Origin: a virus
Taxonomy: Duplodnaviria; Caudoviricetes
IMG/VR virus record: IMGVR_UViG_3300037044_000216
Location: 1-42,202 of that record
Reading direction: 5' to 3' (one strand)
Length of the DNA: 42,202 bases
How positions within the stretch are numbered: the stretch's first letter is position 1; each line of letters begins with the position of its first letter. This document shows, one piece after another, positions 1-42,202 of the stretch. The translations under genes and the position numbers were made by a program. Below the pieces are notes generated by a model. That model ran no database searches and was not told the origin of the DNA. It worked only from the letters and a program-made list of their open reading frames with translations.

Positions 1-609
1 AGCAGACTCTTTAGGAGACGCAAGCCTTTGTCCCGCGAACACCTTCTTTTGGGAATCCAAGCGTTCCTTTACAATTGTTCGAGCCTTGTCTAATATTCCA
101 TGATACATCACGGTCTTCATTTTTCTGTATATCTGCTTGTTGAAATCAGATCTAATTGTTTCTTGGAGGCCCTTGTCGCTCTCTACTTCATTTAAAATAG
201 TCAACACCCTGTCACGCAATCTCGCCCGGTTTTTCTCGCGCGCTGAAATAAGAAGATAATTGCCGGCATAAGTCAGCTGGAGTTGATCAGTAGCAAGAGA
301 CGATACAATAACGGCCATATTCTCGGCCAAGCTCTTCATCTCCTGAATCTTGGCAAATGTTTCATCGCGTACATCTTTCATATCTCGCAGAATCAATTTG
401 AATTTCCCGAGTCCAAGCTCGGATATACGATCAAAACCCAATAGAGCAAACAACACTATTGCAAGCAATGCAAATAGTATGGAGTAGTTAGTTTGAGAAA
501 TAATTTTTTGAACGAGAAGGAACGTGAAAAGCATAATTCCCGAAACGCCAATAATGCAACACGCAATTACACGCGCATTTATTCTACGGTTTTCCTGATC
601 TTTTGCCAT
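1..609 (-). CDS. Hypothetical membrane protein (3' end beyond window start)
   Basis: Not in ORF track. ATG at 609 preceded by GGAGG; reads MAKDQENRRINARVIACCIIGVSGIMLFTFLLVQ...YSILFALLAIVLFALLGFDRIS (two hydrophobic segments); frame appears open to position 1. Confidence 0.75.
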   Translation of the reverse strand, partial: MAKDQENRRINARVIACCIIGVSGIMLFTFLLVQKIISQTNYSILFALLAIVLFALLGFDRISELGLGKFKLILRDMKDVRDETFAKIQEMKSLAENMAVIVSSLATDQLQLTYAGNYLLISAREKNRARLRDRVLTILNEVESDKGLQETIRSDFNKQIYRKMKTVMYHGILDKARTIVKERLDSQKKVFAGQRLASPKESA

Positions 610-771
610 ATAAATCCTCCTGGGGGTGTTTATCACTAGTAGTCGGCGACTCCTCTTCAAAACAAGGCATATTCTTGCAGTTCGATCTCTTCTCGTTTTG
701 CCTGCCGTTACAAAACCGCTTGCGCTTCCAAAACCATTCTGATACCTTGGCTCCTACATTTAAACCGACCA

Positions 772-814
772 GGCTGCGACGTAGTTGCGAAATTACGTCG
801 CAGCCATTTTATTT
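772..814. terminator. Strong hairpin, probable intrinsic terminator
   Basis: GGCTGCGACGTA (772-783) pairs with TACGTCGCAGCC (794-805), GCGA loop, followed by ATTTTATTT on the + strand. Confidence 0.6.
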
Positions 815-842
815 CTCGGACATTTGTCGGTTGCACACAATC

Positions 843-1118
843 TCAGTCCGCCACCCTTGATGCGGAAACGTCGTAATCCCCTTTGAACGTCCAACAACGC
901 TCGCGTCTACTCCAGACGACGGTCTCTTCCGTTAGCTTGCGGAAAGCAACAAGAACCTTTTTGTCAATAGCAAGATTTCCGTTATCATTGGTATAAACAA
1001 ATTCATTACCAAACCGATCCTGAATCTCGCAGACAACGACATACTGGTAGAGGCAGTTGTCTTCCACAAGTCGTTCAAGCATAAACGATGCGACATCAGA
1101 TGCGGAGATATCACTCAT
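843..1118 (-). CDS. DUF6953-like small protein
   Basis: 91 aa; LYQ...FG.EF.Y.N.NGNLAIDKKVL.AFRKLT...VVW.R.ER.W pattern recalled for this family; 4-bp overlap with upstream gene. Confidence 0.65.
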   Translation of the reverse strand: MSDISASDVASFMLERLVEDNCLYQYVVVCEIQDRFGNEFVYTNDNGNLAIDKKVLVAFRKLTEETVVWSRRERCWTFKGDYDVSASRVAD

Positions 1119-1309
1119 TTTTTTTCTTTGCTCTCTTCTTGGTTGTTTACCGCATTAAGCATACCTGCGCCAAACACCCCAGCCTCCAGCTTACTCCCAG
1201 CAAACCACGAGCAGTAAAAACGCCCATTCGAATCCTTGTTTCCGTTGATTGTCATCTTCGGGCCACCTGATTTGAGCTGGACGATGTCACCTACCTTGTA
1301 ATCTGTCAT
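1115..1309 (-). CDS. YodC/DUF2158 family protein
   Basis: N-terminal KVGDIVQLKSGGPKMT and C.WF motif; AGGAG RBS. Confidence 0.85.
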   Translation of the reverse strand: MTDYKVGDIVQLKSGGPKMTINGNKDSNGRFYCSWFAGSKLEAGVFGAGMLNAVNNQEESKEKK

Positions 1310-1328
1310 AATGCGCTCCTTTTTTGTG

Positions 1329-1997
1329 TTACGCGGTCGTATTCAACCGCTTCGTTTTTTCTTTGGCGTGCCCTTCTCGTAAAGCTACGCCACGTAAAGA
1401 GTTATTCTCTACATCCTCGTTGCCCCACTGCGCCCACCCGTTCCTTTTAAAGCGGGCAAAAAGCTCAAGATACGGCCCAGGCGAGCAACTTTCAACAAGA
1501 TCGTAGATTTCGTCCGGTTTGCGGGAGTGCTCGCGCTTGCGGGTCGACAGGATGTTGACCTGCGTCCGTCCAGGCTTCAACGTGCGCATGCTTCCTCTCG
1601 TTCCGAACAGTATCAACTCGGTCACATTCCTAAAGTAAAAGCCTACACCCCTCCCATCCGGTCCTCCGTCCTTACGGACTTTGTACCACACCAGATTGCA
1701 TTTATAAGTGAATCCCCAAGCTCTCATGACCTGCAACCCCTCCTGTAGAAGTGCGTTTGGCACCCACAAGTAACAATGTGACTTCGCCGCAGCCAGCTTC
1801 GACACGGGAAGATCCATTATTTCTTGAAGTTCCATCGTTGGGTACCTCAACAGCCTCCGGTGTTCAGGAGCCATCTTCCCCGTCCGGTTCTGAAACTGCC
1901 ACGGCGGGTCAGCCAAAATAGTCGTGTAGTGACCTTGTGCCTTTTCAACTAGGTCATCGGATGGATTCGACTGGGTAAAATTAACAACCTTTGTCAT
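1329..1997 (-). CDS. MT-A70 family N6-adenine methyltransferase
   Basis: ILADPPW catalytic motif, YLWVPN, W.K, G.YFRN.TE, REHSRKP, LELFAR and W..WGNE motifs. Confidence 0.92.
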   Translation of the reverse strand: MTKVVNFTQSNPSDDLVEKAQGHYTTILADPPWQFQNRTGKMAPEHRRLLRYPTMELQEIMDLPVSKLAAAKSHCYLWVPNALLQEGLQVMRAWGFTYKCNLVWYKVRKDGGPDGRGVGFYFRNVTELILFGTRGSMRTLKPGRTQVNILSTRKREHSRKPDEIYDLVESCSPGPYLELFARFKRNGWAQWGNEDVENNSLRGVALREGHAKEKTKRLNTTA

Positions 1998-2571
1998 AGA
2001 GCGTCTCCTTTATTCCAAAAACCAAAACGGGGCAGCCGCCGCCGCCGCCGCCCTCAATCTTTGGCAACAGCTTTCTCATGTGCGTGGTCGAAGAACCATA
2101 GCTCTTGCCCCTCCCGAGAAGGTCAAATATGTCCTGGAGCGCGTCACACCGAGTTACAATAACCCCCACAGAGATAACGCGCAAGTCAAATAGCAATCTA
2201 AAATTGTTTAAGTCTCTATCATAAAAGGGGTCTTTATTGTTCCATTCAATCTCCAGGGCCACCCGATTTTTAAAACAGTCAACGGCATGTGTGGGGCTTT
2301 CAGTCGAAACACCGTCGACAGTAACCGACGTATCAAACTCTTTTTCTCTCCAGCCTTTTGCGTATAGCTCGCTGTCTATCCAACTCGAAACAGCCGACTT
2401 CCTTCCCCCGGGTATCGTTATGTAGGTTTCGCACAACCTAAATCGCGCCAACACATCGCACACATCGGCCCACTCAGCGGGAAAGTCACGCTCGAAGATG
2501 GCCGTGGCGTGCCTCCATTCATGTATCTCGTAGTTATCCCTGATACTCTGCGGCAAGGCGTCTATTGGCAT
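1981..2571 (-). CDS. BglII/BstYI-family type II restriction endonuclease-like protein
   Basis: THAVDCFKNRVALEIEWNNKDPFYDRDL (D...ExE nuclease motif); overlaps the MT-A70 gene. Confidence 0.82.
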   Translation of the reverse strand: MPIDALPQSIRDNYEIHEWRHATAIFERDFPAEWADVCDVLARFRLCETYITIPGGRKSAVSSWIDSELYAKGWREKEFDTSVTVDGVSTESPTHAVDCFKNRVALEIEWNNKDPFYDRDLNNFRLLFDLRVISVGVIVTRCDALQDIFDLLGRGKSYGSSTTHMRKLLPKIEGGGGGGCPVLVFGIKETLYDKGC

Positions 2572-3065
2572 TTTTTAATCTCCTTTAAAAATACTTTTCC
2601 GAAAGGCGTTTGATATTCCCTCGGGATGCAGAACTCATCCCATGACTCTTTGATACTTCCCCCACTAACGATATTGGTTTTTATTTGTCCGATTATAGAG
2701 GAAAGGTCATTATAGTTGTAGAAACTACCACGTTTAACGCCTCTTATTTTAAACTCATAAACAACATCGGGCTGAGTGTCGGCCAGCCTAACAACACCAC
2801 AGATTAAATAGCGCCCCTCCTCTTCCTGTGCAGTTACGGACAAAACTTCTTTAACCCGTAGGTTCGGAGCTTTATTGATCGTGGTATTATGTATATAAAT
2901 AAAGAACATAGTTGCCAGAACTGCTACCAAGAGAGGGGCTATCGCATAAGAAGCACCCCCATCAAGCCCGCACATAATAGCTGCCACCAGAAAAAAACCA
3001 TCAAGCCATATAGCCATAGCTAAATTTGGCTGACAGAAGACCCATTTTATCCACTCGATTAGCAA
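2562..3065 (-). CDS. Hypothetical membrane protein
   Basis: 167 aa, TTG start after AGGAG; two N-terminal hydrophobic segments; AT-rich. Confidence 0.65.
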   Translation of the reverse strand: MLIEWIKWVFCQPNLAMAIWLDGFFLVAAIMCGLDGGASYAIAPLLVAVLATMFFIYIHNTTINKAPNLRVKEVLSVTAQEEEGRYLICGVVRLADTQPDVVYEFKIRGVKRGSFYNYNDLSSIIGQIKTNIVSGGSIKESWDEFCIPREYQTPFGKVFLKEIKKCQ

Positions 3066-3196
3066 CCTTTTTTTCTCCTAAAAACAACTTTCACGTGACT
3101 CACGACGATTTTCCGGGAGGCGCCAGACTGTTTAATCTTCCACATATGCAGAGTTCCAAAAAACAGCACGACATTCGAGAAACTAGGCATCTTCAC
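3059..3196 (-). CDS. Small basic hypothetical protein (45 aa)
   Basis: AGGAGGAG RBS then GTG; MKMPSFSNVVLFFGTLHMWKIK...RRKKGC; fills the gap after the repressor and overlaps the next start. Confidence 0.4.
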   Translation of the reverse strand: MKMPSFSNVVLFFGTLHMWKIKQSGASRKIVVSHVKVVFRRKKGC

Positions 3197-3217
3197 GTGC
3201 AAACTCCTCCTTTATCA

Positions 3218-3592
3218 TTACGCAGTCCTCATGGCAGCGCAGCCACCAGTTTTGGCAGGTGCGACAACCTTTGCTCGCCCCTCCGCAAGCAGCGATGTCA
3301 GTTTTGCAATCGTGTCTTGCTGACTTGAGACTAGGTTGCGCCAATAAGATTCATCTTTGGGTTGCTGAATTGACTTCACAGCAGAAATCACCTCTTCTGA
3401 AATCCCCAGCAGCCAATCAGCAGAGACTCCAAAAAGTCGGCAAATACTACCAATGGTTTCAATTGTCGGCTCCTTTTGGTCTCTCTCATAGAAACCCCAA
3501 GACTGACCAGAAACCCCGATTTTATTAGCAATCTCTGCTTGTGAGCTACCGTTTCGCAGGTCCCTTAGTTTTTCGCCTAATGTCTTTTTCAT
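3218..3592 (-). CDS. XRE-family HTH repressor (CI-like)
   Basis: LGEKLRDLR..SQAEIANKIGVS......YE....EP.......IC..FGVSADWLLG; divergent from early genes; no C-terminal peptidase domain. Confidence 0.88.
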   Translation of the reverse strand: MKKTLGEKLRDLRNGSSQAEIANKIGVSGQSWGFYERDQKEPTIETIGSICRLFGVSADWLLGISEEVISAVKSIQQPKDESYWRNLVSSQQDTIAKLTSLLAEGRAKVVAPAKTGGCAAMRTA

Positions 3593-3612
3593 ACTTTTTG
3601 CTCCTTTTAGTA

Positions 3613-3641
3613 TTGAACTATGCTACCGTTGGTAGTATAGT
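3613..3641 (+). promoter_or_regulatory. Sigma70-type early promoter with overlapping palindromic operator
   Basis: TTGAAC (3613-3618), 17 bp, TATAGT (3636-3641); ACTATGCTACC-GTT-GGTAGTATAGT (3617-3641) is an inverted repeat with one mismatch. Confidence 0.7.
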
Positions 3642-3729
3642 AGTTCCCATCGAAACCAAATCAGGCGCGTTAAGCCTATTACAATCAGGTATGCGCGTCA
3701 ACCCTAAACCCAAAAGGAGAGAAGAAAAC

Positions 3730-4098
3730 ATGAAGAAACTAACAGTAATAAAGGCGACAACACAGGACACCCAAATCATTAAAGCATCCGTAGACGCCAT
3801 CCGCAGCGTCATTGTGCGTTTTGACAAGGCAAACGCCGAGTGCCCTGTTTCGCCGCGCGTACTGCTCCAGATCTCGGCAAGCGAAGAGCGTTTCACAGTT
3901 ACGCTCGAAGGCTGTCCGTCGTCCCCGGCAACCGGGCACACCATCGACGAAGCACTCGAGAACCTTGTTAAAAATCCGGATGCCGCGTTTTTGCGTAACC
4001 GCGCCAAGACGCTCATGGACAAGGCAGCCGAGCTGCAAGCCGAGGCCGACCAACTCGAAGGCATCGTACCGGGATGCGAGAGCAATCCACGAGAATAA
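3730..4098 (+). CDS. Hypothetical protein with HicB-like segment
   Basis: AGGAGA RBS, ATG 3730; FTVTLEGCPSSPATGHTIDEALENL resembles the HicB G.T.EEAL.N motif. Confidence 0.6.
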   Translation: MKKLTVIKATTQDTQIIKASVDAIRSVIVRFDKANAECPVSPRVLLQISASEERFTVTLEGCPSSPATGHTIDEALENLVKNPDAAFLRNRAKTLMDKAAELQAEADQLEGIVPGCESNPRE

Positions 4099-4111
4099 AC
4101 AGGAGGCGCGC

Positions 4112-4336
4112 ATGGCCAACACCTATTCAAATTTTGGGCGAGTCTTCCGCGTTGAACGCATAGGGGCCGACCGATATTGGTGGGCCGTTGGCCGTTCGCG
4201 CGGTCTGCGTCCGATGTGGCTAGACCGCCTCGGGTGCCGGAAGGAAAAAGGCGACATGCAGGCGACGCTCGATTCTTGGGCGCAAAGCCGTGGCCTGAAA
4301 CCTATTGAACAAACAAAGAAGGAACACGAAGCATGA
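4112..4336 (+). CDS. Hypothetical protein (74 aa)
   Basis: AGGAGG RBS, ATG 4112, ATGA overlap with next gene. Confidence 0.7.
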   Translation: MANTYSNFGRVFRVERIGADRYWWAVGRSRGLRPMWLDRLGCRKEKGDMQATLDSWAQSRGLKPIEQTKKEHEA

Positions 4337-4665
4337 ATATTGTCACACAAGAAGGGGCCGTCCAGGGCATCGAGCCGCTGCTCACGGTGGACGAAGTATC
4401 CAAGGCCCTTAAGAAGTCGCGGCGCTATGTCATCAAGCTGATCCACGTCGGGACGCTACGCGGGATCCGCTTCAGTGCGCACTCCTGGAGAGTGGAGCCA
4501 GACGAATACCGCCGCTTTATCCGCACCGCTGCGGAGCGCGGAGGCGTGGACGGCTACCGCCACGCCCGGACGGCAGGCGGAGCGAGAAGGAAAACATTCA
4601 CCATCCAATCAGCGAGGATTGTAAAACATGAAAGCAAAAGTTATCCAGTATCCGACGAAGGCTGA
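4333..4665 (+). CDS. Excisionase-like (HTH_17) DNA-binding protein
   Basis: LLTVDEVSKALKKSRRYVIKLI..G.L.G.R.....WRV pattern. Confidence 0.8.
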   Translation: MNIVTQEGAVQGIEPLLTVDEVSKALKKSRRYVIKLIHVGTLRGIRFSAHSWRVEPDEYRRFIRTAAERGGVDGYRHARTAGGARRKTFTIQSARIVKHESKSYPVSDEG

Positions 4666-6061
4666 AACAGGTGTCATCCAGGAGATCGACATCGAGAACA
4701 TTTGGGATTGCCCTTTTCAGAAGAGAACCAAGGAATCCAAAGAGGATCTCGAAGGGCTCGCCGATTCCATCCGGTCCTGCGGGATCATCCAGCCACTAAT
4801 CGTGCGGACGACAAAGGGTGACGCTGCGTCAGGGTGCGACTTTGAACTGATCGCCGGGCACCGCCGGATTATGGCTGCGGCGATGGCAGGGCTTAAAAAG
4901 GTCCCTTGCGTCGTCCGGGAGGCCAGCGACCAGGACGCACGGCTCGCCAACGTCGTTGAAAATCTCCAGCGGAAGGACCTCACACCGCTCGACGAGGCCG
5001 AGGGTGTCGCCGAGTTGACTGACACACTGAAGAAGACCGCGCCGGAGATCGCGAAGATGCTGGGTGTTTCCGAGCGCTGGGTCTTCCGCCGCCGCAAGCT
5101 GGCAGCGATCATCCCGGGCTGGCGTGCGATCATCCGCAACAAGAAGGGCGGCCAGGAGTTTTGCGAGGCCCTTTCACGGATACCCGCAGCACTGCAGACC
5201 ATCCTCTTAAAGACGCCGGCAACCGAGCGCCTGGAGGTCAGGCAGATCGGCGAGAACCTTTGGGAGGCCGGGGCGCGCGACGCGCGACTGATGCCCTGGG
5301 CAAAGGAGCATCCGGAATGGTGCGGGAAATGCACCAAGATTATAGACGCCACCAAGGGCAATGAGATCGAAGGCGCTCACTGGCAGCTCAACGGCTGCAT
5401 GCTGTGCGGGGATCCGGCGTGCCGGGAGGCGTTCACGCGCAAGCTGATTGACGCCACCCAGGAGCGATTAAAGGCCAAGCGGCTCAAGCCCATTCTCGTT
5501 TCGACGACCGACAGGCTGCCCCCGGGATGCACCAACGAGATGAAGGGTAACAACGCCACGCCTATCGTGATATCCAGCGGACCCAACGCCGGGGCCATCT
5601 TTTGGGCTGACCCCAACTTTGAGGCGCGCCAAAAGGACAAGGCTAAGAAAAAGGCCGACTCCAAGACAGCGAAGGAGATCCCCGGCAAGCGCGAGGAGCT
5701 GGCCCGCATCGAGGCGATCCACGAGCTTGCCGAAAAGAAAGGCGAAGACGTGATCAGTATCCGGCGCGCGCTCGAACTGGTTTTCCTTTACATATTGGAC
5801 ATCGATGAAGGAAAAAAACCGCGCGGAAAACGATTCCTTGACGTGCTCAACATGAACGACCAGGACCTTGCCAAGAAGGTTTCCGCCGAGGTGCGTCGGG
5901 GCTTTTTCATTCACTTGGAGAGAACTGCATTTTTAACCAACGAAACAGACCCGCAGGAGTACAAGCTGGAGGCCGACCAGCTGGCCACCACATTCATGCT
6001 CACAGAAAAAGACATCGAGAAGAAAGCGCGGGAGTTTCTAAAAAATGGCAAACGTATATGA
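4628..6061 (+). CDS. ParB/RepB/Spo0J-family protein
   Basis: LADSI...GIIQPLIVR, LIAGHRR, ENLQRKDLTPLDEA, HTH; Cys-rich middle segment. Confidence 0.9.
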   Translation: MKAKVIQYPTKAETGVIQEIDIENIWDCPFQKRTKESKEDLEGLADSIRSCGIIQPLIVRTTKGDAASGCDFELIAGHRRIMAAAMAGLKKVPCVVREASDQDARLANVVENLQRKDLTPLDEAEGVAELTDTLKKTAPEIAKMLGVSERWVFRRRKLAAIIPGWRAIIRNKKGGQEFCEALSRIPAALQTILLKTPATERLEVRQIGENLWEAGARDARLMPWAKEHPEWCGKCTKIIDATKGNEIEGAHWQLNGCMLCGDPACREAFTRKLIDATQERLKAKRLKPILVSTTDRLPPGCTNEMKGNNATPIVISSGPNAGAIFWADPNFEARQKDKAKKKADSKTAKEIPGKREELARIEAIHELAEKKGEDVISIRRALELVFLYILDIDEGKKPRGKRFLDVLNMNDQDLAKKVSAEVRRGFFIHLERTAFLTNETDPQEYKLEADQLATTFMLTEKDIEKKAREFLKNGKRI

Positions 6062-8924
6062 GATCCTCGGGAAGTTGCAGAAGGTGCGGCAGCACGGCCA
6101 GCAAAGCTGGCTGGCTTGCTGCCCTGCTCACAACGATAAAAACCCGTCGCTTTCAATAACCGAAGGCGACGAGGGCCGTGTCCTGCTGAAGTGTTTTGCT
6201 GGATGCACGACCGAGAGCGTGACCGACGCGCTCGGGATCCGGCTGGCCGACCTTATGGGAGACGGAAAAAAGACAGACGGCCAGCCCGCCCGGCCACGTG
6301 CGAAGAAGGATAAACCGCCTTTCAGCCTGGCTGGAATGAAGCCCGGAGTGATCTGGAAGCTAGGCAAGCGCGATCATGAGTTCATCGAGTGGTATGATTA
6401 CACGGATCAGGAGGGCGCGATCCTCTTCCGCAAATTACGCTTCCGGGATGTCGAGGCCCTCAGCAAGACCTTTATCCAGTGTGTGCCCACCGAGGGCGGG
6501 CTCTGGCAGTTTGGCCGAGCCAGCCATGGGGTTAAGGAGGTGCCCTACAGGCTTCCGGATGTGGCCAAGGCTGCGGCGGAAAAGCAAACCCTTCTCATTG
6601 TAGAGGGTGAAAAGGACGTCAACACGGCGCGCGCCATGGGCTTCCTTGCGACGTGCAACGCAGACGGGGCCGGGAAATGGGATCCGGCCTTCGCCGATCT
6701 GCTCCAGGGCTGCGGCCTCGTGGTTATCATCGCGGACAACGATCCGGACGAACAGGAGGCCAAGAAGGAGAACCCGGAGGCTAAGGAGTGGTTGCAGGGC
6801 CAGCGCCACGCGACCGACATCGCGGACAGCCTAGAGGCTAAGGGTATCCCATGGAAAGTGCTCACGCTGCCGGAGGCGGAGGGCTTCCACGTCAAAGACC
6901 TCAGCGAATGGGCGAGCGTCGCAGTCAAGCCGGAGGAGATCACCAGCGGCGAGGCGAGGCGCAAGCTGGAGGCGATCATCCAGGCGGCAGACGCATGGCC
7001 AGCAGACACCTACCGCCGACCGTCGCGAAAAGAGCCCTCAGCCTCTCCACACGCCCACCCAACGCAATCGGGCGCGGCACAGGGCGGACTACAACCCCAG
7101 ACCTCAGGCGCGCAAATAAAAGATGCCGCCGGAGGCATGCCGACTCCTTCTAACCGGAAAAAAAACACCGCCTCCCCCCCTGCCACCCCCCACACCAAAA
7201 CAGAAAAAAATGTGGGGGGTGAGGGGGAGGAAGAAGAGGACGAGGCCTCAGTCGCTTTTATCCGGAAGCGTTTAATTGAGGCGATGATGGAGAAGAGCGA
7301 ATCCGGGATCCAGAAAAAGAGGGCCATGTGCCGCGTCGTGTGTGAGTGGCTTGGACGCCGGGGCCGCTTCTTCTACGACCTGGATGACAAGGGCCACGGC
7401 ACGGCCATGTGGTTTGACTCGGTTGATAAGCGGCTGCACCGCGTCCGGCAGGATTACTTCAGATCCTGGCTTTCACGCGTGACCGCGTTCTCGCGAGAGT
7501 TCAAGGACTATAAGATGTTTATATCAGCCGTCGAGGACGAGGCCCTTGTCGGCGACGAAACCCAAGGTATAAGGCCGAAGCGTTTCTGGCACCGTGAAAA
7601 GAACGTCATTTACCTTTCTTGCGGCGAAGGCAGTATGGCGCGGATATCAGCCGAGGATGTAAAGATCGTGGACAACGGGACGGACGGAATTGTCTTTGAG
7701 CAGGGCTATGTTTTGGGGCCCTGGGAACTTCTCCCGGAGGAGGAGGCGCGCGACCCGTTCGAGACGTGCGGAGTATTCAGTGGAATTAGTACAGTTGACG
7801 GCCGTGGAACCATGCTGGTCCGGCTCTGGTTCAGCAGCATGTTTGGTGTGGCCGGATGGAAACCGCTCCTGGTCCTCTCCGGCGATGTTGGCAGCGGCAA
7901 GACGCGCGTTGCGGCCGCAATGTTTCAAGTGCTCGGTGTTATGTCGCGCGTAACGGCTATTGACGCCATCGGAAACGTTAAAGACTTCTGGACCAGCGTG
8001 GACAAGGGCGGTCTCTTCTGCCTTGATAACGCGGATCATCATATACCTTGGCTCCCGGACGCCCTCTCCGTGATCTCCACGGGCGGGACATTTGAAAAGA
8101 GAAAGCTTCACACGGACACCGACACGGTGACACAGGAGGCGAAATGCTGGGCCGTGATCACTTCATCAAACCCGTCCTTTGCATCGGACGCCGGGCTCTC
8201 TGATCGACTCATAACGGTTAATCTTGAACGTGTGGACCGCGACACGGCCGAGAGCGTGCTAACGCAGGAAATAGAGGATAATCGCTTTGCCGCTTTAGCC
8301 TGGCTGTGTTACACCATGCGGCGCGCGCTGGCCGACACAGAGGCAACCCCTAAAGGGATGAACAGGCGTCACCCAGACTGGGCCGCATGGGCGTATAAGT
8401 TTGGCAAGGCAGCCGGAAAGGCACAGGAGGCCGAGCGCGCGATCCGGGAGAACGAGGGCTTTAAGGCGCTCTTTTCCGTGTTGAATGACGCATTTGGTAA
8501 GTTCATTCTCGTGGCAATGAAGGACCAGAAAAAAGAGTTCGTAGGCTCAGCGGATGACCTTTCTAAGCTTTTGGCGGAAAAATGTGAGGGGTTCTCGTCT
8601 GATCTCTGGACGATTGCTAAGATCGGGAAAGCCCTTGCGCGTCTCTCTGTCGCTCTTAAAAGCCTTTTCAAATTTGAAAAGTTAAATCATTCAGGCAGAG
8701 CAGTTTATAAGCTTCAGCCTTATAGGTCCCCCCTTGATTCCCCCCCTTGTGTCGAAAGTGCTAATGTTGGGGGTGTTGGGGATGTTGGGGGTATTTCTCT
8801 AAAGTCTCCACAATATACTAATACACATGACCTTTTACAATTTAACCCCCACATCCCCCACAACCCCCCACATGAGGATTTGAACCAAGAAGAAGGGGAT
8901 TTACACGATTGGGAGGCCTTATGA
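6045..8924 (+). CDS. Primase-helicase (Zn finger + TOPRIM + P-loop ATPase)
   Basis: CPAHNDKNPSLS...CFAGC zinc finger; IVEGEKD and IIADND TOPRIM motifs; GDVGSGKT Walker A, LFCLDN Walker B. Confidence 0.88.
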   Translation: MANVYEILGKLQKVRQHGQQSWLACCPAHNDKNPSLSITEGDEGRVLLKCFAGCTTESVTDALGIRLADLMGDGKKTDGQPARPRAKKDKPPFSLAGMKPGVIWKLGKRDHEFIEWYDYTDQEGAILFRKLRFRDVEALSKTFIQCVPTEGGLWQFGRASHGVKEVPYRLPDVAKAAAEKQTLLIVEGEKDVNTARAMGFLATCNADGAGKWDPAFADLLQGCGLVVIIADNDPDEQEAKKENPEAKEWLQGQRHATDIADSLEAKGIPWKVLTLPEAEGFHVKDLSEWASVAVKPEEITSGEARRKLEAIIQAADAWPADTYRRPSRKEPSASPHAHPTQSGAAQGGLQPQTSGAQIKDAAGGMPTPSNRKKNTASPPATPHTKTEKNVGGEGEEEEDEASVAFIRKRLIEAMMEKSESGIQKKRAMCRVVCEWLGRRGRFFYDLDDKGHGTAMWFDSVDKRLHRVRQDYFRSWLSRVTAFSREFKDYKMFISAVEDEALVGDETQGIRPKRFWHREKNVIYLSCGEGSMARISAEDVKIVDNGTDGIVFEQGYVLGPWELLPEEEARDPFETCGVFSGISTVDGRGTMLVRLWFSSMFGVAGWKPLLVLSGDVGSGKTRVAAAMFQVLGVMSRVTAIDAIGNVKDFWTSVDKGGLFCLDNADHHIPWLPDALSVISTGGTFEKRKLHTDTDTVTQEAKCWAVITSSNPSFASDAGLSDRLITVNLERVDRDTAESVLTQEIEDNRFAALAWLCYTMRRALADTEATPKGMNRRHPDWAAWAYKFGKAAGKAQEAERAIRENEGFKALFSVLNDAFGKFILVAMKDQKKEFVGSADDLSKLLAEKCEGFSSDLWTIAKIGKALARLSVALKSLFKFEKLNHSGRAVYKLQPYRSPLDSPPCVESANVGGVGDVGGISLKSPQYTNTHDLLQFNPHIPHNPPHEDLNQEEGDLHDWEAL
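8765..8872. repeat. Opposed iteron-like repeats flanking an AT-rich core (candidate origin)
   Basis: TGTTGGGG x3 (8765-8791) and CCCCCACA x3 (8846-8872) around an AT-rich spacer, within the 3' end of the primase gene. Confidence 0.65.
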
Positions 8925-9235
8925 GTGTTTGGGACCTGATTGACGAGTGCGCCGAGGCGGGAGTTGTGTTTAAACCCAAGGGGGATAAATTGAATCCGGA
9001 GCTAACGCGGGGCAGCCCCGGCAAAGATCTGTTGGAAAAAGTGAAGTTCAGGAGGCTTGAGATCCGGGATGCCCTCCGGCAGCTGACAGACTTTCCAGAC
9101 GATCTGGACCAGCCACCCCTCCAGGCGAAAACAGAACGAAAACCGGATGCCACCGAGATATGGAAGACGCAGCAGGAAAAAAGGATAGCATTTGATAGCA
9201 CCAAGCGCACACGCGCAGAAAGCAGGTCAGCATGA
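8921..9235 (+). CDS. Hypothetical protein (TubC-N-like N-terminus possible)
   Basis: GGAGG RBS, ATGA overlap with primase stop; DLIDEC...GV.F...GDKL...LL......EI...L pattern. Confidence 0.65.
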   Translation: MSVWDLIDECAEAGVVFKPKGDKLNPELTRGSPGKDLLEKVKFRRLEIRDALRQLTDFPDDLDQPPLQAKTERKPDATEIWKTQQEKRIAFDSTKRTRAESRSA

Positions 9236-9399
9236 CAGTTGGAGACGTTAAGGAGCTGTTTAAATCACAGCTTTTAGAGGACCACAACGAATTGCTTTTA
9301 GCAGTTCCAGAAGGTGACGACGAAAGATTCGAGACTATCGACGCGCAGATCGAGGACTACCACGCCGGGCGGAAAGTTGTTTTCCGCTTGCGGACATAA
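9232..9399 (+). CDS. Small hypothetical protein (55 aa)
   Basis: Below ORF-track cutoff; ATGA overlap; MTVGDVKELFKSQLLEDHNELLLAV...VVFRLRT; fills the gap before terS. Confidence 0.6.
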   Translation: MTVGDVKELFKSQLLEDHNELLLAVPEGDDERFETIDAQIEDYHAGRKVVFRLRT

Positions 9400-9411
9400 C
9401 GGAGGCAACGC

Positions 9412-9918
9412 ATGGACAGCATACTTAAGCCAAACACAGAGGCAGTGGCCGGAGACCAGCCGCTCAAACACACATGGGAAACATTTTGCGGGGCAGCGAC
9501 CGGATACTCCGGCGGCGATCCGGTGACAGCAACGGATGCCTATCTCGCCGCTTTTCCAGACACCACGCGAGACGCGGCGCGCGCAAACGCTGCACGGCTC
9601 GCCGCTAAGCCGGAGATTGCGGCGCGATGCACCTGGATGCGGAGCCAACTCTCTCAAAGCATCCTCATGGATTCAGCAGCCGTCCGGGCGAAGATCACGA
9701 GCTTGCGCTTGGAGATCATCGACAAGACTCGACACACCTGTCACAAGGAGCTTGCCCTCCAGGCGGCCCGGGATCTCGAAAAGGGGCTCGGGCTCGGGGC
9801 CGAGCAAGCCCCCGTCGAGATCACGGTCAATAAACAGGGCGACGCCCGGGAGACGATTGGATCCAATGTGGCGGCAGCCCTGGCATTGGTCAATGTGACG
9901 ATTGGAAGAAAGGACTAA
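9412..9918 (+). CDS. terS: Terminase small subunit (probable)
   Basis: ATDAYLAAF.....AARANAARL...PEI..R HTH typical of TerS; upstream of TerL; GGAGG RBS. Confidence 0.7.
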   Translation: MDSILKPNTEAVAGDQPLKHTWETFCGAATGYSGGDPVTATDAYLAAFPDTTRDAARANAARLAAKPEIAARCTWMRSQLSQSILMDSAAVRAKITSLRLEIIDKTRHTCHKELALQAARDLEKGLGLGAEQAPVEITVNKQGDARETIGSNVAAALALVNVTIGRKD

Positions 9919-9924
9919 GGCGAA

Positions 9925-10113
9925 ATGAACAGCATTGATTTTAAATATGCGATCGGACGCAAGGTTATTATCAAAGACATTCAGGCCAAAGGCACAGTAA
10001 ACGCGCTCTTATGCTCAGGCCAGAAACAAAACCTCCAGTATGAGGTGATTTACTGGATCCACGGCGACCGCTTTCAGCAATGGGTTAATGATTTTGAAAT
10101 TGAACCCGCTTGA
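9925..10113 (+). CDS. Small hypothetical protein
   Basis: 62 aa between terS and terL; FKYAIG.KV...G.V pattern suggests a small beta-barrel. Confidence 0.65.
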   Translation: MNSIDFKYAIGRKVIIKDIQAKGTVNALLCSGQKQNLQYEVIYWIHGDRFQQWVNDFEIEPA

Positions 10114-11672
10114 TTAAAAACATGAATATCAATCCGACAGACGAACCCGCCGCGCTGCCCTTGCACAAAGAGGCTATCCACGGACTTCCACTGCCCGCCG
10201 CGCTCGCGTTCTATGACCAGATAACCAAGCTTGGCGACGACGAAACCATGCGCTGGATGTGCCGCAATGACCGTTACTTCCTCCTGGTCGCGGTGATCGG
10301 ACGCGGCGACATGGTAAACGAATGGTGCTACAACCGTTGCCGAGAGGTGGAAGCATCCTCCGAGGGTTGGCTCGATCTTTGGTCACGCGGTCACTACAAA
10401 TCCACGATTATCACCTTTGCCGGGACGATCCAAGAGATCCTCAAGGACCCGAACATCACAATTTGTATCTTGTCCTACAACGGGGCCACGGCGCGCGCCT
10501 TTGTCCAGCAGGTCATGCAAGCGCTTGAGATGCCAGCCTTGATCAATCTCTTTCCGGACATCCTATGGCCGAAGCCACCGACAGAGCGCTGGAGTGTCAA
10601 ATCAGGGCTTTGGGTTAAGCGTACAACCACAGTCAAAGAGGCCACGCTTTCCGGCGGCGGGCTTGTGGACGCCCAGCCAACAGGATTCCACTTTGCTTTG
10701 CGCGTGTATGATGACGTTGTGACACCGGAGTCTGTTTCGACAGCCGAGCAGATTCAGAAGACCACAGCAGCCTGGGAGCTTTCCGACAACCTCGGGATTG
10801 GCGACGGATCCCGCGTCTGGATGGTCGGCACGCGTTATCACCCGTTCGATACCTACGACGTGATTATGAAACGCGGATCCGTCAAGGAACGCCGCAGGAT
10901 ATGCGTGGACGAGAACGGCAATCCCTTGCTCTTGTCGCGGGAAACCCTGGAGAAAAAACGTATCGACATGGGCGTCCGCACTTTTGCCGCTCAAATGCTG
11001 CAGCAACCAGTGGGCGAAGGCGTCCGGATGTTCAAGGCGGATGGAATCCAGTTCTACGACAGGCAGCCGGACCGTAGCAAGTTGAATGTGTATATCCTCA
11101 TTGACAGCGCGAACGCCAAACGGAAGAACAACGACTACACGACCATGTGGGTGATCGGCCTGGGGCAAGATGAAAACTATTACATTCTTGACGTTGTCCG
11201 GGACCGGATGAACCTGGTTGAACGGACAAACGCGCTCTTGGCCTTGCACCGGAAGTGGCGGCCCATCTTTGTCTATTGGGAGCAGGTCGGCGCAATGAGC
11301 GACACAGCGCATGTCCGGGACATTCAAGACAGGGACAATTACCGCTTTGTTATCATAGACATCCCGCAGAAGGTCGCGAAGCATGACCGCATCGCCTGGC
11401 TGATTCCGCTCTTTGGATCCGGACGGATCTGGTTTCCCCGCCGCCTGTTGTATACCGGAGTTACTAACGAGACCCGCGATTTAGTGCGCGATTTTATCGA
11501 CTTTGAATTTGATTGTTATCCGCACGTCTCACACGACGACATGCTGGATGACCTAGCAAACATCAAACATCCGGCGTGTGCAGACATGCAGTTCCCAAAG
11601 ATTGAGACCCCTGACAGAGCGTCAGGGCAAAACGCAAAAACTTGTTCCACATGGAACCCCCACGAGGATTAG
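10110..11672 (+). CDS. terL: Terminase large subunit (start may be ATG 10122)
   Basis: SRGHYKST Walker A variant, VYDD Walker B, GTRYH, nuclease ILIDSA...DYT and HDDMLD. Confidence 0.92.
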   Translation: MIKNMNINPTDEPAALPLHKEAIHGLPLPAALAFYDQITKLGDDETMRWMCRNDRYFLLVAVIGRGDMVNEWCYNRCREVEASSEGWLDLWSRGHYKSTIITFAGTIQEILKDPNITICILSYNGATARAFVQQVMQALEMPALINLFPDILWPKPPTERWSVKSGLWVKRTTTVKEATLSGGGLVDAQPTGFHFALRVYDDVVTPESVSTAEQIQKTTAAWELSDNLGIGDGSRVWMVGTRYHPFDTYDVIMKRGSVKERRRICVDENGNPLLLSRETLEKKRIDMGVRTFAAQMLQQPVGEGVRMFKADGIQFYDRQPDRSKLNVYILIDSANAKRKNNDYTTMWVIGLGQDENYYILDVVRDRMNLVERTNALLALHRKWRPIFVYWEQVGAMSDTAHVRDIQDRDNYRFVIIDIPQKVAKHDRIAWLIPLFGSGRIWFPRRLLYTGVTNETRDLVRDFIDFEFDCYPHVSHDDMLDDLANIKHPACADMQFPKIETPDRASGQNAKTCSTWNPHED

Positions 11673-11674
11673 AA

Positions 11675-11833
11675 ATGAAGAATACAAAGACAGAATACGA
11701 ACGCGCCAACGACGATCTAATCGCCGCCATAAAGCGCATGGAAAAAGAAACCGATCCGGCCACTGTCCACGCGGTCGACATCGATGTCTCGACGAAGTTG
11801 GCCAAGCTACGCTCACTTTTAAAAACACCATAA
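11675..11833 (+). CDS. Small hypothetical protein
   Basis: GAGGA RBS, ATG 11675, 52 aa, helical-looking. Confidence 0.55.
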   Translation: MKNTKTEYERANDDLIAAIKRMEKETDPATVHAVDIDVSTKLAKLRSLLKTP

Positions 11834-11843
11834 GGATGCAGAC

Positions 11844-12029
11844 ATGAAATGCAGTATTTGCGGAAAGAAGTTTATCAAGATCCGGACACGGCCTCAACAT
11901 GACGGCAGCCGCCTTTGCCAGTGGAAATGCAAAGGATGTACCATCCCGTGCAAGATGGTGACGCGGGAGCAGATCCTCTGTATCCAGCGCCCGCGCGTCA
12001 ATCCTTTAACCCCGGTCCCAATACGGTAG
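11844..12029 (+). CDS. Small zinc-ribbon protein
   Basis: CSIC...CKGC pairs; AAGGA RBS. Confidence 0.6.
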   Translation: MKCSICGKKFIKIRTRPQHDGSRLCQWKCKGCTIPCKMVTREQILCIQRPRVNPLTPVPIR

Positions 12030-12058
12030 ACTGTCTACCACTTTTTACAAAACTTGAA

Positions 12059-12091
12059 AAAGGGCTGTTGTTTTCTCGACAGCCCTTTGTT
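12059..12091 (+). terminator. Probable intrinsic terminator
   Basis: AAAGGGCTGTTG ... CGACAGCCCTTT stem followed by GTT, between packaging and head modules. Confidence 0.5.
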
Positions 12092-12140
12092 AAAAGGCCC
12101 CCAGTCAAACGGATACCACCAACGACAGGAGGCCTTTTTT

Positions 12141-12323
12141 ATGTGCTCAGCAAATACGAAGATCCCGAAAGCCCAGGCACCAGCCGAGCCAATGAAGAAC
12201 GCGGCGCAGAAGTCTACGGAAGCCAGCGACGAGACGGCGCGCGATCAGCAGATGCGCCGAGGGCTCGCGTCCACCTACACACGGAGCGGCACAACCACAA
12301 CAGGCGACACTATAGGCGGATAA
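12141..12323 (+). CDS. Small pre-portal virion protein
   Basis: AGGAGG RBS; MC start, Pro/Ala-rich N-terminus, RRG..ST and Thr/Gly tail, immediately before the portal as in BPP-1-like podoviruses. Confidence 0.7.
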   Translation: MCSANTKIPKAQAPAEPMKNAAQKSTEASDETARDQQMRRGLASTYTRSGTTTTGDTIGG

Positions 12324-12329
12324 TCCACT

Positions 12330-14099
12330 ATGAAGCTTTTTGAAAAAACAGACCTGCAGGATCTCCGGAAGTGGCTCGACCGCAGAGTCTCCTCTTTGAA
12401 GCACGAGCGCCAGCCTCACGAAGCTTTCTGGCGCAAGCTGGCAGAGAACTTTGAGCCGGATCTCGGGAGGGCCCTGTTTAGTGACGACTCCGACACCGAG
12501 GCAAGAGCAGCAGCAGCCCGGGACGCCAAGCTGTTGACATCCACACCAAGGACCGAACTCCGGCGGATGGCAGCAGCCATGAAGAGCGGGACAGCCAACG
12601 AAAGCCGCCAATGGTTTCGCTTGCGCCTCCGGTCCCGCGAAGACGCCGCCAACGAAAACCAGGCATGGGGACGCTGGCTGGACGAAACGCTTTATCGTGC
12701 GGCGGCATTACTTGACCAGTCCAACGCCTACGGGGCCATTGGCAGGATGTTCCACCAGGTCGGCCTCTTTGGCACAGCTGCGGGCGTTGTGTTTGGAACC
12801 CACCCGACCGACATCCTGGATATCCGTGTCGCGGACACGGGATCATATTGGATCGCCTCCTCGCGCAGCGGCCTGGTTGATGTCCTATTGCGCCAGATCT
12901 CGATGACCGCCCGGGAGATCCTTGAGGAGTTTGGCGAAAAGCGCGCACCGGACAGCGCGATAAAAGCCTGTGAGAACGGCAGCGACGAGACCCGCTACTC
13001 TCTTTTTAACCTGATCTGTCCGAACGATCCAGACCGCTTCCCGGATATCGATGCCTCGATGCCCGTCGCCTCGATCTGGTGGATGACCGACTCTGGTTTT
13101 TGCGGAGGGGAGGACACGGCTGGGATCATTGATATGCGTGTCTTCAGTTACAATCCGATCCTGTGCCCGCGTTGGGACATCGTCGATGGCGTATACGGGA
13201 CGGGCCCGGGGCGCATCGCATTGCCGGATGTACTCAGCCTTTACCGACTTGAAAAGGATGCCTTGCGCGCGATTGCTCAGCGCGTGGATCCGCCGCTCGC
13301 CGCCCACGAATCCATGCGAGGCCACCCGATCAATACCTATCCCGGCAGCGTGACGTATTACTCGGACACGCAGTCACGCGACCGCTCACTCCACAACCTG
13401 ATTGACAACCCTCCGGACGTCCAAGCCGTTGAGATTAAGATCCAGCAGATCGAGCAACGCCTCCGGCGCGCGTTCTACGCGGATCTGTTTAACGCTGTTC
13501 TAAATACCGCCAATAATACCGGCGTCCAGATGACGGCCCGTCAGGTTGACGAAATGAGTGGGGAAAAGATTTCCCTCCTGGGACCCGTCCTGACCAACCT
13601 CAATCACGGCCTGTTTGATCCGCTCATTAACGCCTTGATGGGTGTCATGGGCGACAACCAACTGCTACCGAAGGCCCCGGAGAGCATGGGCGGCATCGAG
13701 TTCCACGCGGAATATGTTTCAACGCTGCACTTGCGCCAACAGGAAGAGGCCCGCATGGGCGGCATCATGCGCTTTATGAACCTGGCCACCGCCGTTATGA
13801 AGATCTCGCCGTCGTCATCCTTGAAGATTGACTTTGATCAGGTCCTTGACGAATCCGCTCACGCTTACGCGGTGCCCTCCTCCGTGATCCGGTCCGATCG
13901 CGACGTCGAAAAGATGCGCGATGTCATTACCGCGCAGAAGAACGCCGAGCAGCAGGCCCTCGCAAATGCAGAGATCGGCAAGCAGATACCAGGCTATGCC
14001 CAGGCAGCAAAGACGCTGAGCGAGACACCGACGCCCGGCGGCAACGCGCTTGAGACAATCATTGGAGCCACCCAGCAAACAGGAGGCGGACTGCTATGA
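12330..14099 (+). CDS. Portal / head-tail connector
   Basis: 589 aa; FGTA, RW......YG.GPG..ALPD, DPP, MTA.QV.......LLGPV motifs of the T7 gp8/Bbp21-like family. Confidence 0.92.
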   Translation: MKLFEKTDLQDLRKWLDRRVSSLKHERQPHEAFWRKLAENFEPDLGRALFSDDSDTEARAAAARDAKLLTSTPRTELRRMAAAMKSGTANESRQWFRLRLRSREDAANENQAWGRWLDETLYRAAALLDQSNAYGAIGRMFHQVGLFGTAAGVVFGTHPTDILDIRVADTGSYWIASSRSGLVDVLLRQISMTAREILEEFGEKRAPDSAIKACENGSDETRYSLFNLICPNDPDRFPDIDASMPVASIWWMTDSGFCGGEDTAGIIDMRVFSYNPILCPRWDIVDGVYGTGPGRIALPDVLSLYRLEKDALRAIAQRVDPPLAAHESMRGHPINTYPGSVTYYSDTQSRDRSLHNLIDNPPDVQAVEIKIQQIEQRLRRAFYADLFNAVLNTANNTGVQMTARQVDEMSGEKISLLGPVLTNLNHGLFDPLINALMGVMGDNQLLPKAPESMGGIEFHAEYVSTLHLRQQEEARMGGIMRFMNLATAVMKISPSSSLKIDFDQVLDESAHAYAVPSSVIRSDRDVEKMRDVITAQKNAEQQALANAEIGKQIPGYAQAAKTLSETPTPGGNALETIIGATQQTGGGLL

Positions 14100-14443
14100 G
14101 CAAAGAGATAGTTGACGCGGTCCTGGAGCGCCAGGCAAAAGAGCGCAACGCGCAGATGAAAGCGGATGTCGCTTCCGTCCTGGCCACGCACGCAGGCCGC
14201 AGGCTCCTCATGAACCTTATTGCAAAGGGCGGCGTATGGAGTAAGACCGGGAGCTTTGACGGCGACGGAAACAGGCTCCTTTATGCAGCCGGGCGGCGCG
14301 ACGGCGCGGCCGAGGTCCTGGCACTCTGCAACAAGGTCGCTTGCAAGCTTGTCGAACTCGCGATGAGCGAAAATAACGAACGTCTCCAACAGTGGAACGA
14401 ACAAATACAAAACGCGGAAGCAAAAGGAAACATCGAAGAATGA
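14096..14443 (+). CDS. Bbp19-like protein
   Basis: T.AGRRLL..L.........SF.......Y..GRR motif; lies between portal and scaffold. Confidence 0.75.
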   Translation: MSKEIVDAVLERQAKERNAQMKADVASVLATHAGRRLLMNLIAKGGVWSKTGSFDGDGNRLLYAAGRRDGAAEVLALCNKVACKLVELAMSENNERLQQWNEQIQNAEAKGNIEE

Positions 14444-15246
14444 AAAAATTACTCTGTGATTACATGTTTTTAGACGAGGCAGACGATGGCAGCGGCGGAG
14501 GCGGAGGCGCCGCTGGGGACCCAAAGGCTGGGGATCAAAAGGCTGGCGATCCGAAGTCCGACGATCCGAAGGCTGGGGATCCGAAGGCTGGCGACCAAAA
14601 GGCCGACGATCCAAAGGCTGGGGATCAGAAGGCTGGCGATCCGAAGGCCGACGACCCGAAGGCTGGGGATCAGAAGGCTGGCGCGTCGCTTCTCGATGAA
14701 CCCGAAGAGGAAGAGGTTAAGCCCGAAGAACAAAAGGCCGAGGCGACCCCCGAAGAGGTTGAAGCTTTTGTCGCCAAGATCGGCAAGGTTGATATTGAGA
14801 TAGACGGCGTCGCCCTGCCCTGGGACGAAGAGGCCGTCAAGGCAATCGCCCCGGTCCTGGTCAAGAACAAGATCAGCGACACGGCGGCCAATGAGCTTGT
14901 CGGAGCTTATGCGAAGTATGTCGCCGGGCAGGCTCAGGCAGCAGTGGAAGCGGACAAGCTCTTTGTCAAGGGCCTGGTTGAGGAGTGCAACAAGCGTTTT
15001 GGAACTGACGTCAAGCGGTTTGCCAACGAAGGCCGTCGCGGCGGCATTAAAGTGTTTGGCGCCGAACTCTTTGGCCGCCTCTCGAAGATCCCAGCCTTTG
15101 GCAGCGATCCGGACATCATCGAGGCGCTTGCCAAGATCGGGCGCACATCCACGCCGGAGACCGCAGGCGGCAGCAGCAGCCCGGTACCAAAAGAGAAAGA
15201 CTTTGCCGATCGCTTCTACTCTGACAAAGAAATCGGCAAGAAATAA
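14440..15246 (+). CDS. Capsid scaffolding protein
   Basis: ATG 14440 overlapping previous stop; acidic low-complexity N-terminus; G.DP.II.AL.KIG and C-terminal ADRFY; precedes capsid. Confidence 0.78.
   Translation: MKKLLCDYMFLDEADDGSGGGGGAAGDPKAGDQKAGDPKSDDPKAGDPKAGDQKADDPKAGDQKAGDPKADDPKAGDQKAGASLLDEPEEEEVKPEEQKAEATPEEVEAFVAKIGKVDIEIDGVALPWDEEAVKAIAPVLVKNKISDTAANELVGAYAKYVAGQAQAAVEADKLFVKGLVEECNKRFGTDVKRFANEGRRGGIKVFGAELFGRLSKIPAFGSDPDIIEALAKIGRTSTPETAGGSSSPVPKEKDFADRFYSDKEIGKK
14512..14682 (+). repeat. 11 x 15-bp in-frame tandem repeat ([AS][GD]D[PQ]K)
   Basis: GCTGGGGATCCGAAG-like units encoding AGDPK/AGDQK/ADDPK. Confidence 0.95.
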
Positions 15247-15289
15247 ACTATTTCCCGCGTAGTCTCGCGGGGTAAACAAGGAGAACAAC

Positions 15290-16306
15290 ATGGCTACAAA
15301 AGGGACACGGAACCCGACCCTGCGGGACTTGAAAAATGGTCTCAAGGACGACGGGTCTTTTGACAGCGATATCGTCGAGTTGGTCTTGGAAGCAAATTCC
15401 GAGCTGCTCGCTGATGCAGTGGTCAAAGAGGCGAACGGGGTGGAGAACGACAAGACCACCATCCGGACGGGAATGCCTGATGCGACATGGACCGCCTATT
15501 ATGAGGGTGTCCAGCCGAGCAAGGGCAGCAAGAAGCAGGTATCAAACGCCATCGGCACGCTTGAGAGCATGATCCAAGTGGACAAGAACATCATCGAAGA
15601 GTCTCCTAACGGCAAAGAGGAGATGTTGGATGAGGCCTTCGCGCACGCCGAGACCATGGGAAATGAAGTCGCTGACTGCATTTTCTACGGCAACGTCAAG
15701 GTGAACGCAAAGAAGTTCAACGGACTGGCTCCGATCTACAGCAAGTACGGCGGCACGGATAAGATGACGGCAGAATATTACTGCATGCAGGCGACGCGGT
15801 CGGCTTCGCCGGACTCGACGGCCCTCCGTTCGATCTTCCTGATCGGCTGGGGACGCCGGAGCGCGTATCTGCACTTCCCGCGCGGATCTAAGGGCGGCCT
15901 GCAGCGCGACGCGGTGACGGACGAAACCATCACGCTGTCAAACGGAAATCGCCTGAAGGTAAAGGAGCAATTCTTCCGCTGGCGCGTGGGCCTGACAGTC
16001 AAGGACTTCCGCACCTGTGGACGCATCTGCAACATCGAGAGCAACAAGCTTTCTACACTGGATCTCGACCTGGGCGAAATCATGCTCAAGATGAAGTCCC
16101 GCTGTAAGCTGTCCGGGACAAGGGCGGTATGGTATATGCCTGATTCCGTCTATGAATGGCTTGTCGTGAAGACCCGCCGCCAGGTAGTGGCGACAAACTT
16201 CTCGTTCAAGGATATCGCCGGGGAGAACGTGCTGCACTTCGACAGCATCCCGATCCGCAAACTGGACTGCCTGGAGGCCAACGAAAGCGCAGTGACGAGC
16301 GTCTAA
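15290..16306 (+). CDS. Major capsid protein (Bbp17/epsilon15-like, HK97 fold)
   Basis: 338 aa; RTG.P..TW.....GV.PSK, IFYG......F.GL, W..GL.V.D.R...RICNI, F..IPIR..D; AAGGAG RBS. Confidence 0.92.
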   Translation: MATKGTRNPTLRDLKNGLKDDGSFDSDIVELVLEANSELLADAVVKEANGVENDKTTIRTGMPDATWTAYYEGVQPSKGSKKQVSNAIGTLESMIQVDKNIIEESPNGKEEMLDEAFAHAETMGNEVADCIFYGNVKVNAKKFNGLAPIYSKYGGTDKMTAEYYCMQATRSASPDSTALRSIFLIGWGRRSAYLHFPRGSKGGLQRDAVTDETITLSNGNRLKVKEQFFRWRVGLTVKDFRTCGRICNIESNKLSTLDLDLGEIMLKMKSRCKLSGTRAVWYMPDSVYEWLVVKTRRQVVATNFSFKDIAGENVLHFDSIPIRKLDCLEANESAVTSV

Positions 16307-16336
16307 CCGTAGACGTTCTAACGCAGAAATGAACCA

Positions 16337-16364
16337 GCCCTACACCCTTTGCCGGGTGTAGGGC
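16337..16364 (+). terminator. Hairpin after capsid gene (partial terminator or mRNA stabiliser)
   Basis: GCCCTACACCC / GGGTGTAGGGC perfect 11-bp stem; no U-tract. Confidence 0.5.
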
Positions 16365-16385
16365 GTTAGAGAAAAGGGAAACAAA

Positions 16386-16775
16386 ATGCAATTAGAGATA
16401 CTGAGCATGTTCAGCGAGGCGCAGGCGGTCGCGACCGGGGCCTCGGATTTTCACCTGGACCACAAAGGCGCAGGCGACGACATTTCGCGCAAGCTGAATG
16501 TCTTCGCGAAGGTCGAGGGCGGAACCATGGCAGGCGGAACGAGCATTGTGACAAAGTTCCAGACATCGGACGACGACACGAACTTCGTCGACCTTGTCAC
16601 CTACCCGAGCCGCACGCTGGCACAGATCAACGCTGACAGCTTCATCGTTGAACCGCAGCCGCTGCCCGCCGGGCTCAAGCGTTACTCGCGCTTGTATTAC
16701 ACGGCTACCGGAACCTTCACGGGTGACGGCAAGATCCTTGCAGGCCTGACGACATCGCTCGACAAGCTGACATAA
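16386..16775 (+). CDS. Capsid cement/decoration protein (Bbp16-like)
   Basis: FSEAQA, QTSDD..F, RY.RL.YT..G....GKI.AGL; directly after capsid. Confidence 0.82.
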   Translation: MQLEILSMFSEAQAVATGASDFHLDHKGAGDDISRKLNVFAKVEGGTMAGGTSIVTKFQTSDDDTNFVDLVTYPSRTLAQINADSFIVEPQPLPAGLKRYSRLYYTATGTFTGDGKILAGLTTSLDKLT

Positions 16776-16783
16776 GGAGAACC

Positions 16784-17185
16784 ATGCCTACATACACGCT
16801 AAAACCCGGACACCAGAGGACATTCATCCTCGGGATAGCCCGCAAGCAAGGCGAGGATGTGGTCATCGCAAGCCTCAAAGGTCTCCCGGCTCACGACCGG
16901 GGGGCCCTTGAGGCCCATTTTGATCTTGTCCAGAAACCAGAAGAGAAGCAGCCAGCCAAGCAGCCAGATAAACTCGGGAACGGTTTGACGGTTGAACAGG
17001 CGCGCCAAAAGCTGGAAGCGTCGGGGGCTGCACTTCCTCCGGATCTGACGGTCGCGGAGCTTGAGGACCTCTTCAACAACGTGTTTGCCACACTCAACCT
17101 TGAGGGCGGCGACAAGAAAGAAGGCCAACCAGGAGGCGAGAAGAAGGACGCCACACCGGAAGGCGGAAAGAAAGAAGGCGAATAA
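16784..17185 (+). CDS. Hypothetical protein
   Basis: AAGGAG RBS; 133 aa; low-complexity EGGKK tail. Confidence 0.7.
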   Translation: MPTYTLKPGHQRTFILGIARKQGEDVVIASLKGLPAHDRGALEAHFDLVQKPEEKQPAKQPDKLGNGLTVEQARQKLEASGAALPPDLTVAELEDLFNNVFATLNLEGGDKKEGQPGGEKKDATPEGGKKEGE

Positions 17186-18270
17186 TGGCACTTCAACTGA
17201 CATACGAGCAGCGCACAAAGAAAATGCGCGTCCGGGGATCCCTGGCCCTGTCCAGCATCGAGACAATCAATGTTGACGACAACGAGGGGAACGATCTTGA
17301 GGCGGGATATATTTGCGTACACCGCGCAGACGGCATCGAGGTCGCCTCCTGGATGGTCATGCTTGGGACAGCCAGCGCGGACACGCACACCGCCGGGCTT
17401 GCATCCCTGTTTTCGCCGCGACCCCTCCAGGCCCGTATGTCGGTTTTTCTCATACTCAAAGACGGCGGCATGAACACGCTCGCCTCGGGGTATTGCGATA
17501 TTATTAATTCGTGCAACTCAGACGGAGCCGAAGCCGCACCGTCCGGCGGGCCCCTGGTGGCACCCGCAGAGGTGGATATCACGGACGCCGGATGTCCGGT
17601 CATGCTGCGATCCGGATCCGCCACGCCTTGCACCGCAGCGGATCACGCAAGCTTTATCGGGATTGCGTTGAATACAGGAAGCCCGGCGGACGACATCCAG
17701 ATCCGGGGCAGTGGTCCGATCACTATTTCCGGCTGGGGACTTACACCGGGCCTCGCCTATTGGTTGCCACAGACTGGCCAGCGGATCACCAGCACACCTG
17801 GGGAGGTCGCCCTTTTAGTCGGTATCGCCCAGGACGCAGACACCTTGATCCTCACAGGCGGACGGCTCGGGGTGCAGCCACGCGCAGGCGGATCCAGCGC
17901 CGAGGGCTTCTATCTGGTTTGGGATGCAGAGGGGAAGAGACTGACGGAGCGTCAGGCCGTTGATACCAGCAGCGGGGAGGCATCCGCCGGGATGATACCC
18001 CGTTTATGCACAAATGGAAAGTTACATGTTTCCATGATACCAGACCAGGCGGATGACTATCTTTCCGGACACGTCAACGATGTAAACGCGCATACGGATA
18101 TCCGGCAGGCGATAACCACAGTTTCGGAGATTGCACAGTCCAAGCAGGCTCCCTTAAACCAGCAGGCCATCGCAGCCCTCGCAGCGACCAGCGCGCCCTC
18201 CGGCAATCTGAACGCGATCACAAGCTCACTGGCCGACCTCATTGACACGCTTAAGGAGATTTTTACATGA
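17185..18270 (+). CDS. Probable virion structural/fibre-related protein
   Basis: 361 aa; FIGIA.....G....I...G......W.LTPG..Y.L...VG.A motif seen in phage structural proteins; SGHVND.NAH fibre-like segment. Confidence 0.6.
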   Translation: MALQLTYEQRTKKMRVRGSLALSSIETINVDDNEGNDLEAGYICVHRADGIEVASWMVMLGTASADTHTAGLASLFSPRPLQARMSVFLILKDGGMNTLASGYCDIINSCNSDGAEAAPSGGPLVAPAEVDITDAGCPVMLRSGSATPCTAADHASFIGIALNTGSPADDIQIRGSGPITISGWGLTPGLAYWLPQTGQRITSTPGEVALLVGIAQDADTLILTGGRLGVQPRAGGSSAEGFYLVWDAEGKRLTERQAVDTSSGEASAGMIPRLCTNGKLHVSMIPDQADDYLSGHVNDVNAHTDIRQAITTVSEIAQSKQAPLNQQAIAALAATSAPSGNLNAITSSLADLIDTLKEIFT

Positions 18271-18857
18271 AAAAGATTGCACTAGCACTTTGTTTTTTCG
18301 GCTGCCTGGCCGCAGCCGAAGACCTCGACATTGATTCAGCCCGGGTTTTCAAGAAGCTTGGCGAGATCGACAAAGAGGAATATCTCTTAATTGATTTTAC
18401 CGGATCCAGCGTCCGGACTATGATCACGAACGCCATTGAAATCGCACGCGCATCGGCCACGAACAACGCTGCATCACGCGCCCAGGCCGTTAGCAATGCA
18501 CTCACCCAGGCTCTCTCACAATCGAACCAGGAACGCGTGGAGGCTGACCAGGCTGGAACAAACTTTGTCGTTGCCACGTCCAACGCTTTGCATGGTGTCG
18601 TTTTAGCGACGAGCAACAGCCTTGCAGCGGCCAACACAGCCACATCAAACGAACTCTTTATCTTCAAAGGTATTGCCATAACCAACTTTCAGCCGGAGGT
18701 TTCATTCTCTAATCTCACGCTTGTCGGGGATGTTGTGTTTCCTAACGGGGTGCGGATGTCCGGGCGAGAGCAGTTGAACGGATCCAACACGGTCCACTTT
18801 ATGAACCCCGGCGGCACGGCTAAATTTTATATCACATTGCCACCCGAGCCCAACTGA
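18267..18857 (+). CDS. Signal-peptide-bearing protein with A-T/S-N repeats
   Basis: MKKIALALCFFGCLAAA N-terminus; repeated ATN/VSN/ATSN; AAGGAG RBS. Confidence 0.7.
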   Translation: MKKIALALCFFGCLAAAEDLDIDSARVFKKLGEIDKEEYLLIDFTGSSVRTMITNAIEIARASATNNAASRAQAVSNALTQALSQSNQERVEADQAGTNFVVATSNALHGVVLATSNSLAAANTATSNELFIFKGIAITNFQPEVSFSNLTLVGDVVFPNGVRMSGREQLNGSNTVHFMNPGGTAKFYITLPPEPN

Positions 18858-18866
18858 GGATCAGCC

Positions 18867-20213
18867 ATGCTCAAAGCATTGTTTATACTTTTGCTTCCAT
18901 TGTTGGTCTTGTCCGAAGACAAGATCCACCTCGGGACCATTTCAAGCCTGACCTGGCAGAGCAGCGGGGCCAACTATGTCGCCTCCTGGGGAACAACGGA
19001 TCCGGGCCCGCAGCCCATCCTATGGTACAAGCTGGACGAAAACGCGCAGAATTACACCATCGCAGATTCAATGGGAACGGCATCGGGCAATACAGCCGCC
19101 AACTACACCGAGGATCTTCACACCAGCGGGCCCAATAACACTTCGGCGCTCTTTTTTGGTGGATATGATTATATCAGCGTCTATGCGCCGCACCCGGCCG
19201 AGTTCGACGGCACTAAACCTTTTAGCGTCACTTTTTGGGTAAAGTATCGTGTAACCGAAGAAAACCCGTTTCTTGTTGGCGTCGGCGCGCCAAACACGCA
19301 CTATGTCAAAGGGTGGGGCGCGCATTTATATGGCGGAAACATTTATTTTACAATTAATGCCGGCAGCTATTTTCAGGAGAACGAGATACAAAGCCGGGCC
19401 AACGGACTCGGGTTTGACTATACGGAAGACACCTGGGCCTTTGTCTGTGTCGCTTATGACGGCACGCGGAGTGCCTACGGAATTAAGTTTTATATTAATG
19501 GCGACACACAGAACAGCTATTACGGCAACGATTCAGACACGCTCACGCGAAGCGCAAAAGGCGACGAATACAGGGCGCTTACGATAGCAAACAACACGCA
19601 CTCCACCTCTCCTTTTAGCGGGGCCCTTTCCGATATCCGGATTTTTGATTTTGAGTTGAATGGACTCCAGGCTCAAGATGTTTTTATGGGGCGGCCGCTA
19701 TCCCCGACAACAACGACCGCGCCGGAGTGGATTGAACTTTTTTTCGATCCGTTTTCAACCTATCCAGGGGACTATCAGGCGGATGGCGTGTACGCTGAGT
19801 TTTACGCCGAAAGCTATAATCCGGCTGGCATGTTTTCCCCGTTCCCTATGGTATATACAACGGGGCCTTATCAGTCCGAGGGGTGGCGTTATGGATATGA
19901 TCTCTACTACAACGGCGGACCACTCCCACCAGATCAGGCGATGCTTACCGCGTCATGGTATTACGTTGAGCCCCCTCCAACCGTCACCATCTATTTTGAT
20001 GTTTCGACTTACCCGGGTGATCCGAGCAATGTGTATCTCGAATACAGTTCAAATAATTACGCAATCGGCGACACATTCGAGAGCATGCCCTATGTGTATG
20101 ATCCGACAGAATACGCCTATTTTAGCTACTGGCGGGATGAAAACTGGACCTCATACGACTCAATGGCAACAGTCCCCAGCGCGTCAACAACTCTTTACGC
20201 GGTATGGTTCTAA
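18867..20213 (+). CDS. Signal-peptide-bearing LamG/concanavalin-like protein with two InlB-B-like repeats
   Basis: WYKLDE, FSVTFWVK, W.FV...YDG....KFYING, F.G.LSDIRIF; C-terminal repeats FD.(F)STYPGD...W...LTASW / LYAVW. Confidence 0.8.
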   Translation: MLKALFILLLPLLVLSEDKIHLGTISSLTWQSSGANYVASWGTTDPGPQPILWYKLDENAQNYTIADSMGTASGNTAANYTEDLHTSGPNNTSALFFGGYDYISVYAPHPAEFDGTKPFSVTFWVKYRVTEENPFLVGVGAPNTHYVKGWGAHLYGGNIYFTINAGSYFQENEIQSRANGLGFDYTEDTWAFVCVAYDGTRSAYGIKFYINGDTQNSYYGNDSDTLTRSAKGDEYRALTIANNTHSTSPFSGALSDIRIFDFELNGLQAQDVFMGRPLSPTTTTAPEWIELFFDPFSTYPGDYQADGVYAEFYAESYNPAGMFSPFPMVYTTGPYQSEGWRYGYDLYYNGGPLPPDQAMLTASWYYVEPPPTVTIYFDVSTYPGDPSNVYLEYSSNNYAIGDTFESMPYVYDPTEYAYFSYWRDENWTSYDSMATVPSASTTLYAVWF

Positions 20214-20235
20214 CACAAACACAGAGGAGAGAAAA

Positions 20236-20742
20236 ATGAAGAGACTAGCTACACTACTGGCAATCGGTTTTGCTTTAACGATCCAAGCACAGTCATGGAC
20301 GGTGGCCACACCACCGGAAGAAGTCACCATCGACGGCCTGCGGGTCGATTTTATCGGCCTCACTGTCGAGACGAACATGACAGCACGGGGGATCCTGGTT
20401 TTCTCCAAGACAAGTGGGAGCAATATGGTTTCGCGCGTGACCCTCCCGCTTTCTCCTGGGGCCGTCAGTAACATCCTCGCCACCTGCGGGACCACGCTGC
20501 CGCAGCTCGGGGGGCTTCTTTTGGGGCTTGGGGGGCTCACGCCTGGCAAAGACTTTGTCCGGAGTGCAGCCATAGCCGTAGATTCGCGCACAGGGAAAGC
20601 CACCGTCAGAGTGACGACGATGACCAACCAGCAAAGGATAATCCCGGAAGACACGGTCAACGGGGCCATGATGCAGGCAGGGGGCGGGGTCGAGATATTC
20701 CAGAGAGCCTTTCTCGACCACGTAAAGAAAAACATCAAATAG
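20236..20742 (+). CDS. Signal-peptide-bearing hypothetical protein
   Basis: GAGGAG RBS, ATG 20236; MKRLATLLAIGFALTIQA|QSW. Confidence 0.75.
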   Translation: MKRLATLLAIGFALTIQAQSWTVATPPEEVTIDGLRVDFIGLTVETNMTARGILVFSKTSGSNMVSRVTLPLSPGAVSNILATCGTTLPQLGGLLLGLGGLTPGKDFVRSAAIAVDSRTGKATVRVTTMTNQQRIIPEDTVNGAMMQAGGGVEIFQRAFLDHVKKNIK

Positions 20743-20787
20743 CCCAGTTTTGCACCTTAATTGAAACCCGCCGAGGAGACACCTGCC

Positions 20788-21054
20788 ATGGCTAAAAGCG
20801 TAAGCGATGTTATTTTGGAAGAGGTCCGGGCGATCCGGGACAAGCTTGACCGGATCGCGGAGCACGGCTGTAGCAAATCAGAGCAGCACTCCACCAGCGC
20901 AAAGAACCAAGGGGAGATTTTCAGGCGCATCAATAATCTTGAAGTTTCCCAAGCCGAGGGCCGCGTCAAGCTTGCGATCTTTGTGGCCTTGTCCAGCGCA
21001 GCCGCGAGCGCCTTTATCACCCTGGGGATTTCGTATATCACCAAGCGGATGTAA
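20788..21054 (+). CDS. Coiled-coil protein with C-terminal TM helix (XhlA-like architecture)
   Basis: GAGGAG RBS, ATG 20788; RINNLE followed by a hydrophobic helix; precedes the holin. Confidence 0.6.
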   Translation: MAKSVSDVILEEVRAIRDKLDRIAEHGCSKSEQHSTSAKNQGEIFRRINNLEVSQAEGRVKLAIFVALSSAAASAFITLGISYITKRM

Positions 21055-21096
21055 GAAGCAATCTCACAAACAACAAACCAAAGGAGTAACACACAC

Positions 21097-21435
21097 ATGA
21101 GCGACATGCTAATCAAATTGCTCTCGACGGAAGCGGTAATTGCGCTGATCGTCGGGGCTTTTATTACTTACCTGGTCAAATGGTTGGCCAGCAAAGACGC
21201 TGCAAAATTCAAGGCATACGAGGGCTATGCCATCACGGCCATCAAAGCGGCTGAGAAGGCCATCCCGGACAACAGCGAAAATAAAGGCCTCAACCGCCTG
21301 AATTTTGCGCTTACCGTCTTTCTCGAGAAGTACGAGAAGGCGACCGGGACCAAGGCGAACCCGGCTGAGGTGTCAAAGATCGAAGCATGGATCTCACAGA
21401 TCCACGCGATCCTGGAAGAGTCAGGCATCATCTAA
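21097..21435 (+). CDS. Holin, LL-H-like
   Basis: N-terminal TM helix, then AIKAAEK.....G..R..FA...IEA pattern; AAGGAG RBS. Confidence 0.65.
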   Translation: MSDMLIKLLSTEAVIALIVGAFITYLVKWLASKDAAKFKAYEGYAITAIKAAEKAIPDNSENKGLNRLNFALTVFLEKYEKATGTKANPAEVSKIEAWISQIHAILEESGII

Positions 21436-21444
21436 GGGGGATTT

Positions 21445-21975
21445 ATGAAAGAACCTACCAAAGACAAGATGAAAAGGAAAAAAGTGGTTATGAAAGCAAA
21501 AAAGCAAATCATTGTTGCGAAGGTTAAGGGGCTGGCACCAGCGGCCACAGCCGTTCTGATGCTCCTGGCTGCCCTTCTGTTTGCCGGATGTCAGGACTTG
21601 AATCCGGCCAGCCGGAGTAACCACGCGCAATATCGGGATGTCGCCCCTAGTATTGTCGTCAACGGCAGCAGCAATGTTGTCACTGTGACCAACTCAGTCG
21701 GCGACGGTGTCATTGCCAGCGCAGACGGCGGTGGCGACGCGATGACAAATACCCCCTCGCAGACAACCGATGTCAAACCGGAAGTCGCGGTCGGCGTCGG
21801 CGGCGGATCCGCAGGCACCGGAGCCGGAAGCCAGGAGGCCGGGCTGACAACTCAGATCATGTCGGCTCTTAAGGGGCTAGGAGGGCTAATCAATCCGACC
21901 AACGAGAAGACCGTCGCAGCAGCCGTCGAGGCTGCATGCGTTGGTGGGAATTGCGCACCGACACCGACCAAGTAG
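21445..21975 (+). CDS. Lipoprotein (possible spanin-like)
   Basis: Basic N-terminus, hydrophobic stretch, LFAG|C lipobox; Gly-rich; follows the holin. Confidence 0.65.
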   Translation: MKEPTKDKMKRKKVVMKAKKQIIVAKVKGLAPAATAVLMLLAALLFAGCQDLNPASRSNHAQYRDVAPSIVVNGSSNVVTVTNSVGDGVIASADGGGDAMTNTPSQTTDVKPEVAVGVGGGSAGTGAGSQEAGLTTQIMSALKGLGGLINPTNEKTVAAAVEAACVGGNCAPTPTK

Positions 21976-21987
21976 GAGGGCACGACA

Positions 21988-22569
21988 ATGACCGACATCG
22001 ACATTTGCAACATGGCGCTTTCCGTCCTGGGCCACGAGCGCCCGATCACGGCGCTCACCGATCAGACCAAAGAGGGCAAGCTTTGCGCCTTGTGGTATGC
22101 ACAGGCCCGCAAGCACGTCCTTTTGGCCGCTGACTGGGCCGGACTCACGCGAACCAGCGGAGTTGTTGCGGGTGTCGATGACGGCAGCGGCCGCCTCTTC
22201 GCCTACAACCAGCAGTTTAAAGGCGACGTCCTCAGGCTGAGGGCGCAGACACCGGACGGCGAACCCGCAGAGATCGACGTCGCCGACAACGCGATCCTGT
22301 CTGAAGAGCCGGAGCTTGTATTCTTTTGCGGCTATGACAGCGAGGATCCGGACGAATGGCCGCAAGGCGTTTCGGACGCGGTTGTCTGCGAGCTGGCCGC
22401 GCGGATGGCCCTCTCGCTGACAGGGCAGGCAGACACCGCCACTTATACAAAGGGGCTGGCAAGGGAAGCCCTCTCCATGGCGCGCGCACTTAATGCGAAC
22501 ATGACGCGCCGTCAGGGTGTCGGCAACCCCTATTTGAAGGCCCGGCTTTCCGGGGACGAGGAAGCATGA
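21988..22569 (+). CDS. Tail tubular protein A / adaptor (T7 gp11-like position)
   Basis: DICNMAL..LG...I, Y...R..VL....W, ELA.R.A..LT; AGGAGG RBS. Confidence 0.85.
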   Translation: MTDIDICNMALSVLGHERPITALTDQTKEGKLCALWYAQARKHVLLAADWAGLTRTSGVVAGVDDGSGRLFAYNQQFKGDVLRLRAQTPDGEPAEIDVADNAILSEEPELVFFCGYDSEDPDEWPQGVSDAVVCELAARMALSLTGQADTATYTKGLAREALSMARALNANMTRRQGVGNPYLKARLSGDEEA

Positions 22570-24737
22570 AACAAGTTAAGCAAAGCTTTGCCGCTGGGGA
22601 GCTCGCGCCGGAGCTGCACATGCGATCCGACCTGAATCCCTACCAGAAGGGCGCGGCCCTCCTGAAAAACGTGGTCGTGCGCCGGACCGGATCCGCCGCG
22701 AAACGGCCAGGCACAGACGCGATCAGCGCAGGCGACATCACCATCGAGGAGGTGACGACGCATTTCGGATCAGGGAAGAGCGTCCGGCTGTTTTCGTTCT
22801 ACTACGACAAGGATCTCTCGTTCGCGCTGTTGGTGACATATACGCACGTCCGAGTCTTCCAGGCGTCGCCGCTCTTCCAGTTTGACCGCGACTTCACCTG
22901 GAGTGGTTGGAGCGACGAGAACGTCGCAGCCATGCGCGCGCGCCAAGTAGGGGATACGCTCTTTTGTACGACACCCGGCAAGACGCCTATCCGCATGATC
23001 CGGCAAGCGTCAAACGGATCCTGGACAGTGGCCGCCGAGCAGGTTGAAGCGCCTCCGGCTTATACAGTGGCCGCCTCCAGCATCACGCTGACACGCGCAG
23101 GCTGGACAAACTACACCTACAGCGAAGACAAAGACAAAACTGTTTACTATGCAATCTACGCCCAAAACGAAGCAGGCCAGCGGACGAAACTTTTAGAGGG
23201 GAAAGGCATCACCGTCCGCAAAGTATGGGAGGCCGGGGCTTCCATCCGCGTCTACATTGTAAAGGCGGACATCCCGGCGGGTGCAGTCAGCGACACCTGG
23301 ATACTCTGCAAGAAATACGGCGGGGCCTATGGCGAGATTGGCTCGCGCGAGATCACGACCGAGGACAGGACAGGAAGCGGCAGCATCATGCTGTTTGAAG
23401 ACGACTATATCATACCTGACACGGTCATTGGAAAGCAGACTAACATCCGGGAGGGGGACGACGCAGGCGGCTACGCCATCACTGACGTCTATCAGCAGCG
23501 ACAGGTTTTGACCGGGAACACGGGCGCGCCCTGGTCGCTTTGGTTTTCAAGGCTGGCAGACCTTTATACCTGGACAGCCAACAGGCCTACAGACGACATG
23601 GATCCTTTTAGGGCCACGATCCCGGCGATCCGGGCCTCAGATATCCGGCACATGCTTTCCGGCCAAAAGCTCCTCCTGTTGACCACGGATGGCGTTTATG
23701 CAGTCCACTCCGGCACAGATGGATTTTCGCCAAGGACATGCCGTATTGAAAAAGTCAACCCCACGGGCGTCGGCGCAGCGATGCCGCTCGACACCGGGGC
23801 CGCCGTCCTCTTTGTCGCGGATGATGACCGGACGCTTTTTGAAATGCGCTACAGCTTTGCGGACAACGCTCATGTAGCTGTTGACCGGAGCGTCCTTTCG
23901 CGCCACCTGACTAACGCGGCGCGAATCACACGCACAGCTTGGCAGGCTTATCCGGACGGCCTGCTCTGGGCCCTGCTCGACGACGGGACGCTGTTGTCGT
24001 TTACATATCTACCGGAGCACGAGGTTTACGGCTGGACGCGGCACGAGCTTAAATGTCCGGATTTAGGGAATAGCGTTCATCTCGTTGACATCGTCTCAAC
24101 CGGATCCGTATTGCCAAGCTTTTCCGGATGGCCGCTTACACACCTGGAAAGCACTACAGCCGTCATATTCCTTGCACAGACAGTTGAACCGGATCCCAAA
24201 TATACGTTGTTGCGGATGCGCCAACCAGGAATCAGCCAAGCCCCTTGTATCGATTTTTATAAAAATCAAAACATGGTCAGCGGAGACTATCTCTATTTGA
24301 CAGTAAAAGCAGGCACCGTGTGGCGGGTGAATCAGGGGGCATGGACCACAATCGAGACAGACGGAACAACAACAATAATGTTCAGTTATACAGGGAACTA
24401 TTTTGTAGAGTGGGGCACACCCGTCGCGGCCACCGTCGAAACACTGAAGCCGGAAGCGCAGGACGCCTCCACGCAGGCCAAGAGAAAGCGCGTTGTTTCG
24501 GTTGTGATCCGGACGCTGCAGACTGGACGTTTTACCGTCTCCGATGCAAACCAAGACGATCCGCTTTTTAAAACAGAGGACACGGGTGCCCCGGAAGAAA
24601 CAACCAAGGCGCACGACGTTAAGCTGCCGCCGATCTCCGGCTGGGACTGGGACGGCCGTATCCGCATCGAAAGCAACACGCCGGATCCTTTCCAACTGTT
24701 GGGCGTTGTAACCGACTTTGAACTTGAGAGCAGATAA
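22566..24737 (+). CDS. Tail tubular protein B / nozzle (T7 gp12-like position)
   Basis: SF.AGEL.P....R.DL..Y..G...L.N......G...RPG; YQQR, WFSR, W..H motifs. Confidence 0.88.
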   Translation: MKQVKQSFAAGELAPELHMRSDLNPYQKGAALLKNVVVRRTGSAAKRPGTDAISAGDITIEEVTTHFGSGKSVRLFSFYYDKDLSFALLVTYTHVRVFQASPLFQFDRDFTWSGWSDENVAAMRARQVGDTLFCTTPGKTPIRMIRQASNGSWTVAAEQVEAPPAYTVAASSITLTRAGWTNYTYSEDKDKTVYYAIYAQNEAGQRTKLLEGKGITVRKVWEAGASIRVYIVKADIPAGAVSDTWILCKKYGGAYGEIGSREITTEDRTGSGSIMLFEDDYIIPDTVIGKQTNIREGDDAGGYAITDVYQQRQVLTGNTGAPWSLWFSRLADLYTWTANRPTDDMDPFRATIPAIRASDIRHMLSGQKLLLLTTDGVYAVHSGTDGFSPRTCRIEKVNPTGVGAAMPLDTGAAVLFVADDDRTLFEMRYSFADNAHVAVDRSVLSRHLTNAARITRTAWQAYPDGLLWALLDDGTLLSFTYLPEHEVYGWTRHELKCPDLGNSVHLVDIVSTGSVLPSFSGWPLTHLESTTAVIFLAQTVEPDPKYTLLRMRQPGISQAPCIDFYKNQNMVSGDYLYLTVKAGTVWRVNQGAWTTIETDGTTTIMFSYTGNYFVEWGTPVAATVETLKPEAQDASTQAKRKRVVSVVIRTLQTGRFTVSDANQDDPLFKTEDTGAPEETTKAHDVKLPPISGWDWDGRIRIESNTPDPFQLLGVVTDFELESR

Positions 24738-25243
24738 TGAAGACATGGACCACAGAGATCCGCAGGACGGTGCCGCGCCTTGTCAAGGCGTTCACAGCGC
24801 GCTTGCGCGAAAGCGATCGACGCGAAGCCCTGGGCATGACTGGGGCCTTCGGTGAGAGTCTTTCGCGCATGATGATAACAGACATCGGAGAGGCGCAAGC
24901 AGCTGGCGGAAAGACCTGGTTCATGTGGCTCGGGAACAAGCCAGTAGCTATTTGCGGGATACTACCAGATTCATTGACGGCGACATCCGCGACCATTTGG
25001 ATGCTGGCGACGAAAGAGGTCGAGCAGCATCCCCTCGCTTTCGCACGCTGGACGCGGAAATATTTCCTGGAGGCCAAGACGCACTTTCCACACATCACGA
25101 CCTTTCACAACTATGCGCCGATCCAGGACACGCAGCTCACAAGCTGGCTGCAGTGGTTAGGCGCAACGATGCGGACCAGCGACACTTTTGTCTCACCCTT
25201 CACAGGAGAGACCTTTACAAACTTTAAAATCTCAGGAGGTTAA
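24737..25243 (+). CDS. T7 gp13-like GNAT-fold protein
   Basis: LR.SD..E, IWML.T, N........WL.WLG; follows tail tube B. Confidence 0.75.
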   Translation: MKTWTTEIRRTVPRLVKAFTARLRESDRREALGMTGAFGESLSRMMITDIGEAQAAGGKTWFMWLGNKPVAICGILPDSLTATSATIWMLATKEVEQHPLAFARWTRKYFLEAKTHFPHITTFHNYAPIQDTQLTSWLQWLGATMRTSDTFVSPFTGETFTNFKISGG

Positions 25244-25245
25244 AC

Positions 25246-25767
25246 ATGTGCTACATGGCGATTGGTCAGGCGGTCATGGGCGGGACCATGTCAACAGTCG
25301 GGGCATGGGCCTCAGTCAAGCAATCCAAGCAGAACATGCGTTATCAAAACGCGATCCTCAAAAACCAAGCCAGCATGGAAACATCGCGGGCCAACGTGGC
25401 AGAACAAAACGCGGTAATCCAGCGGCAGCGGCTCGCCCAGCAGAGGCGCCAGGAAAAAGCCGAAGGCATGACCGATTTTGCGGCAAACGGGTTGCTTCTC
25501 GACGGATCGACGACGGACGCGCCGAATATTTGGGAACAAGACTTTGCGGCCGAAACAGCTTGGCGACAGGAGGAGATCCGCTCGAACGCCCTTTATGAGA
25601 TTTGGGGACACAACGAAAACGCCAAGGCATTACTCGCCCAGCGCGGAATTAACAAAAAGAATTTCCAATACAACACCCTGGCCACGGTGGCACAAAACGC
25701 CTCAGCCAATTCAAGCGCGGCATCGAGCAGCATGGGCAGCATGGGCAGTATGATGTCGAGCCAATAG
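25246..25767 (+). CDS. Internal virion (ejection) protein, gp14-like
   Basis: MC start, Gly/Ala-rich N-terminus, Gln-rich coil, AANG....GS motif; AGGAGG RBS. Confidence 0.75.
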   Translation: MCYMAIGQAVMGGTMSTVGAWASVKQSKQNMRYQNAILKNQASMETSRANVAEQNAVIQRQRLAQQRRQEKAEGMTDFAANGLLLDGSTTDAPNIWEQDFAAETAWRQEEIRSNALYEIWGHNENAKALLAQRGINKKNFQYNTLATVAQNASANSSAASSSMGSMGSMMSSQ

Positions 25768-25782
25768 AAAGGAACGAATTTT

Positions 25783-27804
25783 ATGCCAAAAGTCCCCGGA
25801 GTAGCGACAAAAGGTTTTAACGGCTCGCAGATTCCGCACATCCAGAGCGTCGATGTTTCGATATTGGAGGCCTCTTCCGCCCGTGCGGGCCGCGCGCTTG
25901 CGGATATGGGCCGATCCATGGCAGGAACCATGGGAGAGGCGTCAGATCTGGCACAGATTTCCCAGCAACGCCAAGACCGGGACACACTCAAGGACGCCCA
26001 GGCCGATTGGGAGGTTACGCGCAACCAGAGCGAAATCGGCCACACAGCCGAGGACGGCACCGTCGTCAAAGGGATCGGGGATTTTGACGTCGGGGATCCG
26101 GAACGCACACAGGCATGGAAACAGGTTATCACGAAATGGCGCGACAATCCGGATGGGCCCTACGCGAAACTGTCGCCGAGCGCGCTCAAAGAGTTTGACC
26201 GCTTCTTCATGGTCGAGTCCGGACGGATCATGGCCCACGCATCCCGGCAAGACGTCGCCACCAAGGACCGGATCCGGCAGCAGACAGACCTCGCCGGGCT
26301 CGAAGCAGCCGAGCGCAACCTCCAGAGCTACGTCTACGAGGATGATCTTTTCGCGGATGCAGCCGACGACTACGCGGACCGGGCTGCCCGCCTGAAGGCC
26401 GGGCGGATGATTGTCAATCCAGAAGAAGAGGACAGCTCCAAATTGCAATTCCGTGACGACGTGAAGAACGAAGACGGAACCGTCACCGGAAATACGCGCA
26501 CCCTCTTTGGTGCAGCACGCGGCGAAGCCCTGGACAAGATCCGGCACAACGGGGCTCGCACCATCGCGGATGGCGTCTTTGAGGCCGAGCACGAAAGCAC
26601 CGCCCTTTATAGGATCGGGATGGCGACCGACCTGGCCGACCTCCTCCCGCCTCACCTGAAGACTGACGCCCTGTCAGCCCTGGAGAACGCCAAGACAAAG
26701 CGGATCAATAATATTTTCGGGGCGGCGATCGCAACCAGCGACCTCGACGAACAGGAGCGCCTTGTCGCTCAGGCCGAGCGGACCGCCAAAGAGTACAAGG
26801 TCGGCGATAAAACACTCGGGGCGGTCACTGAGGACGCAAAAGCCATCCGGGCCGCAGCTTTGAAAGAGGAGAAGGCAATCGCATACGAAGCCCTTGCCCT
26901 GTCGAAACCCTATGAGCCTGGCACAAATGAACGCCGGATAGCCGCGCTGAAATGGGCGCAGCCGAAGATTGAAGCGGCCAGGCGCGCGGAGGCCGCCCGG
27001 AGTCTCACAGGTAACAAAGAATTTATCGCCGGGATGATCGGTTCGGGCGCGTGGGTCAGCCCCCAGGGCGAACTCGTCGCGGTCACGACCGAAGAGCGGC
27101 GCAGCATCCTCAGGGCCCAGCTGGCAGCCGGAAACATCCGGATCGAGGACTACAAGGCGGAAAAAGACAAACTCGACAAGCTTGAGCAATCCGGGAAGAA
27201 GGAGCAGCACGAGAAGACAGCCGCCGACGTGTGCGCCGCCCTGGGGACCGAAATCAAGACACTCTGGAAAGATCCTGTCGCGGTCCTGGACGAAAAAGAG
27301 GATCCTAAAAAATGGGTCGCCCACGCGACAACCGAGACGGTCAGGCGTGAACTGATTGACGAAACTGAAACCGTTGGACAAAAGAGCGTATATACAGGCG
27401 TCGGTTTTATCAGCCAGCCGGATACAAGATTAACCGGGCGCAAGAAAGAGATACAAACCGTCATCAAAAAGAAACGCGACCTTTTGGCTAGCGACGTCCC
27501 GAAGCTCATAAACCTTCTTATGGCAGCAGACTCAGCGGACGGCATCCTGCTCGATCTCGACGGCAATCCGATGACACAGCCGACGCGGATGGATGCGCGG
27601 GCCTACAAGGCCACGTTACTCGCTGACGTCAAAAAACGTCAACTGTCGATCGATATCGACGCGCAAGCAGCAGTCCTTTACGGAGCACTTTCAGCGCGCG
27701 CCCGGGACAACAGAATACTTGAGGTGAGCGCCATACTTGAAAACGCAAAATTAAGACTCCCCACAGAGGAGCGAGACACCCCGGAGGAAGAGAATGACTA
27801 TTAA
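25783..27804 (+). CDS. Internal virion (ejection) protein, gp15-like position
   Basis: 673 aa, helical; MPKVP start; lies between gp14-like gene and the giant protein. Confidence 0.68.
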   Translation: MPKVPGVATKGFNGSQIPHIQSVDVSILEASSARAGRALADMGRSMAGTMGEASDLAQISQQRQDRDTLKDAQADWEVTRNQSEIGHTAEDGTVVKGIGDFDVGDPERTQAWKQVITKWRDNPDGPYAKLSPSALKEFDRFFMVESGRIMAHASRQDVATKDRIRQQTDLAGLEAAERNLQSYVYEDDLFADAADDYADRAARLKAGRMIVNPEEEDSSKLQFRDDVKNEDGTVTGNTRTLFGAARGEALDKIRHNGARTIADGVFEAEHESTALYRIGMATDLADLLPPHLKTDALSALENAKTKRINNIFGAAIATSDLDEQERLVAQAERTAKEYKVGDKTLGAVTEDAKAIRAAALKEEKAIAYEALALSKPYEPGTNERRIAALKWAQPKIEAARRAEAARSLTGNKEFIAGMIGSGAWVSPQGELVAVTTEERRSILRAQLAAGNIRIEDYKAEKDKLDKLEQSGKKEQHEKTAADVCAALGTEIKTLWKDPVAVLDEKEDPKKWVAHATTETVRRELIDETETVGQKSVYTGVGFISQPDTRLTGRKKEIQTVIKKKRDLLASDVPKLINLLMAADSADGILLDLDGNPMTQPTRMDARAYKATLLADVKKRQLSIDIDAQAAVLYGALSARARDNRILEVSAILENAKLRLPTEERDTPEEENDY

Positions 27805-30800
27805 CCCGCAACTGCTCAAAATCCAACCAGGCGACGACCGCGAAAATCTTGACGGAATATCCGGAAAGACGATGCTCTCTTTTGACCTTGAGACACCAGA
27901 AACCGCCCCCGACGAATGGAAGGCGGCGGCGGCCCGGCGGATATCCGAGACGGTCGGCGTGCCGGATCCGGACGGCCGTGTCTGGAAGCGGGACGGCAAA
28001 TCATTTACTACTGGCACCGAGTACCTGGACTTTATGCGTGGGATGCTCAAGAGTGGCAACATTTGGGAGTATGCTGCCACGCCGGAGCTGAAAACCTTTG
28101 AGGCGGCCGACCAGGCCGGGAAGACATCCATTGCCCGGAAGGCCAAGGGCTTTTTGGAAACCTCAGCGGATTCTATCGCCAAGGCTGTTACACCTCAAGG
28201 TTACGGAGTGGCGGACAACGACAAGAGACTCGCAGGCGCGCCGCAAGAGGTTATTGACGCCAACCGCCGGATGCGCGAAGAGAAGGAAGCGGAAGAGCGG
28301 TTCGCGCGCGCCAGTCTGGCCTCTACAATCACCCTGGACAAATCCATCAAGCAAAACGCGCAGCCCTACACGCCACGCTCAGAGGCGGAGCGCAAGGCAG
28401 ACAAGGACGCGATCGACGCCTGGAGAGCGCAGCAGGAAGACGCCTCTATGATCGCGTCGCACAGGGAAAAATTGATGAAGGAGAACGCCTGGGCCGTGTG
28501 GCTTGCTGTTGCTCCGTCCTTGTCCGAGAAGGGCTACAAGGTGGCTTCAGGCGTGTTCCAGGAGCGGAAGCTCTCTGGGGCTGACATCGCGGATTTCCAA
28601 CGACTGGACGAAAAGGAGCAGGCCATTATCGCCAAGCTTGCGCGCACCGTGAGAAACCCAATAGAGGGCGGGCTCTGGAATACTCTTGGAGACGCCGGAA
28701 TCGGCTTTGTAAACCAGCTTCTCTCCCTCCCGGTCAACGCGGCAAAGCAGATCGGAACCCTTGGGGAAAGCGTGGACCGGATCATCTTTGGAAAAACCTC
28801 CCCGCTTCTCATGGACACAGAAGAGGCAAACCGCAGGGCGCGCACCGAGCAGCGGCTTATGGAGGCCCTCGACGATCCTGCCGGGATCAATCCGTCCGGG
28901 GCGGAACACGGCTACCTTGCAAGGTCGCTGATCGGCGCGGTCTCCACGCTCCCCTATATGGGCTACGCCTCCCTGGGCCCGGCGGGCGTGACAGCCGTTG
29001 GCCTTGATTTCATGCAGCAGCTTGATGACCGCATAGCCGCAGAGGGCGGCGACGTATACGGGAAGGACCCGAAATGGCTCGCACAGAAAGCCCTCTATGG
29101 CGCGCTATACGCAGGAATCGAAAAGTTGTCAGCCATACCAATCTTTAAAGAAACATCGGACATCGCGCTCAAGGTCATGTTTTTAAAACTGGCCACGCGC
29201 CACGGTGCAGCCGCAGCCGAGAAGATTGCCGCCTATATCGGCAAGGAAACCTTTATTGAATCGCTTGAGGAATCCGCGCAAAAGATCATCGAGGAGCACG
29301 CCCTTTCAGTCGGGCTCGACAAGGGGCCCGGGTGGCGCGAAGCGGTCCGGAGCGGGATCGGCGAGTTTGGCGAGTCGCTGGGGACCATGGGGATCATTGC
29401 GACTGTCGGGGCTGGGCGGCAGGGTTTCGCGGCCCGCAGACCGTCGCAAAAAAACAGCCTCTTTGACACCGCGCTTTCATCCCTCCGGCGCGAATCCTTT
29501 TTGCTCACCGAAAATCCGTACAGCGGAAAAGCCGCAGGCGAGGCGAGCGACATCGGAACCATCGAGATCGCGGCGACGATTGACGGCTACCGGACAGCCT
29601 GGGCGGACGGCGGATCCGCAGAGCTGAGCAAGCGGTATAAGCTGACCGAGGACCAGGCTGCGATCCTGGACAACGTATTCAGCAGCGAGAACGAACTCGA
29701 CGAGGTGGCCAGGTTCATTGACGGCCGCAACATCTTTATGCGCACGGCCAGCCACGGGGCGGCACACGAAGACGCGACCGCCGAGAGCATCCGCAAGATC
29801 GTCGCCGAGGCGGGCGAGGAGGCCCCAGCGAAGCTTGTCGAGATGGGATTCACCGAGGAGGGGGCCCGGCGTGTGGCCGACTTTTTCAACGCGGCACCGG
29901 AGATCCGGAAGCAGACCGAGGACATCGTCAGCCACCTCCAGAAAACCAAGGGCGAGCAATGGAAAGCCCAGGAGGGCGACCGCGTCGGCGAAGCCCAGGA
30001 CATCGCAGCCGACCTCCAGCCCTTGCGCGCGCTCTATCAGCGCAGCGGAACCAGGGACAACGCCGCCAAGGCGTTTAAAGAGATCGGTCTCGCCGAGGAC
30101 CAGGCCGTCGCCCTGGCCAGCGCCTTCGATGAAGAGCGCAAGCTTGCCACCTCCCCAGGGGCGGCCGCAGCTTTCCGGGCCTTCTACCTGGACACCTCCG
30201 AAGAGGAGACGGCGGCGCAACGCCTGAAACGGATGACAGGTTTCGACGCGGATCCGGCACCCGAACACGGAAAGGGTGCAGCCCGGCTGAGCGTCAAGGA
30301 CGGATCCGGAGCGATCAAAGGGAGCGTGCTCTTTATTCCGGACAAGCGCGAGCAGTTCGACCCGGAGAGCGATCACGCGGGCGAGGCCATCGAGGAGGCC
30401 ACAAAAGGAATGGTTACAGCAGCGGAGTGGAAGGCGCTCACGCCTGAGCAGCGCAAAGAGTCTGCCGCGCGCCTGGGCGTCAAGGTCTCGGGCGGATTCA
30501 CTATCACCAGCGAGACGGATCCCAGCGTCCAGGCGGACGGCGTGCAAGCCAAGCTCCTCACCGGACAGATGACGCTCGCACCGGACGCGCCGTCAGCTAC
30601 GCTCTACCACGAAGCCACCCACGCCTGGCTGGCCGTCATGCGCCACGCCGGGAAACTGACAGAGGCCGACGTCAAGAAGCTGCAGAACCGCTACGGCGTC
30701 GCCGAGAACGATCCGAACTGGTTCAACGAGGAGAAACTGGCCGACGACATCCGGGAGATCGGGGCTGCGCGGGATTTCACACCAGATCAATCCCTGGCTG

Positions 30801-33800
30801 CGCGCTTCATCAAGGCCGTGTGGAAGGTGGCCGGAGCCGCCCGGGCGCAACAGGAGCAGGCTAGGGCCTCTTCTGACGCGATCCAGGCCCTTTATGAGAA
30901 CATCGTCTATGGGAAAGCCTTCGACGGCGTCAGCGACCTGACGGCGCGTCAGGCCCCGCCCAAGGCCAAGGAGAGCCCGAGCCCCGTCGCCGGGGCAGCC
31001 ACAGCCAAACAGGAGAAGTCTGGCACCGCGCAGCCGGATCCCCAACCGGAAGCCAAGCCCGAGCAGCAGCAGGCCGCGCCGAAGAAAGCACAGAAGAAAG
31101 CGGATCCGACAAGCTGGACCGCTGCGACCCCCCAGGGTAACTTGCGCGTCGGCGGGTACTGGATCATCGCGCCGCGAGGCCGCTTTATCAGCGACACGGA
31201 TCCGCGTTACGACTCCACGCTCCAGGGCCGCGCCCGGGACGTGACCCTCTCCAGCGCCGAGCAGGTCAACTCCATCGCAGCCGAAGGCACGTTTGACGGC
31301 CTTCGCCTCCTGGACGCGCCAGACACCGCCAACGGCGCGCCCGTCGCCGTCCCGGTCACGCTGAAAAATCCGGAGACAGGGAAGGACGAGACCTATTTTA
31401 TGGTCATATCCGGAAACGGAAGATTCCGGGCCCTGGACAAAATCGACGACGACAACCGGGGCGACGAATACCGGAACCCGATCCGAATGTTTGCGGATGA
31501 AAAAGGCATCCCCTACAAGCAGGAAGAGATGACGCCGGAGGCCCGGCCGCGCCTGGTCCGGATCCTCACGCGGAAACCCGTTGGCGCGACCCTCCAGCAG
31601 ATCGCGGGACTCTCCAATCAAAACGCCGTGCTGCAGATGACCGACGCGGAGCAGGCCTCCTCCGACGCTGAAATGATCGAGCGCGACGGGACCGCCGGAC
31701 TGTTCAGCGCGAACAAGGACGGACTCCCCTCGAAGACCGGGAGCGACGCCTTTTTCGCGTGGTTTGCGCGTGCTGCAGGCGACGCCTCCCTGATCGACTC
31801 CAAGGGCAACCCGACAGCAGTGGCCCGCGATCGCGCGCGCCGGGCCATGCTGGCCGTCGCCATCGGCAAAGGAAAGAACGGGCGGGAGACCGTCATGGTG
31901 TTCACCGAGGCCGCAGACGCCCTGGGGCTCGAAAGGCAGCGCGACGCGCTCCTCATGTCGGCAGGTTTCCTGTCGGCGCTCGAAGCGAGCAAGCCAGGCT
32001 ACGGGCTTTCAGATGACCTGTCCCGCGCTACCGCCGCCATGCTCACGATCGCCAGGGACCGGAAGTCAGGCAAGACCAGCAATGCCGAGACGTTTATCAG
32101 TCAGGGGGATCTCATTAACCCGATCCCGAGCGAGGTCGCTCAGCTGATCCGGATCCTGGACTCCAGCCGCCCGGCCGAGGGCGTCGCCGAAGTGTTCAGG
32201 CGATACGCGGATCTCGCCTCACGCATCGACACGGAGACCCCGGACATGTTTGGCGAGCCGCCGACACCCAAGCACGAACTACTCAAAAAGGCGACGACCG
32301 ACACCGAGGTCGAAACCGGGACGCGCTACAGCCTGGCAGTCTCAAAGGCGCCGGATGCAGCCTATATGAAGGCTGCGAAGCGCCGGGATCTTGACACCGC
32401 TCAAAAGATGGTCATACAGGTCATAGCCGAAAACAACATCCCGGCGATCCGCCAGATCGGCGACCGCCTCTTCTTCAATGGCGACGACGTCGGCATGCTG
32501 GAGACGCAGCGCGGACCAGGCGGAGAGGTCGAGATCTCACGGCTTTACATCGACGCCGACCGCCAGGGCGAAGGGATCGGATCCGCAGTGATCCCTTACC
32601 TGTTTGCCCAGGGCGCGAAGCGGATCACAGCCTACCCGCTGGAAAGCTCATGGTGGCTCAGGCAGAGCCCTGACGCCGTCCTGGACGACGGCACGATGGT
32701 CTATACAACACCTAAGAATCCCCGAGGGATCCTGTCTGCGGATCCGATCACCTATGACGCCCAGGGCAACATGGTCCCGATCTCTAAGCGGTTCAACGCC
32801 TACAGCAGTGGATCCATGCGCTATTCGATCGCGCTGGCCGCCCGGCGCTACGCCCTGGCCACGGACATGCCAAAGGAGGGCGAGCAGCTGATCGTCAAGC
32901 AGCTTGAGTTTCTCTTTGCCCAGCGGATGGATCCGGAGTATAAACTCAAGACCGATCGCGCAGCAGCGAAGCGGAAAGCCACCCTCAAAGAAAAGGAGCG
33001 CGCGCGGATCGCGGAGATCGGTGCTATAAGTGGGGACGCGCTTGAGGCCCACCAATATCCCGAGTTATGGCGGAAAGCCTTCAGGGCCGCAGGCAACACA
33101 GTTTCGCGCGTGATCCATGAATTTTTCATGCAGGAGGGCCCGCAGGTCTTCCCGCTGACATACCAGGGCAAGCCGATAGAGGGCATGAAGATAGAGAAGC
33201 CCGTAGACGTCGCCGCCCTCTTGATGCCCTTGCGCAACCCCTATCAGGAGTCTACCAAGGCTATTTTTCTCGACGACCGGAACCGGATTATTAACGCTCA
33301 GGTCGTGACTGTCGGTCTCCTGGATTCGACCTCTTATCACCCACGCGAATTTTTCAAGAAGGGAATCAAGGCCGGGGCCAAAGGGATTATCATTGCCCAT
33401 AACCACCCATCCGGCGACCCGACCCCGTCAGATCAAGACAGGAACGTCACGCGCCGCAACATCGAAGCCGGGAAGGTTTTAGGCATTGATCACATTGACC
33501 ACATCATCACGAACGGAAACAAGTTCCATTCAATCCGGGAGGGGATGACACACACCATATCAGCGGATAAAGCTGAATGGGAGGCCACCCGCGCAGGAGC
33601 TACCGCGCACATCGGCAGGCCGGAGGAGCTTGCTCGTTTCGCCCATGTGCTGAAGCAGAGCGGCGACATGAACTATATCCACGCCATCATGCTCGACTCC
33701 AAGGCGCACGTCCAGGCGGTCCACCGGATCCCCTACACGGACACAACCTTCCACGGCGACATTGTGAGGAGTGTTTATAAGGCCGCAGCCGGAGAGCCCA

Positions 33801-36800
33801 CGGCGATGATCCTCCTTGATCTCACCGCTGACAACATGACGCCAAAGGCCGCAAAGGACATTCACAGCCGGATGCTCTTCCCCGGCCAAAACATGGGCAT
33901 GCCTGTTGAGGATTCTGTATACATTGAAAATGGTATGCTGGTTTCCGCTAAACTGGGCGCAGCGTTTGCGCCTCAATTCGCCACCAGCGCGCCGCAGATG
34001 GAAGTATCCGAAAGCGAAATACGCTACAGCATCGAGGCGGCCGAAGCAGAAGAAGCCAAGAAGGTAGCAGATCAGCTTTTCGACGTGTCCCTGGCACGGG
34101 ATCCAGGCGCGGTCCGTCTTGTCCCGGTCGAGGCCTTGCAGTCAGACAAGGGGAACCCCGAGAAGAGTATCACCAACGCGGAAGGGTTTATGCGCGCAGC
34201 TATGGCCGGAACCATGGCCAGGCGCGAACCGATAAACGTCGCCCTTTATGGCGATGGAACCATGTATGTGATCGACGGCAACGCCACGACCTCAGCAGCG
34301 AAGCGCATGGGGATAAAGGCTGTTTGGGTGCAGGCCAAGCCAGCCCTCCGGGGCGGCAGCACGGCAAACTCAGCCCTGTTTATCGACAACCGGAACGCCT
34401 ATTACAAGCAGTCATTTGCGTCGTTGGATGATCTCTATGCAGCAGCGGGCGAAGTCATGGGCGGGTTTTATGATACAGTTAAAGCGATCGCGCAAAAAGC
34501 CGGGATCGGATTTAAAACCCGGACCGGACTGAAAAAGAGGGAGCGCGTCGAGAAGAAAACAAGCGAAGAGTACAACGGCGATTTTAATCAAGTCGTGGAC
34601 GTCGCTGGGGCAACGCTTATTCTTGAAGAGGGGCAAAGGTTTGATGACGCCATCAAGGCTGTTAAAAAATCAGGGCTCGAAATTGTCCGGCTCAAAAACG
34701 GTTATACCGCAGAAAGCATGGGCGGCTACCGGGACATCAAATTAAACATAAAACTTTCCAATGGAGTTGTCGGCGAGATCATCGTTATTGAGGCCGAGAT
34801 CCTGAGGCTGAAGGATGAACACGGACACCACATATATAAAATGATCCGGGACGCCGGAAACCGGAAGCTAAAAACAGGGGATGAAAAATTAAAAACCGCG
34901 CTCGCTTCCCTGATTGATATCATGGAGCGCGTGAGCGCGGTTTACTACGGGATGTCAGATGAAACTTATGAAGCCTTGGAGGCGGCTCTCTCAGCTTCAA
35001 GCCTTTCGAGATACGCCCAGGCCTTAGACTCGTCGTCAACGAATTTGTTATCTGTGAAGTTCCCAGCGAAAAACAATTTGCCGGGTGTCTTAACACGCTT
35101 CCCATCTACAATCTTCAATTTCAAGCAGGGCGCACCATCATCCAGGCTCTCTAGGGCTTCTGAAACGACCTCAGTATCGTCATTAATTAAGAACATTGAG
35201 CTACTCCTTTCTTTAAACAACAATCTCAGCTTAGCACCAACGGGCCCGAATGACAACCGAAAAAAAAGAGGAACGAGCGAGCCTCGCCACGGCGCTAAAG
35301 TTGAGCGTTACGCCGAAGCATATAGGATGCTGTTAGAGAGCGATGCAGACTACAACCTTGTCCCGTCCAGTTTCGGTTTAACACAAGAAGAGGCTGTTGC
35401 TATCGAGATACAAGTCGAGACCGAGGACGCTCACCTCGATGATGACGAGCCGGATCATGAGGGTTATGACGTCGAAGGCGGCGGGCACGACATGGTTGAG
35501 ACGCCGTCGATCCAGGAGCTACTAACCAGCGGCTATCAAAAACTACTCAATTTTGAAGCCGGGAAGGTTGATATCCCGGGCACTACGCGCGAGGACATCA
35601 TCCTCGAAATGGAATACAATATCCGGGAGTTTGGCACAGAGAACCCGGCCGACACACTGGGCGACATTACAGAGGCCCAGGTCATCGAGATCGCAAAGGA
35701 CGCATGGGAATACCGCCAGGCGTTGAACAAGCGCCGGGCCTCCAAGGCCTTAACAAATCCGCGCTACAGTGTCAGCGCCGAGCAGGATGCCGCCTACCTG
35801 GCAGCCGTCCAGCGCGGAGACACCGACACGGCAGCGAAGATGGTGGAGGCAGCAGCAGAGGCAGCCGGATACCAGTTTAAAAAATACCATCAGACCAGCG
35901 GACTCGCGCGCCAGGCTATCTATCGCGAAGGATTCAGACTGGACAAGGGCCGCGCGCGGCTCAGCGACGAACAGGTCCCGGACGCCTTTTTCTTCAAGCA
36001 GGATCCAGCCGACATCAAGATCGGATCCGTTGACGACGCGGTCCAGATCCCGGTATATCTCAAATGGTGGAAGCCAAAGCTTTTCTCAAACCGGGCCGAG
36101 GTCGAGAAGTGGGCCAACGAAGATCCGCGCTATGTCGAGATAAAGGCCCGCATCAAAAAATGGGACAATGAGAACGACGAGGAATTCGACAGGCGCTGGA
36201 AACAGCTTGTTGAATTTGACAGGAGCCCGGACGCGAAAGCAGCCAAGGACGCCTTGCGCGCGGATCTTGCGCTCGATGAACACATCAAGGCATGGGAAGC
36301 CGGGACGCGGGCCATGGCAGCGGAGGCGCGCGCCAACATCACACAAAGGCTGCTCGATGAAGGCTATGACGCTATCTCTATTTTCCGGGACGAAGGATCC
36401 TTCAAGCGGGTTGTCTGGACCACTTGCGTCTTTACGCCCGAGCAGATTAAATCCGCCGACCCCGTGACATACGACGACGCGGGCCAGGTGATCCCGCTCA
36501 GTAAGCGGTTTGATCCGCTAAGCACAAACATCCGGTATCGCCTGGAGACAGAGCAGGCAACCAACGGCCTCGCATGGATGCGCGACTATTACGATGAATC
36601 ACACGGGGACCAGCAAGCCGGATCCGCACGGGACAAGCGCGAGCAACTGGCTGCCGAATTTGCGGCCGTCGAGGCGGCCCACACCAACCCCAACGGGACA
36701 CGCAAAGCCACATGGATGACGGCACCGAACGGAGCCCCCTCCGAGCTAAACGCGCGCAACTGGGTTTTAGTACGGACCCCGGCTTTCAAAAAATGGTTTG

Positions 36801-39800
36801 GAGATTGGGAAAAATTCGCCAACGGCAAAGACGGTAATGGCGTTTTTGCGGATGACAAAGGAGAGGTCTCGAAGGCAGTGGACAAGAACGGGGAACCCCT
36901 TGTCGTTTACCACGGGACGGAACGGTTTGGCTTCACCATCATGGATCCGGAAAAAGCGGACACCCATCGCAGCCCGATGATCTTTGCATCGAGCGAGCTC
37001 GGGACAGCCCGGTCCTACACTGGAGGGGCTACGATCCGGGACGTCCAGGACCTTGACAAGGCGGCTCTCGACGAGGTCGCCCGGGAGTTCTACGGAGACG
37101 AGGAAAGCTTTGACACGCTGCCAGCGGACAAGCGAAACGTCGTGGAAAAATACTATCGGGCTGAATTTGTCGAACCACAGAGCGGCGTATATCCATTATT
37201 CTTGAACATCCGGAACCCGCAGGAAACCGACTTTGAGGGCGCGAATTGGGACGGCGACCGCGAAGGGTGGTTTGAGATCTTCGACGAAGACGGGGAGAAA
37301 TACTACGACCGGGAAACAGGTAAAGGTTTCTTCAGTGACGACGACGCAGAAGAGATCACCGCCGAGCTCTCGATCCAGACCGGGAAGTCTTATGAATGGC
37401 AGGAAGCCACCACGCACCACGAGACAACCAACACCGTTTCAGAGGATGCCCTGAGGTTTGGACACGACGGCGTCATTATCCGCAACGTGGTCGATGACGG
37501 CGGACGCGGCGGCAGCGCGGATATCTCAGACGTCTTTGTCATCTTCAAGTCGAACCAGGCCAAGAGCGCCACGCAGAACATCGGGGCTTTCGATCCTGCG
37601 GACAATGATATCCGTTACAGTGTGCAAACGCGAAAGCTTGAGCCCATGGCCCTGCCCGACAGCATGGCAGAGGTGTACTCAGGCACGAACATCGCATCGC
37701 TCGCACAGACGAAATTCAAAGAGGAGCGCGCACGGCACAAGGCTTTTGTTAAGGCTCAAGAGTGGGACAAGGCTGAGGCGTATGCAAGAGGGCTCGCAGA
37801 AAAGGAGAGCACCGCACTCCTGGGGCACTACCTCCTTGCCAAATACCATGGCGACATGGAGTCAGCGCGGATCGTCGTGGAGAAGTGGGCCAAGCCAGAG
37901 GAGGCCTACAAGATTAAGCTGCTAGTCAACAGGGCCGAGATATTCCGGCCTGTGCTCGCAGCCCCGCTGGGGATCCGCGAGGGCAACAGGTTTAACGCGC
38001 TTCCCATCGAATATGCTGCATGGCTCGCCAAACAGATCGGCGGGGATGTTTCCAATCCCCTCCTCATGTCGGGAGGCACACCGAACACCGGGGCGACGAA
38101 CGCAGCCAGATCCGCCAACCCGCACACTTTTTACGGGGGCGAAGAGATCGACAATGTGTCGCCCGTCATCCTGGTGGATGACGTATGGACCAGAGGCGGA
38201 ACACTCTGGACAGCCTACGAACATATCAAAGAAGTCAACTCGCAGGTAAACGTCATCGCCTTCGCCACGATGGCGGTCAGCCGCTACGGCAAAAACATAC
38301 GGCCAACCCAAAATCAGTTGACCAGTTTTTGGAAAAAGTCTAAACTCACAACCATATCTTTTAAGAAGAGGATCGGCAATGACATTGAAAAACTCACAGG
38401 ATCGGAAATCCACGCATACCTCATTACAGGGAGAGCAGGCCCGGACGGAGCCCAGGAGTTCTTTGACGACGGACAGGGAGGAACTGGAAGCGATGACCAA
38501 GACAGCCGCCAGTCACTATGGGGTGAGGGTCCGGAACAAATCCGTTATGCCCTCGACGTAAGCGGTCAAGCCTATTCCAAAGAGGACCTCCTCACAGGGT
38601 TTATGGCACACGCTGCCATGACCGGAGCCACCTTCCCGAACAAGAAAACAGTTGCCCGCATCGCTGAAAATATCGGCGTCGAAACCTTCGACTACAAGAA
38701 GCTTTCAGATAAAGCCCGCGAGCTGGCTAAGACCACCGAAGACAAGGCCATCAAGAAAGCGGCCGTATCCGGAAGCCGGGACAAAACAGCCTACGCCATC
38801 GGCGAGCTTGCTCGCAAATCCGCGCGGGCCTACGTGAGATCCGGCGCGCGCGAAGGCGAACGCCTGGCCAAGAGCGCAGACCGGATCCGGGGCCTGACAG
38901 AGGAGAATGTCCGGAAGACCATCCAGCTGATGACCGCAGCCGACTACGCCGACCTTAAAACAGACACAGGCATCGACATTGCCGCGTCGATCCTGGCAGC
39001 GGATCCGCAGAAGTTCCAGCCCCAGGATCCCGAAGAGCCCACGGCCGCCGGATCCGGAGAGGCCGACGCCAAGGGAACTTGGGAGGATCCCTCCAATCCG
39101 GAGACCGACGAGAACGCGCCCGACCTCAGCGACAAGCAGCGCGCCGAGATCCGCCGCAAGCGCAAAGAACGCGAGGAGCGGGTCCAGGCGTTTCTCGAGG
39201 CGGCGACCAAGCGCGGGGCCCGCAACAGCCGGAAAGAAGAAGAGCAGAAAAAGCGAGCAGCCGACAAGCAACTCGCTCAGGCCGCCAACGGCAACGAAGG
39301 CGCAGGGGGTGACGGAGCGTCAGGGGGCAAGGCCCCGAAACGTCAGCAACAGGAGGAGGACACCCCAGGGGATCCGATCAACTTTGCGGACCGCTGGGCC
39401 GCCGCCGCCTTATTGCGCGTGTGGGCGTTCGACCGCTTCACAAAAGAGAACCCGAACCGGAGGCAGGATCCGGCAAACGACCGCGTCGCTATCGAGTTTT
39501 ACAGGAAGACGGCTGAGCGGCAGCTTTCCGATCTTGCGCGGAAGCTGCTCGAACCTGGCTACAAGCGGGAGGTTGTGCTATCCTGGATCAGCAACTTGTC
39601 GCCCGGGCTTTCAGCCAACCAGGTTGAACGCCGGACAGCCTACATTTTTGGACTGTTAAACCGCTACGCGGTACGCGAAGAGCGTAAATCCCTGGTTAAA
39701 AAATTCAGAGCCGAAATCAAGCGGCAGTTCATTAAAGGCGAAAGGTTTGAGGAGCTTGACGTTGATCTCGGGCGCGCGCTCACCGGAGCCATCGAGGAGG

Positions 39801-42202
39801 ATGCCCGCTATGTCATGCGCATTTGCGAGCTTTCCGAGCACCACCTGGAGGGCGACACATCCGCGCTGCAGCGCGAACGTGATCGGCTTGAGGCCATCAT
39901 CCACGAGCGCGCCGGACTCCACGACATGGACGGGAACCCGCTTTCCGAGACGGGCGACGACATGCCCCTCCGGAAGGCATATCGACAGATGGCGCTATTA
40001 GAGCGTTATGGCGGCATGGTGGACATGTTGCCCGGCGAGATCCTGGATCTCTCAGGGAAGGCCCTCGACGCGTTCGCCCAGGAGGCCGTCGCCTTGCGCG
40101 AAAGATGGCAGGCTTATGACGACCTGGTCAAATCCATACGCGATCCGCTGGCAGCAGCGATCGCACGGAACCCCGACGATCCGAAGGCGGAGGCGACCGC
40201 AGCGGGCGCGCTGGCCGACAGCTTGACCGGGATGCTCAGGCTACGGCTTGATTTCCTGACACGCTACGCCGAGCCCAGCAAACGCGAGGCGGGGCGCGCA
40301 GCCATCGCAGACATTATGGATCTCCTGGCAAGAGGCAACACCGATTATGCGATCGCGAGGCAGGAAGACGAGGCCGCTTTAAACAGGGCCCTCGGGGAGA
40401 TCTTCCGGAGTCCGGACGGCAAGCCGGACCGGAAGCGGATCCGGGCCTACTTGCGCAGGATGGACGAGCGGATCCCGTATGAGTTATCCGCCCAGATCAG
40501 CTTGCAAGGCCACCAAGGGGCTATGACATACGGCCAGATGCTACAGCTACTTGTTTCCCTGGAGCAGACGGCGAGCTATAGCCAGAACATCGAGAAGCAC
40601 GGACGGCAGGAACAGGCCGACCTTATACGCTCGCACGTCCACGCCACGGCGGACGGCGCAACACAAAGGACGTTCACCAACGAGGACGCCCAGCTTGTCG
40701 AATGGCTGCGGCGCTCGTTCTACACAGACAAGCGCGGCGTGATATCAGTCGTGACGGACCGGATTGCCGGGCGCGGGATCGACAGCCCGGATCCGTTCTA
40801 CCATCCTGTTAAAATGCTACTACAGAAGACCAGGGCCATGCACGTCGGCGAAAATGCCTGGCAGCCGTTAGCCGGCGTCTTTAGCCGTCGCGTGAAAAAC
40901 ACGCTCGACTTTGACGAGACGGCCTCGATCCTCGATGTCTTTGAAGACCGATCTAGGGAGACCGCGCTGCTCATGGCGTTTTCCGAGCGGGGCCTTGTCT
41001 TGCGCGAGGTCCTGATTAATCAGAGCCTGCAGGACGCGATCCGGCGTTTTCACGGGGAGGCCACCCTGGCCACGATCCTAAGGCAGATCGAGCAAACCCT
41101 TAACGGCGGCAAGCCCAGAGCGCAGAGCGACGCACAGACAGCGGCGGCGGCCCTGGCCATGCGCGTTACAACCTATATCGGGCTTGGATGGAATATCCAA
41201 TCCGCAGCCAAACAGGCGGCATCCCTCCCGGCCTTTGCAAACAAGATCGGATTCAAGAAGCTTTTGGCGATCATGGCGAGCCCGGTCGACAAGGATGCGG
41301 TCAGCAGGCTGCGCAACAGCGAGGAGTATCGCGTCCGGTACGGGACCGGGCCCTCCTCGGGGATGGATATCGCCACCAAGGGAGCCTACGAGGATCCGGG
41401 CGACTCAGCTTTCAAAAAGTTCTTTGGGGACTGGGGGCTATGGGCCAACAGAAAAACAGACTGGATTATCAGCGCGTGGATCGGCCAAGCCGTCTACCGC
41501 GACCTTAAGGCCTCCATGATCGACAAAGGCATGAGCGAGGAAGAGGCAGACCGCCGGGCGATCTCCGAGACCTTCTCGATGATCGAGGAGACCCAGCAAT
41601 CCGGCCGGACCGAAAACACCATGGCGCTCACGCGCGAACACGGGATCCTGGGGAAGATGCTGACACAGTTCGCCACGTCGCCGCTGCAGCAGATGCAATA
41701 TGAAATGGCTGCCTTGCGCGAATGGCGCGACCTGGTCGCACACAAGGGCCCTGAGGCGAACATCAAAGAGGCCCGCGACCACTTCATGCGCGCAGCCTTT
41801 ATCAATCATGTCTTGATCCCAGCGGCCATGACGGCGATCACGTCACTTTATAAGGCGACCACAGGCGACGAGCCCGACTGGAAAAAGGAAGGATTCTGGT
41901 GGACGCTCCTCATATCCGCGATCATGGGGCAGTTTAGTAGGATCCTCTTCCTGGGTGCATTTACAGAACAGACCTTGCGCGCCCTCTTCCTGCGGCAGCG
42001 GCCAAACCTGGGGCAGCTTGTCCCGGCCGAGGGCGTGATCCGCTTCTCAGCCTCTCTGGCCTATCCGGTCCGGGACATCGCCACATGGGACACAGAGCAC
42101 TTGCGCGCAGACATCCTGAGGCTACTGAAATCGACAGCCGTGACGCGCCTCCCGGCCAAGCTTTACGAAAGCCTCGACGAGGAGGCTGCGGGTGCTAGAT
42201 AG
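27794..42202 (+). CDS. Giant polyvalent ejection-type protein (4802 aa)
   Basis: GGAGG RBS; HEATH (30608); DdrB/ParB ISGNGR; GNAT RQGEGIG (32561); JAB HNHPSGD (33398); ParB/Srx VIDGN; RelA/SpoT GYRD; ART-like YHQT (35885) and YHGT (36908); PRTase VILVDDV.TRGGT (38165). Occupies the T7 gp16 position. Confidence 0.9.
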   Translation: MTINPQLLKIQPGDDRENLDGISGKTMLSFDLETPETAPDEWKAAAARRISETVGVPDPDGRVWKRDGKSFTTGTEYLDFMRGMLKSGNIWEYAATPELKTFEAADQAGKTSIARKAKGFLETSADSIAKAVTPQGYGVADNDKRLAGAPQEVIDANRRMREEKEAEERFARASLASTITLDKSIKQNAQPYTPRSEAERKADKDAIDAWRAQQEDASMIASHREKLMKENAWAVWLAVAPSLSEKGYKVASGVFQERKLSGADIADFQRLDEKEQAIIAKLARTVRNPIEGGLWNTLGDAGIGFVNQLLSLPVNAAKQIGTLGESVDRIIFGKTSPLLMDTEEANRRARTEQRLMEALDDPAGINPSGAEHGYLARSLIGAVSTLPYMGYASLGPAGVTAVGLDFMQQLDDRIAAEGGDVYGKDPKWLAQKALYGALYAGIEKLSAIPIFKETSDIALKVMFLKLATRHGAAAAEKIAAYIGKETFIESLEESAQKIIEEHALSVGLDKGPGWREAVRSGIGEFGESLGTMGIIATVGAGRQGFAARRPSQKNSLFDTALSSLRRESFLLTENPYSGKAAGEASDIGTIEIAATIDGYRTAWADGGSAELSKRYKLTEDQAAILDNVFSSENELDEVARFIDGRNIFMRTASHGAAHEDATAESIRKIVAEAGEEAPAKLVEMGFTEEGARRVADFFNAAPEIRKQTEDIVSHLQKTKGEQWKAQEGDRVGEAQDIAADLQPLRALYQRSGTRDNAAKAFKEIGLAEDQAVALASAFDEERKLATSPGAAAAFRAFYLDTSEEETAAQRLKRMTGFDADPAPEHGKGAARLSVKDGSGAIKGSVLFIPDKREQFDPESDHAGEAIEEATKGMVTAAEWKALTPEQRKESAARLGVKVSGGFTITSETDPSVQADGVQAKLLTGQMTLAPDAPSATLYHEATHAWLAVMRHAGKLTEADVKKLQNRYGVAENDPNWFNEEKLADDIREIGAARDFTPDQSLAARFIKAVWKVAGAARAQQEQARASSDAIQALYENIVYGKAFDGVSDLTARQAPPKAKESPSPVAGAATAKQEKSGTAQPDPQPEAKPEQQQAAPKKAQKKADPTSWTAATPQGNLRVGGYWIIAPRGRFISDTDPRYDSTLQGRARDVTLSSAEQVNSIAAEGTFDGLRLLDAPDTANGAPVAVPVTLKNPETGKDETYFMVISGNGRFRALDKIDDDNRGDEYRNPIRMFADEKGIPYKQEEMTPEARPRLVRILTRKPVGATLQQIAGLSNQNAVLQMTDAEQASSDAEMIERDGTAGLFSANKDGLPSKTGSDAFFAWFARAAGDASLIDSKGNPTAVARDRARRAMLAVAIGKGKNGRETVMVFTEAADALGLERQRDALLMSAGFLSALEASKPGYGLSDDLSRATAAMLTIARDRKSGKTSNAETFISQGDLINPIPSEVAQLIRILDSSRPAEGVAEVFRRYADLASRIDTETPDMFGEPPTPKHELLKKATTDTEVETGTRYSLAVSKAPDAAYMKAAKRRDLDTAQKMVIQVIAENNIPAIRQIGDRLFFNGDDVGMLETQRGPGGEVEISRLYIDADRQGEGIGSAVIPYLFAQGAKRITAYPLESSWWLRQSPDAVLDDGTMVYTTPKNPRGILSADPITYDAQGNMVPISKRFNAYSSGSMRYSIALAARRYALATDMPKEGEQLIVKQLEFLFAQRMDPEYKLKTDRAAAKRKATLKEKERARIAEIGAISGDALEAHQYPELWRKAFRAAGNTVSRVIHEFFMQEGPQVFPLTYQGKPIEGMKIEKPVDVAALLMPLRNPYQESTKAIFLDDRNRIINAQVVTVGLLDSTSYHPREFFKKGIKAGAKGIIIAHNHPSGDPTPSDQDRNVTRRNIEAGKVLGIDHIDHIITNGNKFHSIREGMTHTISADKAEWEATRAGATAHIGRPEELARFAHVLKQSGDMNYIHAIMLDSKAHVQAVHRIPYTDTTFHGDIVRSVYKAAAGEPTAMILLDLTADNMTPKAAKDIHSRMLFPGQNMGMPVEDSVYIENGMLVSAKLGAAFAPQFATSAPQMEVSESEIRYSIEAAEAEEAKKVADQLFDVSLARDPGAVRLVPVEALQSDKGNPEKSITNAEGFMRAAMAGTMARREPINVALYGDGTMYVIDGNATTSAAKRMGIKAVWVQAKPALRGGSTANSALFIDNRNAYYKQSFASLDDLYAAAGEVMGGFYDTVKAIAQKAGIGFKTRTGLKKRERVEKKTSEEYNGDFNQVVDVAGATLILEEGQRFDDAIKAVKKSGLEIVRLKNGYTAESMGGYRDIKLNIKLSNGVVGEIIVIEAEILRLKDEHGHHIYKMIRDAGNRKLKTGDEKLKTALASLIDIMERVSAVYYGMSDETYEALEAALSASSLSRYAQALDSSSTNLLSVKFPAKNNLPGVLTRFPSTIFNFKQGAPSSRLSRASETTSVSSLIKNIELLLSLNNNLSLAPTGPNDNRKKRGTSEPRHGAKVERYAEAYRMLLESDADYNLVPSSFGLTQEEAVAIEIQVETEDAHLDDDEPDHEGYDVEGGGHDMVETPSIQELLTSGYQKLLNFEAGKVDIPGTTREDIILEMEYNIREFGTENPADTLGDITEAQVIEIAKDAWEYRQALNKRRASKALTNPRYSVSAEQDAAYLAAVQRGDTDTAAKMVEAAAEAAGYQFKKYHQTSGLARQAIYREGFRLDKGRARLSDEQVPDAFFFKQDPADIKIGSVDDAVQIPVYLKWWKPKLFSNRAEVEKWANEDPRYVEIKARIKKWDNENDEEFDRRWKQLVEFDRSPDAKAAKDALRADLALDEHIKAWEAGTRAMAAEARANITQRLLDEGYDAISIFRDEGSFKRVVWTTCVFTPEQIKSADPVTYDDAGQVIPLSKRFDPLSTNIRYRLETEQATNGLAWMRDYYDESHGDQQAGSARDKREQLAAEFAAVEAAHTNPNGTRKATWMTAPNGAPSELNARNWVLVRTPAFKKWFGDWEKFANGKDGNGVFADDKGEVSKAVDKNGEPLVVYHGTERFGFTIMDPEKADTHRSPMIFASSELGTARSYTGGATIRDVQDLDKAALDEVAREFYGDEESFDTLPADKRNVVEKYYRAEFVEPQSGVYPLFLNIRNPQETDFEGANWDGDREGWFEIFDEDGEKYYDRETGKGFFSDDDAEEITAELSIQTGKSYEWQEATTHHETTNTVSEDALRFGHDGVIIRNVVDDGGRGGSADISDVFVIFKSNQAKSATQNIGAFDPADNDIRYSVQTRKLEPMALPDSMAEVYSGTNIASLAQTKFKEERARHKAFVKAQEWDKAEAYARGLAEKESTALLGHYLLAKYHGDMESARIVVEKWAKPEEAYKIKLLVNRAEIFRPVLAAPLGIREGNRFNALPIEYAAWLAKQIGGDVSNPLLMSGGTPNTGATNAARSANPHTFYGGEEIDNVSPVILVDDVWTRGGTLWTAYEHIKEVNSQVNVIAFATMAVSRYGKNIRPTQNQLTSFWKKSKLTTISFKKRIGNDIEKLTGSEIHAYLITGRAGPDGAQEFFDDGQGGTGSDDQDSRQSLWGEGPEQIRYALDVSGQAYSKEDLLTGFMAHAAMTGATFPNKKTVARIAENIGVETFDYKKLSDKARELAKTTEDKAIKKAAVSGSRDKTAYAIGELARKSARAYVRSGAREGERLAKSADRIRGLTEENVRKTIQLMTAADYADLKTDTGIDIAASILAADPQKFQPQDPEEPTAAGSGEADAKGTWEDPSNPETDENAPDLSDKQRAEIRRKRKEREERVQAFLEAATKRGARNSRKEEEQKKRAADKQLAQAANGNEGAGGDGASGGKAPKRQQQEEDTPGDPINFADRWAAAALLRVWAFDRFTKENPNRRQDPANDRVAIEFYRKTAERQLSDLARKLLEPGYKREVVLSWISNLSPGLSANQVERRTAYIFGLLNRYAVREERKSLVKKFRAEIKRQFIKGERFEELDVDLGRALTGAIEEDARYVMRICELSEHHLEGDTSALQRERDRLEAIIHERAGLHDMDGNPLSETGDDMPLRKAYRQMALLERYGGMVDMLPGEILDLSGKALDAFAQEAVALRERWQAYDDLVKSIRDPLAAAIARNPDDPKAEATAAGALADSLTGMLRLRLDFLTRYAEPSKREAGRAAIADIMDLLARGNTDYAIARQEDEAALNRALGEIFRSPDGKPDRKRIRAYLRRMDERIPYELSAQISLQGHQGAMTYGQMLQLLVSLEQTASYSQNIEKHGRQEQADLIRSHVHATADGATQRTFTNEDAQLVEWLRRSFYTDKRGVISVVTDRIAGRGIDSPDPFYHPVKMLLQKTRAMHVGENAWQPLAGVFSRRVKNTLDFDETASILDVFEDRSRETALLMAFSERGLVLREVLINQSLQDAIRRFHGEATLATILRQIEQTLNGGKPRAQSDAQTAAAALAMRVTTYIGLGWNIQSAAKQAASLPAFANKIGFKKLLAIMASPVDKDAVSRLRNSEEYRVRYGTGPSSGMDIATKGAYEDPGDSAFKKFFGDWGLWANRKTDWIISAWIGQAVYRDLKASMIDKGMSEEEADRRAISETFSMIEETQQSGRTENTMALTREHGILGKMLTQFATSPLQQMQYEMAALREWRDLVAHKGPEANIKEARDHFMRAAFINHVLIPAAMTAITSLYKATTGDEPDWKKEGFWWTLLISAIMGQFSRILFLGAFTEQTLRALFLRQRPNLGQLVPAEGVIRFSASLAYPVRDIATWDTEHLRADILRLLKSTAVTRLPAKLYESLDEEAAGAR
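34966..35196 (-). CDS. Nested antisense gene (76 aa), candidate antitoxin/immunity protein
   Basis: ATG 35196 with AAGGAG 7 nt upstream and a promoter match; MFLINDDTEVVSEALESLDDGAPCLKLKIVDGK...AWAYLERLEAERAASKAS. Confidence 0.7.
   Translation of the reverse strand: MFLINDDTEVVSEALESLDDGAPCLKLKIVDGKRVKTPGKLFFAGNFTDNKFVDDESKAWAYLERLEAERAASKAS
35228..35256 (-). promoter_or_regulatory. Sigma70-type antisense promoter inside the giant ORF
   Basis: TTGTCA (35256-35251), 17 bp, TGn-TAAGCT (35233-35228); T-tract upstream of the -35. Confidence 0.65.

Follow-up and report, generated by a model that had tools for sequence, protein, structure and literature searches.

In the 42,202-nucleotide viral DNA analyzed here (the window), a short-tail (BPP-1-like) virion operon ends with a gene for a single protein of 4802 amino acids, in which the short motif R-Y-[S/A]-[L/I/V] recurs between domains. 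This raises the question of what the motif is for. The earlier note on this DNA had proposed that it marks the module boundaries of a polyprotein (here called seams), and that the chain is cut at these sites to release individual effectors after injection, recombined there to exchange cargo, or both.

A polyvalent protein in a virion operon

The giant ORF sits where the large ejection protein is expected in a short-tail virion operon. Terminase, portal, capsid, tail and internal-virion genes lie upstream on the same strand, and the neighboring products matched portal, GP7 capsid, Bbp16/Bbp19, tail and internal-virion PHROGs. On the basis of this gene position, the protein is likely packed into the particle and injected. 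It has the features of a phage-type polyvalent protein, as several biochemically unrelated domains are joined in one chain, it is encoded amid virion morphogenesis genes, and its domain content differs among relatives, with 11 cassette classes found in 17 proteins.

The ddrB-ParB (aa 1139-1256), RadC/JAB (aa 1801-1916) and second ART-PolyVal (aa 3112-3266) domains scored above the Pfam cut-offs, and the first ART, the GNAT and the PRTase matches scored below them (Table 1). The RelA/SpoT-like domain was weak in Pfam, with Tas1 (6ox6) as its sole match among PDB sequences, and the small ParB-like part and the degenerate second JAB copy were called by eye alone. The C-terminal scaffold matched neither Pfam nor PHROG families. 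A search with one 451-nt stretch found no DNA-level relatives in cultured phages. No stand-alone spare cassettes were present 3' of the giant gene in nine loci examined; one of these, L034, is exceptional in carrying a second polyvalent gene downstream on the opposite strand. Elsewhere in the window, gene 14392-15246 showed a weak match to a PHROG annotated as protease (E 1e-6), and its product is low-complexity and scaffold-like.

Table 1. Features of the giant ORF and positions of the seven seams in the window
Feature	Position	Strand	Remarks
Giant ORF, polyvalent protein	27794..42202	+	4802 aa; phage-type; last gene of short-tail (BPP-1-like) virion operon
Predicted zincin-like metallopeptidase (core MPTase)	30191..30943	+	aa ~800-1050; G-x-F strand, HExxH, downstream EE
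HEATH zinc-binding motif	30608..30622	+	aa 939-943
DdrB-like region with ddrB-ParB (aa 1139-1256)	31121..32314	+	PF18763 E 3e-11; end of fixed N-terminal scaffold
Seam 1, T-R-Y-S-L, scaffold/cargo	32321..32335	+	same place in 13/13 family proteins
Cassette M3, GNAT-like insert	32336..32815	+	Pfam GNAT E 7e-4, below cut-off
Seam 2, M-R-Y-S-I	32816..32830	+	followed by tandem R-Y-A-L at 32846-32857
Cassette M1, RadC/JAB (aa 1801-1916) and degenerate second copy	32831..34018	+	PF04002 E 5e-35; in 13/17 proteins compared
Seam 3, I-R-Y-S-I	34019..34033	+	
Cassette M5, ParB-like part, RelA/SpoT-like synthetase (aa ~2231-2342), acidic stretch	34034..35758	+	RelA_SpoT E 0.04; 6ox6 E 3e-4
Seam 4, P-R-Y-S-V	35759..35773	+	only seam lacking a nearby (25 aa) masked breakpoint
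Cassette M3 with ART-PolyVal (ART1)	35774..36529	+	PF18760 E 2e-5, below cut-off
Seam 5, I-R-Y-R-L (variant)	36530..36544	+	IRYR/IRFR also at 3/3 ART ends of P0039
Cassette M4 with ART-PolyVal (ART2)	36545..37609	+	PF18760 E 3e-17
Seam 6, I-R-Y-S-V	37610..37624	+	D3272, R3274, S3276 invariant in alignment A1
Cassette M2, PRTase-like domain	37625..38539	+	PF00156 E 2e-4, below cut-off; in 10/17 proteins
Seam 7, I-R-Y-A-L, cargo/C-terminal scaffold	38540..38554	+	same place in 13/13 family proteins
Fixed C-terminal scaffold	38555..42202	+	~1215 aa; 40-67% identical in 17 closest relatives

The motif bounds exchangeable cassettes

All seven motifs listed earlier are in frame in the giant ORF, the coordinates given for them being those of the Arg codons (aa 1511, 1676, 2077, 2657, 2914, 3274 and 3584), and the HExxH motif claimed upstream in the same chain is present as HEATH. 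RYS was observed five times in the window protein against 0.59 expected, and RY[SAR][LIV] nine times against 0.44; neither count was reached in 2000 shuffles, which rules out a chance origin. Across 13 family proteins, RYS occurred 45 times where about 5 were expected. The loose pattern R-Y-[S/A/R] had 13 occurrences in the window protein, six of them (aa 1470, 1685, 2406, 2505, 3957 and 4157) additional to the seams. When L, I or V was required at the next position, two sites remained besides the seven seams: aa 1685, where the JAB cassette starts with a conserved tandem copy, and aa 3957, within the C-terminal scaffold. No seam motif fell inside any of the stretches of the protein matched by Pfam.

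In 12 close relatives with different cargo, each cassette has R-Y-[S/A]-[L/I/V] at both ends. When the motif was masked, 58 of the 139 distinct homology breakpoints still lay within 25 aa of it and 81 lay away from it, while random placement put 17.8 near the motif on average and at most 32 in 5000 draws; six of the seven window seams had such a breakpoint within 25 aa. Splitting 17 proteins at the motif yielded the 11 cassette classes in varied combinations and two empty cassettes of 12-13 aa, with a fixed N-terminal scaffold (MPTase and DdrB-ParB) and a fixed C-terminal scaffold flanking one to six variable cassettes. The masked breakpoints and the cassette splitting support the proposal that the motifs are module boundaries. 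By its flanks, the GNAT cassette groups with the ART cassettes, both its N- and C-flanks being as in the first ART cassette. Cassette M5 includes ~160 aa of acidic sequence unique to the window protein, and a 420-aa form of this cassette is present in P0007 and L014.

Two seam classes follow the scaffold and peptidase clade

Among 159 distant proteins, the equivalent seam is either xR[YF]S (S class) or I[YFL]xQ (Q class). The two classes were never found together in the 59 proteins with at least two such seams, all of which were pure, and a looser count gave 57 pure proteins out of 68 (shuffle mean 33, maximum 43). Seam class goes with the resident scaffold and its peptidase clade, also where the neighboring cassette is common to both classes. 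In 113 proteins, two changes of class were enough on the MPTase tree, whereas the tree of the adjacent ART required nine. ARTs with as much as 68% identity end at seams of opposite class, and of 36 Q seams, 20 have a downstream module in common with an S seam. Away from the anchors, S motifs numbered 86 versus 37 expected in S proteins and 3 versus 8 in Q proteins, and the strict Q motif 35 versus 36 in S proteins and 21 versus 10 in Q proteins; the strict S motif was slightly raised in Q proteins as well (7 versus 4.4).

The Q class corresponds in essence to a single MPTase clade and so amounts to one transition. In 100 proteins, the peptidase predicted the class correctly for 95 and wrongly for none, and the C-terminal scaffold did nearly as well (93 right, 2 wrong), so that a link specific to the peptidase is not isolated and peptidase and lineage are confounded. 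On a three-class split by the third seam residue (aromatic versus other), the peptidase was not the better predictor of the non-aromatic class (31 versus 36 right of 54), and no claim is made from this split. Outside the peptidase set there were 41 large proteins, seven of them without any HExxH or HExxxH. Two of these, P0144 and P0154, are apparently full length and keep canonical IRYS/IRFS; as to the other five, the N-terminus of P0032 is apparently incomplete, the seams of three are degenerate, and one lacks an anchor. A further four large proteins, with ITFS seams, carry cargo-type HE[ILV]QH motifs alone.

The predicted peptidase domain

The window protein has the HExxH helix and conserved downstream Glu of a zincin-like MPTase, and residues G900, F902, H939, E940, H943, E979 and E980 are invariant in 17 full-length relatives and 11 domain copies. 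The HExxH is single, with no HE[ILV]QH module in the chain. Comparison of the peptidase alignment with Pfam and PDB sequences gave nothing relevant. AlphaFold2 models of the peptidase alone reached pTM 0.36 without an alignment and 0.37 with 24 rows, the latter with the strands before HExxH poorly formed; searches with this poor model in Foldseek and VIA matched nothing meaningful, a result that is silent on the predicted zincin fold, a three-stranded sheet flanked by helices. The ESM Atlas returned one LPD23-containing lead (0.87), its other leads being unnamed clusters below 0.9. The peptidase (alignment A3, with Zn) modeled in complex with a 32-aa seam peptide (alignment A4) scored 0.00; this model was run without controls and is counted neither way.

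Possible roles of the seam

Site-specific recombination sites of the integron attC or shufflon sfx type have conserved DNA beyond coding constraint. The seven window seams have only A..CG.TA.....T in common and nothing within 30 nt on either side; flanking residues and flanking DNA diverge freely. Seam codons vary synonymously with the residues kept (Arg CGC/CGT/CGG/AGG, Tyr TAC/TAT, Ser AGY/TCN), and in 12 genes the seam Arg and Ser codons roughly match each gene's own usage. This synonymous variation and the unconserved flanking DNA indicate a protein signal and not a recombinase site; the motif is kept as amino acids. An integron- or shufflon-like element is accordingly highly improbable, even though CGCTACAG is repeated in frame at two to four seams per gene in the close clade and several relatives have an integrase-like gene, recognized by eye, next to the giant gene; that integrase-like gene lies at the prophage end, the usual place of an integrase, and codon families differ among clades. 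The seams could instead be merely inherited crossover points, 12-15 nt of microhomology copied with each cassette and without protein function. Homology among relatives does begin and end at seams, empty cassettes exist, and the seam Ser in the window's clade is AGY at 17 of 19 positions (~32% background, p 3e-7), although these seams are orthologous and not independent; in the window gene alone AGY was found at four of five (p 0.06). One Ser codon family shared within the clade does indicate that seams are copied as DNA. However, the sister clade uses TCN at 27 of 31, residues are kept through synonymous changes while their surroundings diverge, and the motif persists among proteins alike in nothing but a cassette end, making a crossover point without protein function very unlikely. 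Of the shuffling claim, it holds that cassettes are gained and lost exactly at seams; no conserved DNA site exists beyond the codons, so the seam is not a dedicated recombination site.

A protein signal need not be a cleavage signal. An uncut tag, a short strand bound by the MPTase-like domain, by a chaperone or by the tail channel so as to order packing, unfolding or refolding of the cassettes during ejection, would explain protein-level conservation and scaffold matching equally well and would suit the tolerated third-position variants (RYR and RYA in the window, IRFR and ITRR in other proteins); the HExxH-bearing ejection protein of N4 is, moreover, described as uncut (PMC5512222). We regard it as unlikely, since every aligned relative keeps both the catalytic and the third-ligand Glu, the Q-clade seam right before the peptidase (Bbp10, Jess A gp39) fits release or activation, and a binding partner is not indicated. 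Cleavage by another protease, be it a cargo-type HE[ILV]QH module, a trans-acting virion peptidase or a host enzyme, is quite unlikely as well. It would account for the canonical seams of P0144 and P0154 and for the four ITFS proteins, and class tracks lineage no less closely than peptidase; the product of gene 14392-15246 might be a candidate by its weak protease match, but its scaffold-like composition speaks against this. The window protein has no HE[ILV]QH module, and with a host enzyme, the purity of both classes within proteins would be hard to explain.

The motif that bounds each cassette is therefore best regarded as a probable self-cleavage site of the protein's own predicted HExxH peptidase. 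This part of the earlier proposal is the best-supported reading, given protein-level conservation, invariant catalytic residues and a class that tracks scaffold and peptidase, and it stands as a prediction from sequence. After packaging, the protein would thread through the tail and refold in the cell, and the peptidase would then cut at the seams, with Y-S and S-[L/I/V] as candidate scissile bonds, to release the GNAT, JAB, RelA-like, two ART and PRTase units. New cassettes may enter when recombination takes place at duplicated resident seams and frames or inside them, and would be retained only if bounded by a site readable to the resident enzyme. More generally, with slightly less than an even chance in our estimation, polyvalent proteins may be phage polyproteins with a matched protease-site code, in which each peptidase reads its own seam (R-Y-S-[LIV] in the window lineage, I-[YFL]-x-Q in the BPP-1 clade), incoming cassettes have to adopt the resident seam in order to be released, and the seam serves as a plug-in standard.

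Implications and relation to known systems

With the seams, constructs for the expression of single cargo enzymes (ART, JAB, RelA-like, PRTase and unnamed cassettes) can be given exact ends, and unknown cargos can be excised computationally from giant ORFs; a seam of the sister class, LLAQ near aa 790 of gp39, is present in the Caulobacter phage Jess A, which is cultured on a harmless host. If the cut is real, it would be the phage counterpart of polyprotein processing in RNA viruses and would offer a natural rule by which cargo is added to ejected proteins, and if the matched code is true, any enzyme could be loaded into a virion and freed in the infected cell by means of the seam.

The closest relatives in kind are the polyvalent proteins of Iyer 2017 (PMC5512222), likewise giant virion-operon proteins with MPTase, DdrB-like ParB, ART-PolyVal, GNAT, RelA/SpoT and JAB domains. 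Their MPTase has been predicted since 2017 to process the chain into functional units, with no recognition site named in the accessible text of that paper; a defined seam makes the prediction testable. The window family differs from that account in having a site at each cassette seam, in two mutually exclusive classes that go with resident scaffold and peptidase clade, and in carrying in a phage protein the RadC domain, which the same text places only in conjugative-element proteins. The Bbp10 family of Bordetella phage BPP-1, labeled IVP-D (PMC4819975) and including Jess A gp39, also follows internal virion genes and has an HExxH domain, and in Bbp10 and gp39 a Q-class seam stands immediately before the first conserved strand of the peptidase. 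Unlike the window protein, its members have ~2050 aa, little cargo and a peptidase of another clade, matching that of the window only weakly (hhalign E 0.008, probability 5%). Phage P1 DdrB shares a DdrB-ParB region (28% identity over ~400 aa) and a C-terminal HExxH, but has 995 aa and no cargo cassettes. It is said to be processed (PMC5512222); its single RFS, at aa 760, does not fit the reported product of ~700 aa, so P1 DdrB lends no support. For the phi24B peptidase, a peptidoglycan role was proposed by its authors instead.

Giant ejected proteins with an HExxH domain are also found in the crAss-like virion RNAP polyproteins, for which the available text proposes cleavage of the RNAP-zincin fusion and shows neither a site nor a cut (10.1101/2020.03.07.982082), and in the vRNAP of coliphage N4, which is described as packaged unprocessed (PMC5512222) and has been studied as a linked multidomain chain (PMC13434306). 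The linkers of N4 gp50 (vRNAP) contain neither class of seam motif. In Rhs polymorphic toxins (PxxxxDPxGL junction, PMC8636562), one short motif lies at the point of both cargo exchange and autoproteolytic release. The seam would work in an analogous way, but the window protein is not a member of that group, with no RHS/YD match in Pfam and no DPxG in its motif. As described there, Rhs proteins carry one C-terminal cargo and an aspartyl autoprotease within the motif, whereas the window family carries up to six serial cargos and a separate predicted zinc peptidase.

The giant ORF and its recurring motif

The window is most of the genome of a temperate, short-tailed phage. On its + strand, a run of terminase, portal, GP7-type capsid, Bbp16/Bbp19-like, tail, and internal-virion genes ends in a giant ORF. 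Pfam matches to ddrB-ParB, RadC/JAB, and ART-PolyVal in this ORF passed the cut-off, whereas those to GNAT, another ART, and PRTase fell short of it. A RelA/SpoT-like part was weak in Pfam and had Tas1 as its only PDB sequence match (E 3e-4); to judge from this match, the part may be an alarmone synthetase that is injected along with the virion. The product fits the definition of a phage-type polyvalent protein in the available text of PMC5512222, although that text places RadC only in conjugative-element polyvalent proteins. Relatives come from contigs whose titles name Kiritimatiellae and Lentisphaerae, and from two gut bins with other titles, which may be misbinned. An integrase-like gene, called by eye, follows the giant gene in several relatives; just past it in one locus (L034) lies a second polyvalent gene on the opposite strand, with cassettes in common with the window family. 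At the low-GC left end of the window, an MT-A70 family methylase adjoins a BglII-like endonuclease in a restriction-modification-like pair.

The earlier note had read an R-Y-[S/A/R] motif at seven positions as marking module boundaries, and all seven are correct when counted from the Arg codon. The expected count was 0.59 for RYS and 0.44 for RY[SAR][LIV], whereas 5 and 9, respectively, were observed, and neither observed count was reached in any of 2000 shuffles. The L/I/V matters, because loose RY[SAR] also matches six other places. None of the motifs fell within any matched Pfam stretch. The motif seams, as we call these peptides between cassettes, are a real feature of the protein.

Features of the window and of related loci
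Feature	Location	Strand	Remark
Giant ORF	27794-42202	+	4,802 aa, last of virion gene run
Methylase/endonuclease pair	1329-2571	-	
GNAT cassette	32336-32815	+	
JAB cassette start	32819-32857	+	RYSI...RYAL
RadC/JAB	33194-33541	+	in phage-type polyvalent protein
RelA/SpoT-like cargo	34484-34819	+	PDB match Tas1, (p)ppApp synthetase
Acidic sequence of M5	35250-35758	+	~160 aa
ART1 cassette	35774-36529	+	
Empty cassette	L030 14492-14542		
Empty cassette	protein P0006 aa 2054-2069		
Second polyvalent gene	L034 20799-29252	-	at least 2,817 aa
Q-class seam directly before peptidase	L038 (BPP-1 Bbp10) near aa 766		cultured phage
Q-class seam directly before peptidase	L042 (Caulobacter phage Jess A gp39) near aa 790		cultured phage

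Seams separate exchangeable cassettes

A whole-length search with the window protein, scoring only the 1372 best candidates, returned 34 proteins. RYS occurred 45 times in the 13 closest (window included) against about 5 expected, and the ends of BLAST segments between relatives coincide with the motifs. With the motifs masked against circularity, there were 139 distinct internal breakpoints (435 raw ends), of which 58 (287 raw ends) were no more than 25 aa from a motif, compared to a random mean of 17.8 and maximum of 32 in 5000 draws, and a masked breakpoint lay near six of the seven window seams; the remaining 81 breakpoints are indels or swaps within cassettes and scaffold. When 17 proteins were divided at the motif, their cassettes fell into 11 classes, combined differently from protein to protein, with one to six cassettes per complete protein. 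The module boundaries are thus borne out by splits, BLAST ends, and masked breakpoints alike. Seams after the ParB scaffold and before the C-terminal scaffold were present in 13/13 family proteins, whose 53 seams read R53, Y53, S42/A10/R1, and L27/I15/V11 with variable flanks, the core being fixed partly by construction as seams were chosen by pattern.

In two proteins, a pair of seams encloses an empty cassette of 12-13 aa, which is probably a relic of cassette loss. The GNAT and ART1 cassettes share N- and C-terminal flanks, and seem to be one frame reused with its catalytic interior swapped. The JAB cassette opens with tandem motifs nine residues apart, conserved among relatives. M5, the cassette with the RelA/SpoT-like part, is extended by an acidic sequence that matched none of the fetched proteins; the RYA close to the start of this sequence (aa 2505) may be what is left of a seam. 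Four further proteins (P0200, P0203, P0226, and P0258) carry 7-12 ART-type cassette ends in series with protein-specific seam variants (IRFS, IRxR, ITRR, and IRKM), a pattern showing homogenisation within a protein.

Peptide signal or DNA site

Codons were examined in the 12 genes with DNA sequence. Seam codons roughly track each gene's own usage (Arg: CGC 28, CGG 9, AGG 4, CGT 2, CGA 2; Ser: AGC 18, TCG 18, TCC 10, AGT 3, TCT 1), and the 30 nt on each side of the seven window seams have nothing in common; selection therefore acts on the peptide. That the motif is a DNA recombination site is accordingly very improbable. The recombination junctions of the earlier note keep some support from the Ser codons, which are AGY in 17/19 seams of the window's clade (background ~0.32) versus 4/31 in the sister clade, an excess whose p of 3e-7 is overstated because the seams are largely orthologous (window alone, p 0.06). 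This bias suggests that a seam does not arise afresh but is copied, as DNA, together with its cassette. An inherited crossover point with no function in the protein would fit such copying but not selection on the peptide; we regard it as improbable.

Seam classes and the resident peptidase

The wider set comprised sharers of the ART2 cassette, the best 120 of 855 and best 150 of 6834, with dereplication from 286 to 187 proteins. With the conserved ART C-end as anchor, seams were read at 286 of 297 anchors, in 159 proteins: 229 belong to the S class (mostly [IL]R[YF]S, with some IR[RK]S and ITFS), 36 to the Q class (I[YFL]xQ), and 21 to neither. Each of the 59 proteins that have at least two S/Q seams was pure in class; a looser anchor gave 57 of 68 pure versus a shuffle mean of 33. 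Off-anchor, it is mainly a class's own motif that is in excess (S motif, 86 observed vs 37 expected in S proteins and 3 vs 8 in Q proteins; strict Q motif, 35 vs 36 and 21 vs 10, respectively), with the exception of the strict S motif in Q proteins (7 vs 4.4). ARTs of 55-68% identity end in opposite classes, and 20 of 36 Q seams precede a downstream module that also follows an S seam.

For the 113 proteins that have a core HExxH, the peptidase tree required two changes of class and the adjacent-ART tree nine (FastTree, short alignments, omitting twelve HExxH segments of low score and every HE[ILVAMT]QH motif of the cargo type), the count of two following hand re-calling of a few offsets and use of an N-terminal HExxH for P0040, from an earlier four. 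Nearest neighbours predicted 171/174 seams by peptidase and 155/174 by ART. The Q class amounts to essentially a single clade of peptidases. Class prediction (right/wrong/without hit, of 100) was 95/0/5 by peptidase, 93/2/5 by C-terminal scaffold, and 91/9/0 by ART; as the scaffold predicts nearly as well, it is the resident protein, and not its peptidase in particular, that the seam is shown to follow.

Peptidase loss gave a mixed result. Outside the peptidase set are 41 large proteins, of which seven lack both HExxH and HExxxH; two (P0144 and P0154) kept canonical seams, three have degenerate ones, one looks incomplete, and one has no anchor. Four other large proteins with ITFS seams have cargo-type motifs only.

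The only HExxH of the window protein (aa 939), its preceding G-x-F strand, and EE 979-980 do not vary among 17 full-length relatives or 11 domain copies, and agree with the MPTase description in the available PMC5512222 text. The zincin-like fold of this domain is a prediction, since searches of Pfam, the PDB, and fold databases gave no meaningful match. In the Q clade (BPP-1 Bbp10, two other phage records, DC33, and Jess A gp39), a seam lies directly before the RG-x-F strand of the peptidase, and a first cut by the peptidase itself may serve to release or activate it.

Proposed mechanism and comparison with known systems

Sequence comparison establishes cassette architecture, seams at every boundary, peptide-level conservation, and exclusive classes following the resident scaffold. 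We modestly favor the whole reading in which the giant protein would be packaged, ejected, and refolded, and its predicted core peptidase would cut the chain at the seams, at Y|S or S|[LIV], more likely after ejection. The motif might instead be a docking tag left uncut, which would suit conservation of the peptide and which we consider unlikely, or be cut by another protease, slightly less likely still; the seams kept in P0144 and P0154 and the prediction by scaffold speak for the latter.

The polyvalent family and the idea of MPTase processing are already in the available text of PMC5512222, and proposed processing of crAss-like fusions in that of bioRxiv 10.1101/2020.03.07.982082. A description of the seam motif was not found in the literature searched, though supplementary alignments of PMC5512222 may show one. 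New here are an R-Y-S code from a phage family of the PVC group, the test on codons, and two classes that replace each other at an identical seam. No fitting site was found in P1 DdrB. The authors of the phi24B work take the peptidase there to act on the cell wall, and N4 vRNAP is described as unprocessed despite its HExxH domain (PMC5512222); its linkers were searched and lack the motif. By analogy with the Rhs PxxxxDPxGL junction, where the available text of PMC8636562 has exchange and cleavage at one site, the two proposed roles of the seams would be compatible.

What the first reader, a model, noticed from the sequence alone, without database searches (positions are those of the whole stretch)
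34966..35270. Complete antisense gene nested inside the giant ORF, directly after the RelA/SpoT-like domain: candidate built-in antitoxin
Seen: on the minus strand there is a -35 TTGTCA, 17-bp spacer, extended -10 TGn-TAAGCT, an AAGGAG RBS 7 nt before ATG 35196, and a 76-aa protein-like ORF ending at 34966. Over the same bases the giant protein stays open but becomes Ser/Leu/Asn-rich linker-like text (ALSASSLSR...SVSSLIKNIELLLSLNNNLSL), as expected if the opposite strand carries the constraint. Known: RelA/SpoT small alarmone synthetases can be toxins (toxSAS) neutralised by small adjacent antitoxins. Inference: the toxic cargo module carries its own independently transcribed immunity gene inside the polyprotein frame, so toxin and antidote move as one cassette, protecting the producer cell or lysogen.
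Basis: partly seen in the sequence, partly recalled or inferred. Interest (0 to 1): 0.93.

Follow-up and report, generated by a model that had tools for sequence, protein, structure and literature searches.

The report
Antidote gene hidden inside phage polyprotein
A giant phage gene carries, written backwards in the spacer right after a likely toxic alarmone-making domain, a small gene with its own promoter and ribosome-site signals that likely encodes that domain's antidote, a layout repeated in many divergent phages and not found in the papers searched.

Summary
Observation confirmed base for base. The giant ORF is a 4802-aa phage polyvalent protein. Its RelA/SpoT-like domain family is closest to the (p)ppApp toxin Tas1 among solved structures.

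The layout is general. Of 38 domain lineages that lie inside a long ORF and lack a fused partner, 26 have an antisense ORF with ribosome site at this spot and frame, 22 with a promoter; control windows gave 0-4 of 29-37, none with a promoter. Where the domain ends its protein, a look-alike small protein follows as an ordinary gene or is fused in frame. In relatives the antisense frame is under purifying selection. A nested relative's model ranks Tis1, the Tas1 immunity protein, first of 48,161 chains (Z 5.5).

Weak points: this 76-aa protein is divergent, and no family profile detects it. Its Tis1 fold match (Z 3.2) and co-fold (0.42 against 0.05) are weak. Expression and toxicity are untested.

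The scan noted nested antisense genes in other giant phage genes before, none tied to this toxin. Verdict: likely a Tis1-type immunity gene in a new architecture.

The parts
27794..42202 (+). Giant polyvalent phage protein, 4802 aa (ddrB-ParB, RadC/JAB, ART-PolyVal x3; weak GNAT, ParB-like, RelA/SpoT-like and PRTase matches), at the end of the virion gene block
34400..34960 (+). Tas1/Apk-like alarmone synthetase domain (about aa 2203-2390); keeps the family's invariant Asp, Tyr, Glu, His, Tyr but has Ile for the usual Gln/Arg two residues after the Glu
34960..35260 (+). Ser/Leu/Asn-rich linker: the plus-frame shadow of the antisense gene, its ribosome site and promoter
34966..35196 (-). Nested antisense gene, 76 aa, likely Tis1/IapK-type immunity protein; third codon positions shared with the host frame
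35204..35210 (-). Ribosome-binding site AAAGGAG, 7 nt before the ATG
35228..35236 (-). Extended -10-like element TG-n-TAAGCT (3 of 6 to consensus)
35251..35256 (-). -35-like element TTGTCA (5 of 6), 17-nt spacer
35260..35288 (-). Hairpin (35288-35272) followed by a T8 tract (35267-35260) just upstream of the -35: terminator-like insulator or UP-element-like; role untested
   Evidence: 4 such sites found, 3.4 expected by chance
34845..34858 (-). Weak terminator-like hairpin about 110 nt past the stop of the nested gene; may be chance

Best explanation
The 76-codon antisense frame is very likely a real, separately transcribed gene, and its protein likely binds and blocks the neighbouring Tas1-like domain, which is predicted to make the toxic alarmone (p)ppApp. 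Shown: the ORF and its signals, the Tas1-like domain family, recurrence of the layout, selection on the antisense frame in relatives. Inferred mechanism: Tas1/Apk2 toxins sit at a protein's C-terminus with the immunity gene directly behind them on the same strand. Once the toxin domain lies in the middle of a polyvalent protein that slot no longer exists, because a sense-strand gene would interrupt the giant frame. The immunity gene is kept at the same distance but on the opposite strand, with its own sigma-70-type promoter and ribosome site, in the frame that shares wobble positions, and the giant protein reads through it as a tolerant Ser-rich linker. Its own promoter would let the antidote be made in the lysogen and before late genes switch on, protecting the producing cell during virion assembly and likely the lysogen against the same domain injected by kin phage, while a naive host would receive the toxin domain without it.
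For: Domain: 1304 relatives at E<=0.001; profile's best solved relative is Tas1, E 3e-23, against 6e-7 for the next synthetase.

Recurrence: 257 of 279 loci confirmed, 154 clusters at 70% identity, 46 with the domain inside a long ORF. 8 of the 46 carry a fused in-frame small domain; 26 of the other 38 (window included) have an antisense ORF of 50-130 aa with ribosome site in the window's frame with its stop 150-340 nt after the GYRD motif, 22 with promoter >=8/12; the other two frames gave 1 and 3 of 38; six control windows gave 4/29, 3/31, 0/34, 2/37, 2/33, 2/31, none with a promoter. 11 of 12 further viral loci with the window's motif variant have the same nested ORF (10 are one phage group).

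Same slot, other arrangements: sense downstream genes, in-frame fusions and convergent genes of similar look. A profile of 21 sense downstream genes hits nested L095 at E 3e-6 and, weakly, L054 (0.04) and L072 (0.055) among 5371 six-frame segments.

Selection: in 10 disjoint pairs of nested loci, changes silent in the host frame but altering the antisense protein were 0 of 15 transition and 8 of 212 transversion opportunities in the overlap, against 18 of 67.5 and 38 of 362 in the domain; ratio 0.43 (0.14-0.94) against 1.22 (0.78-1.89).

Fold: nested L072 model (pLDDT 91) ranks Tis1 (6ox6_B) first in Foldseek (E 0.86, TM 0.47) and first of 48,161 in the wide search (Z 5.5, rmsd 3.5, 63 aligned; only Z>=5).

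This protein: two full-length homologs at 63-66% identity, called as genes by their source; similar strand/helix order to L072. Co-fold with its own domain: weak support, score 0.42 (runs 0.42, 0.80, 0.01), best of 3 controls 0.05; the mark was reached by 116 of 157 solved complexes and 2 of 215 mismatches, but at 0.60 or under by only 18 of the 157 and both mismatches; runs agree in at least 0% of contacts, partner pLDDT at least 60; likeness to the solved Tas1-Tis1 complex may explain it.

Against: None of six family profiles detects the window's protein or P0001 at a meaningful level; profile-profile probability against the mixed family alignment is 5.9%. Nested-only against downstream-only profiles match poorly (9.6%). 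Pfam Tis1_ImmP finds nothing in this genome, in 0 of 25 related records, and in 0 of 30 family members. The window model's Tis1 match is rank 15 at Z 3.2 among unrelated folds. Z 5.5 for L072 is under the tool's caution level of 8, and its alignment mixed nested and downstream members. The domain lacks the Apk GxN signature named in PMC12226406 and has Ile where 149 of 154 clusters have Gln or Arg, so it may be weak, altered or dead. The selection test is on relatives, with few events (Fisher p 0.05 for transversions), and the host frame is also constrained in the overlap (ratio 0.31, 0.07-0.72). 12 of 38 internal lineages failed the test, and 2 of the 26 passes (L171, L181) look like chance. 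Clusters are not independent: the nested label needs only 4 changes on a quick tree. The DNA context of P0001 and P0163 was not seen.
Confidence: 0.72

Rival explanations
1. The nested gene is real and descends from an immunity gene, but here the synthetase domain is inactive or non-toxic, and the small protein is a relic or acts in trans against synthetases injected by other phages.
For: Altered motif after the catalytic Glu (2 of 154 clusters have Ile); GxN signature absent; the 76-aa protein is very divergent from other nested proteins.
Against: The invariant Asp, Tyr, Glu, His, Tyr are kept; the Ile variant recurs in intact relatives with nested genes; IapK proteins are mostly specific for their own toxin (PMC12226406).
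Confidence: 0.12
2. The nested gene is real but its protein is unrelated to Tis1 and has another job (a lysogen-expressed moron, chaperone or regulator) that replaced the immunity gene in the same slot.
For: No sequence link to the family; fold match not above background. Earlier scan notes report other kinds of nested genes in such linkers (unchecked).
Against: Same position, frame, length and strand/helix order as the Tis1-like nested family; its domain groups with other nested loci; weak co-fold above controls.
Confidence: 0.09
3. The working product is the antisense RNA: the promoter silences the giant late gene in the lysogen by transcriptional collision or pairing, and the ORF is secondary.
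For: The promoter faces the giant gene and a promoter-like site is present in 22 of 38 lineages. Some relatives have a weak ribosome site (L281 group).
Against: Protein-level selection on the antisense frame; conserved protein homologs; look-alike proteins occur as plain or fused genes. It could still be a side effect.
Confidence: 0.04
4. Chance shadow ORF of a Ser-rich linker.
For: The frame stays open in about half of synonymous shuffles, and 9.6% of 76-codon windows of this frame are stop-free; promoter only 8/12.
Against: All signals together in about 0.07% of shuffles; 22 of 38 with promoter against none in the frame-matched control windows; selection.
Confidence: 0.03

Closest known systems
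Apk2 (MuF-fused (p)ppApp synthetase) with IapK/BcTis1 and Aph1 in temperate phages (PMC10083569, PMC12226406)
   Same: Phage-encoded Tas1-like synthetase domain on a likely virion protein, with a roughly 70-aa partner encoded immediately behind it.
   Different: Here the domain is internal in a 4802-aa protein with no MuF match, the partner gene is antisense and nested with its own promoter, no HD hydrolase gene lies beside it, and the GxN signature is absent.
Tas1-Tis1 (Apk1) type VI effector-immunity pair, PDB 6OX6
   Same: Best solved sequence relative of the domain and best fold match of a nested relative.
   Different: No PAAR domain or type VI context; no sequence match of the small proteins to Tis1.
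Polyvalent proteins of phages with RelA/SpoT domains (Iyer et al. 2017, PMC5512222)
   Same: Giant multi-domain protein with ART-PolyVal, ddrB-ParB, JAB, PRTase and RelA/SpoT domains.
   Different: That paper's section on the domain names no immunity partner, and its main text has 0 occurrences of 'antisense' or 'opposite strand'; its supplements were not seen.
Rpn intragenic antitoxins (PMC10400941)
   Same: An antitoxin encoded wholly inside the toxin's gene and expressed separately.
   Different: RpnS is the toxin's own C-terminal tail, same strand and frame; here a different protein is read from the opposite strand in the middle of a polyprotein gene.
Long antisense overlapping genes olg1/olg2 of Pseudomonas aeruginosa (PMC8850804, search listing only)
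   Same: Fully nested antisense ORFs under selection.
   Different: Described as evolutionarily novel ORFs; here the nested gene appears to be an old immunity family that also occurs as free and fused genes.

Membership tests
Tas1/Apk (p)ppApp synthetases | Synthetase domain closer to Tas1 than to (p)ppGpp synthetases | tested here: met
   Profile A3: Tas1 E 3e-23; SaSAS 6e-7; Rel and YwaC 5e-5
Tas1/Apk (p)ppApp synthetases | Conserved catalytic-site Asp and Glu | tested here: met
   D67 and E126 invariant in alignments of 30 and 50 and aligned to Tas1; their catalytic role is recalled
Tas1/Apk (p)ppApp synthetases | Apk signatures GxN (syn3) and His in syn4 (PMC12226406) | tested here: not met
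   Window reads GYRDIKLN and GEIIVIE; the GYRD form is common among the relatives
Tas1/Apk (p)ppApp synthetases | Makes (p)ppApp and is toxic | not testable with these tools
   Needs assay
Apk2 / Apk1 | N-terminal MuF (Apk2) or PAAR (Apk1) domain, toxin at the C-terminus | tested here: not met
   Neither domain among the 6 Pfam matches; the domain is at aa 2203-2390 of 4802
Tis1/IapK immunity proteins | Sequence match to Pfam PF24154 or to Tis1 | tested here: not met
   also 0 of 30 family members and 0 of 25 records, including downstream genes, so the model is narrow
Tis1/IapK immunity proteins | Tis1 fold | tested here: inconclusive
   Window model: rank 15 of 48,161, Z 3.2, rmsd 3.5, 59 aligned. 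Nested relative L072: rank 1, Z 5.5, rmsd 3.5, 63 aligned
Tis1/IapK immunity proteins | Small gene directly behind the synthetase domain | tested here: met
   Stop lies at the end of the domain's last predicted helix region, 242 nt after GYRD
Tis1/IapK immunity proteins | Co-oriented in an operon with the toxin gene | tested here: not met
   Antisense and nested
Tis1/IapK immunity proteins | Binds the toxin domain | tested here: inconclusive
   Weak support, 0.42 against best control 0.05
Tis1/IapK immunity proteins | Neutralises toxicity | not testable with these tools
   Needs rescue assay
Phage polyvalent proteins | Very large protein joining conflict domains such as ART-PolyVal, ddrB-ParB, JAB | tested here: met
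   Three families above cut-off
Phage polyvalent proteins | Packaged in the virion and injected | not testable with these tools
   Only context: follows portal, capsid and tail genes
Nested antisense protein-coding genes | Own promoter, ribosome site, start and stop inside the host ORF | tested here: met
   (sequence signals only)
Nested antisense protein-coding genes | Purifying selection on the antisense frame | tested here: met
   In 10 pairs of relatives, not in the window itself; few events
Nested antisense protein-coding genes | Transcribed and translated | not testable with these tools
   Needs stranded RNA data or proteomics

The most novel reading that the evidence does not exclude
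Phage polyvalent proteins solve the problem of carrying a toxin in mid-chain by writing its immunity gene, promoter included, on the back of the linker that follows it. Toxin domain plus 'linker' is then a self-immunising, frame-preserving cassette that can be dropped into any polyprotein, and it gives lysogens allele-specific immunity to a virion-injected (p)ppApp toxin. Ser-rich linkers after other toxic domains would hide further unannotated immunity genes.
Probability: 0.45. Interest if true: 0.92.

Novelty: new variant of a known kind. Interest (0 to 1): 0.84.

Why it matters
Fully nested antisense protein genes in prokaryotes are contested and rarely have an assignable function. Here one recurs in over twenty divergent lineages, with promoters, selection and a family that also exists as free and fused genes, so its function can be predicted and tested with a two-plasmid assay. 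It suggests that the RelA/SpoT domains of polyvalent proteins are toxins needing immunity, not just signal makers, and bears on the open question of what virion-borne Apk toxins do. It also gives a search rule: standard annotation keeps the giant ORF and would miss these genes, while the plus-frame linker carries a recognisable shadow (47 of 80 relatives that continue past the domain have a Ser-rich stretch there).

Tried and rejected
Protein-seeded locus searches found nothing: viral contigs with the domain, the 76-aa protein and P0014, metagenomes with A2, annotated phages with the 76-aa protein. No Pfam, PHROG, PDB-sequence or Atlas hit for the 76-aa protein. No second copy in this record. 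No RNA holder listed. Contigs of four DNA runs showed no variants on the stretch, so no selection test on the window itself.

PHB04's 69-aa gene P0004 looked similar by eye but did not match A2. Family HMMs and profile-profile tests did not detect the window's protein. Profiles A4 and A5 did not hit Tis1 by sequence. Foldseek with the window model gave no match at E<=0.001, and Tis1 was not among its 50 listed rows. The Atlas lead for L072 (score 0.79, cluster with 11% Tis1_ImmP) is under the tool's 0.9 level and is a lead only.

The first selection run was dropped because 10 or so of its 28 pairs were not nested loci; it was redone on 10 disjoint nested pairs. The careful tree did not finish; the quick tree is used only descriptively. 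An open antisense frame alone was rejected as evidence.

Paper searches listed no description of a nested antisense Tis1/IapK gene; the library lacks most subscription papers, and no supplements were read.

Full report
OBSERVATION. The window is an IMG/VR provirus record of 42,202 bases with a repressor-like gene and a restriction-modification pair on the left, and terminase, portal, capsid and tail genes before a 4802-aa ORF at 27794-42202. The overlap is the strongest compositional anomaly of the giant ORF and the one place where an antisense frame looks more like protein than the sense frame. The ribosome site matches those of the phage's ordinary genes. Two cautions: the promoter scores 8 of 12 and was not listed by the consensus scan; and since this frame shares third positions with the host frame, it stays open in about 49% of 20,000 synonymous shuffles, though all six signals together occur in about 0.07%. 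A contig from a second study covers 34600-35392 without a difference.

THE HOST DOMAIN. The giant protein matches RadC/JAB, ART-PolyVal and ddrB-ParB above cut-off, so it is a polyvalent protein in the sense of PMC5512222 (passages and section 22 read). The domain before the overlap matches Pfam RelA_SpoT only weakly (E 0.036) but has 1304 relatives at E<=0.001. A 30-sequence profile finds Tas1 as best solved relative (E 3e-23), far ahead of three other synthetases. The window keeps the five invariant residues of that alignment but lacks the GxN signature given in PMC12226406 (parts 1-3 of 4 read) and has Ile two residues after the conserved Glu, where 149 of 154 clusters have Gln or Arg. Product and toxicity are therefore inferred.

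RECURRENCE. Among the 150 listed relatives, 80 continue at least 80 aa past the domain and 47 of those have 15% or more Ser there. To see the DNA I scanned three collections with a pattern for the GYRD motif region: 37 viral, 120 metagenome (of about 230; scan stopped at its limit) and 121 genome loci (of about 130); flanks were complete for only 80 loci in each of the last two. With the window, 257 of 279 were confirmed as this domain and fell into 154 clusters at 70% identity: 72 terminal, 18 with a short extension, 46 internal, 18 too short to class. Of the 46 internal clusters 8 carry a small domain fused in frame. Of the other 38, 26 have an antisense ORF of 50-130 aa with a ribosome site, in the window's relative frame, ending 150-340 nt after GYRD, and 22 have a promoter score of 8/12 or more. 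The other frames gave 1 and 3 of 38. Six control windows in the same host ORFs gave 4/29, 3/31, 0/34, 2/37, 2/33 and 2/31 in this frame, none with a promoter. Two passes (L171, L181) look like chance and 12 clusters fail, among them one (L019) whose nested ORF ends just outside the window. A second pattern for the window's motif variant gave 12 viral loci, 11 with an open host frame and all 11 with the nested ORF; 10 belong to one phage group. The sample is biased to pattern-bearing domains, and the clusters are related: on a quick tree of 87 rows the nested label needs 4 changes.

WHAT THE NESTED PROTEINS ARE. Where the domain is C-terminal, a 57-80 aa gene follows on the same strand; in other loci a similar unit is fused in frame or lies convergent just beyond the stop. 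They share a look: aromatic strand, Asp-x-Pro, and a closing I-S-E-E-E-A-like helix. A profile of 21 sense downstream genes, picked by eye from 39 candidates, hits nested L095 (E 3e-6), L054 (0.04) and L072 (0.055) among 5371 six-frame segments; a profile of 21 nested genes hits convergent L119 (3e-11) and further nested ones. Downstream and fused profiles match at 95.8%, nested and downstream at only 9.6%. The AlphaFold model of nested L072, built on a 30-row alignment that mixed nested, convergent and downstream members, has pLDDT 91. Its top match is Tis1, chain B of the Tas1 complex, in Foldseek (E 0.86, TM 0.47), in the second look and in the wide search of 48,161 chains (Z 5.5, next 4.0). 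The Z is middling, but it is the chain predicted beforehand. [quoted passage not shown]

SELECTION. In 10 disjoint pairs of nested loci, at third positions with identical flanks (293 sites in the overlap, 782 in the domain), changes silent in the host frame but altering the antisense protein were 0 of 15 transition and 8 of 212 transversion opportunities in the overlap, against 18 of 67.5 and 38 of 362 in the domain. The ratio to doubly silent transversions is 0.43 (0.14-0.94) against 1.22 (0.78-1.89). The host frame is also constrained in the overlap (0.31, 0.07-0.72; four events; stop avoidance and alignment on the host protein contribute). An earlier run that included non-nested pairs was dropped.

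THIS PROTEIN. It has two full-length homologs at 63-66% identity and one frameshifted piece. The over-long N-terminus called for P0163 reads VCH, then LKEGM, which is compatible by back-translation with TTGTCA and AAGGAGG at the same places (inference; its DNA was not seen). The plus-frame linker of P0014 matches the window's linker at E 2e-8. Against the reading: no family profile detects the 76-aa protein, Pfam Tis1_ImmP finds nothing here or in 25 related records, and its model (pLDDT 75 from two sequences) meets Tis1 only at rank 15, Z 3.2. The co-fold with its own domain gave weak support: 0.42 (runs 0.42, 0.80, 0.01) against a best control of 0.05, runs agreeing in at least 0% of contacts, partner pLDDT at least 60; the mark was reached by 116 of 157 solved complexes and 2 of 215 mismatches, but at 0.60 or under by 18 of the 157 and both mismatches, and likeness to the solved complex may explain it. 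So the family assignment of this copy rests on position, frame, size and secondary-structure order more than on sequence.

MECHANISM. Most likely (0.72): the domain is a Tas1-like toxin carried in mid-chain by an injected virion protein, and the nested gene is its immunity protein. A sense-strand immunity gene cannot follow an internal domain without breaking the giant frame; an antisense copy in the wobble-sharing frame can, and the host protein pays only with a Ser-rich linker. The separate promoter would supply antidote in the lysogen and ahead of late expression. Shown: signals, domain family, recurrence, selection in relatives. Predicted: fold and binding. Inferred: expression, toxicity, neutralisation, packaging, superinfection protection. 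Convergent loci suggest a route (inversion, then read-through), but L119 is sister to nested L006 (support 99) and may instead be a broken nested locus; the direction is not established.

NOVELTY. Toxin and immunity types are known (Apk/Tis1), as are RelA/SpoT domains in polyvalent proteins and same-frame intragenic antitoxins (PMC10400941, abstract and opening read). PMC12691689 (passages) lists delivery domains fused to exported synthetases and has no occurrence of 'polyvalent' or 'antisense'. Nine paper searches listed no nested antisense immunity gene; subscription papers and all supplements were outside view, and the supplements of PMC5512222 could bear on this. Earlier notes of this scan report nested antisense genes in other giant phage or bacterial genes (unchecked by me); look-ups by words, place and sequence found none on this toxin-immunity link. 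Verdict: new variant of a known kind; interest 0.84.

Noticed in passing
L003, L004, L008, L012, L018, L021, L022, L027, L030, L035, L040, L062, L069, L086-L088, L092, L101, L103, L161, L222 (about 90-175 aa after GYRD): The small immunity-like unit is fused in frame behind the synthetase, giving single-chain toxin-antidote proteins, many in large phage contigs; a possible Tis1-type parallel to fused CapRel.
   Followed up: partly
L010, L033, L055, L119: Convergent antisense small genes just past a C-terminal synthetase: possible intermediates between downstream and nested layouts.
   Followed up: partly
L038, L039, L083, L205: Internal synthetase domains with no nested or fused partner found at the usual spot; immunity may lie elsewhere or the domain may be inactive.
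   Followed up: no
L070, L197, L104, L218: The immunity-like gene lies upstream of the synthetase on the same strand.
   Followed up: no
L165, L166: Several tandem synthetase domains in one long ORF region of a Bradymonadia genome.
   Followed up: no
L002:2245-4510 (Bordetella phage PHB04): Synthetase-domain protein after the portal gene, then a 69-aa gene and an HD hydrolase: an Apk2/IapK/Aph1-like trio annotated mostly as hypothetical.
   Followed up: partly
window 1329-2571 (-): MT-A70 methyltransferase and BglII-like endonuclease genes: a restriction-modification pair next to the repressor-like gene.
   Followed up: no
window 18867-20213 (+): Virion-block protein with a concanavalin/LamG-like domain that also scores on Pfam Toxin_R_bind_N, likely through the shared fold.
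   Followed up: no
window 40314 (-): A second minus-strand ATG with ribosome site and promoter score 8/12 inside the giant ORF, but only 16 codons long.
   Followed up: no
window 38100-38500: PRTase-like domain followed by a dip in GC at first codon positions; no antisense frame outscores the sense frame there.
   Followed up: partly
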